Positions 1-64,000 of a stretch of DNA of 64,000 bases are shown piece after piece. Source of the DNA: Eledone cirrhosa. Taxonomy: Eukaryota. The position numbers and the translations under genes were made by a program. The stretch lies in NCBI GenBank assembly GCA_964016885.1, contig OZ024755.1, positions 28,582,001 through 28,646,000 on the forward strand, read 5' to 3'. The notes beneath the pieces were generated by a model. It saw only the letters and a list, made by a program, of their open reading frames with translations. It was not told the origin of the DNA and made no database searches. Each line of letters starts with the position of its first letter. The stretch's first letter is position 1.

Positions 1-83
<83 letters not shown>

Positions 84-281
84 CGTGTGCACTACCAAAT
101 TTATATACTTCATGTTTATCTATAATACATGTCATTTAATAGTGAATACATAGTATACTATAAAACTATTAGAACTGCCAATACTATCACGTACCTAAAC
201 AAGAGCACATGTTCTGGATCCATACCACTTAGATATCTATAAACACTCGCACAAACACATACACAGAGTTTCAAACACACA

Positions 282-338
<57 letters not shown>

Positions 339-383
339 CCACACACACACACAATTACACACATATATATATATATATAAATT

Positions 384-600
384 CAGGACGCCGACGGCTG
401 AGCTTCGGCCGTTTGGACAGCTAGTTCCGAACTGTTCGGGTCGGTCGGATCTAGCTGTCGAAACGGCTGGAGCTCATCCGTCGGGGGCGTCCGGACTCTT
501 TTCCTATTACCCACTTTACTACCGCAAGTATCCAGTACTGTGGTGGGGGCTATGGTCCGCCTGGCATTTTACCACACACACACATACACACACACTATCC
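384..600. mobile_element. Hairpin-headed ~200-bp non-coding element, family A (diverged copy), in (TA)n
   Basis: Inverted arms GGACGCCGACGGCTGAGC...GCTCATCCGTCGGGGGCGTCC, then tail ctattacccactttactacc...accacac shared with copies at 15298, 23243, 27577, 30879 and 50627. Confidence 0.7.
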
Positions 601-1202
601 GATATATATATATATGTATTTATATATATGTATTTATATATGTATGTGTGCATGTGTGTGTGTGTGTGCATGTGTGTGTGTGTGCATGTGTGTGTGTGTT
701 ATGTAATGTTCTTGTTTATACCCGTATCCCCCCCCCTATTGCCGTGCATGTGTGCATACGTGTTAACATAAGTTACATATTCAGCAACGTCTCTCAACCA
801 CTGGCTACTCCTATGTTAACACATACTGGGATAAATAATAGCTTAGCACACATTCAATGTACACGCTGTTCACATATGCAGATTTCATGCATCTTCTTTC
901 ATGGGCACACACACACACACACACAAACATACATACACACTCATACACGCACACACACTCACACGCACACACACACACACAAACGCACACATACACACAC
1001 TCATACACGCACACACACTCACGCGCACACACACACACACACTCATGCACATACACTCATGCACACACACATACCACACCACAAACACACATAGACAAAG
1101 ATACACATATACACATACAAAGACACAGACAGAGGCACACAAGTACAGACACTCATGCACACTTCGCAATCACTGTTGCACACACACACAGATATATCTA
1201 TC

Positions 1203-1238
<36 letters not shown>

Positions 1239-1986
1239 CACACATATATATATATATATATAAACACACACATGCATATATATATATATATATATATAAT
1301 AAACAGACACATGCATATATATTTATATATATATATATATATACATATAATGAACACACACATGCATATATATATATATGTATCTATAATAAACACACAC
1401 ATGCATATATATATATATATATATAAAGACACACACACACCTTATATATATATATATGCACCCTACATACATGTGTGTGTGTAATTGTGTGCATATGTGT
1501 AAAGATAGAAGGTTATAACTTTCTTATTCGTCACATCTGTTTATATATATATATGTATATATATGCACACACACACACACACACTCACACACACATCCAT
1601 GTATATGCATATCTGTGTTCTTGAATATATATATATACATATATATATATATGTGTGTGTCTGTGTGTGTGCATCCAGAGAGGGAGAGATAGAGAGATGC
1701 AGAGAAAGAGAGAGAGAAATACATACAGAGCGAGAGAGAGAAATACATACAGAGCGAGAGAGGGGGAAAGAGAGACAGAGAGAGCGAGAGGAGAGAGAGA
1801 TAGAGAGATAGAGAGAGTGGGGAGGGGGAGGGGGGAGACGAGAGACAGACAGACCGGCTAGCAATCGGACCGACAGCTATATAGATCGTTAGATCAATAC
1901 TTCAATTTAGGGTAACACATATCAACATATCAACATATCAACATAACAACATAACAACGGTGGCAACAATTATCACACATGCTTGC

Positions 1987-2062
1987 TATCAATGCGACTA
2001 TTACGCCGGCTATCAATGCGACTATTACGCCGGCTATTAATGCGACTATTACGCCGACTATT
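1987..2062. repeat. 24-bp tandem repeat x3
   Basis: ctatcaatgcgactattacgccgg repeated three times with small changes. Confidence 0.85.
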
Positions 2063-2192
2063 AATTAATACATAAAAAAAGAAAATTATAATAAAAACAG
2101 CATAAGATACCATAAAATGATTTTAAAAAATAAACGTCCCCCACTCAAAGAAACCCAACATCATTAACAACAACAGCAACAACAATAATAAC

Positions 2193-2227
<35 letters not shown>

Positions 2228-2955
2228 TATATATTATTAACTGATGATAATGATAATGATCCTGACGATGATGATGATGATGATGCTGATGGTAGTAGTG
2301 GTGGTGTTGATGATGATGATGATGATGATGACAATGGTAATAACGGTATAATATATGTTTTATGAGAGATAAACAACGGTCAGAGTTGAGTTTTTTTTTT
2401 TTTGTTTTTTGTTTGTTTGTTTTTTTTTTTAAAAAGTTTAGTACAAAAATAAATATTGACATTATTTTGGACGTACCAGAGTTAATTAGTTCGACCTTGA
2501 TTGAGAAACAGTGACGCCATCGTCATTTTAAACGAAGTCCATCATATCACGTTATTCTTATTCCAACGAACGTTGCTGTTTGTTCCTTTACTCACTAGTT
2601 TAGCTTAGTATATTATTTTATTTGATTTTATTAGTTTTGTTTTCTTCTCCTTTCGAAGTCGTCGTCATCGTCATCGTCATCGTCATCGCCATCGTCATCG
2701 CCGCCGCCGACTTTACCGTCTCCTTTCTTGTTTTCTTTTTTCTTTCGCTTCTAGGACTTCTTTCTCTTTAACGGGTCGTCTTTTTTTTTTTTTTTACGTC
2801 TTCCTTTCTTCTTCTTCTTCTTCTTCTTCTTCTTTGTCTTCTTCTTCTTCTTCTTCTTCTTTGTCTTCTTCTTCTTCTTCTTTGTCTATTTCTTCTTCTT
2901 CTTCTTCTTCTTCTTCTTCTTCTTCTTCTTCTTCTTCTTCTTTGTCTTCTTTGTC

Positions 2956-2987
<32 letters not shown>

Positions 2988-3108
2988 CTCATAAACTTTT
3001 AAGAATTTGATAATTTTTTTTATACTTGTTTACATTGAGAGAAAAAAATATTATTATTTCTCTCTCTCCCTCTCTCCCCCTCTATCTCTCTATCTCTCTC
3101 TCTCTCTC

Positions 3109-3150
<42 letters not shown>

Positions 3151-3281
3151 GAGAGAGAGAGGGGAATGATATGTGCATATGTAAGTGTGCATATATATAT
3201 GTGTGTGTGTGTAATATATATATATATATGTATATATGTGTGTGTGTGTGTATAATATATATATATATGTGTGTGTGTGTA

Positions 3282-3315
<34 letters not shown>

Positions 3316-3472
3316 AATATACATACGTATAAACAAACATAGTCACACACACACATATACACACACACACATATATATATAGTAATAAAAGTACATCTCT
3401 CGCTCTCTCTATATATATACACACACAGACACACACATATATATATATACGTATATATATATATATATACAT

Positions 3473-3520
<48 letters not shown>

Positions 3521-3521
3521 C

Positions 3522-3552
<31 letters not shown>

Positions 3553-4039
3553 CATGTATATATATACATATATATATATATATGCATATATATATACATA
3601 TATATATATATACATATATATGCATATATATACATATATATATACATATATATATACATATATATGCATATATATACATATATATATATACATATATATA
3701 CATATATACATACATATATATACGTACATATGTACATATTTACAATTGCATGCCGGCAGAACCTCCTCCAACAACATTCGTCCCTTGTTTCATCCCCCCC
3801 CCCCACTCTCCTTCTCCCCCCAACCCCTCTCCTTCACACTCCCCACCCCCTCCTTCTCTTCTCTCTCGACACCAGCTCTCCTTCTCCCCCCCGCCCAACT
3901 ATTTCTATCTCCCCCACCGCCTCCTCTTTCTCTATAGCTTTCTTCCTCCCTTTCTTCCACCTCCCCCGCCCCATCTGACCCCACCCACTCCAGGAACTAT
4001 GCTCCACCGCCACGAGCGCTACCAACGCGAACACCGCCC

Positions 4040-7000
4040 TCACCGCCGCCTCCTCCACCACAAGAAGCAGTGACAGCACCACACACCTCCTCCGCCGCCG
4101 CCTCCTCCACCACAAGAAGCAGTGACAGCAACGCCTCCTCCTCCACCACAAGAAGCAGTGACAGCACCACACACCTCCTCCACCTCCGCCTCCTCCACCA
4201 CAAGAAGCAGTGACAGCACCACACACCTCCTCCGCCGCCGCCTCCTCCACCACAAGAAGCAGTGACAGCAACGCCGCCGCCTCCACCACAAGAAGCAGTG
4301 ACAACACCACACACCTCCTCCGCCGCCGCCTCCTCCACCACAAGAAGCAGTGACAGCAACGCCGCCGCCTCCACCACAAGAAGCAGTGACAGCACCACAC
4401 ACCTCCTCCACCGCCGCCTCCACCACCACAAGAAGCAGTGCCAGCACCACACACCTCCTCCACCGCCGCCTCCACCACAAGAAGCAGTGACAGCACCACA
4501 CACCTCCTCCAACGCCGCCTCCACCACCACAAGAAGCAGTGCCAGCACCACACACCTCCTCCACCGCCGCCTCCACCACAAGAAGCAGTGACAGCACCAC
4601 ACACCTCCTCCACCCCCGCCTCCACCACAAGAAGCAGTGACAGCACCACACACCTCCTCCACCGCCGCCTCCACCACAAGAAGCAGTGACAGCACCACAC
4701 ACCTCCTCCACCGCCGCCTCCACCACAAGAAGCAGTGACAGCACCACACACCTCCTCCACCCCCGCCTCCACCACAAGAAGCAGTGACAGCAACGCCGCC
4801 GCCTCCACCACAAGAAGCAGTGACAGCACCACACACCTCCTCCGCCGCCGCCGCCTCCACCACAAGAAGCAGTGACAGCACCACACACCTGCTCCACCAC
4901 AAGAAGCAGTGACAGCACCACACACCTGCTCCACCACAAGAAGCAGTGACAGCACCACACACCTCCTCCACCTCAACCTCCTCCACCACAAGAAGCAGTG
5001 ACAGCACCACACACCTCCTCCACCGCCGCCTCCTCCACCACAAGAAGCAGTGACAGCACCACACACCTCCTCCGCCGCCGCCTCCTCCACAAGAAGCAGT
5101 GACAGCACCACACACCTCCTCCGCCGCCTCCTCCACCACAAGAAGCAGTGACAGCAGCACACACCTCCTCCACCTCAACCTCCTCCACCACAAGAAGCAG
5201 TGACAGCACCACACACCTCCTCCACCGCCGCCTCCTCCACCACAAGAAACAGTGACAGCACCACACACCTCCTCCTCCTCCGCCGCCTCCACCACAAGAA
5301 GCAGTGACAGCACCACACACCTCCTCCACCGCCGCCTCCTCCACCACAAGAAGCAGTGACAGCACCACACACCTCCTCCACCGCCGCCTCCTCAACCACA
5401 AGAAGCAGTGACAGCACCACACACCTCCTCCACCGCCGCCTCCTCCACCACAAGAAGCAGTGACAGCACCACACACCTCCTCCGCCGCCGCCTCCACCAC
5501 AAGAAGCAGTGACAGCACCACACACCTCCTCCGCCGCCGCCTCCTCCACAAGAAGCAGTGACAGCACCACACACCTCCTCCGCCGCCGCCTCCTCCACCA
5601 CAAGAAGCAGTGACAGCAACGCCGCCTCCTCCACCACAAGAAGCAGTGACAGCACCACACACCTCCTCCACCGCCGCCGCCTCCACCACAAGAAGCAGTG
5701 ACAGCACCACACACCTCCTCCGCCGCCGCCTCCTCCACAAGAAGCAGTGACAGCACCACACACCTCCTCCGCCGCCGCCTCCTCCACCACAAGAAGCAGT
5801 GACAGCACCACACACCTCCTCCACCGCCGCCTCCTCCACCACAAGAAGCAGTGACAGCACCACACACCTCCTCCGCCGCCGCCTCCACCACAAGAAGCAG
5901 TGACAGCACCACACACCTCCTCCGCCGCCGCCTCCTCCACCACAAGAAGCAGTGACAGCACCACACACCTCCTCCTCCGCCGCCTCCTCCACCACAAGAA
6001 GCAGTGACAGCACCACACACCTCCTCCTCCGCCGCCTCCTCCACCACAAGAAGCAGTGACAGCACCACACACCTCCTCCACCGCCGCCTCCTCCACCACA
6101 AGAAGCAGTGACAGCACCACACACCTCCTCCGCCGCCGCCTCCTCCACCACAAGAAGCAGTGACAGCACCACACACCTCCTCCGCCGCCTCCTCCACCAC
6201 AAGAAGCAGTGACAGCACCACACACCTCCTCCGCCGCCGCCTCCTCCACCACAAGAAGCAGTGACAGCACCACACACCTCCTCCGCTGCCTCCTCCACCA
6301 CAAGAAGCAGTGACAGCACCACACACCTCCTCCGCCGCCGCCTCCTCCACCACAAGAAGCAGTGACAGCACCACACACCTCCTCCTCCGCCGCCTCCTCC
6401 TCCACAAGAAGCAGTGACAGCACCACACACCTCCTCCGCCGCCTCCTCCACCACAAGAAGCAGTGACAGCACCACACACCTCCTCCTCCGCCGCCTCCTC
6501 CACCACAAGAAGCAGTGACAGCACCACACACCTCCTCCGCCGCCGCCTCCACCACAAGAAGCAGTGACAGCACCACACACCTCCTCCTCCACCACAAGAA
6601 GCAGTGACAGCACCACACACCTCCTCCGCCGCCTCCTCCACCACAAGAAGCAGTGACAGCACCACACACCTCCTCCGCCGCCTCCTCCACCACAAGAAGC
6701 AGTGACAGCACCACACACCTCCTCCGCCGCCGCCTCCTCCACCACAAGAAGCAGTGACAGCAACGCCGCCTCCTCCACCACAAGAAGCAGTGACAGCACC
6801 ACACACCTCCTCCGCCGCCTCCTCCACCACAAGAAGCAGTGACAGCACCACACACCTCCTCCGCCGCCTCCTCCACCACAAGAAGCAGTGACAGCACCAC
6901 ACACCTCCTCCACCGCCGCCGCCTCCACCACAAGAAGCAGTGACAGCACCACACACCTCCTCCACCTCAACCTCCTCCACCACAAGAAGCAGTGACAGCA

Positions 7001-10000
7001 CCACGCACCTCCTCCACCGCCGCCTCCTCCACCACAAGAAGCAGTGACAGCACCACACACCTCCTCCACCACCGCCTCCTCCACCACAAGAAGCAGTGAC
7101 AGCACCACACACCTCCTCCGCCGCCGCCTCCTCCACCACAAGAAGCAGTGACAGCACCACACACCTCCTCCACCGCCGTCTCCACCACAAGAAGCAGTGA
7201 CAGCACCACACACCTCCTCCACCTCCGCCTCCTCCACCACAAGAAGCAGTGACAGCACCACACACCTCCTCCGCCGCCGCCTCCTCCACCACAAGAAGCA
7301 GTGACAGCACCACACACCTCCTCCACCGCCGTCTCCACCACAAGAAGCAGTGACAGCACCACACACCTCCTCCTCCACCGCCTCCTCCACCACAAGAAGC
7401 AGTGACAGCACCACACACCTCCTCCACCGCCGCCGCCTCCACCACAAGAAGCAGTGACAGCACCACACACCTCCTCCACCTCAACCTCCTCCACCACAAG
7501 AAGCAGTGACAGCACCACACACCTCCTCCACGCCGCCTCCACCACAAGAAGCAGTGACAGCACCACACACCTCCTCCACGCCGCCTCCACCACAAGAAGC
7601 AGTGACAGCACCACACACCTCCTCCACCTCAACCTCCTCCACCACAAGAAGCAGTGACAGCACCACACACCTCCTCCACCTCCGCCTCCACAAGAAGCAG
7701 TGACAGCACCACACACCTCCTCCGCCGCCACAAGAAGCAGTGACAGCACCACACACCTCCTCCGCCGCCGCCTCCTCCACCACAAGAAGCAGTGACAGCA
7801 CCACACACCTCCTCCACCGCCGCCTCCACAAGAAGCAGTGACAGCACCACACACCTCCTCCGCCGCCTCCTCCACCACAAGAAGCAGTGACAGCACCACA
7901 CACCTCCTCCGCCGCCTCCTCCACCACAAGAAGCAGTGACAGCACCACACACCTCCTCCACCGCCGCCTCCTCCACCACAAGAAGCAGTGACAGCACCAC
8001 ACACCTCCTCCGCCTCCTCCCCCGCCACAAGAAGCAGTGACAGCACCACACACCTCCTCCGCCGCCGCCTCCTCCACCACAAGAAGCAGTGACAGCACCA
8101 CACACCTCCTCCTCCGCCGCCGCCTCCACCACAAGAAGCAGTGACAGCACCACACACCTCCTCCTCCGCCGCCTCCACCACAAGAAGCAGTGACAGCACC
8201 ACACACCTCCTCCTCCACCGCCTCCCCCACCACAAGAAGCAGTGACAGCACCACACACCTCCTCCGCCGCCGCCTCCACCACAAGAAGCAGTGACAGCAC
8301 CACACACCTCCTCCTCCGCCGCCTCCCCCACCACAAGAAGCAGTGACAGCACCACACACCTCCTCCGCCTCCTCCCCCGCCACAAGAAGCAGTGACAGCA
8401 CCACACACCTCCTCCGCCGCCGCCTCCTCCACCACAAGAAGCAGTGACAGCACCACACACCTCCTCCTCCGCCGCCTCCATCACCACAAGAAGCAGTGAC
8501 AGCACCACACACCTCCTCCACCTCCGCCTCCTCCACCACAAGAAGCAGTGACAGCACCACACACCTCCTCCACCTCCGCCACCTCCACCACAAGAAGCAG
8601 TGACAGCACCACACACCTCCTCCTCCGCCGCCTCCCCCACCACAAGAAGCAGTGACAGCACCACACACACCTCCTCCGCCGCCGCCTCCACCACAAGAAG
8701 CAGTGACAGCACCACACACCTCCTCCTCCGCCGCCTCCCCCACCACAAGAAGCAGTGACAGCACCACACACCTCCTCCACCGCCGCCTCCTCCACCACAA
8801 GAAGCAGTGACAGCACCACACACCTCCTCCGCCGCCGCCTCCACCACAAGAAGCAGTGACAGCACCACACACCTCCTCCTCCTCCGCCTCCCCCACCACA
8901 AGAAGCAGTGACAGCACCACACACCTCCTCCACCGCCGCCTCCTCCACCACAAGAAGCAGTGACAGCACCACACACCTCCTCCACCGCCGCCTCCTCCAC
9001 CACAAGAAGCAGTGACAGCACCACACACCTCCTCCTCCTCCGCCGCCTCCACCACAAGAAGCAGTGACAGCACCACACACCTCCTCCACCGCCGCCTCCT
9101 CCACCACAAGAAGCAGTGACAGCACCACACACCTCCTCCACCGCCGCCTCCTCCACCACAAGAAGCAGTGACAGCACCACACACCTCCTCCACCGCCGCC
9201 TCCCCCACCACAAGAAGCAGTGACAGCACCACACACCTCCTCCACCTCCGCCTCCTCCACCACAAGAAGCAGTGACAGCACCACACACCTCCTCCTCCGC
9301 CGCCTCCATCACCACAAGAAGCAGTGACAGCACCACACACCTCCTCCTCCTCCGCCCCCTCCACCACAAGAAGCAGTGACAGCACCACACACCTCCTCCT
9401 CCGCCGCCTCCATCACCACAAGAAGCAGTGACAGCACCACACACCTCCTCCTCCTCCGCCCCCTCCACCACAAGAAGAAGTGACAGCACCACACACCTCC
9501 TCCTCCACCACAAGAAGCAGTGACAGCACCACACACCTCCTCCTCCGCCGCCTCCACCACAAGAAGCAGTGACAGCACCACACACCTCCTCCTCCGCCGC
9601 CTCCACCACAAGAAGCAGTGACAGCACCACACACCTCCTCCGCCTCCGCCTCCTCCACCACAAGAAGCAGTGACAGCACCACACACCTCCTCCACCTCCG
9701 CCTCCTCCACCACAAGAAGCAGTGACAGCACCACACACCTCCTCCACCGCCGCCTCCTCCACCACAAGAAGCAGTGACAGCACCACACACCTCCTCCACC
9801 ACCGCCTCCTCCACCACAAGAAGCAGTGACAGCACCACACACCTCCTCCACCGCCGCCTCCTCCACCACAAGAAGCAGTGACAGCACCACACACCTCCTC
9901 CACCGCCGCCGCCTCCACCACAAGAAGCAGTGACAGCACCACACACCTCCTCCACCTCCGCCTCCTCCACCACAAGAAGCAGTGACAGCACCACACACCT

Positions 10001-10172
10001 CCTCCTCCGCCGCCTCCACCACAAGAAGCAGTGACAGCACCACACACCTCCTCCGCCTCCGCCTCCTCCACCACAAGAAGCAGTGACAGCACCACACACC
10101 TCCTCCTCCGCCGCCTCCACCACAAGAAGCAGTGACAGCACCACACACCTCCTCCTCCGCCGCCTCCACCAC
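4040..10172. repeat. ~6.1-kb GC-rich minisatellite, unit mostly 46-55 bp, roughly 120 copies
   Basis: Near-invariant core cacaagaagcagtgacagcaccacacacctcctcc alternating with variable CCN-triplet runs. Confidence 0.95.
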
Positions 10173-10941
10173 CACCAACTGCACCAGGATCAGTATCACA
10201 ACCGACAACAACAACAACAACAACATTCAGGTTTTACTACACAATTGAACCTCCACATAACACAGAGAAAGGAAAAAAAGAATGAAAACTTCCAGTTTCT
10301 TTCAATGCACCACCGTCAACACTGTCACCACCACCAACACCGTCAACACCGTCAACACTGTCACCACCACCAACACCGTCAACACCGTCAACACCGCCAC
10401 CACCACCGTCACACCTTCACCACCACCGTCATACCGTCACTACAAGCGTCAACACCGTCAACACCGTCATACCGTCACCACCGTCAACAGCGTAATCACC
10501 ACCGTCACCACCGTCACCACCGCCATACCGTCACCACCGTCACCACCGTCACCACCGTCACCACCGTCATACCGTCACCACCGTCACCACCACCGTCACC
10601 ACCGTCACCACAACCGTCAACACCGTCACCACCACCGTTTAACACCGTCAACACCGCCATACCGTCATACCGTCACCACCGTTACCACCACCGTCACCAC
10701 CACTACCACCACCGTCCTCACCGTCATCCCCCTCACCACCACCACCACCGTCAGCACCGCTACCACCACCGTCACAACCGTCACCACCACCACCACCACC
10801 GCTACCACCACCGTCACAACCGCCACCACCACCACCACCACCACCATACTTACAACCCCCACCAGCATCACCATATTTACTACCATCATCATCACCAGCA
10901 CCACCACCATCCATCCTTACAATCACCACCCCCACCGCCAC

Positions 10942-13550
10942 CATTACCCACCGCCACAGCCACCACTACTACCATGCCTACCTCCACCAGCACCACAACC
11001 AGCACCACCATTACCACTAGCACCAGCACCACCATTACCACTAGCACCAGCACCACCACCAGCACCACCATTACCACTAGCACCAGCACCACCATTACCA
11101 CTAGCACCAGCACCACCACCAGCACCACCATTACCACTAGCACCAGCACCACCACCAGCACCACCATTACCACTAGCACCAGCACCACAACCAGCACCAC
11201 CACCTGCACCACCAGTACCACCGCCACAGCCACCACTACTACCATGCCTACCTCCACCAGCACCACAACCAGCACCACCATTACCACTAGCACCAGTACC
11301 ACCATTACCACTAGCACCAGCACCACCACCAGCACCACCATTACCACTAGCACCAGCACCACCACCAGCACCACCATTACCACTAGCACCAGCACCACCA
11401 CCAGCACCACCATTACCACTAGCACCAGCACCACCACCAGCACCACCATTACCACTAACACCAGCACCACCATTACCACTAGCACCAGCACCACCACCAG
11501 CACCACCATTACCACTAGCACCAGCACCACCACCAGCACCACCATTACCACTAGCACCAGCACCACCACCTGCACCACCAGTACCACCGCCACAGCCACC
11601 ACTACTACCATGCCTACCTCCACCAGCACCACAACCAGCACCACCATTACCACTAGCACCAGCACCAGCACCACCACCAGCACCACCATTACCACTAGCA
11701 CCAGCACCACCATTACCACTAGCACCAGCACCACCATTACCACTAGCACCAGCACCACCACCAGCACCACCATTACCACTAGCACCAGCACCACCATTAC
11801 CACTAGCACCAGCACCACCACCAGCACCACCATTACCACTAGCACCAGCACCACAACCAGCACCACCACCTGCACCACCAGTACCACCGCCACAGCCACC
11901 ACTACTACCATGCCTACCTCCACCAGCACCACAACCAGCACCACCATTACCACTAGCACCAGTACCACCATTACCACTAGCACCAGCACCACCACCAGCA
12001 CCACCATTACCACTAGCACCAGCACCACCATTACCACTAGCACCAGCACCACCACCAGCACCACCATTACCACTAGCACCAGCACCACCACCAGCACCAC
12101 CATTACCACTAGCACCAGCACCACCACCAGCACCACCACCTGCACCACCAGTACCACCGCCACAGCCACCACTACTACCATGCCTACCTCCACCAGCACC
12201 ACAACCAGCACCACCATTACCACTAGCACCAGCACCACCATTACCACCACCACCAGCACCACCATTACCACTAGCACCAGCACCACCATTACCACTAGCA
12301 CCAGCACCACCATTACCACTAGCACCAGCACCACAACCAGCACCACCATTACCACTAGCACCAGCACCACAACCAGCACCACCATTACCACTAGCACCAG
12401 CACCACCATTACCACCAGCACCAGCACCACCACCAGCACCACCATTACCACTAGCACCAGCACCACCATTACCACTAGCACCAGCACCACAACCAGCACC
12501 ACCATTACCACTAGCACCAGCACCACAACCAGCACCACCATTACCACTAGCACCAGCACCACCACCAGCACCACCATTACCACTAGCACCAGCACCACCA
12601 TTACCACTAGCACCAGCACCACCACCAGCACCACCATTACCACTAGCACCAGCACCACTAGCACCAGCACCACCATTACCACTAGCACCAGCACCACCAT
12701 TACCACTAGCACCAGCACCACCACCAGCACCACCATTACCACTAGCACCAGCACCACAACCAGCACCACCATTACCACTAGCACCAGCACCACCATTACC
12801 ACTAGCACCAGCACCACAACCAGCACCACCATTACCACTAGCACCAGCACCACCATTACCACTAGCACCAGCACCACAACCAGCACCACCATTACCACTA
12901 GCACCAGCACCACCATTACCACTAGCACCAGCACCACAACCAGCACCACCATTACCACTAGCACCAGCACCACCATTACCACTAGCACCAGCACCACAAC
13001 CAGCACCACCATTACCACTAGCACCAGCACCACCATTACCACTAGCACCAGCACCACCATTACCACTAGCACCAGCACCACCATTACCACTAGCACCAGC
13101 ACCACCATTACCACTAGCACCAGCACCACAACCAGCACCACCATTACCACTAGCACCAGCACCACCATTACCACTAGCACCAGCACCACAACCAGCACCA
13201 CCATTACCACTAGCACCAGCACCACAATTACCACTAGCACCAGCACCACCATTACCACTAGCACCAGCACCACCATTACCACTAGCACCAGCACCACCAT
13301 TACCACTAGCACCAGCACCACCACCAGCACCACCATTACCACTAGCACCAGCACCACCATTACCACCACCACCAGCACCACCATTACCACTAGCACCAGC
13401 ACCACCACCAGCACCACCATTACCACTAGCACCACCATTACCACCACCACCAGCACCACCATTACCACTAGCACCAGCACCACCATTACCACCACCACCA
13501 GCACCACCATTACCACTAGCACCAGCACCACCACCAGCACCACCAGTACC
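10942..13550. repeat. ACC/AGC triplet-based minisatellite (24/36-bp units with a recurring marker block)
   Basis: accagcaccaccattaccactagc units; block gccacagccaccactactaccatgcctacctcc recurs five times; open in four frames (Thr/Ser, Pro/Ala, Val, Gly/Ala), typical of non-coding repeat. Confidence 0.9.
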
Positions 13551-13665
13551 AGTTTTCAAGTCGCTGGCTGGACTAAAAAGTCACACTCGTTCAGCGCATC
13601 AGTAGGGGTTCTCCTACATGGATATAAAGTAGTGGCCGTACTCGAAAACGAGTTGGCAGCCACCA
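13551..13665 (+). mobile_element. 3' tip of an RTE-like LINE (half C2H2 zinc finger plus 3' UTR)
   Basis: [17 protein letters not shown] resembles the terminal C2H2 finger of RTE-clade ORFs; followed by a short UTR and simple repeat. Confidence 0.5.
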
Positions 13666-14125
13666 TGTATATATCTCTCTATATATATGTATGTGTATAT
13701 ATATATGTGTGTATATATATATATATGTGCATGTATATATGAATATTGATGTATGTATATATATATACATGTATATATATACATGTATATATGTATGTAT
13801 ATATGTATGTATATGTATACATATATATATATGTATGTATAGGTATGCATATATAATATATATAATATGTATATAAATGTATGCATATATAATATATATA
13901 TAAATGTATGTATATATATATATATATAAATGTAGTGGGTGATTGGTAGTTACCACAATTCCGATTTGTATTTATTGTCTTGATTTATTCTTAAATTGAG
14001 CCAGGAAACCCCTATTGTCTATGGTTAGTATTCCTTTCACCTTAGCGAATCTGGCCCTTTGCGATTTGAACACATATATGTATATATCTGTGTTGGTTTT
14101 TCTTTTATATTCAATTATAATATAA

Positions 14126-14762
14126 GGAACGATCGACTTTGGTCAAATCGGACCGAGGGAACAATGTTTCCGTTAGTCTATATTAGAATATACGGCTCGG
14201 AAATACCTCTTTCTTAGAGCTATTTTATTGCAAGAGACTATTTTGAGTTCCTAACTCAATATATACCTTTGATATATATATAAATGTATGCATTTATACA
14301 TTTATATATATATATATGTATATAATATAACATGTTGTCGATCGACTTTCGTCAAAGAGGACCGAGGGAACAATGTTTCCGTTAGTCTATATTAGAATAT
14401 ACGGCTCGGAAATATCTGTTTCTTAGAGCTATTTTATTGCAAGAGACTATTTTGAGTTCCTAACTCAATATATACCTTTGATATATATAAATGTATGCAT
14501 TTATACATTTATATATATATATATGTATATAATATAACATTTTGTCGATCGACTTTCGTCAAAGAGGACCGAGGGAACAATGTTTCCGTTAGTCTATATT
14601 AGAATATACGGCTCGGAAATATCTGTTTCTTAGAGCTATTTTATTGCAAGAGACTATTTTGAGTTCCTAACTCAATATATACCTTTGATATATATAAATG
14701 TATGCATTTATATATATATATGTATATAATATAACATTTTGTCGATCGACTTTCGTCAAAGA
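14126..14762 (-). repeat. ~208-bp unit triplicated in tandem, carrying the 3' tail of the adjacent SINE
   Basis: gatcgactttcgtcaaa...ggaccgagggaacaatgtttccgttagtct...ctcaatatatacctttg repeats at ~14130, ~14340 and ~14547; its first ~55 nt are the reverse complement of 15232-15284. Confidence 0.85.
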
Positions 14763-14888
14763 GGAAACAATGTTTCCATTGGTCTTTCCAATTGCTAATA
14801 CTATCTCTCGGTCGCAACTCCAGGTAGAAGGAGCAATATAGTGTCTTGCTTAAGGACATAACCCATGGCCTGGTCCAGGAATCGAACT
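14745..14888 (-). mobile_element. Partial inverted copy of the CORE-like SINE at 15068
   Basis: Reverse complement of 15120-15280 (gttcgattcctggaccagg...ttgctccttctacctggagttgcgacc...). Confidence 0.8.
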
Positions 14889-14891
14889 GAC

Positions 14892-14944
<53 letters not shown>

Positions 14945-14972
14945 TGGTTACACAACAGTTATTTCACCATAC

Positions 14973-15010
14973 CGAGAACAATTGTTTCACCTTAGCGGAT
15001 CCTCAGCTCG
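14973..15010 (-). ncRNA. Minimal type I hammerhead ribozyme (38 nt)
   Basis: Minus strand: cgag CUGAGGA uccgcuaaggu GAAA caauug UU cucg; stem I cgag/cucg; palindromic stem III CAAUUG; GUU triplet. Confidence 0.7.
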
Positions 15011-15067
15011 TATTGGACATGATTATACGGAACAGGAAGACCAACCGGTTGTCATTTATATATTAGT

Positions 15068-15284
15068 GAAGGCGTGTGGCTGAGTGGTTAGAGAATTGGA
15101 TTCGCAATCGTAAGGTTGTGAGTTCGATTCCTGGACCAGGTGATGCGTTATGTCCTTAAGCAAGACACTATATTTCACATTGCTCCTTCTACCTGGAGTT
15201 GCGACCGATAGATAGTATTAGCAATTCGAAAGACCAACGGAAACATTGTTCCCTCGGTCCGATTTGACGAAAGTCGATCGTTCC
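15068..15284 (+). mobile_element. tRNA-derived SINE with CORE-like central domain
   Basis: A box TGGCTGAGTGG, B box GTTCGATTCC, then tgtccttaagcaagacactatatttcac; deleted copy at 34166-34316. Confidence 0.8.
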
Positions 15285-15297
15285 TATATATATATAT

Positions 15298-15497
15298 AAA
15301 TGTTTAACCCCGACGGCAGAGCTCAAGCCGTGTCGACGGCTATATCTGGATTGTTTCAGTCCAGAAATAGCCGTCCAAACGGCTTGAGCTCTGCCGTCGG
15401 GGTTAAACATGTTCCTATTACACACTTTACTACCCTAAGTATTGAGTACTCTGGTACGTTATGGTCCATCTGGTTCCTTACCACACTTCCTTCGTTA
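15298..15497. mobile_element. Hairpin-headed element, family A
   Basis: ~50-bp inverted arms tgtttaaccccgacggcagagctcaagccg.../...cggcttgagctctgccgtcggggttaaaca plus ~85-bp tail; (TA)n on both sides. Confidence 0.8.
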
Positions 15498-15734
15498 TAT
15501 ATATATATATATATATACTGTATATATATTTATATGCACATGCATATCTATGTGTGCATATATATGTATGTGTATATATATTTGTGTATATATATATACA
15601 AATATATATACAAATATATATACACATATTTTTGCATTTATTGGTACACATATTGGTACCCCTCACTCTCCTGAGCGTGAATTTAATAAACATTTATTGT
15701 ACTGCTTCTCTGTTCTGTCCCTGTTCAATTTTTC

Positions 15735-15790
<56 letters not shown>

Positions 15791-15797
<7 letters not shown>

Positions 15798-16212
15798 AGA
15801 TCAAAAGATGGTTAAAGGAGTTCCATGTATTTTATTATGCGCATTTCAAAAACAAACATCATCATGCAATAATATTTGTGTTTTCATCAGATAAAACAGG
15901 AGAACATGATATGAAGGCTAAAAAACACTTGTGGATAGTGTAGTTTTAAATCAACATATACATATATACAACTGCACTATCCACAAGTGTTTTTTAGCCT
16001 TCATATCATGTTCTCCTGTTTTATCTGATGAAAACACAAATATTATTGCATGATGATGTTTGTTTTTGAAATGCGCATAATAAAATACATGGAACTCCTG
16101 TAACCATCTTTTGATCTTATATTATGTATACTCCAGTCCTACAAACTGTAGAGTGCTTCTTATCCGATATCTGCATTACTTTATTGTACTACAATAAAAC
16201 TCACCTCCTACA
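15791..16212. mobile_element. Hammerhead-containing non-autonomous element, family B, inverted-arm insertion
   Basis: 15791-15950 is the reverse complement of 15970-16123; copies at 25331, 39812 and 53779; (TA)n flanks. Confidence 0.85.
16019..16085 (+). ncRNA. Type I hammerhead ribozyme, family B
   Basis: uuuuau CUGAUGA [long stem II caaauauuau/augauguuug] GAAA ugcgca UA auaaaa; palindromic stem III AUGCGCAU; mirror copy on the minus strand at ~15830-15896. Confidence 0.8.
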
Positions 16213-16402
16213 TTATATATATATATATATGTGTGTGTGTTCAATGTAGGGAGTTGCGTATGTGTAAATATGTTCATATTTATGGCTATCAATACAGAAA
16301 CATTTTCAGTTATCTATGCATGCATAGAATCATAATTCCTCGGCAACTGTTGACACGCGTGTCATAGTGATGTTACACATATTGGTTATAGTCGAATACA
16401 CT

Positions 16403-16476
<74 letters not shown>

Positions 16477-16628
16477 AATATATAAATATGCATGTTTATA
16501 TATATGCAAATATATATATATATATATATGTGTATGTATATATATATATGCAAATATATATATATATGTGTATGTATATATATATATGTAAATATGTAAA
16601 TATATACAAATGCATGTATATATATATG

Positions 16629-16668
<40 letters not shown>

Positions 16669-16705
16669 TATTTACATATATATTTACATATATATATATA
16701 TTTAC

Positions 16706-16854
<149 letters not shown>

Positions 16855-17402
16855 CATACAACTATATATATATATATATATATATATATTTACACACACA
16901 TATATATAAATATATATATATATGCATGTTTATACACACGGACATATTGCATGTAGGCACATCTCATTAGGCAAAGTGAAAGAGAGAGAAATAAGAGAGA
17001 GGGGTAAAAAAAGAGGCCAAACAGTTTATATAGAGACAGCTGTCTAAAGATGTATATACACACACATGTGTGTGTTTGCACGCGTCAATGTGTGTGTCTG
17101 TGTGTGTGTGTTTGTGAGGGTCTGTTAATGACTGAGTCTGCTCCTTCCTCTGTCTGACATCCTTTTTCTTCTTCACTCCCCTCGTCTCTTCGTCCCTCTA
17201 CCCTCCCTGCCCCGTCTCCCTCATACAATTCTACACACGCCAGACAGTCTTTCCTCATCATTTTACCCTTTCTCTCTCTCTCCTCTCTCTGCATATATAT
17301 ATATATATATATAGAGAGAGAGGGGGGGGGTATATATGTGTGTCTATATATGTATATATATAGATGGATGTATGTATACACATATATATAATTGTATATA
17401 TG

Positions 17403-17438
<36 letters not shown>

Positions 17439-17521
17439 ACCTCCCCCGTTGTATAACTTCCATTCATACCGTCTCTCTCACACCCACATAAACACACACA
17501 CACACACACAAAGACTAACAT

Positions 17522-17576
<55 letters not shown>

Positions 17577-18142
17577 CATACACACATATTGTGTAACTCA
17601 CAGCCTCCTTCGTGTACATTTACCTTCCCTTGCCATTTAGTTTGTCTCCAGAAGTCGCGCGCGCTGGCTCACACAGACTTAATACAATCGCTGACACACA
17701 CACACACACACAAGCACACACACACACACACATACACACACACACACAGGCACACACACACATACACAGAGAGAGACACACACACACATACACACTCAAA
17801 GTTACCAACTGGTTCTGAGATGCAAATCCCAAACCTTATTTCGTAAGAACCACATGTGAGAGGTTGTTTGTTATATTGAAGCAGCGCTTTCCGTACAGGA
17901 AAGTTTTCTTTTTCGTACGTGTTGTATATTTATTTATTTTTATTTGCGTGTAGCGGGCCTGTATGTGCGCATGCGCGTGTATTTCTGCGTGTTTTTGTTT
18001 TGTTGTTGGTTTCATTTTCTCGGTATCCTTCCTTTCATACATTGTGGAGTGTTTGTATTGTACTTTTAAGTTTTTGCATCGAACATCTTAAATTACCACG
18101 TAATTTTATAATTCTTGCGGTTAATTGATATTATTATCAATG

Positions 18143-18197
<55 letters not shown>

Positions 18198-18520
18198 TAT
18201 CCGGTGGCCTCAACAATTGATCTCCACGTGGGTCTGTCGTTCATTGCCATTGCCAAGTCCTGGATTTCAATACCAGAATCTCTGGAGATAACATCAGGAC
18301 ACGAGAGCTTGCGACGCCAGTTATTCTCACTTCAGCAAATCTTACTCTCCTCTTACGTACAACGACAGATATGCGTGGGAGGCTGGCATATATCTCTCTC
18401 AAAGGCAGATGTCAGCTTATATTCTGGAGCAGGTGGGTGTAAGTGCTGTCAAGGTGCTTTTGTTGTATGGATGACAGCGTTTATGTTTCACTTCCATATA
18501 CCAAGATTGGTTGAAATGTT
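18143..18520 (-). mobile_element. RTE/RTE-X-like LINE 3' fragment, degraded, with (GAT)n tail
   Basis: Minus translation PILVYGSET*TLSSIQQKHLDSTYTHLL...VRKRRVRFA...DVISRDSGIEIQDLAMAMNDRPTWRSIV then (ATG)n. Confidence 0.8.
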
Positions 18521-19793
18521 ACTGATCGGGCGCTGGATTGCCAGTCGATGAAATAAATTACCAATAAATCACTGGTGCCATTATAAACAACTTTGTCCTC
18601 CTCACAAATTGCTGTACTTGTGCCAAAATTAGAAACCATTTTTGCAGATTATTTCTTCTGATATCTTGACGTGGGTGTGTGATAAGATATATTTAATCCG
18701 TCTCCTGGTCATTGAGTAACTCTACTGTAGTTTACTATGCTGAAAATGTTCCGTTCAGTTTCCCAGTTAAAGGATTACATTATAATTTCTGACCACAGCC
18801 TTTTTCTTTCTTACTAAACGGTCAAATGATCGGACACGTCGGATGGTTCGGTCTCTGTTTGCAATAAGAGAATGGTTACAGAGTTGAATATTTGGCAAAC
18901 ACATATTCATAACAAAGAATTCGAAATTAATTGAAATTTGCAGAAAGAAAGTAAATTCCTAGTGGCAATTATTATCAATTCTCAACCTACGTTTACAAAA
19001 AAAGGGGGAAAAGCTAACTCTACTTCTTCATAATACATACAGGGATCGCAAACACAAGGTTCTCAAAATATTTTTCGTATGTTATAAATGTCATCACTTT
19101 AGCATCTGAATACAAATCCGACAGACCTCTACTTCTAGGTCAATAAAATAAACTACCAGTCAAATACCGAGGACGAGGTAATCGATTAAACTCTTTCATA
19201 ACATTCCCTGACTAACATGACTATTATAACTGGTGTAAGAGAGTGGCAGAATCCTTTAGACGTCGGTCAAAATGTATTGCTGTATTTGTCTATCTTCTGT
19301 GACACGAAGATCAACATTGTGTGCTATCCCTCCAAAAATCCATAAAATATGAGTTGGCCTCAGAGGTTTTGTCGATGAATGTTCCAGTTGTACAATCGGC
19401 TCATGAAATTAGCGTTTAAGTGATCGAGCATTCCAAAAACGCGTGTGAACGATAAGATGATTCCCAAATGTAATTCAATGTGACATGTTGTGTGGCATGG
19501 TTAACCCTTTGAAGTAGAAACCCAACCCAACCAACGTACTTCGAATCATTTTAACGTTTAGTCAGAAAGAAAAAGTTTGTAGTCAGAAGTGATAATGAAT
19601 TCCATTAATTGGGAAGCTGACTGGAACACTTGAAACTTAGTAAACTACAGTAAATGTTTTCAATGAGCAGGGCTGCTTCGGTGACCAGGTGACGGATTAA
19701 ACATATCTTATCAACCACCGACGCCAAGATATCAGAACAAATACTGCAACTAACGATCCCGCTGATACACATACCATGAAATGATACCCTATT

Positions 19794-19901
19794 GACCCGA
19801 ATAGATGACAAAGGAAGACAAAGGAAGACCCGAATAGTAGACAAAGGAAGACCCGAATAGAAGACAAAGGAAGACCCGAATAGAAGACAAAGGAAGACAA
19901 A
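19794..19901. repeat. ~23-bp tandem repeat
   Basis: gacccgaatagaagacaaaggaa x4 with variants. Confidence 0.8.
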
Positions 19902-20318
19902 GTTGACGTAGGTAGAATTTGACATCAGAAGCAGTTAACTAAAACAATTGCCATAAATCATCCCCGGTTGTGGCCATCATGGATGGAAGATTTAATTTCT
20001 CTTTCCATTTAATCCTTCATCTATAACATGACTTCTTATCGTGAAATTTATTTTGCAAGTATTTGGACCAAGCTACCGGTTTGAGGATGTCATTCTCTGT
20101 CTCTCATTCATATCAATGATGGGGGCCTTGGAATTGCTGTACCTAGCGTCCATGTGTACAGGATATAATAATAATAGATTCATTTTCATATTTTCTGATT
20201 TTTTAAAATTATATCTGCACATATGTGCATACACAGATACAGAAATAGACCTAAAACCACGTCTTATGCACACCACGAAATGTTTGGCCTTCGTTGTGCA
20301 TGTAGATGTTTTACTGGG

Positions 20319-20370
<52 letters not shown>

Positions 20371-20374
20371 TATG

Positions 20375-20609
<235 letters not shown>

Positions 20610-20636
20610 ATATATATATATATACATATGTATGTA

Positions 20637-21472
20637 TTACTCTAGCGTCCCCCTTTATTTACGTGTCCCAACGACTTTTTTTAGCCGTTGTTCGCACCAA
20701 CCTGAGGCATATGGCCCTTAAAGCGATGAAATGCCGAGGACGGTTGGAGGTTCACTGATGAAGGACTCACTTTTTCATATGTATCCCATTTGCAACACCG
20801 TAGCTCCATTATTATCATCATATTTACACATATTACTTTTCCATGCTGCCTGTCTGTTTCGTTCCTTGTATCTTTACCACTCTAGCAGTCTCCCTCTCTG
20901 TTACCCTCTCCTCAACTTTCACTCACTCATTCTCTGTCACTACCTCTCCTCCTCCTCTTTCCTCCTCCTCCTTCAAGTTTGACCTGTGTGTAATTCTTTT
21001 CTCGCGCAGTCTTGACCGAGCTGGTATGAAATTTTTTTCTCTCTCTCTTTCGTCTGCGACTTCACAAAACTTGCGTTTACCGAATTCGTAGACCAGACCA
21101 CCTTATCCTCTTCTTCTTCTTCTTCTTCTTCTTCCTCTTCTCTCCTTTTTCTTTCTCTCTCTCTCTCTTTTTTCCCCCCCGTCAAACTTGGGCGAAATTC
21201 TTTCCTTGCTCACATTTCTACCAGGTTCGATGGTCTTTCGTCTCTTGTTCACGATTTCACAGAGTTTATATTCATAGAGATCTGGGACTTGTCTATTTCT
21301 ACTCACTTTCCGTTGCTATAACCCTTTTGTTGTTACTCTAGCGTCCCCCTTTATTTACGTGTCCCAACGACTTTTTTTAGCCGTTGTTCGCACCAACCTG
21401 AGGCATATGGCCCTTAAAGCGATGAAATGCCGAGGACGGTTGGAGGGTCACTGATGAAGGACTCACTTTTTT
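20637..21472. mobile_element. 696-bp non-coding unit with ~140-bp terminal direct repeat, inserted in (TA)n
   Basis: ttactctagcgtcccc...gaaggactcacttttt at 20637-20775 and 21333-21470; long (TA)n on both sides. Confidence 0.65.
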
Positions 21473-21478
21473 TATATG

Positions 21479-21615
<137 letters not shown>

Positions 21616-21626
21616 GTATATATATG

Positions 21627-21657
<31 letters not shown>

Positions 21658-21668
21658 GTATATATATG

Positions 21669-21717
<49 letters not shown>

Positions 21718-21724
21718 GTATATG

Positions 21725-21821
<97 letters not shown>

Positions 21822-21951
21822 GTATATATATATATATAATGTATATATATATATATAATGTATATATATATATGTATATATATGTATATATATATATGTA
21901 TATATATGTATATATATATATATAATGTATATATATATATGTATATATATG

Positions 21952-21990
<39 letters not shown>

Positions 21991-21995
21991 GTATA

Positions 21996-22068
<73 letters not shown>

Positions 22069-22159
22069 GTATATATATGTATATATATATATATATATGT
22101 ATATATATGTATATATATATGTATATATATATATATGTATATATATGTATATATATATG

Positions 22160-22190
<31 letters not shown>

Positions 22191-22203
22191 GTATATATAT
22201 ATG

Positions 22204-22236
<33 letters not shown>

Positions 22237-22279
22237 GTATATATATATATGTATATATATATATATGTATATATATATG

Positions 22280-22443
<164 letters not shown>

Positions 22444-22598
22444 CACACACACACAATATTTCCTCGTTTGATTTTGAATGCTAACTCAACACGTTTTTGT
22501 ACCAGAAACATTTGTAAATGAATAAACAATTTTAATGGGTGTTGGTTGATTCTCCTCCAATTAATTTTGAATAAATACACACACACATACACATTATA

Positions 22599-22701
<103 letters not shown>

Positions 22702-23242
22702 ATGTATGTATATATATATATTGATATTGATGTAGCAGTAATAACAATAATTACTATAGCGATAATTAGAACGTCTTAAATGTATTTTCAGTACAACACG
22801 TCCACCGAAGGCCTTGTAGTTTGAATATCTCATACAGCGACCTAATACTTCTGTATATGATACTCGTGAAGTAGTCAAGGTCTCAATCTAAATATGCAGG
22901 ATATATACTATGTTATGTTTATGTAAATATATATTTATTGGTATTTGATTTCTAGTATTGCCCTTAGTTTCGTATCTACTGAAATTTAGACATTTTCATA
23001 AAAATAAATTTGATGATTATTGTACGTTGATTTCTAACCATAAACTTGCTTAAATATTTTAATAGCTACTTTATTAAAATGTATTTACTCTCATAGAAAT
23101 ACTTTTAATTTAGCTTCGTTCATTCTTCAACATTTCTCTCCGTCTCTATAATACATGTCATAGGATACTCGTGAAGTAGTCAAGGTCTCAATCTAAATAT
23201 GCAGAATATTCCTTTTCAAATATATATTGTTATACAACACGT

Positions 23243-23428
23243 TAGGGTTTCGTTTTGACAGAATCGTTAGATTCCACAGCCAATTCGGATTCTAGCTGTA
23301 GAAACGGCCGGAGCTCAGCCGTCGGGGTCCTTAATCTTTTCATATTACCCACTCTACTACCCCAAGTATCAGCATCGAGTAATCTGGTGGGTTATGATCC
23401 ACCTGGTTTCTTACCACATCCAATCTGA
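23243..23428 (+). mobile_element. Family A element, diverged
   Basis: gaaacggccggagctcagccgtcggggtcc...tattacccactctactacccc...ttcttaccacatcc. Confidence 0.65.
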
Positions 23429-23460
23429 TATATATATATATACATATACATATATATATA

Positions 23461-23980
23461 ATTTATTTTGAAACTTTTTCATTATTTGCTAAACCTTGTT
23501 TATATTTGTTCTGGCTCGTTAATTTATTAACCCGCCATTGAACCACACTGGCATTTGGTTGGACAATACATGCGTACCTTGGCGCCTTGTGCGTGAAGGA
23601 ACGTATTTCCTATTACTACTACCTCCACTAATGTTGAGAACAAATTTGGTCGTTCTGACTGCTGCTAGCAATAGCTGTGGCTAGTTTGACCTACCTCCTT
23701 TTGCCTCTATCTTTGCTTCGGCCCTTGATAAACCTGTTTCTACATCATCCACTCTCATCCCAGGAACAGTTTTGATAGCGCTAGTTTGTGATTTAAATTC
23801 AGGAATTTTATATTCTTTGAATGAAAAGAACCTTCTGACGAGAATCTTTCTTTGCAACGAAGGCCGTATGGTCTCCGTTTTATTTTTGGGATTCGAAACC
23901 GATCGGTAAAGGTAACTATAGTAGGTAAAGTCAATTTTTTAAAATTTATTTTGAAACTTTTTCATTATTTGCTAAACCTT

Positions 23981-23988
<8 letters not shown>
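23461..23988 (+). mobile_element. Retrozyme-like element: 483-bp monomer plus 45-bp terminal direct repeat, one hammerhead
   Basis: atttattttgaaactttttcattatttgctaaaccttgtttatat at 23461-23505 and 23944-23988; non-coding; (TA)n flanks. Confidence 0.75.
23830..23913 (+). ncRNA. Canonical-core type I hammerhead ribozyme
   Basis: accuu CUGACGA gaauc...gauuc GAAA ccgaucgg UA aaggu; perfect stems I and II; palindromic ACCGAUCGGU stem III; GUA cleavage after 23908. Confidence 0.9.
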
Positions 23989-24033
<45 letters not shown>

Positions 24034-24734
24034 TTCCTAATTGTATATCGTTAGCTTGGCCACAGCCAAAACTTCCATTCTTATTTATATATATAAATAT
24101 AATATATATATATATATATATATATTAGTTTTGCGAGGTTTTTGATATGAAATCGTGTGTCGAAACAAATATTGTTATGCTATAAATAAATAAACAGACT
24201 AAATAAAGATGGCGTAAGCATACAATACAACGGGAGGAAACATAATAGCACCACTGACGATGTTGCAGATGTGCAGCGAAAGAACTTTGTTAGAATATAT
24301 ATATGTTTGTGCCTATATTGTATCTGTATTTTTGACCGTTGGTCAGTCAATGGTAACATTGAGGACCGAATAAATTAAATTAACCGATATAAAAGACACA
24401 GAAGCGAAAACCAACCAAACAGTGAGTGTGTTTTGTTATTAATTCTGGCAATATTATTACACAAATATGACCCTCCCCAAGTATAACAATATATATATAT
24501 ATAATAATATTGTCAGTTTGTTCTTCAGCGCTATTGGCAACACGAAACCCAGTACAACCTGTGCATGGTCGTGTCGTGGGTGACTAAACTGGCAACCCCA
24601 CCAAGCTTGCTCGGTGAGGAAGGTGTGATTTTGGACACCCTGTGGGATGAAAAACAAAACACGTCAAATTGCACTGGAACTCAGGAGAGTCAACGGCCAT
24701 TCAATAAAGTTTTTTTTTGTGGAGCAGGAGACCC

Positions 24735-25000
24735 CTATCTATCTAGAGCGGGTAAAATTCCCGAGATCCATGGACGAGTTCTCTCCAGCGGTCTCTGTCC
24801 TTCATCATCGCTGCCATGTCCCGCGTCTCCAACAGACCAGTGCCTCTCAAAAGTGACACAGAGGAGACTGAGGTTAGCTGGACATGCTCACCGACATCCA
24901 GAGTTGACACTGCACTTAGTGCTCCTGTGGGAGCCCCTGCACGGACACACTGGAAGTGGAAGACCAAGTAGACACCTAGTCTTCATTAAGACATCTCTCT
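24735..25000 (-). mobile_element. RTE-like LINE 3' fragment with 5' inversion
   Basis: Minus 24850-24743 LLRGTGLLETRDMAAMMKDRDRWRELV plus (TAGA)n tail; plus 24851-25000 KVTQRRLRLAGHAHRHPE...LVLLWEP...GRP...FIKT. Confidence 0.8.
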
Positions 25001-25004
25001 AGAA

Positions 25005-25170
25005 GGTCACTCTGATATAAAACCTGCGTCTTCATTTGCATTCAATGATGTAGATCAGTTCATCTTTTGGGATAAATGAACTGGATTTTGAGAGGGTGGG
25101 ATGGACGATGCAAAGTCTTTCCTCACTTAAAAAAGCTTCAAGTATAGACATTGTTTGATATGTGAAATGT
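25005..25170 (-). pseudogene. Possible decayed GIY-YIG (PLE) fragment
   Basis: Minus translation LIYIIECK*RRRFYIRVT loosely fits xIYxIxCxxCxxxYIGxT. Confidence 0.3.
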
Positions 25171-25330
25171 TTCGTCATGCATCGTATTTCTAGTCATAGG
25201 CAAGTCCTCAGCAGGACTAAAAACAACGTCCGTGTTCCTCATACTTAAGTATCAAGCGATGGCATTACTCAAAATCGAGTTTCAGCCATCATATATATGT
25301 GTGTGTTGTGTGTGTGTATATATATATATA

Positions 25331-25554
25331 TGTAGGAGGTGAGTTTTATTGTAGTACAATAAAGCAATGCAGATATCGGATAAGAAGCACTCTACAGTTG
25401 ATTTAAAACTGCACTATCCACAAGTGTTTTTTAGCCTTCATAGCATGTTCTCCTGTTTTATCTGATGAAAACACAAATATTATTGCATGATGATGTTTGT
25501 TTTTGAAATGCGCATAATAAAATACATGGAACTCCTTTAACCATCTTTTGATCT

Positions 25555-25561
<7 letters not shown>
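25331..25561 (+). mobile_element. Family B element (inverted tail piece plus body with HHR at 25456-25522)
   Basis: 25331-25398 is the reverse complement of the family tail (16143-16212); the body matches 15970-16123. Confidence 0.85.
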
Positions 25562-25596
<35 letters not shown>

Positions 25597-25717
25597 GGTG
25601 TATTATGTGTGTGTCTAAACATACATGCATATTAGTTTGTTGATCCTGAGATTCAAACCTATCTCTTTCTCTATATTTGCCTTAATCTGAATCACACTAG
25701 ATTGCTCTCCACCCCCA

Positions 25718-25773
<56 letters not shown>

Positions 25774-25956
25774 CTCTCTCTCAACTTAATACTTATACTT
25801 TCTCCTTCTCGTTACTACAAATTTCAACATTCTCTCAACAAAGTATACAACTACAGTTGTGACGTATCGCATTGCTTAATTGATATTTGGAGACGGCATA
25901 CGTTGACACATTCACACAAACACAAACACTAACACGTACACACTTACACACCCATT

Positions 25957-25997
<41 letters not shown>

Positions 25998-26043
25998 CAG
26001 AGACAATCGGAAATACATATACAAATGTAAACAGATCTCTCTC

Positions 26044-26074
<31 letters not shown>

Positions 26075-26354
26075 TTCTCTCTCTTATACGCACACACATA
26101 GAGAAAAGAACGGCATCCAATGTACTCGAGCTGCATTCAACATACCCAGGCAAACATACCAGAGATATATCACAGAACATAAAGCTTGTAACTCAACGGA
26201 AATACTCGATGCTAAAGTGGTGGGTGTATATACATAAAAACATGCACACATATACATACACTCCACAATACACAAACATGTATCTATATATATATACATA
26301 TATATATATATGTGTATATATGTATGTATATATATATATATGTATATATGTATG

Positions 26355-26385
<31 letters not shown>

Positions 26386-26442
26386 GTATATATATGTATA
26401 TATATATATATATGTATATATGTATATATATGTATATATATG

Positions 26443-26475
<33 letters not shown>

Positions 26476-26478
26476 GTG

Positions 26479-26573
<95 letters not shown>

Positions 26574-26728
26574 ATATGTATATGTATATATATATATGTA
26601 TATATATATGTATATATATATGTGTATATATATATATATATGTATATATATGTATATATATATATATATGTATATATGTATATATATATATGTATATATA
26701 TGTATATATATATGTATATATATAAATG

Positions 26729-26759
<31 letters not shown>

Positions 26760-27175
26760 GTATATATGTATATATATATATATATATGTATATATATGTA
26801 TATATATATATGTATATATATGTATATATGTATATATATATATATATATGTGTATATATATATATATGTATATATGTATATATATATATGTATATATATG
26901 CATATATATATTTATATATATATATATATATATATATGTGTATATATATATGTATATATATGTATATATATGGGTGGGGATGTATACATTTGTAAGTATT
27001 TGTGCATTTATATGTATAATCATGTATGAATGGAATAGTATTAAAGAGAAATACTTACACATTACTGATGATGGAGTTGGCGTATAAGCTTATATATCTA
27101 TGGTAATGTAGTTGACACACATGCTTATATAAATATATATATATATATGTATATGTATATATACACACAGCACAT

Positions 27176-27265
<90 letters not shown>

Positions 27266-27411
27266 ATTACAAATTAGGTGTTGTATACTCGTAGCCATGG
27301 TGAAATAAAATTTATATTAATGTATATACAACCGACATTGACACAGATAACGTTGTATGTATATACATGCATTCATATATATATATACATATATATATAT
27401 ACATATATATT

Positions 27412-27451
<40 letters not shown>

Positions 27452-27453
27452 CG

Positions 27454-27567
<114 letters not shown>

Positions 27568-27576
27568 CATATGTAT

Positions 27577-27782
27577 ATAGGAACAAGTATGACGCCGACG
27601 GCAGAGCTCAAGTCGTTTCGACGGCTAATTCTGGACGAATTGCGTTCAGAATGAGCCGTTGAAACGGCTTGAGCTCTGCCGTCGGGGTCAAACTTGTTCC
27701 TATTACCCACTCTTCTACCCTAAGCATTGAGTACTTTGGTGCTTTATGGTCCATCTGGTTCCTTACCACATTTCCTTCGTTA
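27577..27782. mobile_element. Family A hairpin element
   Basis: ataggaacaag...gacggcagagctcaag / cttgagctctgccgtc...cttgttcctat arms plus tail; (TA)n flanks. Confidence 0.8.
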
Positions 27783-27868
27783 TATATATATATATATATA
27801 TATATGTAATAAATAATTAATATATAACTTCCTTCGGATGAAACACTTCTAGTCAATATATATATATA

Positions 27869-29568
27869 TTACCGTAAAACTAAACGGTGTGTCATCAATG
27901 AAATCAACGATGCTGGGTTTAAAATCACCTCTGGTCTCAACATCCTGGACCGGACCGAACCGCTGGACCCTATTTCTCTCCACTTTACCCTGAAGGATCA
28001 CAAATCCAATTTTCCCAACAACCCCTCTAATCGGCTTATTAACCCTACGAAGTCCGATTTAGGTAGACTTAGTAAAAGGATTCTTGATAGAATTATACCT
28101 GAAATTAGAAACTTGGCCCCTCTTGCACTGTGGAACAATTCTTTCGCGGTGATTGATTGGTTCAACGGCATATGCAACAAGGAACATTGCTGTTTTATCC
28201 AATTCGACATCAACAATTACTACTTCTCCATCACTTTACCACTTCTCCTTAGAGCTATCAATTTCGCTAAAACACTCACAGTGGTTAAGGATTTCGAAGT
28301 GATGTCATCCTCAATGCCCGTAAGTCGGTGATTAATTTCGACGACTCTATTTGGATTAAAAAATCCAATAGTACCCCATTCGGCGTGAGTATGGGCGCCA
28401 GCGATTCTGCGGAGGTTACTGATCTTATCGGCCTTTTCCTTCTTTTCTCTATCAAGAACGAATTCCCCAACGCGGGCGGTGGTTTGTACCGTGATGATGG
28501 TCTTTTGACCATGACTAAGTGCGGACCTCGTGCTTGGAACAGGTTCAGAAAAGAACTCACAGCCTTCTTTAAAGGCTTCAACCTCTCTATACAGGTTGAG
28601 GCCAATCTCTCGGTCGTTAATTACCTCGACGTTACCCTCAATTTATCGAATGGGTTGTATTACCCGTATAGAAAGCCGAATTATACGCTTAATTACATAA
28701 GTAAGCATTCCAACCATCCTGCCAGCCTAACCAAGAACCTGGTAAGAAACGTTTCGTTGAGGCTTTCCCGTCTATCTACTAACGAGCATATTTTCAACGA
28801 CCATTCCACTTATTACAATGAAGCTCTTGCTCGGAGTGGATTTGTCGATAAGGTAGCATATACAGAGTACGAAAATAGACTTAGAAGAAATAGATCCCGT
28901 CGCATTTGTTGGTATAACCCACCATATAATATGGAGGTGGCCACACCATTAGCTAAGATCTTACTTTCCCTTATTACGAAGCATTTTCCCTCTACACAAA
29001 TTTTTAATAGAAATACTATTAAAATGTTTTACTCTACGACTCCTAACCTTACACATAACATCACAGCTTCAAATTTAGCCAAACTACCTAGCCGAAGGAA
29101 CACGTGCAACCCTGTAGTTAGTACTAACTGTAATTGTAGGTTCGGGTTGATTGCCCCCTATCCGGGAAATGCCTCTCTAGTAACATTGTCTACAAATGTA
29201 AGATTTATACACCCACGTCCCGTAGGGCCTACATAGGGTTAACCGCCAATAGATTCAAGCAGCGTCTTTACATGCATACCCATTCTTTTCTTAACCCTTT
29301 AAGAAGGAATATGACGTCACTTTCAGCTTATATCTGGAGTGTAAAAGACAACCACACCCAACATAAGTTACACTGGGAGATCCTAGCTAAGGCTAGATCG
29401 TATAACGGAAATAAAAGACCACGTGACCCCAGCGGCGCTGAAGCCCTGGAAATACTCTACGCCAAAGACCACATCTTAAACAAAAAATCTGAGGCAATTT
29501 CGGCTTGTAAACATAAATTGCACAAAACTTTCCTGTATTACAGCCCCACGTTATACCCTAACGGATAG
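27869..29568 (+). pseudogene. 5'-truncated, frameshifted Penelope-like (Naiad-type) RT/GIY-YIG ORF
   Basis: FTLKDHKSNF..RLINPTKSDLG, FIQFDINNYY, MGASDSAEVTDLIG, GLYRDDG, WYNPPY, CNCR..CPLSGKCL, IVYKC..YIGLT, ILNKKSEAISACKH; collinear with the 44527 ORF; frameshifts near 28300 and 29145. Confidence 0.92.
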
Positions 29569-29964
29569 TACGATCTATACGTGGATATTTTAGGTCTTGA
29601 TGTGGTAGCTAAGTATATGTTTTGTTTATATCATTACTTATTTTCGTAGGTAAGTATATATTACCTGTATGTTTTGTGAAGGTACGTATACTTTCTCGTA
29701 CGTATATTTGATTGTATATGTTATGGCGTATAATTTTTTATATATTCTGGTACATATGGTTAGGTTATGTGTATACGGGAGTTTTGCGTCTGTGTGAGTA
29801 TGCAGGTTCGTACGTATGTAGGGTGTGTGTATATGTGTACTTCATGTTTTGGTTGACTTACGTCTCCGAACATTTGTGTATTTACATGTAGGTATGTGTG
29901 TGCGCTTGTTATATACGTATTTATTTATTTATATACGTTTATTTAATTATTTATTTATTTGTAT

Positions 29965-30048
<84 letters not shown>

Positions 30049-30479
30049 ACACATACACACACATATTTACACGTGCGTGGTTTTGTATACCTATGGCAAG
30101 TGTTTTCGCGTATGCTTGTGCATGTACGTATTTGCATGTGGGTATGTATTTATTTAATTTCTATTACCTCTGTATTGTATTTTATTTACTTTATTCTTAA
30201 CTCTGAAGCGGAGATTCGTTGGGTTTCCTAGTTAGAATTTTAGTCTACGACTTCAGCTATACCATTTACGTGGTTTTGTCTTTGCGTGCAATTGTTCTCC
30301 ACGATCCACATATGACGTATTATCTTCGTTTTTTCCGTTCATTGCCAGAGAACGTCTCTATGAACCACCTAAGAGAACATTAGTCTACGACTTCTTTTAT
30401 ACCATAAACGTGGTTCTGTCTTTGCGCGTAATTGTTTTTCACCGCTCCTATTAATGACGTTTATATGTCTTTTCCCATT

Positions 30480-30668
30480 GGCGGTGGATTGGCAGTATCG
30501 GTAGAGGGTCGGACGCCATGCTTTCCAGCATAGTTACGTCCCTTTACGATCTGGGTTCAAATCCCGCCGAGGTTGACTTTGCCTTTCATCCTTACGGGGT
30601 CGATAAAATAAAGTACCAGTAATGCACTGGGTAATTGCTGGCCTTGTGCCTAAAGTAGAAACAATTAT
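30480..30668 (+). mobile_element. tRNA-derived SINE (Meta-like central domain)
   Basis: TGGCAGTATCGG A box, GTTCAAATCC B box, gcctttcatccttacggggtcgataaaataaagtaccag core. Confidence 0.88.
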
Positions 30669-30789
30669 ATGTTTTTTCCCGTTCTTTGCCAGGGAACGTT
30701 TCCACCAACCAAAGTATCGTCTTCCTGTCTTCCTCCGGTTGCAACGTTTTTTGAAATATCCACTTGTGCGTTCACAGACTGACTTTGTT

Positions 30790-30840
30790 AGTTTCAGAAG
30801 ATCCCGTTAAGGGTGAAAGCAGCGATTCTTTGCTTAAACT
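30790..30840 (+). ncRNA. Type I hammerhead with variant core CAGAAGA
   Basis: aguuu CAGAAGA ucccguuaagggu GAAA gca...ugc UU aaacu; three stems intact; identical copy at 49865-49915. Confidence 0.7.
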
Positions 30841-30878
30841 TTGATCTGTTATTTTAATAAATATATATATATATATAT

Positions 30879-30954
30879 ATAGGAAAATGTTTAACCCCGA
30901 CGGCAGAGCTCCAACCGTTTCGACGGCTATTTCGTTACCACACCTCCTTCGTTA
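30879..30954. mobile_element. Family A short form (one arm joined to tail tip)
   Basis: ataggaaaatgtttaaccccgacggcagagctc...ttaccacacctccttcgtta. Confidence 0.75.
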
Positions 30955-31357
30955 TATATATATATATGTACTATAAATTAGAGTGTATGAGTGTATCTGT
31001 GTATGTCTTCCAAAGGCTCCGAAACGGTGCATCCTAAAGAAAAACGGTTTTCATTTTCGAAATCTACGTCCCAAGAAATGGAAATGTTACGACATATAAA
31101 TCCACTTCAAGATCGTCAATATTGAATATCATTAGAATCAACAACTGTCAGAATATTTCTCTCTCTACATAAACCTCTATCTCTTTCTGGATTTTACGCT
31201 CCCCCACTGTATATATCATTACCATACTCTATCACTATCTTTGTATATCCTCTATGGTGCAGGTGTTGGTAGCAGTAGGGGTGGTGATGGTGGTACTAGT
31301 CTAGTAGAAGTGATGTTAGTATTAGTGGTAGTAGTAGCAGCAGTGGTGTTAATATTA

Positions 31358-31390
<33 letters not shown>

Positions 31391-31465
31391 GTTGTGGTTG
31401 TATTAATAATGGTGATGGTCATTGTGGTAGTAGTAGTGGTAATGATGGAGGTAGTTGTAGTAGTG

Positions 31466-31502
<37 letters not shown>

Positions 31503-31534
31503 TAGTGGTAGTAGTAGTAGGAGGCGGAGGAGGG

Positions 31535-32015
31535 GGCGATTTTAGACAAACTCTCCCTGTCACTCCAAAGGGCTACAGGATCAAATTCAAGACTGTTTGA
31601 AAAGATATTCTTCACTTTGGACTTCTATCAAGGTTTTGAAGTTCGCTATAAACATGAGAGCATATATTGGAAAAGATAAATAATCATAGCAGTTCGGCCA
31701 GAATCTATTAATGGTTGGCGACGGAAGACTTCCTGGAGATAGAAAGGAAGCTATTGATATAAGTCCCAAGGCACGATGGCAGAATCATCATTCCATCTCA
31801 TGGGAAAATTGTTCCCTAATCCTGAATATCAATTCGCAAGTCACAAGTGGCTCAGTAAAATGGCTATATTAGCCCCGAAAAATGTAAACTGTGAAGTTGA
31901 TAAATGAAGAGCTGTTCAAAAGAAGTCCAATGGTTTCTAAGCTGTATCGATCTGTCGACACTGTGGTGGAACTGTCGGAAGCTGTCAATTACCCGACAGA
32001 GTTTTATAACTATCA
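31535..32015 (+). mobile_element. Helitron PIF1-like helicase remnant
   Basis: GDFRQTLPV, NMRA, LLMVGDG, WLSKMAILAPKN and YRSVDTVVELSEAVNYPTEF motifs across frameshifts. Confidence 0.85.
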
Positions 32016-33216
32016 GGAATACCGACTTTAGGGGAGTATAGGTCTCACCGACTAAAGTAAGTTAGTCTAGCTCATATAATCGTCTCCCTACATGGTTTGA
32101 AGAACAAAAAAAAAAAAAAAACCACAATACTAACCGTAACAAATCATTGGAATAACCAATATTGGAAGAATTTGTTCTATCGCCAGAGGAGGATTCTTTG
32201 GAACAAGAAGAGGTATTGATCATATAGTATAGAGACTATTTCGTATGGTATCCAACACGCTGCGTTGCTGGACTACTAAATGAACAAATCTATATTTATA
32301 TCAGGACAATGCGACGGACATGTAATGTCGTTAGAAATAGTAGCAAAAAACCATCTAAATCAACTCTTTGTTAGTAAAGCGTTTGATTCTTCGACTGAGC
32401 GATGTGTTGTGATGAGTTGTGACATCACTGGTGCTAAGCTGTATCGGTCTTGGACAACATCGCTTGCGTAAATACTATGCATGGTTGACTGCTGGCCTTC
32501 AACATAACTACTTTGCTCGGGTATATGCTTTGGCGGAGAAACTTCTAAATGCAAAAGCCATTATCATTCATAACGTAAAGGGTCTTTACTCTGTTTATAT
32601 AATCGAGTGTTGGTTGCTTATAGAATCAGTTAATAATATTTTCATGATGCATATGTGGATGCACACTCCCAGTTTACTACTGAGTATGCTTTGGCATATA
32701 TCTAAGCGGGGGGAGTTGTACATTCATCTTTTTAGTGTATCGTTGATCATATGAAGGCCTTCATTTTAGCTATCATTTCCTTGGGTCAGAAGTTGTTCGA
32801 GTTCTTCCTTAAAACGTCAATTCGGTGCATCAAAAGGTCTTTTGCTTTTAGCAAAATCTTCAAAGTGATTCTAGGCAATGTATTAGGATACATTCTGATA
32901 GTCGATGGCGTAGTATCATTGCCACAAAGCCAAAGAGACGTGCTTTGATGAGTAACTCATTGTTTGTAATATGGCATTTCCTTTACTTTGTATGAGGTGC
33001 CGCAATTACGGATGTTAGAATCGTTCCAATTGTTTACAGGCTGTAAGCTTAAGGCTCTAAATCTCGATAGCATAATATAGAACTGAGAAGGGAACTGTTT
33101 TAAAGAACATATTTTTCGTTTTGAGTAAGAGACAGTAATTTGTAAAGACTCGGTAAACGAGCTCGCCATTTGTATTGTAAGAAAATTTAATTCTATTATT
33201 AATGTCACCTATGTAG

Positions 33217-33445
33217 GGCAGTGGATTGGCAATATCAGTAGAGGGTCGGCGCCATGCTTTGCAGCCGAGAGTTACAGCCCTTTATGATCTGAGTTCAAAT
33301 CCCGCCGAGGTTAACTTTTCCTTACATCCTTACGGGGGTCAATAAAATAAAGCACCAGTCGATAAAATAAAGTACCAGTCACGCACTGGGATCGACTTTC
33401 CCTCCCCTAAAATTGCTGGCCTTGTGCCTATATAAGAAACCATCA
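33217..33445 (+). mobile_element. tRNA-derived SINE (Meta-like)
   Basis: Same family as 30480, with internal duplication of gataaaataaagtaccagtc. Confidence 0.85.
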
Positions 33446-34165
33446 TTAATGTCAACTTTAAAAATGGTTACGGTTGACACGATATTGCCAGCATAGGATA
33501 TTTGGCTGACAGTTTCCATGGTTTGGCCTCCAATGTGGACGTGATCATCTGGTCTTTTATATCAGTATCCTCGTTTGTCAACATTAACATGCTTTCCAAA
33601 ACACTGATATATTTCGTTTATCTGTGTGGTTCTGCAGTCACCAGAAGATCAGTTTCACTGCTTGCAGGTGTTTCATTTCACTGTCATCGACTTATTGTAG
33701 CTCAAACACTCCGTTCGCAGTAGATTTTGTATTGGAGCGGAATTGACAATAATTGCACAACCCACCATCTAACGCGTATCGGACGTCGACGAATGAAAAT
33801 TAAAAAGATAACACTTATGGAGCAGATGGCTCCTCTCCTTCTCGCAGTTACATCTTGGATGGTCTGTTGGATCGAATGCGGGAAGGTTGAGAGTGTGTCT
33901 ATGTTTCCTTGCGGCTGAATTCGCTCCTTAAACATTCTTAGCAAATGCATGATACACCATTCAAAGTCATGATTGATTGCGAGGGACAGCTATAGATATA
34001 AAGTTAGTTTCTTTCTTGCTGGCTGTATATAGAAAGATAATTGCTTTCACGAATGTGTTATCTATTTAAAATAATCAATCCCGTTTAAGTTACGGGGAAC
34101 CTAGTTAGTACTTAGATATGTGACAGCTTGGGAACCCTAGGTGCTGTAAGCATTGAAAAAAATGT

Positions 34166-34316
34166 GAAGGCGCATGGCTTGCTGGTTAGAGAGTTGGATT
34201 CGCCATTCTTGAGCAAGACACTTTATTTCACGTTGCTCCTTCTGCCAGGAGTTGCGACCGGTGGCTGGTATCAACAATGGAAAAAGCAATGGAAACAAAA
34301 GTGTCCTTGGTCCGAG
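34166..34316 (+). mobile_element. CORE-like SINE, internally deleted
   Basis: gaaggcgcatggc...cttgagcaagacactttatttcacgttgctcc...gttgcgaccg; matches the 15068 copy. Confidence 0.7.
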
Positions 34317-35095
34317 TAAAAGTTGGTTTATAATCAGTGCACCTTCGACATTTAAACTGGGTACTAATTTGCTTGTGAGAACACACTGCAGGATTAAAGC
34401 CAGACCGCGTTGTCTTATTTTAAATTCAAGAAATATACAGAATATAACCACGTGATTATACATTAAATCTTAGCAGAAATCGACAAATATAATCTCTAGC
34501 CCAGAATATATCTATCGATTTTAAGCTGTTTTAGCAATAGAAGTAAATAAAGAAGAGTATTTGTCATCCTGAAGCAATACCAATGCCTCATTTCTAATCT
34601 ACACTGCTTCCCATATATTTATTCTCTCGTTTTATTTATGTTGTTTGTGACGGAAATCTTAAAGAAAGCAGATAGCTTATGGCTGTTAGCCAAATATATG
34701 GCAGTTTCATCTCCTCCGAGGCTTGTCACATCATCTATTACACAACAAATCACATTTAAGAATGGAACGAACATCAAAATTTCCATCTGCCCAATAGAAA
34801 AATATATTTGCCTATTATCAAACAACCCATTATAACTCTTGTCATGTATTAGTGACATTTTTTTATGCTGTTTCATGATACTAGATTCCTTTCGATATAA
34901 GATAAACCTTTCATAATTTATGTAAAGGAAATGGAAAAGGTGAACTTAAATTATTTCTTAAGAGCACTAGAAGTGCAAAGGAAGTGAAATACTTTCAGCT
35001 TGATATTGAAAGAAAGTTTTGTGGAATTACTGGAAGGTAATACCATTTTTACAGCCCTTGACACAATCTTTTAAGATTGATTGTTTCGAGTGTAA

Positions 35096-35317
35096 GATTG
35101 ATGGTTTCTTATATAGGCACAAGGCCAGCAATTTTGGGGAAGGGGAAAGTTGATTAAATCAACCCCAGTGAGTGACTGGTACTTTATTTTATCGACCCCG
35201 TAAGGATGAAAGGCTAAGTTAACCTCGGTAGGATTTGAACTCAGGCCGTAAAGGGCCGTAACTCTATGTTGCAAAGCATGGTGTCCGACTCTATACCGAT
35301 ACTGCCAATCCACCGCC
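35096..35317 (-). mobile_element. tRNA-derived SINE (Meta-like) with 16-bp TSD
   Basis: TSD attgtttcgagtgtaa at 35080-35095 and 35318-35333. Confidence 0.9.
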
Positions 35318-36599
35318 ATTGTTTCGAGTGTAATATGGAAATAGTTTTCCTACTATGAAACCAAAAATGCTCGAATTTATTTTATTTTAAACTCGTATGA
35401 GAAGTCCAATGAATACTTATTTATTCACAGTAGGTTATTATTATTTAATGTTATAAGTGATTTTGTTCTTGTTAATGCTTCTATTGTTGTTGTTGTTGTT
35501 GTTGTGTTCTTCTTGTGTTTTTCAGTCGTGAATTATAAACCCTATGAGCAATGTCTAATCTAGTTGATATGATCGTTTCTATATTTTTGTTTTATTCAAA
35601 CAGAATTAATTTCGTCAATGCGTTCAAGTTTATTTAAGACGGTAAAAAGTGAATTGAGAGAGATATTGCTGCTATTTCTAGCTGTTTTTTATTGTGCAGA
35701 CAAGCTTTTATTAAAGATGTGTTGTGGACGACAAAATAGAGCACTACATAAACTTGGGGTATTTATTTATGCATCTTTATAGACTAAATCTGACTCGACT
35801 CAGAGCTCAATCATTTTCTATCGTTTAATTATGTACCAGTTATTAATTGGGTACATTTACTTTTTTTAACTTTTCTCTGTTGTATTTTACATGGGATCTT
35901 TCTTAGGCAGTTTCTACAGCGTATCAATATTATTAAAAGTAATTCCGTCAGCCCTTTCTTAGTTTCTAGAGAAACTTATGTAGTGAATGGTCGCCAAGGA
36001 ATTTTGAGCGAGAGAAAAAGGAGGAGAGAAAAAGGGAATTTAGAGAGGGAGAAAAAGGGGGAGAAAAGAGGAAATTTAGAGAGGAACAAAAAAGGGGAGA
36101 AAAGAGGGAATTTAAAAAGGGAGAAAATAGGTGGAAAGAGGGAATTTAGAGAGGGAAAAAAGAGGGAATTTAGAGAGGGAGAAAAAGGGAGAGAAAAGAA
36201 GGGGAAAGCGGGAAAGAAAAAGTAGAGAATTTACCACAGTACTTTTTTGGTATGTTATCTATCGACGTTGTAAACCATAAAGGGGTCATCGACCTCGGCT
36301 GGATATGAACTCAGAGCTTACTGACATCAACTTTTAAGCCGCTGTCACATAACAGCAGACTCAAAGTTGGTGGGTGTGGCTCCGCCATGTTTTTTTTGTT
36401 TTTTTTTCGAAAAAAGTTATATTTTGTTTTAAACAAAGTTCAAATATTTGGGCCAAAATGCCCATATATTATAGGGTCCCCTTCACCCGGCAAAGTCCAA
36501 GGGCTTTTGTCCCGTACACGTTTTGTAAGAGCTAAATAAAGAGACTTAAGAGAGCGAGCAAAAAGACGTACGACCACACCAATAACCAATAACTAATAA

Positions 36600-37112
36600 T
36601 AATTGTTTCTACTTTAGGCACAAGGCCAGCAATTACCCAGTGCATAACTGGTACTTTATTTTATCGACCCCGTAAGGATGAAAGGCAAAGTCTACCTCGG
36701 CGGGATTTGAACTCAGATCGTAAAGGGACGTAACTATGCTGGAAAGCATGGCGTCCGACCCTCTACTGATACTACCAATCCACCGCCCATAATAATAATA
36801 ATAGTAATAATGTTTCTACTTTTGGCACAAGGCCAGCAGTTACCCCAGTGTATTACTGGTAGTGATAATTATTTCTACTTTTGGCACAAGGCCAGCAGTT
36901 ACCCCAGTGTATTACTGGTAGTGATAATTATTTCTACTTTTGGCACAAGGCCAGCAGTTTCCCCAGTGTATTACTGGTAGTGATAATTATTTCTACTTTT
37001 GGCACAAGGCCAGCAGTTTCCCCAGTGTATTACTGGTACTTTATTTTATCGACACCGTAAGAATGAAAGGCAAAGTTAGCCTGGTGGGATTTGAACTCAG
37101 AACGTAAAGTGC
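36600..37112 (-). mobile_element. Two adjacent Meta-like SINEs; the second has its 60-bp tail in four tandem copies
   Basis: Full copy 36600-36787; tttctacttttggcacaaggccagcagtt...tattactggta x4 at 36812-37040. Confidence 0.85.
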
Positions 37113-37500
37113 CATAATAATAATAATAATAATTTCATTTATTGGCCACAAGGGCCGACATGTAGGGGAAAATACAAAGACACGGACAGATGGGTTTACA
37201 ATAAGCTCCAGTAAAAGTGCACAATAGCAAAAACAATTTAACAATGAAAATATAAAATAAACTATGTATAAACAAAATAAATTCCCCAATAGTGGGGTGG
37301 ACGACCCAGGGCCGACTCAGGTACACCACCTTCCTGAACCACCCGACGCTTCTAGGGCACCCCTCTCCTCCTCAATTTAACCAGCCTACAGGCGCATGGT
37401 CAGAGCGCGCTCTCTCACACGGGCCATTCTCGCCAGATTCATCCTTTTAGCAAATGTATGGGGGGCAGCACTTCTCTCTCCACCCTCACCTTCCAATAAT
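37113..37500 (-). mobile_element. L1/Tx1-like LINE 3' end
   Basis: Minus translation KVRVEREVLP...NLARMARVRERALTMRL*, then UTR, AATAAA and (ATT)n tail. Confidence 0.6.
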
Positions 37501-39111
37501 AATACAGGAATTTGCATATCTTTATTTAATATTCTCCAACATCATTTTTTTCAGGGGCTTTTTAGTTTGAATTGTGTGCCACTATTTTGTTACCATCTGC
37601 TTTATAGCATGTATATATTTACTATCTAGTCTTTTTTTTTCAAATTAAAATGTTTTTAACCTTTCACGTTCAGGCCTCAATTTTTCTCTGTATATTGGAA
37701 ACTGAGAAGAAAAAGCAAAAGCACATGTAAAGGTCATTTGTAAAATATTTCAAATTTTAAAGTTTACCTCAAAAATCTAAGAAGAAAAAAAAAAAAAAAA
37801 AAAAAAAAGAAATTCTCGCAATATAAACGCGCGTTGTTGCAAAGGTAATATACGGAGCTGTGTTATCAAAAGCGCATATCAAATATATATAAATATCTTA
37901 TAGCACCCTACTTTCAATTCAATTGAATATTGTCAATATATATAAAGAGAATGCAAATAACCGTTTAGTTAGTTTGTGAAAAAGGAAATTCTTATATTTA
38001 TCAGTTCGTATTTTAGAGCTATGTATGCATTGAATCCCACTAACATGGTTGCGAGTTTTGTTTGTTTTAACATATTCTTGAAACATTAAAGTAAAAACTT
38101 ATTCTCTTACATCTCTGGTTAACTGTCTTTCATCAGATAAATTACGGGCTCATCGAAAAGCAGGTTGCAATACATTAAATATTTGAACATTTCTCTCTAT
38201 TGCATAATACTTTAAAAATCTCTTCTCATACTTCATCACATATTCATCTTCCACATCTCTTCCATTTTATGATGCTGACGCCTTCCTAAGTAGTTATTAT
38301 TCCCTTCTTCACTAGAACCAGTGCTGAATAAATGTGTCCTATTCTATCTCTTAATTCTTCTATCACTATTCTCATATTATTACCACCTTTTATTTCCATT
38401 TACCTGCCTCTTTCCTCATTTTTTATTCTGTTATTTTCAGTTCTTCAGCGTTATATCTTTCTCAAACTATCTCTTATTCTTTTCATTTCCCTTTACTATC
38501 ATCTGTATGTCTGTTTCCCTTTACCTTAAAAATGCGTTTGTATCCTTTTACATGGGCACAAAGCCAGAAAAATTATTATAAGGAGGAACAACCGATTAAA
38601 TCGAGCAGCGCCTCACTGGTAATTATTTTATCAACCTCGGAAGAATAAAACGCATCAATAATGCCACAGGAGAGCCGAATAAAACTTTCAATGCCCACTT
38701 AAGCATTGTCGGAGCAGGTTACCTTTAGTGTCATTTTACATTCTCTAACTAACACTTACTGGCAAATCCTATTACAAAATCTTACTTCACTTTCCAACTT
38801 CTCTTTTTTTTTTATTATCATATTGTCTTCTGTTTCTTAAGCTTTTTATTTCTCCCATTCGATGTATCGATTATTAATTGATGTTAATGATGGAACTCTA
38901 CATTATGATTATATATTGATACCTTATGTAATCAGAATTAGACACTTAGTGCACATATTTGCAAATATTTCTGTGTGTACACATACACACGCACACACAA
39001 AAACACACACAAACTCTCTCTCACACGCACACACAGACACACACACAAACTCTCTCACACACATAAACACACACACACTCTCTCTCACACGCACACATAT
39101 AGATATATATA

Positions 39112-39479
39112 TAAATGTAGTCTTTAGAATAATATGTACAAAGGAACGGTGCAGGAACAAGACAACGATATACATGGGAGAGACAGAATAGGAAATAGAT
39201 TAAGGGACACTGGCGATAATTTAAGTAGAAACACTAACCAGTGATATACCCACATGCCAAACTAGAACACAGGGGTTCGATAGATCACATAGAAATAAAG
39301 ACCCTATCCACACATAGAACTTACACAGCACTGTGACAAATTACAGAGGCCACTTACATAAAAGAATATAGCCCTAGCCTGAACAGAAAACACGAGTGGA
39401 ATAGAAGAGACTTAAACAGATAATCATTGAGGCGGCCAAACTATGTGTGACGAAATATCTTTGATGAGAATATGAATAA

Positions 39480-39480
<1 letters not shown>
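39112..39480 (+). pseudogene. PLE GIY-YIG endonuclease 3' fragment (third PLE lineage)
   Basis: NVVFRIICTKERCRNKTTIYMGET...[21 protein letters not shown] with stops; degenerate HHR-like motif at 39423-39465, AATAAA, microsatellite flanks. Confidence 0.7.
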
Positions 39481-39557
<77 letters not shown>

Positions 39558-39750
39558 ATATGTATATATATATATATATGTATGTATATATGTATATATA
39601 AATATATATGTATGTATGTATGTATATATAAATATATATGTATATATATATCTGTATTGAGATGTTGATATATATATATGTATATATATAACTAAATATA
39701 TGTATATATATATATATATAGGTGTATATATATAAATAAATAAATATATG

Positions 39751-39811
<61 letters not shown>

Positions 39812-39818
<7 letters not shown>

Positions 39819-40209
39819 AGATCAAAAGATGGTTAAAGGAGTTCAATATATTTTATTATGCGCATTTCAAAAACAAACATCATCAAACAATAATATTTGT
39901 GTTTTCATCAGATAAAACAGGAGAACATGATATGAAGGCTAAAAAAACACTTGTTGATAGTGCAGTTTTAAATCAACATATCATTTTTTTTTAGCCTTCA
40001 TATCATGTTCTCCTGTTTTATCTGATGAAAACACAAATATTATTGTTTGATGATGTTTGTTTTTGAAATGCGCATAATAAAATATATTGAACTCCTTTAA
40101 CCATCTTTTGATCTTATATTATGCATACTCCAGTCCCACAAACTGTAGAGTGCTTCTTATCCGATATCTGCATTGCTTTATTGTACTACAATAAAACTCA
40201 CCTCCTACA
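39812..40209. mobile_element. Family B inverted-arm insertion (HHR at 40016-40082 plus mirror copy)
   Basis: Same outer end points as the 15791 copy but a different central junction. Confidence 0.85.
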
Positions 40210-40261
40210 TATATATATATATATATAGGTGTATATATATAAATAAATAAATATATGTATG

Positions 40262-40292
<31 letters not shown>

Positions 40293-40325
40293 GGGTGTCT
40301 ATATATAAATAAATAAATATATGTA

Positions 40326-40363
<38 letters not shown>

Positions 40364-40699
40364 CGGGATAAGAAATTATTATTATAGGTAGTCCACTTAG
40401 AAGTAGTCCATAGGGTACTCCGAGTGGTGGATAGTATTAACGCTTGGTTAAGTTTGACTCAACAAGGCGTTTCCATAGTGATGCTGCGAGTACGCTGTAA
40501 TTCCTATGTTGTAAACACTTGGAGTAATAATAAATCAAGAAAGAAGAGTGACATGGTTTGCTATACAATAAGGGGTTTATTCACATTGCTAACAATTGGT
40601 TCACGTTCAGTAGGTCTAGAGATCGTTACCCGCCTGTTTTTTCGTTAATCGATCACCAATACTCTATTATAACCAGTCTATTCGTCAAAGGATTTGAGA

Positions 40700-40737
<38 letters not shown>

Positions 40738-40741
<4 letters not shown>

Positions 40742-40932
40742 TTTTAATATAGATGAGATTCTACAGGACTAGAACTGTTTCATTCATTAGAAATCATCAG
40801 GAATCAGGATGATTTCTAATGAATGAAACAGTTCTAGTCCTGTAGAATCTCATCTATATTAAAACTGTTATACTCTGCTATGTATTGAGTACCTTACTTA
40901 CTGTGGTTACCTCCGATTCAACCCGGAATAAC

Positions 40933-40968
<36 letters not shown>

Positions 40969-41034
40969 TTTTAATATAGATGAGATTCTACAGGACTAGA
41001 ACTGCTTCATTCTTTAGAAATCATCGGAATAACG
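40738..41034. mobile_element. Family C: two inverted-arm insertions with a minus-strand HHR (40757-40805)
   Basis: 40738-40805 is the reverse complement of 42601-42665; direct arm 40808-40933; second short copy 40965-41034. Confidence 0.8.
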
Positions 41035-41341
41035 TATATATATATATAAATATATATATATGTATATATATGTATATATATATATGTATATATATGTATA
41101 TAAATATATGTATATATATATATATATATATATACATACATATATATATATATAATAATAAATATATATGTATATACATACATATATGTATATATGTATA
41201 TATGTATATACATGTATATATATATATATATATGCATATATATGTATATACATATATATATATATATATATACAAATGAATATATGATAGGGGTAAACAC
41301 TGATAAAATTATACATGTGTTTGCATTTCAAATGACCAAGT

Positions 41342-41418
<77 letters not shown>

Positions 41419-41562
41419 GTTATTCCGGGTTATACGTTATTCCATATTTATACATATGTATACTCGTGTTTGTATGTATGCGTGTGAGTGTATTTACTTG
41501 TGTATATATATGTGTGTATGTGTGTATGTATGTGTATGTGTGTGTGTATCCGTGTGTGTGTG

Positions 41563-41598
<36 letters not shown>

Positions 41599-41604
41599 TG
41601 TATG

Positions 41605-41657
<53 letters not shown>

Positions 41658-41768
41658 GTATATATATGTATGTGTGTGTATATATATATGTATATATATA
41701 TGTATGTATGTGTGTGTGTGTGTATGTGTGTATATATATATATGTGTGTGTGTATATATGTATATGTA

Positions 41769-41852
<84 letters not shown>

Positions 41853-42600
41853 ATATGTGTGCGTATGTATATGTGTATATGTATTTTATATATGTATGTA
41901 TGTATGTATGTGTGTATGTATGTGCGTGTACATGAATATATATTTGTATATATTTATATACTTTTTTTATATATGTGTGTGTGTTTTTATGTGTGTATTT
42001 GTGTTTATGTGTGTGTTTATGGTTGCGCGTAAGTGTGTGAGTGAGTATGTGTGTTCTTTTGGGGTTTTTTTTTTTTTTTTTTTATTAGGTGGGTTTTTTT
42101 TTGTTTTTCTGTTTTTTTGGTTTTTTGGGGTTTTTTTTGTTTTTTTGTGAATGTGTCTGTTGATTTGGCATACTGTTGATTAGTTTAAGAGAAGTTCGAA
42201 GATAATAGTAAGATATGCACTCAGTATTTTGAATCTGTCTGCAGAATTCCCTAGACTTAGCAGAACTTAGCAGAACTTAATGACTTTAGCTTTTAAAGAA
42301 TCTCCCTTTTCTTTAATTCTATCGAGCATGAATGACCCCCCACTGATTTTATAGACATCTGCTAGCTTAAGAGAAACTTATTGACAAGGAATGGTATGCC
42401 ATCCGGAACTTGTTTATAGATTTCTGTCTGCCTTTGTTACTCTAAAAACATAAATAAATATAAATTAACTATAGCTATGTAGAATTAGCCTTTAATGAAT
42501 TCCCTTCTCTATCAACCAATGACCTGCACCCATCCCACTCCCCACCCTCTCCTACCACTTGTAGAGACCTATAAATACCATATTTATTTTTTGATACCCA

Positions 42601-42649
42601 GATTCCTGATGATTTCTAATGAATGAAACAGTTCTAGTCCTGTAGAATC
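42601..42649 (+). ncRNA. Type I hammerhead ribozyme, family C
   Basis: gauuc CUGAUGA uuucuaaugaau GAAA cag uucuaguc cug UA gaauc; GUA cleavage after 42644. Confidence 0.82.
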
Positions 42650-42662
42650 TCATCTATATTAA

Positions 42663-42736
<74 letters not shown>

Positions 42737-42767
42737 ATATATATATATATATGTGTATATATGTATG

Positions 42768-42814
<47 letters not shown>

Positions 42815-42830
42815 ATAATAAATATATATA

Positions 42831-42865
<35 letters not shown>

Positions 42866-43168
42866 TAATCTATATATATAATAATATATATATATATAAT
42901 AATATATATAATAATAATAAATATATATAATAATAATAAATATATATATATGTATGTATATATATACATATATATATATATGTATATATGAATATATATA
43001 TATATATGTATGTGTGTATATATATATATGTATATATATAAATGAATAAGTATATATATATATATATATGTGTGTGTATATATATAAATAAATATAAATA
43101 TATATATATGTATATATATATAAATGAATAAATATGTATATATATATAAATGAATAAATATATATATA

Positions 43169-44275
43169 TATATGAAGTATAAGAATCAAAGAACTGTTCA
43201 AAACATTATTGTGCTTACAGCTGTTTCCTCCAAACCGAGGTTTGGATTCTTCGGAGCAATTTATTAATGCATGGACAGTTATATGACCTCCTTTTCAGCC
43301 GAGAGACATACCAATACATATTCAAACATTGATACATATTCAAACATTGTGGGTCAACATTCATTACAGAATTTAGAGTGGCAGTACACACTTCGAGATT
43401 ACATTTATATTAATAGGTACAATCAAAAATCAAAGATATAGGTTAAAGTACAACATGAAGATAAGTGGTTATATAGTGCAAATGTTATATGTGTGGCACG
43501 CATGTGCGTCTTGTTTATATAGTGTGGCAGAGAGATATGTGTGGTAGAGGCACTTAGGTAGGTAAATAAGAGTGTTAGGTTGGTAGATCTGGTGGCAAAG
43601 TCTTTATATGATTGATATAGTCTGTGTGTGGAGAAATATTATAAGCATTAAAGATAGTGCAAGCATTAAAAGTGTTATAAGTATTGGAGATGCACAGCGC
43701 AGGGATGTCAAGTAATTCATGTACTTCGGCATTTTCATGGTCAAGGGAGTGTATATTTCGATTATATGCCTTTCACATAATCCACGACAATCCAGTTAGA
43801 GATCGTAGTCTGGTGTTCTTTAGTTCGATACAGGAGGTTGTTACGTTTCGAGAGACGCCATTGAATACCGGAAGTGTGTGTGTGGCTAAGGGGAGTTAAT
43901 GCATGCGGGGAGGTAACTCTGGGGTTTCTATATCTAGCCATTAAAATGTGTCCCAATATAGACCCTAAATTCTATGGTGAGGTGCACCTTCCAAGAGAGA
44001 CTTTTAAAGCATAAAGTGTACTAACTATAGAGTAGTTTAACTAAATTATGCTGAAGGTGATCATATTATTATTAAGGTGGATTAACCCATCTTAAGGTGC
44101 TACAAATGGAAATTATAGATGATGAGCGAGGATTCTAAATTAATGATCTCTGTGGTTGTAGTCTGCTCATATGACCAGGCGCGGTGATTGCAGGATTGCT
44201 TCAGGACCCAATGATCTCTGGTAAGATCTGGGTCATCGCTTGCTACATTGGATGTCGAAAGATAATCGTCCCCAG
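43169..44275 (-). repeat. 1107-bp inverted copy of the element's 3' UTR
   Basis: Mirror ORFs 43684-43899(+)/47789-48004(-) are identical; paired coordinates sum to 91688 at both ends, so no net indel. Confidence 0.95.
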
Positions 44276-44526
44276 CACAATAATGTTTTGAACAGTTCTT
44301 TGATTCTTATACTTCATATAACTGCTCTGTAAATCATCTGATGTTTTTACATTGAGCTACTTAACTTACTGGTAATAAGGTAGTAATACATCACTGCCTA
44401 CCACTATTTAGGGTGTGTGTAAAATACTTACAACTGCTTAAGGTTTTGTGTTTACATAACCATAAATAGTATAACTAATACTATTAACTGCTCCATATCG
44501 TTGAGCTGACATATAATATTGCCAAT

Positions 44527-46986
44527 ATGCTAATCAAAGACCAACTCCCCATGTCAACCAAGAACATACCAATACCATCCAGGAATACATATGAGAAATT
44601 GCTGATCAACAGTGTAAATTCATTTATCAATAGAGTGAGATGGAGGACATTCCATTATGATAGAAACAAATCTAACAACTTGAATAATACTAACAATTTT
44701 GACTCCTTCGGCTTTAAAACCTTTAAAAGCCCCCCTCATAACACTCTACTTAACTCCTTTGAAAATGACCTAGTTAAACTAGTTAAGAACATTAAATACA
44801 ATAAGCACCATATTAGAAGCAACACCTTCTTAAACAAACTTAACACTTCTATTAGTGGATTCAAAACTAGTAATAAAATTATTGTACACGCAGATAAAAC
44901 TAATAACATATACAGCCTAGATTATATTACTTATAGAAAGTTTATATATAAGGAACTACATAAAAGCTACAAAAAAACCACCTTGAAAAACTTAGAAGAT
45001 ATTAATGTAGAGGGTTATAATATAGTGTCTAAACTAGGACTACAGAGGCATACACAACCTTTCACTCCGAACCCCCCTAGATTCTCTCTGAAGGACCATA
45101 AGGAGAACTTCATCAGCAACCCCACGATAAGACTTATCTGCCCTTCCAAGTCCGACATTGGTATTATCAGCAAGAAGATTTTGGATAAAATCATCCCACA
45201 AATTAAACACAAGATACACCTTAAACAATGGGGAAATACGGGTGAAGTAATTGAATGGTTTAAGGATATCAAGAATAATAAGAACAAAAAATTTATTCAA
45301 TTTGATATCAATTCATACTACACCTCTATTTCCCCTATCCTATTAAATAAGGCACTTATCATGGCCATGACCAATAGCGACCTGACTAGAGCCCAGGTTG
45401 ATGTCATCCTTGCGGCCCGTAAAACCATAATCACCTTCGAGGACCAACTATGGACACGCAAGGATACGCACAACAACTTCGACATAACCATGGGATCTAG
45501 TGACTCGGCGCAGGTCACTGATTTGGTCGGCCTATACCTCCTCAATGAAATCCATAAAGACCTCCCTTACCTCAACGGTGGTTTGTACCGCGATGATGCA
45601 CTTCTACTCATAGAATATAAAAAATTTAATATAGAAAGAACTAGAAAACAACTGCATAAGACATTCAAAAACTTTAACCTTAGTATCACCATGGACAAAA
45701 ACACTAAAAATGTTAACTTCCTAGACGCCACACTATACCTAGACTCAAAAATATATACACCTTTCCATAAGCCTAATGAGAAACTTATTTACGTAGATAC
45801 CAAGTCTAATCACCCTAGATCAATATTAAACTCTATCTCTAAGGGGGTGTCCAATAGAATCACTAGTCTGTCCTATGACGCAAACATATTTAGCAAAAAC
45901 TCACAATATTACAATCAAGCATTAGCTAGCTCCGGCCATAATATAGAAATAGAGTTCCTACCTAAGAAAACACATAGCTACAACATCATCTCGCACAACA
46001 TGTCCATGAGGAAATCTAATAATAGGAATAGCAACCACAAGTACACCAAAGCGGAGGGTGCCACCGGAAGTAACCATTACCATGGAAACTACTGTGAGGC
46101 CTTAGGAGGAAGCAACACACCAAACACTAAAAGCAAAAATAGAAGAAGAAATAATACATTTTTCAACCCTCCTTTCAACCTAAATGTCTCCACCAACATA
46201 CCTAGGGCTTTCTTCTCACTACTAGATAAAAACTTCCCTCTAGGACACAAGTACCACAACCTCTTAAACAAAAACACCATTAAAATCTCATACTCTACGA
46301 CGCCTAACTTAACATACCACATAGCTAGCAGCAATAATAGTAAAATTAGTTCTTACTTCCAACAAACAAAATCACAACGGGATGCAAACCCTCTAAATAC
46401 CACTGTAGCAAGCAACAATAGCAACGGCAGTAACAATAGAAATAGCACTAGTATAAGTAATAACACCAGGGTTGTCAACCTGAACACCCAAAATCCTATA
46501 TCCACCACACAGACTTCCGCATTGCATTATAACCAGCGGACTAACGCACAGAATAATTGTAACTGTAGAGCTAATAGAACCTGCCCTTTAGATAAAAAAT
46601 GCCTAACCAAGGATGTCATATACTCATGCACAGTCACGACTAATAACTCTTCAGAAACCTATGTAGGCTCCAGTTCTAACTGCTTCAAAATTAGATATAA
46701 CTCGCACATCCACTCGTTCAAAAAGCACAGCCTAGCCAACTCCACCTCACTTTCTAGCTACATACACTATCTAAAATCTAAAAATAAACCATACACACTC
46801 AAATGGGAAGTGATAGGCAGCGCGACCTCGTACAAACCACCTAATAAATTCTGTAACCTCTGTATACTAGAGACACACAATATTATCTTCTCCAACCGTA
46901 ACCTACTTAACAAAAAATCTGAGGTGTTTGCAACTTGCCAGCACCGCCTCAGACATTCCTTCCAAAACTTTAAGCCCTATATATAG
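44527..46986 (+). CDS. PLE polyprotein: reverse transcriptase plus C-terminal GIY-YIG endonuclease (819 aa)
   Basis: N-term STKNIPIP..FINRVRW; ADKTNN; LKDHK; FIQFDINSYYTSI; MGSSDSAQVTDLVG; GLYRDD; FFNPPF; CNCR..CPLDKKCL; VIYSC..YVGSS; CNLC..E; LLNKKSE..CQH. Confidence 0.96.
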   Translation: MLIKDQLPMSTKNIPIPSRNTYEKLLINSVNSFINRVRWRTFHYDRNKSNNLNNTNNFDSFGFKTFKSPPHNTLLNSFENDLVKLVKNIKYNKHHIRSNTFLNKLNTSISGFKTSNKIIVHADKTNNIYSLDYITYRKFIYKELHKSYKKTTLKNLEDINVEGYNIVSKLGLQRHTQPFTPNPPRFSLKDHKENFISNPTIRLICPSKSDIGIISKKILDKIIPQIKHKIHLKQWGNTGEVIEWFKDIKNNKNKKFIQFDINSYYTSISPILLNKALIMAMTNSDLTRAQVDVILAARKTIITFEDQLWTRKDTHNNFDITMGSSDSAQVTDLVGLYLLNEIHKDLPYLNGGLYRDDALLLIEYKKFNIERTRKQLHKTFKNFNLSITMDKNTKNVNFLDATLYLDSKIYTPFHKPNEKLIYVDTKSNHPRSILNSISKGVSNRITSLSYDANIFSKNSQYYNQALASSGHNIEIEFLPKKTHSYNIISHNMSMRKSNNRNSNHKYTKAEGATGSNHYHGNYCEALGGSNTPNTKSKNRRRNNTFFNPPFNLNVSTNIPRAFFSLLDKNFPLGHKYHNLLNKNTIKISYSTTPNLTYHIASSNNSKISSYFQQTKSQRDANPLNTTVASNNSNGSNNRNSTSISNNTRVVNLNTQNPISTTQTSALHYNQRTNAQNNCNCRANRTCPLDKKCLTKDVIYSCTVTTNNSSETYVGSSSNCFKIRYNSHIHSFKKHSLANSTSLSSYIHYLKSKNKPYTLKWEVIGSATSYKPPNKFCNLCILETHNIIFSNRNLLNKKSEVFATCQHRLRHSFQNFKPYI

Positions 46987-48429
46987 CAATGTCGGACTGG
47001 AACCTAACACCACATCTAGCATCAAACACCAGAGACACACCCTATACTACATACCCAACACTAGCTGATCCATTATAACACAAACAACGACATCCCTCTG
47101 GAACCCTTCGCAGGGAAAATACCCATTTATACCTCTACGGCAGGTGTGACAACATCCACCCACCTGGACGGCACTACACCGCTCTAAGGGTAATTTGAGC
47201 ATGAATTGATCGGTTGGATGGTGTTGGGCAGAGGAAACACCTTCCTTAGACAGATGTAAAATGATTTAATCGAGTAGCGCTGTTGACCAGTAGGACCGGG
47301 CTGCTGAGCGCAATGAGTGAATGCAATGCAACTGCCGTGCGGGTTGTACGTATATGGATGATCTGACGGTCAGAGAGGGGTCGCGAGGACTGCGGATTGA
47401 CCTTTGGCCTGCCTGGGGACGATTATCTTTCGACATCCAATGTAGCAAGCGATGACCCAGATCTTACCAGAGATCATTGGGTCCTGAAGCAATCCTGCAA
47501 TCACCGCGCCTGGTCATATGAGCAGACTACAACCACAGAGATCATTAATTTAGAATCCTCGCTCATCATCTATAATTTCCATTTGTAGCACCTTAAGATG
47601 GGTTAATCCACCTTAATAATAATATGATCACCTTCAGCATAATTTAGTTAAACTACTCTATAGTTAGTACACTTTATGCTTTAAAAGTCTCTCTTGGAAG
47701 GTGCACCTCACCATAGAATTTAGGGTCTATATTGGGACACATTTTAATGGCTAGATATAGAAACCCCAGAGTTACCTCCCCGCATGCATTAACTCCCCTT
47801 AGCCACACACACACTTCCGGTATTCAATGGCGTCTCTCGAAACGTAACAACCTCCTGTATCGAACTAAAGAACACCAGACTACGATCTCTAACTGGATTG
47901 TCGTGGATTATGTGAAAGGCATATAATCGAAATATACACTCCCTTGACCATGAAAATGCCGAAGTACATGAATTACTTGACATCCCTGCGCTGTGCATCT
48001 CCAATACTTATAACACTTTTAATGCTTGCACTATCTTTAATGCTTATAATATTTCTCCACACACAGACTATATCAATCATATAAAGACTTTGCCACCAGA
48101 TCTACCAACCTAACACTCTTATTTACCTACCTAAGTGCCTCTACCACACATATCTCTCTGCCACACTATATAAACAAGACGCACATGCGTGCCACACATA
48201 TAACATTTGCACTATATAACCACTTATCTTCATGTTGTACTTTAACCTATATCTTTGATTTTTGATTGTACCTATTAATATAAATGTAATCTCGAAGTGT
48301 GTACTGCCACTCTAAATTCTGTAATGAATGTTGACCCACAATGTTTGAATATGTATCAATGTTTGAATATGTATTGGTATGTCTCTCGGCTGAAAAGGAG
48401 GTCATATAACTGTCCATGCATTAATAAAT

Positions 48430-48476
48430 TGCTCCGAAGAATCCAAACCTCGGTTTGGAGGAAACAGCTGTAAGCA
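48430..48476 (+). ncRNA. Minimal type I hammerhead of the PLE, variant core CCGAAGA
   Basis: ugcu CCGAAGA a-uccaaacc-uc-gguuugga-g GAAA cagcug UA agca; palindromic CAGCUG; mirror copy 43212-43258 (-). Confidence 0.8.
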
Positions 48477-48683
48477 CAATAATGTTTTGAACAGTTCTTT
48501 GATTCTTATACTTCATATAACTGCTCTGTAAATCATCTGATGTTTTTACATTGAGCTACTTAACTTACTGGTAATAAGGTAGTAATACATCACTGCCTAC
48601 CACTATTTAGGGTGTGTGTAAAATACTTACAACTGCTTAAGGTTTTGTGTTTACATAACCATAAATAGTATAACTAATACTAT
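48473..48683 (+). repeat. 3' copy of the 211-bp pseudo-LTR
   Basis: Matches 44274-44484 (offset 4199). Confidence 0.95.
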
Positions 48684-48777
48684 ATATATATATGTATATA
48701 TATATATAAATGAATATATATATATGTATATATATATATAAATGAATAAATATATATGTATATATATATATAAATGA

Positions 48778-48838
<61 letters not shown>

Positions 48839-48933
48839 TATATATATATATATATATATATTCATATATATATATATATATATATATTCATATATATATA
48901 AATGAATAAATATATATATATATATATAAATGA

Positions 48934-49049
<116 letters not shown>

Positions 49050-49110
49050 ATATATGTATGTATATATATATATATACATACATATATATATATATATATA
49101 ATAATAATAA

Positions 49111-49151
<41 letters not shown>

Positions 49152-49412
49152 ATCTATATATATATATATAATAATATATATAATAATAATAAATATATAT
49201 ATATGTATGTATATACATACATATATATATATGTATATATGAATATATATATATATATATGTATGTGTGTATATATATATATGTATATATATAAATGAAT
49301 AAGTATATATATATATATATATATGTGTGTGTATATATATAAATAAATATAAATATATATATATGTATATATATATAAATGAATAAATATGTATATATAT
49401 ATAAATGAATAA

Positions 49413-49447
<35 letters not shown>

Positions 49448-49514
49448 AATGAATATATATATGTATATATATATATAAATGAATAAATATATATGTATAT
49501 ATATATATAAATGA

Positions 49515-49613
<99 letters not shown>

Positions 49614-49646
49614 AATGAATAAATATACATATATATATATAAATGA

Positions 49647-49713
<67 letters not shown>

Positions 49714-49744
49714 AATGAATAAATATATATATATATATATAATC

Positions 49745-49937
49745 CGTTTTTTCCCGTTCTTTGCCAGCGAACGTTACCACGAACCAAAGTATCGTCTTCC
49801 TGTCTTCCTCCGGTTGCAACTTCTTTTGAAATATCCAGTTCTGCGGTTACAGATTGACTTTGTTAGTTTCAGAAGATCCCGTTAAGGGTGAAAGCAGCGA
49901 TTCTTTGCTTAAACTTTAATCTGTTATTTTAATAAAT
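49745..49937 (+). mobile_element. Solo 3' end of the second PLE family, with HHR at 49865-49915
   Basis: Matches 30670-30861; (TA)n flanks. Confidence 0.8.
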
Positions 49938-49990
49938 ATATATATATATATGTATATAAATATATAAATGAATAAATATATATATATATT

Positions 49991-50024
<34 letters not shown>

Positions 50025-50125
50025 AATATTTATATATATATGTATTTATATACATATATATATATATTTATATATATATATTTATATACATTTATATATA
50101 TATTTATATATATATATTTATATAC

Positions 50126-50179
<54 letters not shown>

Positions 50180-50206
50180 TTATATATATATATATTTATA
50201 TATATT

Positions 50207-50335
<129 letters not shown>

Positions 50336-50460
50336 ATATATATTATGTAGGTGGTTCAATGATTTACTGGTGGTGATACCAAAGCAATCAGTCTGAGCCG
50401 TGGCAGAGTGTATTAGAAATAAAAACATGGAAGTTCCGTTTAAAATATAATTTTTGTTAC

Positions 50461-50559
50461 ATCGCCAGTCTGAAGAGCAGATCGATAGTGGACTTGTGTC
50501 CATATCACCCGTGTGTGACCTTGAGCCGATCGATTGCGAAACGTGCGTAACAGGTCGAT
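50461..50559 (+). ncRNA. Type I hammerhead with enlarged branched stem II
   Basis: ccagu CUGAAGA gca(g)aucgau...aucgauugc GAAA cgugcg UA acagg; internal hairpins uggac/gucca and ucac/guga; lies in a ~270-bp island between TA tracts. Confidence 0.75.
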
Positions 50560-50626
50560 ACACAATAAATATATGTTTTATATGAAAATGAAACTTCCTC
50601 GTTTTTTCTAATATATATATATATAT

Positions 50627-50765
50627 ATAGGAAAAAGTATGTCCCCGACGGCAGAGCTCACGCCGTTTCAACGGCTATTTCTGGACTATTACCCACTCTA
50701 CTACCCAAAGTATTGAGTAATCTAGGGCGTTATGGTCCATCTGGCTCCTTACGACGTCTCCTTCG

Positions 50766-50768
<3 letters not shown>
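50627..50768. mobile_element. Family A element (left arm plus tail)
   Basis: ataggaaaaagtatgtccccgacggcagagctc...ctattacccactctactacc...ccttcgtta. Confidence 0.75.
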
Positions 50769-50837
<69 letters not shown>

Positions 50838-50948
50838 GTATGTATGGATGTATTTATGTGTATACATGTATGTATGTATTTATGTATATATGCATATATA
50901 TATGTATAAATATATATATATATGTATATATATATATATGTATATATG

Positions 50949-50979
<31 letters not shown>

Positions 50980-51016
50980 GTATATATATATGTATATATA
51001 TATATATGTATATATG

Positions 51017-51047
<31 letters not shown>

Positions 51048-51072
51048 GTACATATATATATGTATACATATA

Positions 51073-51103
<31 letters not shown>

Positions 51104-51178
51104 CTATATATATATTTATATGTATATATATATATATATATACGTATATATATATGTATATATGTATATATGTATATG

Positions 51179-51209
<31 letters not shown>

Positions 51210-52167
51210 GTATATATATGTATATATATATATATATGCATATATATATATATGTGTATATATGTGTGTATATATATAAACGTGTGTGTGTTTGTGTTTG
51301 TATAAGGGAGAGGCTAGAAAAAAAAAACAGTGATGCGGAAAAATCCAAAATGGTGGATGTTTAAAAAAAAAATGAAACTGAAAGATAATAGATAAAAAAA
51401 ATGGCGTGGGTGGTGATTACCATGTCGAAGTGGCTTCATAGCAGGATGTAGATATACACTTCAAACAGTTGATATAGAAATGTTGGAACGAGTTAATTGC
51501 TGCGTTGAGGCATAAACTAATACCACATGAAATATAGAAATATTTGAACAACACTACGTACCAGACGTCAATAGACTATAGAATCTTTTTATTTTAAATC
51601 CCCCAGACTGTATAAAATGGTATTATATTTAAAGGAGAATAACAAAATAACAAAGTCACGCTCGATGTTTTCAGCAATCATTCTTCGGTTTTATTCTTAG
51701 CTTTCATAAGTTTGTTTAACTATTTACCACTTTAAGCTGAACAACAACAAACCACAATACCGCAAAACATGCTGCAACATTTGTGTCTACAACCCAACGA
51801 GGGACTGGCTTACCAACCAAATCGTTTGTCTTAAGAACGCTGATGACTCACTAGGAGACAAGAGCCCGGGAGCTTTAGACATGAAATAATTTTAGTTATA
51901 GGCCTTCTCATTCTGAGATAACCTAGGCTTAAGTCATAAATAACAATAACAACAGTACTTACAATCTATCAAGTGAACTAATATACTAACCTCCAACCTG
52001 TTTGATATTACAGTCAAATCTTTCTCAAATGCCATAAGGATTCCATTCTGTAAGTTACTACTAGGTACAGTATGAGAAAAATAAATAAAATGGCGTTGTA
52101 GTCATTAATCTTTCACCTTTAGTCATAGGTTGGTCTACTTAATTAGGATCAGCATGCCACTAAATAA

Positions 52168-52356
52168 TAATTGTTTCTACTTTTGGCACAAGGCCAGCAA
52201 TTATGCCAGTGTATTACTGGTACTTTATTTTATCGACCCCGTAAGGATTAAAGGCAAAGTTAACCTCGACAGGATTTGAACTCAGACCATAAAGGGCTGT
52301 AACTCTTTGCTGCAAAGCATGGCGTCCGATCCTCTACCGATACTGCCAATCCACCG
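52168..52356 (-). mobile_element. tRNA-derived SINE (Meta-like)
   Basis: Reverse complement of the 30480 family. Confidence 0.87.
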
Positions 52357-52954
52357 CAATAATGTCTTTCATTTTTGATATTCACTCCGTGCTGTAGTTA
52401 ACATCCTTGGATAGTTACAAAATCGGGGTTTCAATAAATAAGCGTCGTTAATCTCTTGTTTTCTCCTTCTCTACTTAGGGACGATAGAAATAATTTACCT
52501 CGCAATTTTTCGTAGCACAACATGTCGATTTAAAAAAAAAAAAAAAAAAAATAGAACGAAAAAGAAAGAGATAGGGATGGAAGAAGGGATTTCATTACTA
52601 GACTGGTCTATAAAAAATATATATGGAACTCAGATATGTTAAAGAAACAGTATACCTAAAATACATTTCAGCTCACTGAGAGCTGGAAAACAGCAATGTT
52701 ATCACCCCCAATACTAAAGAATATATTTTTTAAAAACCTAACAAGACTATAATGCTAGATCATGGAGAATGGCATGAGAGAAAGAGGAGAACATCTGCCG
52801 AAAATGGATCAAGCCCAAATGCTTACAACAGGGTTGTCTCTTCTAATGTTTTCCACGGGCATGATAGTGGTATTATAATAGCTGACACATTAAGTCTAAA
52901 ACCCTGGTAATTCACAGTGGAGCATTTCCTCACGTTGAATACAAATGGCTCAAG

Positions 52955-53445
52955 TACGAGTGTCGGCTGATATGTCCACAAGCTGACCAAGATACTTTCA
53001 TGGAATGTGAACAAGTGAGGTTCATTGTTCGACATAGTTCCCCTTTGGGCTCCCAACATATCTTCCATCGGTGATGCAGTGCTATTTAGTCGAATAGGGA
53101 CGATGATCCACCAGATCAAACCAGTTATGCACAGAAACCATTGAAACCAATGACTTGTGTGCTGGAGTATTGTTCTAAGGAAACAAGACCTATTTCTTCA
53201 GGTTTATTGTGCTTTCGTGCTTGATAGCCTTGATAGCAAGTTGGCATAATACTCTCCCTTGAGTATGTGACTCTTCTGCTGATAGTCAATAAACAAAATG
53301 CCTTTTTGCATCCCAAGAAGCTCTGGTCATGTTCTTCCTGGAGATGAAATGACCTTGGCCTTCGTGGAAGCAGGGGAGGAGGGGTGTTTCCAATGCCTAG
53401 ATTGTCTCTTTATCTCTGGCTCAAAGTGATGAACCCAACACTCAT
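52955..53445 (-). mobile_element. Mariner transposon remnant
   Basis: Minus translation ECWVHHFEPEIKRQSRHWKH..KAKVISS..WDAK.ILFIDY..GEYYANLL..NTPAHKS..DLVDHRPYS; TIR-like tacgagtgtcggctga at 52955. Confidence 0.88.
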
Positions 53446-53618
53446 TCTGGCCTAGTTTGCATGCAAAGAAATGAAGTGGTTATTAATAAGAACCATTGAA
53501 ATTAATGCATGCAACATTTCACAGCTATCGCCTCATTCACTCATAATCAACCTATGAACTTCTCATCCCACCCTCAAACCAAATTGCAAGATATGACAGA
53601 TTCACCATTACAACCAAT

Positions 53619-53670
<52 letters not shown>

Positions 53671-53694
53671 ATATATATATATATATATATATAC

Positions 53695-53934
53695 AACGAA
53701 GGAGTTGTGGTAAGGAACAAGGTGGACCATAACGCACCAGAGTACTCAATACTTAAGGTAGTAAAGTGGGTAATATGTAGATTTAAAACTGCACTATTCA
53801 CAAGTGTGTTTTAACCTTCATATCATGTCTCCCTATTTTATCTGACGAAAACGCAAATGTTATTGCATGATGATATTTGTTTTTGAAATGCGCATAATAA
53901 AATAGATGGAACTCTTTTAACCATCTTTTGATCT

Positions 53935-53941
<7 letters not shown>
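53695..53941. mobile_element. Chimeric insertion: inverted family A tail plus family B body with HHR
   Basis: 53695-53775 is the reverse complement of the family A tail; 53779-53941 is the family B body (CTGACGA at 53842). Confidence 0.8.
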
Positions 53942-54000
<59 letters not shown>

Positions 54001-54677
54001 CTCTTCTACCTGTTCCAGCCATCCGGCTGAAGTCATGCTGGGTCACCGTCATATATATATTACTTATCGACTGCAGGAAGATGAAAGGCAAATTTGATCA
54101 GAAATTGATTAAAACACAAATATATATATATATAAAATGTAAACAGAAATAACAACACAATCGGTACAGTATAGGGAAGGAATATATTAGATTAACACTT
54201 AGAAGCTGAAATAGGCATCTAATTCGACGGATATAGAAGAAAGTAAAACGAAAGTTAAAGTGGTTTTTGAATCAGTATATATTTTGAGCTTTATAGTTTT
54301 ATTTGCCATTATGTTAATATTTATGATATTATATTAAAGATTTTCACTCATAGATGTTTTATGGGTCTTTTTATCGAGTTATTTGGAAAATAACGTCGTT
54401 GTTTACATGGTTCTAACTGTTCAAAACCAGGTTGACTGTGTCTATGACAATTGCTACTGAGATGGGAGACGAGGTTTGAGAAAATACCATTATTTATTCT
54501 GGTTTTCTGCACACTAACTTTAAATTCAACTAAAGGCAACCTTGCCTTTCATCTCTACCGATTCAATAAAGTACCAGACTACTACTGGAGCTAGCTGGTT
54601 CTTCTTCTTCTGCTTCATTTTCATTTTCATTTTCGTCTTTTTCTTTTTCTTTTTCTTTTTCTTTTTCGTTTTTTTCG

Positions 54678-54708
<31 letters not shown>

Positions 54709-56344
54709 CCCTCTCTCTCTCTCCCTCTCTCTCTCTCTCTCTCGAAGAAGAAGAAGAAGAAGGAGAGAGAGAGGGAGAGAGAGAGAGAGGTTTAAACTAT
54801 TTCTTTGATCTCAAGTGACAACATACAGGTGGCAATCAATTATGTTATAACAAAGTTTCCTGCATGTTTTTTTTTGCCAGAAATTGGAGCTGCTGTTTTA
54901 TTCTTTAAATTGATGATAAATTTCATGTTAACCCTTATCCAACAAAACGACATCTAAAAGTATTCCAGCCAGGTATGCCCTGATAGTTTCATGTAGAAAA
55001 TATTTTCATTTTTTATCTTTCAGTTACCGTATATGCCGGCCCACAAGTCTACATTTGGAGCCTTAAAATATTTCTCCAAAACCAGTGGTCGGCTTGTCTG
55101 CCAAGTATGAAATGTGGAAGTATGCGTGCTGCTTCATCTGAACTACAATTCAGGATTTTAGGGGTCGACGTATACGCCGGCATATACGCTATATGAAAAA
55201 AAGACCAGAACACAAAACATGGACCAGATACCTTTGCAGTTCTATCTATCCACCACCATCGAGCAGGTGGATTCGCGGTATCGATAGAGCGTCAGAAATC
55301 ATGCTTTGCAGCGTAGAGTTGTGGCTCTTTACGGGATATTCAATATGTCTCGATCTGATCTGTATTCAAATATGGTCGAAATCAACTTCATTATTGGCAG
55401 TATCTCAGTTCAAGTTCCACCGAAGTTAACATTACCTTTCATCCTTACGTGGTCGGTAAAATAAAGCACCAGTAATTAACTGAGTTCGATTTAATCGTCT
55501 TTCCTCTCTCTCCTCAAATTGCTGGCCTTAAGTGTATAGCAGTAATCATTTTTTTTTTCATCGACACCAGAAAAACCAAAATGTAAACTTGACTTTGGCC
55601 TTATTTGAACTCAGAGTGCAGTAAAGTAGAAGAAATACGACAATGCATTTCGTTGTACGCTTTTATTATTCTACGAGTTTTTTTCATTGACCAATTTGTT
55701 ACTGAAACGCCCGGTTGATGGTAACTGGTTCAAATTAGGACTCTTAATGTATGCAGCATACTCCAAGTAAACCAATAGAAGAACAGTTATTACACAATTA
55801 CAGTAACGATACAAGTAGGAAAAGCATACGTATGGTCCCGTAACTCCTAATAGAATATCAGGAACGCTGTATTGATAAACGGCGTTTCTTGGACATTTTA
55901 AACCTGGCCGAGCCGATCTCTCTCCTCTCCAGGCGTTAGTACAACAGATTTCTTCCAGACAAAGATAGAAAGTGAGAGAGAGGAAATGAAAAAGAGATAT
56001 AGAGGAAGAATCGACCCCAGTACGAGACTGGTACTTTTTTATACTGACCTGGGAAGTATGAAAGGAAATGTTGAACTCGGAGAGATTTGACCTAAGAGAG
56101 CAGAGAGCCTGAACAAATACCATAAAGCATTCTATCCAGCTCTGCTCATTCGACTTTGCTAAGTCTTCGCCTACCAAAGTATTATCTCATGAATAAACAA
56201 ATAAATATGCATGCAGTGAAAAGAATATTATTATCGTTTGATTAATGGTAAAATTCCTTAAAAGATTTTGTAGGTGTTTTTTAAAGCGTCAGATTTGTAA
56301 GCTTTTTGTTTTAGTTCTCTCCTGTATTATTATATCTCCCTTAC

Positions 56345-56534
56345 GGCGGTGGTTTCGCAGTATCGGTAGAGGGTCGGACGCCGTGCTTTCCAGCATAGTT
56401 ACGTCCCTTTACGATCTGAGTTCATATCCCGCCGAGGTTAACTTTGCCTTTCATCCTTACGGGGTCGATAAAATAAAGTACCAGTAATGCACTGAGGTAA
56501 TTGCTACCTTGTGCCTAAAGTAGAAACAATTATT
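56345..56534 (+). mobile_element. tRNA-derived SINE (Meta-like)
   Basis: Family match; ttattatatctc on both flanks. More decayed copies lie near 19130-19330, 38540-38640, 55262-55548, 56010-56150 and 57650-57800. Confidence 0.87.
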
Positions 56535-56676
56535 ATATCTCTCTTATTTCAGGAGATCGCAACAGAACCAACTCCTGATGGCCAGCCTTCAAACATAGCC
56601 ATTCCAGTTTATACTGATATCATTGTCCCAATGTTAAATATAACGAAATGAGTCACAACTATACTTCATATTTTGA

Positions 56677-57085
56677 AAGATGAAGTTTGAGGCAATGGTT
56701 TCTGTGTTAACACTAGTAAGATGAAGCTTGAGGCAATGGTTTCTGTGTTAACACTAGTAAGATGAAGCTTGAGGCAATGATTTCTGTGTTAACACTAGTA
56801 AGATGAAGCTTGAGGCAATGGTTTCTGTGTTAACACTAGTAAGATGAAGTTTGAGGCAATCATTTCTGTGTTAACACTAGTAAGATGAAGTTTGAGGCAA
56901 TGATTTCTGTGTTAACACTAGTAAGATGAAGTTTGAGGCAATCATTTCTGTGTTAACACTAGTAAGATGAAGCTTGAGGCAATGATTTCTGTGTTAACAT
57001 TAGAAAGATGAAGTTTGAGGCAATGATTTCTGTGTTAACACTGGAAAGATGAAGTTTGAGGCAATGATTTCTGTGTTAACACTAG
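56677..57085. repeat. 41-bp tandem repeat x10
   Basis: aagatgaagtttgaggcaatgatttctgtgttaacactagt. Confidence 0.95.
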
Positions 57086-57257
57086 AAAAACAGAATTGTA
57101 CAGATACAACGGGAAATGCGTAGACTGCTTTTTGCTTGACAAAATATTTCAGATATTTCAGATATTTCAAAATCAAAATAGTATCTATAAAACCAGGTGT
57201 AAGTACCAGAAAAGATGGGAGGCATATAAAAATCTGAACATTATATGCAAATTTGCT

Positions 57258-57400
57258 ACCTCCTTATTCACCACCATAGGCGCTGACCTGGCCAGTCGCA
57301 AGTGTGAGCCTCGCGAGTTGGAATGGCTCTTCCAGCGCACCTCCCTTACCAACCTCCGGGGAAACGCCTTCTCCATTCTATCTGCCGGGGCTGTGGCAAG
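57258..57400 (+). mobile_element. CRE-like non-LTR retrotransposon C-terminal (RLE) fragment
   Basis: IGADLASRKCEPRELEWLFQRTSLTNLRGNAFSIL matches the 'LFQRxSxAxxRGNAxxI' C-terminus; GC-rich island. Confidence 0.75.
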
Positions 57401-57979
57401 GTCAGCAGATGGGACCCCATTTGCTTACCATAGGATTAAGACATATAACCTCTTTTTTTCTTTTATTTACTCTTCTACGATCTCATTTTCCAGTATTTAT
57501 AGTAGAGTCAAATATTCTCGAAATTAAGAATTTTTTTTCATTCCTTTTTCATACAATTGCATGTGCAAATCTAGGAACACTGAGAATTTCAATGGGAACT
57601 TCTTTCCCGTGTTCGTTAAATGTGTCACTTGATGGTTCTTTTTTTCTGTTAACCCCAGTTCTAGATTGGTACATTTTTTTTATCAACCTCGAAAGGATGA
57701 AAGGCAAAGTTCACTGGATTTGAAGGCAGGATTTGAACTGAGAGGGCAGCGAACCAGAACGAATACCATTAAGCATTCTATCCGACGGTCTAACGACTCT
57801 GTCGCGGAAGTAGCAGTAGAAAGGTTGGTCAACTAGTAACAGAGAATGTGGATGAAATTGCAGTAACGGCAGCTGAATACAACAAAAGATTTATTAACCT
57901 ATCTATTTATCTATCTAGTTGCTACTGGGGCTGCTGATGGAAGTATTGGTCTTAGAACAAGCAGCTGCAACAAGTAACT

Positions 57980-58228
57980 TAACAGCAGCAGCAGTAGTAG
58001 TATTAGTGGTAGTAGTAGCAGTAGTAGTAGTAGTGTTAGTGCTGGTGGTGGTAGTAGTAGTAGTAGAAGTAGTAGTAGTAGTAGTGCTAGTGCTCGTGGT
58101 GGTGGTAGTAGTAGTAGTAGAAGTAGTAGTGCTGGTGGTGGTAGTAGTAGTAGTAGAAGTAGTAGTAGTGCTAGTGCTGGTGGTGGTAGTAGTAGTAGTA
58201 GAAGTAGTAGTAGTAGTAGTGCTAGTGC

Positions 58229-58263
<35 letters not shown>

Positions 58264-58495
58264 GAAGTAGTAGTAGTGCTAGTGCTGGTGGTGGTAGTAG
58301 TAGTAGAAGTAGTAGTAGTAGTAGTGCTGCTAGTGCTGGTGGTAGTAGTAGTAGTAGTAGTAGTGCTAGTGATGGTAGTAGTAGTAGTAGTAGTAGTAGT
58401 GCTAATGTTGCTAGTGGTGGTAGTAGTAGTAGTAGTAGTGCTAGTGCTGCTAGTGGTGGTGGTAGTAGTAGCAGCAGTAGTAGTAGTAGTAGCAT

Positions 58496-58526
<31 letters not shown>

Positions 58527-58582
58527 TGCAGTAGTAGTAGTAGCAACAGCAGTAATAGTAGTAGTAGTAGTAGTAGTAGTAG
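57980..58582. repeat. (TAG/TGG/TGC)n compound microsatellite
   Basis: Direct inspection. Confidence 0.9.
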
Positions 58583-58963
58583 GTGTTTTTGTTGTTGCTT
58601 TTTGCTGTTATCTTGTTTCAACCCAATGTCAGCTCCGATTATATAAAATGAATCTATGACCGAAAACAATGCAACTATGACCATTTGGCTGCTCTTTCTA
58701 GCAGATGAAGACAACTGAAGGAAAGGTTGCTGGTCGCTAGCTTACAGAAGAAGCACACTGCTGTGGCGGCCGTAGTGGTTGGTGTAGCAGTGGTAGTTAC
58801 AGTTGTAGTAGCTATGATGAAAGACCGTAGTAGGAAACAAGAAATAGTGGGTGGTGTTACTGAAGAAATGTCAATATCGGCGTCCAACAAGGACAACGAC
58901 AGTGGTGGCTGCTGCAGATATAGCAATTGTGGCTAGCAACAGTTTCATTGGTGGACAACATCA

Positions 58964-59032
58964 CTAGTAGTAGTGGTAGTGGTAGTAGTAGTAGTAGTAG
59001 TTGTAGTAGTAGTAGTAGTGGTAGTGGTGGTA

Positions 59033-59069
<37 letters not shown>

Positions 59070-59092
59070 TGGTGGTAGTAGTGGTGGTAGTG

Positions 59093-59123
<31 letters not shown>

Positions 59124-59170
59124 TTGTAGTAGTAGTGGTAGTAGTAGTGGTAGTGGTAGTAGTAGTAGTG

Positions 59171-59213
<43 letters not shown>

Positions 59214-59224
59214 TAGTAGTAGTG

Positions 59225-59279
<55 letters not shown>

Positions 59280-60850
59280 TAGTAGTGGTAGTAGTAGTGG
59301 TAGTAGTAGTAGTAGTTGTAGTAGTGGTGGTAGTAGTAGTGGTGGTAGTAGTGGTAGTAGTGGTTGTTTTGGTAGTAGTAATAGTAGTAGTGGTGGTGGT
59401 TGTGGTAGTAGTAATGGTAGTATTGGTGGTTGTTGTGGTAGTAGTAATAGTAGTAGTGGTGGTTGTTTTGGTAGTAGTAATAGTAGTAGTGGTGGTTGTT
59501 TTGGTAGTAGTAATAGTAGTATTGGTGGTTGTTGTGGTAGTAGTAATAGTAGTATTGGTGGTAGTTGTAGTAATAGTAGTAGTGGTGGTTGTTTTGGTAG
59601 TAGTAATAGTAGTAGTGGTGGTTGTTTTGGTAGTAGTAATAGTAGTAGTGGTGGTGGTTGTGGTAGTAGTAATGGTAGTAGTGGTGGTTGTTTTGGTAGT
59701 AGTAATAGTAGTATTGGTGGTTGTTGTGGTAGTAGTAATAGTAGTATTGGTGGTTGTTGTGGTTGTAGTAATAGTAGTAGTGGTGGTTGTTTTGGTAGTA
59801 GTAATAGTAGTATTGGTGGTTGTTGTGGTAGTAGTAATAGTAGTATTGGTGGTGGTTGTAGTAATAGTAGTAGTGGTGGTTGTTTTGGTAGTAGTAATAG
59901 TAGTAGTGGTGGTTGTTTTGGTAGTAGTAATAGTAGTAGTGGTGGTGGTTGTGGTAGTAGTAATGGTAGTAGTGGTGGTTGTTTTGGTAGTAGTAATAGT
60001 AGTATTGGTGGTTGTTGTGGTAGTAGTAATAGTAGTATTGGTGGTTGTTGTGGTTGTAGTAATAGTAGTAGTGGTGGTTGTTTTGGTAGTAGTAATAGTA
60101 GTAGTGGTGGTTGTTTTGGTAGTAGTAATAGTAGTATTGGTGGTTGTTGTGGTAGTAGTAATTGTAGTAGTGTTGGTGGTTGTGGTAGTAGTAATGGTAG
60201 TAGTGGTGGTGGTTGTGGTGCTGGTTGTTTTGGAAGTAGTATTGGTGGTGGTGGAGGTGGCGGTGGTTGTTGTTTTAGTAGTACTATTAGTAGTAGTAGT
60301 AGTAGTAGCAGCAGCAGCAGCACTAGTTGTAGTAGTAGTGTTAGCAGTATTATTAGTACTAGTAGTAGCAGCACGAGTAGTAGTAGTAGTGGTTGTGGTG
60401 GTGCTGGTTGTTGTGGTAGTAGTAGTAGTAGTAGTAGTATTAATAGTAGTAATATTGGTGGTGGTGGTAGTGGTGGCACTGAAGTGGCGGTGGTGGTGGT
60501 AGTGGTGGTGGTACTGATGTGGTGTGGGTGGTGCTGATGTGGTGGTGGTGGTGGCACTGAAGTGGCGGCGGTGGTGGCGGTACTGATGTGGTGGTGGTTG
60601 TGGTACTGATGTGGTGGTGGTTGTGGTACTGATGTGGTGGTGGTTGTGGTACTGATGTGGTGGTGGTTGTGGTACTGATGTGGTGGTGGTTGTGGTACTG
60701 ATGTGGTGGTGGGTGGTACTGATGTGGTGGTGGTGGTGGTGGTGGTGGCACTGAAGTGGCGGCGGTGGTACTGATGTGGTGGTGGTTGTGGTACTGATGT
60801 GGTGGTGGTGGTGGTAGTAGTGGTACTGAGGTGGTGGTGGTGGTTGTGGG
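58964..60850. repeat. AGT/GGT triplet array with 24-30-bp higher-order units, then a 23-bp repeat
   Basis: ggtggttgttttggtagtagtaatagtagt units 59360-60200; ggtactgatgtggtggtggttgt units 60579-60810. Confidence 0.9.
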
Positions 60851-61018
60851 CGTGAAGCGCTAGTGAGGTGGTGGCGATGGTGGCTGTAGTGTTAGTAGTG
60901 TTGGTGGTGGAGGAGGAAATATTTCAGAGATGTGCCCAGGATTTTTCCTTCTACGTTATATTCAACAAGCTGAAAAAGGTAAAGGGAGGTAACCAAATTG
61001 CTCCTTGTGGGAATTATA

Positions 61019-61246
61019 TTAACCCTTTAGTACTTATATTACTCTATATATACTATTGTATTTCCATGGGAAACACTACATTTCACATACTTATCTCACG
61101 TAATATCGAATCTACGAGATTTTGATATTATTTATTTTGCGAACAATACCTTAACATCAGTATGAGCAGCCAGTTAAGACCGGTTTGAACAGTAAGAGGT
61201 GAGAGAATTTGGCCGGTTACTGCCAGTTTAAATGCTAAAGGGTTAA
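61019..61246. mobile_element. TTAA-bounded MITE (piggyBac-like)
   Basis: TTAAccctttagtactt ... aaatgctaaagggTTAA. Confidence 0.7.
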
Positions 61247-61638
61247 AGTAGTACGGTAACGGTGTTGGACGCCTAGGTCTGTTTAATCAGAGCTGGTCTA
61301 GGGTTAGCGAGGCTGTATCTATGTAACCGATCCATTTCGCAGAAATAGCACCCATATTTCCATTTATATCAGACCCCGGCTGTCTAGAAAAGAAGGAAAA
61401 AATGAAGGAAAATGGGAAAAATACTCCTTTCTACACATTGTTTAACAATGTGTAGTAATAGCAGTAATAGTAGTATTAGTATTAGTGGTAGTAGTAGCAG
61501 TAGAAGTAGTAATAGTAGTAATAGTAATAGTAGTAGCAGAGGCAGCAATAGTAGTAGTAGTAGCAGCAAAGGCAGTAGTAGTATTAGCAGCCGCAGTAGT
61601 AGTAGCAGCAGCAGCAATAGTAGTAGTTGTAACAGCAA

Positions 61639-61685
<47 letters not shown>

Positions 61686-62256
61686 GTAGTAGTAACCTCA
61701 TCAGATACTTACAGGTTACAACATTAGCACTAAAAAATGCCATTCAGATGTAGAGGTTGTAGTAGCAACTGTATTGAGGCTGATTTCAGAGGTGCTGTTA
61801 GTATCAATCGTTTTGAGACGGTTTTAGGAGGCTCAGCCGAGATATTAGGGCATTTTTTTTCAGGAACGTAATGTCAGGAATGTGATTCCCTTTCCAAACA
61901 GTGCCTTGTGACCTTGATAATTGCATTTACTTCCATCCTGTTCCTGTCTACCCTGCCAGAATTTTAAACAAATGACAATATATAGCAGACGTGTGTAAGC
62001 CTTGCGAGGAAATGGCGTCCCATTTGAAGATACTTTTGTACACTCAGTTGCCTAAAGATTCACAAAACTGAAAATAACTCCGGCTGGGGGTCTCTCGGCT
62101 TTATACACGTTTCACCTAACTTTCAGAAGTAGAGGTGGTACAGTCCTTAGTCCTTCCCTAATAGCTGATGGAACTGTAAATGCTCTGTCACTGCATGCAG
62201 CTGGTCTTGGGCATCGAGGTTCTTTCCATGTCTGCGTACCTAATAATTCTAAAAAT

Positions 62257-62447
62257 AATTGTTTCTTTATTGTTGGCACAAGGCCAGCAATTATACCAAT
62301 GCATTACTGGTACTTTATTTTATCGATCCCGTGAGGATGAAAGGCAAAGTTAACCTCGGCGGGATTTTAACTCAGACCGTAAAGGCGCACAACTCTATGC
62401 TGCAAAGCATGGCGTCCGACCTTCTACCGATATTGCCAATCCACCGC
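62257..62447 (-). mobile_element. tRNA-derived SINE (Meta-like)
   Basis: Reverse complement family match. Confidence 0.87.
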
Positions 62448-62499
62448 TTTCAAAAATGATAAGAACCGTTAATAATCTTTGAAAGAAAACTATGTTGCT

Positions 62500-63251
62500 T
62501 TTAAAGTATAGGTAGTAGTAGCAGGTGTATTTAAAGTATAGGTAGTAGTAGCAGGTGTATTTAAAGTATAGGTAGTAGTAGCAGGTGTATTTAAAGTATA
62601 GGTAGTAGTAGCAGGTGTATTTAAAGTATAGTTAGTAGTAGCAGGTGTATTTAAAGTATAGGTAGTAGTAGCAGGTGTATTTAAAGTATAGTTAGTAGTA
62701 GCAGGTGTATTTAAAGTATAGGTAGTAGTAGCAGGTGTATTTAAAGTATAGGTTGTAGTAGCAGGTGTATTTAAAGTATAGTTAGTAGTACCAGGTGTAT
62801 TTAAAGTATAGGTAGTAGTAGCAGGTGTATTTAAAGTATAGGTAGTAGTAGCAGGTGTATTTAAAGTATAGGTAGTAGTAGCAGGTGTATTTAAAGTATA
62901 GGTAGTAGTAGCAGGTGTATTTAAAGTATAGGTAGTAATAGCAGGTGTATTTAAAGTATAGGTAGTAGTAGCAGGTGTATTTAAAGTATAGGTAGTAGTA
63001 GCAGGTGTATTTAAAGTATAGGTAGTAGTAGCAGGTGTATTTAAAGTATAGTTAGTAGTAGCAGGTGTATTTAAAGTATAGGTAGTAGTAGCAGGTGTAT
63101 TTAAAGTATAGGTAGTAGTAGTAGGTGTATTTAAAGTATAGGTAGTAGTAGCAGGTGTATTTAAAGTATAGGTAGTAGCAGCAGGTGTATTTAAAGTATA
63201 GGTAGTAGTAGCAGGTGTATTTAAAGTTTAGGTAGTAGTAGCAGGTGTATT
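62500..63251. repeat. 30-bp tandem repeat x25
   Basis: tttaaagtataggtagtagtagcaggtgta. Confidence 0.97.
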
Positions 63252-63366
63252 AAGAGCTGCTTTCAGAAGTCGCGGTGGTGGTAGAAGTTGTATTAAAGTT
63301 GCTTTCAGAAATACAGTTGATAGTAGCAACTGTATTAAGGGGTGTTTTAGCCTGCGTCACTAAAAG

Positions 63367-63562
63367 CAGGCATGTCAAACTTAGGGGTCCCCGAGGGCGA
63401 CATGGGTCACATATATGTTGTCTGAGGGTCACACACGACAACTTAATTGCGCACATTACAACTAGATAAAACATGCTCGCCAAGATAAAACATGCTCGCG
63501 GGCCGCAGGTGTGCTTGTAAAGAGCCGCATCCGGCCCGCAAGCCGCATGTTTGACATGGCTG
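63367..63562. mobile_element. hAT-type MITE (196 bp)
   Basis: TIRs caggcatgtcaaac / gtttgacatggctg; 8-bp TSD actaaaag/acttaaag; subterminal ggccgc motifs. Confidence 0.85.
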
Positions 63563-63752
63563 ACTTAAAGTATCTCAAAACTCGACACGCATCGAGTATC
63601 TAAATATGGTGCAATCATCCCACTTCAGGTCCTAGAAAATTGATATTTTCCCTCGAGAATGACTGAAGAGAAAGGGAGAAGAGATATATAGAGAGAGGAA
63701 GCGAAACTAAAACCAGCATCTCTGATTAGTACATTACTTATAGACACTGAAA

Positions 63753-63939
63753 AATCGCGGTGGATTGGCAGTATCGGTGGAGGGTCGGACGCCATGCTTT
63801 CCAGCATAGTTACGTCCATTTACGATCTGAGTTCAAATCCCGCCGAGGTTGACTTTGCCTTTCATCTTTACGGGGTCGATAAAATAAAGTACCAGTAATG
63901 CACTGGATAATTGCTGGCCTTGTGCCTAAAGTAGAAACA
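63753..63939 (+). mobile_element. tRNA-derived SINE (Meta-like) with 20-bp TSD
   Basis: attacttatagacactgaaa at 63733-63752 and 63940-63959. Confidence 0.9.
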
Positions 63940-64000
63940 ATTACTTATAGACACTGAAAGGATGAGTTTAATTCGGCGTCATTTGAACATTTATCAACAG

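Follow-up and report, generated by a model that had tools for sequence, protein, structure and literature searches.

Results

A Penelope-like element with an inverted arm in a (TA)n microsatellite

The window, a stretch of 64,000 nucleotides from Eledone cirrhosa (contig OZ024755.1 of assembly GCA_964016885.1), contains a copy of what is, judging from the motifs of its ORF and from its (TA)n target, a young Hydra-clade Penelope-like retrotransposon (PLE) (Table 1). Positions within its 4199-nt unit are counted here from the predicted cut of a hammerhead ribozyme, U1 being 48473 as well as 44274, and U-1 being 48472. The ORF carries RWR at residue 38, DKT at 123, CNCRANRTC at 678 (the CxCX5C linker), CNLC at 776 (CxxC) and CQH at 804 (CxH), together with YRDD of the reverse transcriptase (RT) and VIY...YVG of a GIY-YIG-like endonuclease; GxKF was looked for in the 819 aa and is absent. 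Scanning the ORF against Pfam found no significant family and a sequence search of the PDB returned nothing significant, and the Pfam entries among its 314 homologues are PF26215, PF00078 (one) and PF01541 (one). Having a single ORF that joins RT to a GIY-YIG endonuclease, partial-tandem pLTRs, an inverted 5′-truncated arm and a tail, the element belongs with the EN+ Penelope-like elements. Among these, it resembles the Hydra-clade C-terminal EN+ PLEs as characterized in the account of Craig et al. 2021 (PMC8557442), both in its protein (C-terminal GIY-YIG, an RWK-like motif that is RWR here, DKT, CxCX5C, CxxC and CxH, without GxKF) and in its structure ((TA)n target, pLTRs, inverted 5′-truncated arm and hammerhead in the pLTR). 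It differs from that account in the size of its unit, which is 4.2 kb rather than "generally <3 kb", and of its tail, which is 164 nt (U47-U211) rather than the 30-40 bp given there for PLEs. The family is large, with 2986 exact matches to U17-38 in the 3.0-Gb assembly, and young, many copies being ≥99% identical; an older subfamily comprises at least 543 arms.

Table 1. Features of the element copy and its flanks, in window coordinates
Feature	Position	Strand	Remarks
Inverted 5′-truncated arm, from RT start site U47 through the hammerhead to a stop at U-1060; joint with 2-nt AG overlap	43169..44275	-	1107 nt; exact reverse complement of 47413-48519 (100% identity)
Hammerhead copy within the inverted arm, junction uncut	43203..43263	-	Mirror of 48425-48485
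Upstream pLTR remnant, U1-U211, start at the predicted cleavage site	44274..44484	+	211-nt direct repeat of 48473-48683 (100% identity)
TAACTGCTC motif, U46-54, adjoins the U47 insertion end	44319..44327	+	Two occurrences only in the 4199-nt unit
Second TAACTGCTC motif, U212-220, adjoins the U211 insertion end	44485..44493	+
Intact ORF, 819 aa, RT and C-terminal GIY-YIG-like endonuclease, Hydra-clade PLE	44527..46986	+	Motif definitions as given in PMC8557442; 314 homologues
3′ untranslated region; distal part is pLTR in other copies	46987..48424	+
Predicted type I minimal hammerhead, C4 core CCGAAGA, palindromic stem III	48425..48485	+	Predicted cut 48472/48473
Downstream pLTR, U1-U211, ends at RT start site U211 in (TA)n	48473..48683	+
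(TA)n-type microsatellite target	48684..49500	.	Like repeat at left flank, 43000-43168

In the window copy the two direct repeats are spaced 4199 nt apart, (TA)n lies at both outer ends, and the downstream hammerhead was passed intact in both arms. The upstream repeat opens with AGCACAAT at 44274, which corresponds to the base directly after the GTA at 48470-48472. As noticed in the initial annotation, the first 2 nt of the sense arm, AG, are common to the inverted arm, and the true end of the sense arm may therefore be U1, U2 or U3. The accompanying claim that the 5′ end of the element coincides to the nucleotide with the predicted cut is thus right in that 44274 is U1, and true only at the farthest reading of this overlap.

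Two paired, probable RT start sites and an RNA stretch probably copied twice

Insertions of the family lie in (TA)n. The 3′ ends of 401 arms, from loci chosen for other purposes, comprise 205 at U44-48 and 184 at U204-214. In the 107 two-armed inverted insertions at such loci, 96 pair one U47 end with one U211 end, and none pairs two U47 or two U211 ends. Within the unit, TAACTGCTC is found at U46 and U212 only; a third, imperfect copy of the motif at U-66 shows no use as an RT start (1 match). Non-reference bases in the two arms of an insertion are shared in 90 cases and discordant in 44 (33 pairs). When the upstream and downstream repeats of the same copy are compared, 108 of 22333 positions differ (0.48%), versus 2.83% between copies, and recurrent alleles agree between the repeats in 194 of 210 cases; a single copy accounts for 13 of the 16 misses (copies scored: 18 of 20). 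This low divergence within copies and the agreement of alleles indicate that one RNA stretch is regularly copied twice. RT would usually cross an intact hammerhead junction, in many cases two times over identical sequence, a sign of either a circle or a template jump.

A predicted hammerhead with a variant core

In the predicted hammerhead, CCGAAGA lies at 48434-48440, stem II at 48442-48459, GAAA at 48461-48464 and the palindromic stem III, ACAGCTGT, at 48464-48471, with GUA as the triplet. Stem II is 7-8 bp long and has A.G in place of its usual first pair. Compared with the core C3 U4 G5 A6 N7 G8 A9 ... G12 A13 A14 A15.1-U16.1 H17, every position fits except U4, which is C; the place of the G10.1-C11.1 pair is taken by A.G here and by different non-pairing combinations in related families, and stems I and II, the palindromic stem III and covariation are present. 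This core (C4, A.G at the base of stem II) is non-canonical, unlike the canonical hammerheads presented in PMC8557442. An Rfam scan gave no hammerhead family up to E 5, its matches being driven by the microsatellite, and the monomer folds no better than shuffles (z -1.43). Stems I, II and III are all formed in a predicted dimer of two copies (-35.1 vs -11.7 kcal/mol for the monomer).

Among 223 copies from the fetched loci, CCGAAGA is present in 218 of the 222 scored, and the stem III variants ACAGCTGT, ACAGTTGT and ACAATTGT are each self-complementary. Diverged families in the same genome have a C(T/C)GANGA core, a stem II that is paired despite its changed sequence, a GUA or GUC triplet, and GAAA (AAAA in one copy), and one related family has the canonical CTGAAGA. 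Since core, pairings and triplet are kept across families with changed stem sequences, the motif is conserved as a structure. According to PMC3088659, U4C is a known natural hammerhead variant, considerably slower in vitro and yet sufficient in a viroid. Because its stem III needs a partner and its core is weakened, the predicted hammerhead would be expected to cut rarely.

A one-base peak of 5′ ends at the predicted cut

Searching the genome for U1-22 preceded by any base but A produced 24 matches, consisting of 6 substitutions, 1 deletion and 17 breakpoints (15 loci). The A before U1 is present in 2120 matches, which places U1 stops at 17 of 2144 arms, about 0.8%, and means that the hammerhead junction is crossed in about 99% of arms. 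The window copy is the only one of these 17 that reaches the ORF, the others being U1-47 or U1-211 pieces. The stop rate is alike on both passes, amounting to 17/2144 arms overall for the first and 1 of the 89 reaching U1, namely the window copy, for the second.

A second genome-wide search, in the young subfamily, used a pattern that catches breaks alike at 25 positions (U6 to U-19) and whose filter excludes the window copy; 64 matches were obtained, from which 4 indels were dropped to leave 60 breakpoints. Sixteen of these (14 loci) fall at U1, as against a mean of 1.83 and a maximum of 6 at the other 24 positions (binomial P 1.2e-9; negative-binomial P 2.6e-8 counting 14 loci), and the immediate neighbours are low (U2 3, U3 2, U-1 1, U-2 2). 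With 16 ends over a background of ~1.8, ~89% of U1 ends thus belong to the peak, whatever its cause. The flanks of the 14 loci are different and unrelated, 3 of the 14 have an identical junction, which overlaps by 1 nt, and in about half of the 16 the shared bases leave room for an end at U2 or beyond. At two loci (L072 and L078) the arms stop at U1 on both sides of an untemplated AT filler, and at L076 the arms end at U1 and U2. A capped RNA start is expected to add an extra C in the cDNA; such a cap-type base was found at 0 of the 16 U1 junctions, and a transcription start at U1 is rejected on this ground. We found no paper reporting a 5′-end peak of this kind in the literature searched, where coverage of subscription papers was weak.

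Other hotspots and control families

Counted over a wider range, breakpoints number 12 at U7, 10 at U10, 11 at U1 and 9 at U-4 (100 of 186 entries), those at U7 and U10 being mostly two-arm joints via a 2-nt overlap. The stem II palindrome holds 10 two-arm loci, with an extra smear at U-18 to U-21 (101 of 107 matches scored). Breakpoints are therefore uneven and palindromes attract joints. Given this cluster at stem II, two arms ending together near U1 are no proof of a cut template, and only the single-base U1 peak and the filler joints count as evidence. The perfect palindrome of stem III (-9.6 kcal/mol as DNA), which immediately precedes the cut, holds no two-arm joint, and weak-homology joints pile up a little downstream of the cut, in the U4-13 region (U7/U10; -2.6 kcal/mol); this would follow if some cDNAs ended at U1 and never reached stem III.

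The peak was not reproduced in the older subfamily, in which 1 of 30 breakpoints is at U1 (P 0.71; 31 matches, 1 indel dropped). At L410, one of its loci, a three-base A/T filler separates two arms that both stop at U1, and at two further loci both arms end within U-1 to U-4, again with A/T filler. Nor is there a peak (about 5 of about 54 breakpoints) in a second hammerhead family with a canonical core, for which 100 of 217 entries were counted by eye, in an AT-rich context and with one further base in the filter.

Copies that reach the ORF

The initial annotation had proposed that the template RNA was a ribozyme-cut transcript copied to its very end, and had suggested mapping the 5′ ends of full-length copies. 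An exact U203-227 junction into the ORF occurs at 132 places, and 100 copies other than that in the window were scored among the matches listed. None of the 100 starts at U1: in 88 the upstream hammerhead is read through, their starts lying between U-3 and positions beyond U-2998, and the other 12 stop within U7-U188. Within the matches listed, this mapping goes against the proposal, which is probable for the window copy, in view of the U1 hotspot, and is not the norm in the family. A 5′-end cluster at U-56 to U-97 (13 of 92 ORF-reaching copies) may mark a start site, but first-pass arms are common in this region too (6 of 64 in U-50 to U-99).

Discussion

The element in the window is of a kind in which hammerheads, pLTRs, inverted arms and tails are already known; what is added here is a variant core, a count of 5′ ends that peaks at the predicted cut, and two start sites that are strictly paired. 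Since U1 is a sharp 5′-end hotspot, the window copy probably derives from a template that was cut at the upstream predicted hammerhead. By itself, the coincidence at U1 in one copy is weak evidence, which the genome-wide figure of 16/60 lifts above chance. We consider it rather likely, from the pattern of genomic ends, that in vivo ribozyme cleavage of a small share of templates causes the peak. Against cleavage speak the unevenness of breakpoints around U1, the lack of a peak in the older subfamily and, by eye in 100 of 217 entries, in the second family, the junction common to 3 of the 14 loci and the shared bases at U1 joints, the U4C core lacking the G10.1-C11.1 pair, and the RNA-seq reads of the anole element compared below. 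The earlier claim of genomic evidence that a hammerhead with the CCGAAGA core is active in vivo survives in a reduced form: the family-wide peak is indirect evidence and not proof, and one copy could not have shown activity.

A different cause of the peak, which we regard as unlikely but deserving attention, is that structure or sequence makes U1 a hotspot in the absence of cleavage, either because RT stalls before an intermolecular stem III helix (3′ edge U-2) or because the cDNA is trimmed to the first T after GTGC able to pair with an A-rich partner. This would agree with the further hotspots at U7/U10, at U-4 and inside stem II, with the missing peak in the old subfamily, whose stem III is weak (-3.4 vs -11.1 kcal/mol), and with the 1-nt A common to several U1 joints. 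However, the stronger stem II has no peak at its own 3′ edge (1, 1 and 2 at U-12 to U-14), and the excess found there is spread through the interior of the helix, in contrast to the U1 peak, which is one base wide. A hotspot of this kind also fits poorly with the second family, which has a GC-rich palindromic stem III and, by eye in 100 of 217 entries, no peak, and with the average of 2.0 at the 13 other A/T-ending positions. The joints with both arms at U1 carry filler and not homology.

It is considerably less probable that the end of the window copy is an ordinary random 5′ truncation that landed on U1 (or U2-U3), with the ribozyme active or not. In its favour, the 5′ ends of ORF-reaching copies are spread from U188 to beyond U-2998, with 12 of 100 in U7-U188 among the matches listed, and the finding was chosen because of its coincidence, but a background of ~1.8 breakpoints per position compares poorly with 16 at U1. 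Hardly tenable is the view that the normal template of the family is a ribozyme-cut unit transcript, with complete copies starting at the cut. The window copy itself does start at U1, but as a rule for the family this view is refuted by the 0 of 100 other ORF-reaching copies at U1 and the 88 of 100 that read through, among the matches listed, and by the A before U1 retained in 2120 of 2144 arms.

The account that we favour, with occasional cleavage, is as follows. The endonuclease would nick both (TA)n target strands, and RNA from a single donor would serve RT as template for two cDNAs, primed at U211 and at U47 respectively, whose ends would be joined via short microhomology. The bulk of templates would be uncut or re-ligated RNA; the hammerhead would cut rarely, and RT running off a cut RNA would stop at U1 in ~1% of template passes, yielding mini-insertions (U1-47, U1-211) or, as in the window copy, a copy of one unit plus 211 nt. 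For the latter, RT would need to have found the RNA uncut on its first pass and open on its second. With the start sites only a short way downstream of the cut, a template whose sole ribozyme has cut would give a dead mini-insertion. Tentatively, and with more doubt than confidence, the hammerhead may cut tandem transcripts and re-ligate them to a 4199-nt circle on which a dimeric RT primes both strands (U47, U211) and circles more than once to give the pLTRs, the ~1% of U1 ends being open templates. The 0.48% versus 2.83% repeat divergence and the 194/210 alleles are in favour of a circle, but the same repeat pattern would be expected from template jumping or gene conversion.

In R2 elements, the ribozyme cut defines the normal 5′ end, unlike here, where it would account for ~1% of ends and where the RT start sites lie a short way downstream of the ribozyme. 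The likeness to R2 non-LTR elements with 5′ HDV-like ribozymes, as presented in PMC6765202, is that a self-cleaving ribozyme sets a template 5′ end. A cut-ligate-circle model, for its part, has already been put forward in PMC4209133. The predicted hammerhead resembles the published ones with a proposed circular-template model in its long stem II, short stem I, palindromic stem III, pLTR position, predicted dimer and low expected activity, and differs from them in U4C and in having no G10.1-C11.1 pair; the published source itself states that in vivo evidence is absent. The role of PLE hammerheads is called unclear in the text of PMC8557442. If cleavage is indeed the cause, the germline would hold evidence, in the form of a one-base 5′-end peak among thousands of young insertions, that a hammerhead with a weakened core cuts, in ~1% of passes, and the counting of breakpoints is transferable to any long-read assembly.

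The closest parallel is Poseidon PAc from Anolis carolinensis which, in the description of Frangieh et al. 2024 (PMC11167929), likewise has two internal RT start sites downstream of the cut that define the tail, priming of both target strands, an AT-rich target and unprocessed RNA as the main template, and whose hammerhead cleavage is dispensable in the reconstituted system. Unlike our element, PAc belongs to another clade, and in that study the cut coincided with neither the start nor the end of any RNA-seq read, in contrast to the genomic 5′-end peak found here. Compared with PAc as described there, the start sites are here 164 nt apart, each lies beside TAACTGCTC, and they are paired one each in 96 of 107 two-armed insertions; from this strict U47/U211 pairing and from the repetition of the motif, the course of priming in vitro can be predicted directly.

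Fixed 3' ends and repeats of the element

Genome-wide, the 3' ends of the Penelope-like element fall at two fixed positions, U47 (window 48519) and U211 (window 48683), which are numbered from the predicted hammerhead cut and separated by 164 nt. The TAACTGCTC motif occurs just twice per unit, adjoining each of these ends, and 96 of 107 two-armed insertions, which consist of a sense and an inverted arm, have one end of each type. At junctions, a TATGAAATA-type unit from the U39-47 end is often tandemly repeated (loci L024, L015, L063, L080 and L254), which suggests repeated slippage during priming.

The pLTR copies flanking the ORF resemble retroviral LTR pairs in being much closer within a copy than between copies: upstream and downstream repeats of the same copy differ by 0.48%, versus 2.83% for repeats from different copies (L429-L448). 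The copy at L202 exceeds the length of two passes through the hammerhead region (see table).

5' breakpoints and triplet variants

Of 92 ORF-reaching copies, 13 end within a 42-nt stretch a little upstream of the hammerhead (U-56 to U-97), a cluster that may mark transcription start within the pLTR. In the window copy the inverted arm ends at U-1060, and those of three more loci (L023, L203 and L048, one of them also scored at U-1052) have an arm that stops at U-1062/-1063; U-1060 to U-1063 (window 47411-47414) is possibly a further breakpoint hotspot. In five copies (L063, L064, L066, L068 and L074), GTG replaces the GTA cleavage triplet; these are predicted to be uncleavable and provide a natural control class.

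A second hammerhead family

Another hammerhead-bearing repeat family is abundant, with a canonical CTGATGA core, stem III ATGCGCAT and a (TA)n terminus. Several more hammerhead families are present among the fetched loci.

Coordinates of the L202 copy and of second-family fragments
Feature	Location	Strand	Detail
L202 copy	G000:C3:133892500-133900500		two ORF-start junctions, spacing 4199 nt
Second family, fragments	window 16000-16170, 25440-25560, 39989-40127, 53809-53947	+	
Second family, fragments	window	minus	two further copies

Follow-up and report, generated by a model that had tools for sequence, protein, structure and literature searches.

The closest described systems are Penelope-like elements. 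A protein of the Poseidon clade was found in vitro to cut and extend both target strands, with RT starts at two sites, one on either side of the tail, and its predicted form is a dimer (PMC11167929). This element, PAc from Anolis, resembles the model proposed below in that it initiates at an AC-rich stem-loop and has two starts around its tail; it differs in belonging to another clade and in that, in the part of PMC11167929 available to us, a single RNA species was tested. The features given for the Hydra clade in PMC8557442 are a (TA)n target, the motifs RW(K/R), DKT, CxCX5C, CxxC and CxH, plus GIY-YIG at the C terminus, and File S1 of that paper includes Hydra-1_Obim from Octopus bimaculoides as a Hydra family. 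The elements studied here share with this clade the protein motifs (in an element that we call D), a hammerhead near the 3' end laid out as in File S2 (in families B, E and G), the (TA)n target, the head-to-head 5'-truncated inverted copy, and a tail at one end only. They differ from it in having tails of 65-165 nt rather than 30-40 nt, and D differs further in its 1.7-kb 3' region and in having no match on its + strand to the hammerhead core CTGANGA..GAAA. The accessible text of PMC8557442 also describes inverted arms from one family only and has no shared tail stem-loop, unlike what we report below.

Two models compete to explain head-to-head inversion in these elements: self-priming on an antisense template (PMC3846280) and two-strand, two-site priming (PMC11167929). 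The self-priming model, from a paper in which the pLTRs act in trans, addresses the same head-to-head structure that we find here but needs a fold-back at the junction (PMC3846280). The bridges formed by L1 (10.1101/2024.08.27.596794) resemble our locus in that two cDNAs are joined by microcomplementarity, and one such bridge consists of two distinct 5'-truncated L1s, inverted and joined at their 5' ends. They differ in that twin priming uses one RNA, and the two-RNA bridges link distant tumour breaks through one family's machinery and poly(A) priming. Non-LTR retrozymes, described as non-autonomous PLE derivatives (PMC7229834; 10.64898/2026.07.22.740005), are, like families B, E and G, short AT-rich repeats with a type I hammerhead, whereas the copies described here are dispersed and two-armed rather than tandem, and family A has no complete core.

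Two-site priming, trans-mobilization, non-autonomous PLE derivatives and the 5'-to-5' joining of two L1 cDNAs are already published. Our search of the open literature, which excluded subscription papers, found no Penelope insertion that joins two families head-to-head, no stem-loop shared by Hydra tails and no SINE driven by Penelope, and the available part of PMC9977147 held nothing bearing on the novelty of a cross-family Penelope insertion.

Layout of the chimeric insertion

The window, by which we mean the whole stretch of 64,000 nucleotides from Eledone cirrhosa that was analyzed, is AT-rich, microsatellite-rich animal sequence. For each element family we distinguish two kinds of 3' end, one short (T1) and one tailed (T2), the latter lying 65-165 nt beyond T1. 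The locus of interest is an insertion of about 250 bases inside a TA microsatellite, in which a reversed family A tail stands head-to-head with a family B body (Table 1). An earlier, sequence-only reading had described it as a fusion of these two parts between (TA)n tracts, and BLAST bore this out, placing the start of the A end at 53694, one base ahead of the position given there.

Table 1. Coordinates of the features discussed, as positions in the window
Feature	Position	Strand	Basis or remark
(CT)23 upstream of left TA tract	53620-53666		
Left (TA)n target tract, (TA)13	53668-53693	.	Repeat scan
Whole family A tail, T2 (left) to T1 (TATTA)	53694-53775	-	BLAST, alignment; putative T2-primed cDNA arm
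Bulged stem-loop in A tail of the chimera	53744-53767	-	4-bp lower stem, 4-bp upper stem, 2-nt bulge
Junction microhomology ATA	53773-53775		At T1 of A and at the endpoint of the other B T1 arms
Family B body ending at T1	53773-53941	+	BLAST, alignment; putative T1-primed cDNA arm
Type I hammerhead motif in B	53833-53905	+	Core CUGACGA 53842, GAAA 53885, stem III palindromic, cleavage predicted after 53896
Right (TA)n target tract	53942-53998		(TA)32 run itself spans 53935-53998
B/B insertion, tail reversed (69 nt) plus body, overlap GTT	25332-25561	.	Comparison locus
A/A insertion, T2 arm also halting at T1	50630-50768		Control for arm length in the chimera
Element D, Penelope-like	43174-48683	+	BLAST, open frame, motifs
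D inverted arm, T1 end	43174-44275		1102 bp, no differences from source
D pLTRs, T2 end	44274-44484 and 48473-48683		211 bp, identical
D open frame	44488-46986	+	Stop-to-stop length 832 codons; RT and C-terminal GIY-YIG

When 53660-53960 was compared with the window by BLAST, 53668-53775 matched family A tails in reverse, with copies at 15416, 27701, 50687, 23341 and 505 (best E 2e-38), and 53773-53941 matched the B bodies at 15959-, 25397+ and 39981- (best E 3e-75). Microhomology at such junctions had been suggested as a check, and the A and B matches do overlap by 3 nt (ATA), with neither TA repeat nor filler at the joint. The A part is a complete 82-nt tail that differs from the A copy at 15.4 kb at 7 of 81 positions and begins with C at 53694, where T is usual; the B arm has 13-18 differences from other B bodies in 132-169 nt. 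Both outer ends had been called the usual termini of their families. They are indeed real ends, but of different kinds, the left being the tail end T2 of A and the right the short end T1 of B.

Because no significant similarity was found between A and B on either strand (shuffle p 0.93, 0.90 and 0.17), they are distinct families, and since they share no inverted homology, self-priming cannot by itself make this locus. The idea that the 5' start of B is an A-like end on the opposite strand was not supported (p 0.17).

Reads and contigs were searched with 53690-53945 at 80% likeness in runs X1, X21, X22 and X4. None of the records listed, which are the best 16 of 10,477 pieces (10,461 more exist, with 408 further loose ends), spans the joint, which is taken from the assembly alone. 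In two RAD runs, 17,751 and 19,336 reads aligned, and depth drops more than 10-fold across the junction. At 53775, 8,840 and 9,331 reads leave the reference with a consensus that is A body, and 1,286 and 1,704 reads, probably from few loci, run past 53942 into B tail with an agreement of 0.98-0.99, as does one X4 contig that passes the T1 of B. These two exits indicate that the A tail and the B body normally belong to separate elements. Where reads (414 and 462) and contigs (29) leave B upstream, their consensus, at an agreement of 0.53-0.69, is non-TA and ends in TTTTC, and because other B copies continue in this way, the ATAT at the start of B is likely to be template rather than leftover target. 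Nearly private letters, shared with no more than about 10% of other copies, occur at 2-3 of the 82 positions of the A part and at 3 of 169 in the B part (best 40 of 178 rows; Fisher p 0.4-0.66), counts that are compatible with one age for the two parts. The private letters of this copy stand at 53719, 53764, 53779, 53808 and 53905.

Two-armed insertions of single families

The geometry of the chimera had been likened to that of 25331-25561, where both parts come from B, and the likeness holds. There, 25332-25399 is a reversed B tail, identical at 83 of 83 positions to 40141-40223 when the flanking TA is counted, and 25397-25561 is a B body that overlaps the tail arm by 3 nt; in full B copies, T1 is followed by an 89-nt B tail (16125-16213, 40122-40208). 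We scored by hand all insertions in the window with two recognizable arms, namely five of A (at 0.4, 15.3, 27.6, 30.9 and 50.6 kb), three of B (15.8, 25.3 and 39.8 kb), two of E (40.7 and 41.0 kb), D, and one of F (14.1 kb). One T1 end and one T2 end were present in all 12 of these same-family insertions, a count in which the F tail is assigned presumptively and the T2 arm of E at 41.0 kb is only 9-10 nt long; the chimera has the same pair of ends. Single-family insertions thus make up 12 of the 13 resolved two-armed insertions of the window, and the chimera is the thirteenth.

The A copy at 23.3 kb (23230-23428) was left out of the count of ends, as we could not identify its left neighbour. 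This neighbour, 23230-23285, is not A; it is similar to a TA-bounded piece of 57 nt found at 24029-24085 (score 35, 0 of 2000 shuffles, for a pair picked from about 5,800 comparisons), so that the copy is possibly a second chimera or a local duplication.

Both arms of the chimera end where arms end elsewhere. T2 arms also halt at T1 at 50687 (A) and 14180 (F), other T2 arms falling short of T1 or passing it, and of the other three B T1 arms, two share their last base with that of the chimera (15959, 39981), the third (25397) ending 4 nt short. Microhomology amounts to 3 nt at the chimera, 3 nt at 25397 and 2 nt at 44274. As both breakpoints are natural stops, random deletion would not favor them.

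The sequence-only reading had generalized from this locus to the view that inverted arms come from two independent priming events. As a rule by which the RNAs are chosen independently, this is not supported, given the single-family majority above and the private variants that arms share. The B arms at 39.8 and 40.0 kb have 0 of 133 differences between them and 4-5 of 133 relative to other copies, and the inverted arms of D and E show 0 of 1102 and 0 of 60. The A arms diverge more (3 of 51, 5 of 56 and 9 of 51), with the same subtype kept as judged by eye; the 2 differences in 153 between the B arms at 15.8 and 16.0 kb are not discriminating. Gene conversion between arms could add to their identity. 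Although reads of A are no less abundant than those of B, three of the four B insertions pair with B, which makes a random choice of partner RNA unlikely.

Further A/B chimeras, also anticipated by that reading, did not appear: there is no second A/B junction in the window and, at other breakpoints, none among the joints listed in the four runs. The sensitivity of this search is low, as the window's own B/B junctions are absent among the joints listed too, and any A/B chimera sharing this exact breakpoint would align straight through and hence not appear as a joint. Since the arms of ordinary insertions match and no other A/B joint is listed, we conclude that ordinary insertions use one RNA or one source and that two-RNA events are exceptions.

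The only strand-switch joint among those listed, from 53777 to 53897 in X21 (3 reads, 3 shared letters), was considered as a second A/B chimera and dropped, the 3 shared letters fitting a further B/B inversion that ends at this point of the B body, in keeping with a natural length for the B arm of the chimera. In this inversion the tail arm would stop one base past the cut site predicted for the hammerhead, a hint that the template was cleaved.

Tail stem-loop, element D and other repeats

In A, B, E and D, the tail opens with one common predicted fold, which combines a 4-bp stem (RCTY/GAGY), a 3' bulge of 2 nt and an upper stem that varies. A search of the window for RCTY-stem-loop-stem-2 nt-GAGY gave 16 matches, of which 11, from five families, lie 4-9 nt 3' of T1 (14195, 14404, 14611, 15424, 16130, 40127, 40872, 44324, 48523 and 50695 on the + strand, 53767 on the - strand). 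This pattern was defined after four of the five families had been seen; F played no part in defining it, and its stem-loop was found by the search. The bulge is TT or TA in 11 of 11 T1-adjacent matches as against 1 of 5 others. Upper stems differ and yet pair (TACT/AGTA, CAGT/ACTG, TGC/GTA, TGTAAA/TTTACA, GGAAA/TTTCT), and an A-U pair is replaced by G-C in D and F. As a free motif the stem-loop is not enriched (9 matches against a mean of 8 in 20 shuffles), and it is its position alone that is significant, the background being about 3 in 7,500 ten-base windows. The strict pattern fails in three of the seven A tails examined (27.7, 23.3 and 0.5 kb), and MAFFT did not align the stem-loops across families.

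A stem-loop just 3' of T1, apparently common to the tails of A, B, E, D and the tRNA-headed family F, is what is new here, and we predict that it serves as an RT-binding signal. Its presence in all five tails points to shared or same-clade machinery, not necessarily to one enzyme, and two related RNPs could serve the two ends. The earlier claim that A and B use the same enzyme is thus supported by the stem-loop as far as shared or same-clade machinery goes, but literal identity is not established.

By its motifs, D appears to be a Hydra-clade Penelope-like element. Its protein has RWR at 51, DKT at 136, YRDD at 367, CNCRANRTC (CxCX5C) at 691, VIY..YVG at 710, CNLC (CxxC) at 789 and CQH (CxH) at 817; there is only one Cys from VIY to YVG, so the GIY-YIG core has no CCHH cysteine pair. 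A Pfam scan of the frame gave nothing significant, and the relatives of the protein are either unnamed or hypothetical proteins of Argonauta hians (41-43% identity), the latter being the closest that are named. With its open frame, identical pLTRs and identical inverted arm, D is apparently intact and young, and it is a candidate source of the enzyme, or a relative of that source. No significant primary-sequence match was found between D and the A tail (p 0.22) or between D and the T1 region of B (p 0.06). Another autonomous family of Hydra-like type may have B as its 3' end.

Type I hammerhead motifs lie about 35-45 nt ahead of the short end in B, E and G, and A has only a GAAAC-stem-GTC half motif, with no complete hammerhead core. 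In B the motif and stems I-II appear to be present, and Rfam gave 0 hits, scores falling below the gathering thresholds. We also considered whether the B copy of the chimera belongs to a compensated hammerhead subfamily (fold z -2.4) and dropped this, as G53905 is private and several of the other letters are the majority state. No tandem array of B was found in the window, X1 contigs show only short partial B repeats, and an assignment of A and B to the tandem-array non-LTR retrozymes was likewise rejected, their copies being dispersed two-armed insertions. Two loci in JGI metagenomes that match a 20-nt B motif are alike over those 20 nt only and are unrelated coding DNA.

Family F (14116-14891 and 15066-15283, partial at 34164-34315) has a SINE-like body and a T1-type end on (TA)n. 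We take its head to be tRNA-like from A/B-box-like motifs seen by eye; ARAGORN found 0 tRNAs. At 14116-14270 an F arm in reverse adjoins a tail that has the shared stem-loop, and the F unit occurs in tandem with a period of 207. F is a candidate Penelope-mobilized SINE. Family G, which carries a type I hammerhead, occupies 14941-15055 on the minus strand and lies head-to-head with the F copy at 15066-15283 across a TA-rich spacer of about 10 nt; the outer ends of both are T1-like, so they are probably neighbours, though they form a second cross-family head-to-head pair.

Several other repeats were noted in the window. Family E (40739-41034, 41418-41431, 42598-42665) has a hammerhead and the T1/T2 structure, and its tail resembles that of A (p 0.01). 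Family C consists of two 190-nt copies (30671-30860, 49746-49935) that start alike at the 5' side and are anchored in TA at the 3' side, and in which no tail arm was recognized. Two 148-nt copies, 98% identical, lie beside TA tracts at 20637-20784 and 21333-21481 and have a CTGATGA core near their right end. An abundant 190-nt dispersed family is not tied to TA (30476-30668, 33180-33445, 35099-35331, 36596-37117, 52160-52360, with further copies of the same type at 55266-55529, 56345-56537, 62241-62480 and 63744-63949) and includes, at 36802-37038, a 59-bp tandem built from its 3' end. Large GC-rich tandem arrays (49-52 bp unit; CAC-type and AGT-type arrays that derive from trinucleotides) lie at 4043-13545 and 57993-60513 and contain long spurious frames.

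Origin of the insertion and its meaning

We consider the locus to be one Penelope-like (Hydra-type) insertion primed on two different RNAs, whose cDNAs were joined head-to-head, and give this reading a probability of roughly 55%; it is preferred because it needs the fewest extra steps. A Hydra-type RT/GIY-YIG enzyme would bind its RNAs via the bulged stem-loop 3' of T1 and nick both (TA)n strands. The left end would be primed at T2 of an A RNA, with the tail copied back to T1, and the right end at T1 of a B RNA, with copying to the habitual stop of B (ATATG). The 3' ends of the two cDNAs would then anneal at ATA, followed by fill-in. In the usual case both starts would lie on one RNA or source, giving same-family inversions, and here the partner RNA would have differed. 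That the two sides of one break were primed on two RNAs had already been proposed for this locus, and the head-to-head arrangement with one T1 and one T2 end agrees with it, but it is one locus only, and rivals remain. Against it also stand the one-armed insertions and close neighbours that occur in the window, and the arm of A itself: if the A RNA gave no T1-primed cDNA, nothing evident would make this arm halt at T1, a point that a single hybrid RNA fits better.

Such an RNA would come from a rare source locus in which a B body is followed by an A tail, and its insertion would be an ordinary single-RNA event. This would account for the T1 and T2 ends and for a tail arm halting exactly at T1, would agree with the rule that arms come from one source, and could build on the TATTA that both T1 sites carry at the same place before the stem-loop. 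Reads that cross the T1 of B enter B tail, however, although probably at few loci, about 9,000 reads per RAD run exit the A tail at T1 into A body, no joint from B T1 to an A tail is among those listed, and the tail is that of B in both tailed B copies of the window. These points make a common hybrid lineage unlikely, and an origin from hybrid RNA, which would then take a single rare source, is in our view quite improbable overall. A mis-join of two repeat copies during assembly or in a library is far less credible still. No contig or read among those listed spans the junction, and the runs that best cover 53020-53940 contain 0.60-0.61 of the sampled words, with no RNA run among those listed; against an artefact, A and B lack the homology that would cause a mis-join, the join falls on biological landmarks, and both parts have private letters in a canonical geometry.

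The structure could instead have been built in steps, with B inserted first and the left TA later priming the cDNA of an A tail, which joined the AT-rich 5' start of B with loss of anything in between, or with two neighbouring inverted insertions fused by a later deletion. In that case A and B could have been active at different times and with different enzymes. Elements of the window do insert into one another's TA tails (A after F at 15284, A after C at 30860, E beside E at 40933), one-armed copies are found (F 14722-14891, E 42598-42665), A tails run into ATATAT at 53769 in nine X1 contigs and one X4 contig, and inverted repeats are prone to deletion. Such a history keeps weight because neighbours are common and because G and F stand head-to-head across their short spacer. 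The joint of the chimera, however, is spacer-free and lies at the T1 of A and the habitual stop of B, whereas the neighbours at 15284, 30860 and 40933 keep 14-32 nt of TA. A tail-only A copy occurs at none of the six other A loci of the window, the private divergence of the A and B parts is similar, and the outer ends follow the T1 plus T2 pattern, although this last point is worth a factor of 2 only. On balance we find a stepwise origin somewhat unlikely.

Beyond this locus, it is tentatively possible that Hydra-type Penelope enzymes are two-RNA machines, each half of which binds any RNA with a small bulged stem-loop beside T1, which would let a single break be filled from two families, and that many passengers have acquired this signal, including the SINE-like F, which, if this is true, would be a Penelope-driven SINE. 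With one unconfirmed locus, the priming of a single insertion on two RNAs is a lead rather than a demonstration. Cross-family junctions are of use as natural barcodes: they cannot come from fold-back, and their frequency gauges how often the same RNA is used at both ends, so that a rare exception of this kind would let genome data test retroelement integration. Many of the (TA)n tracts of the window were seeded by such elements, and the stem-loop offers a concrete cis signal and a means to recognize their passengers.
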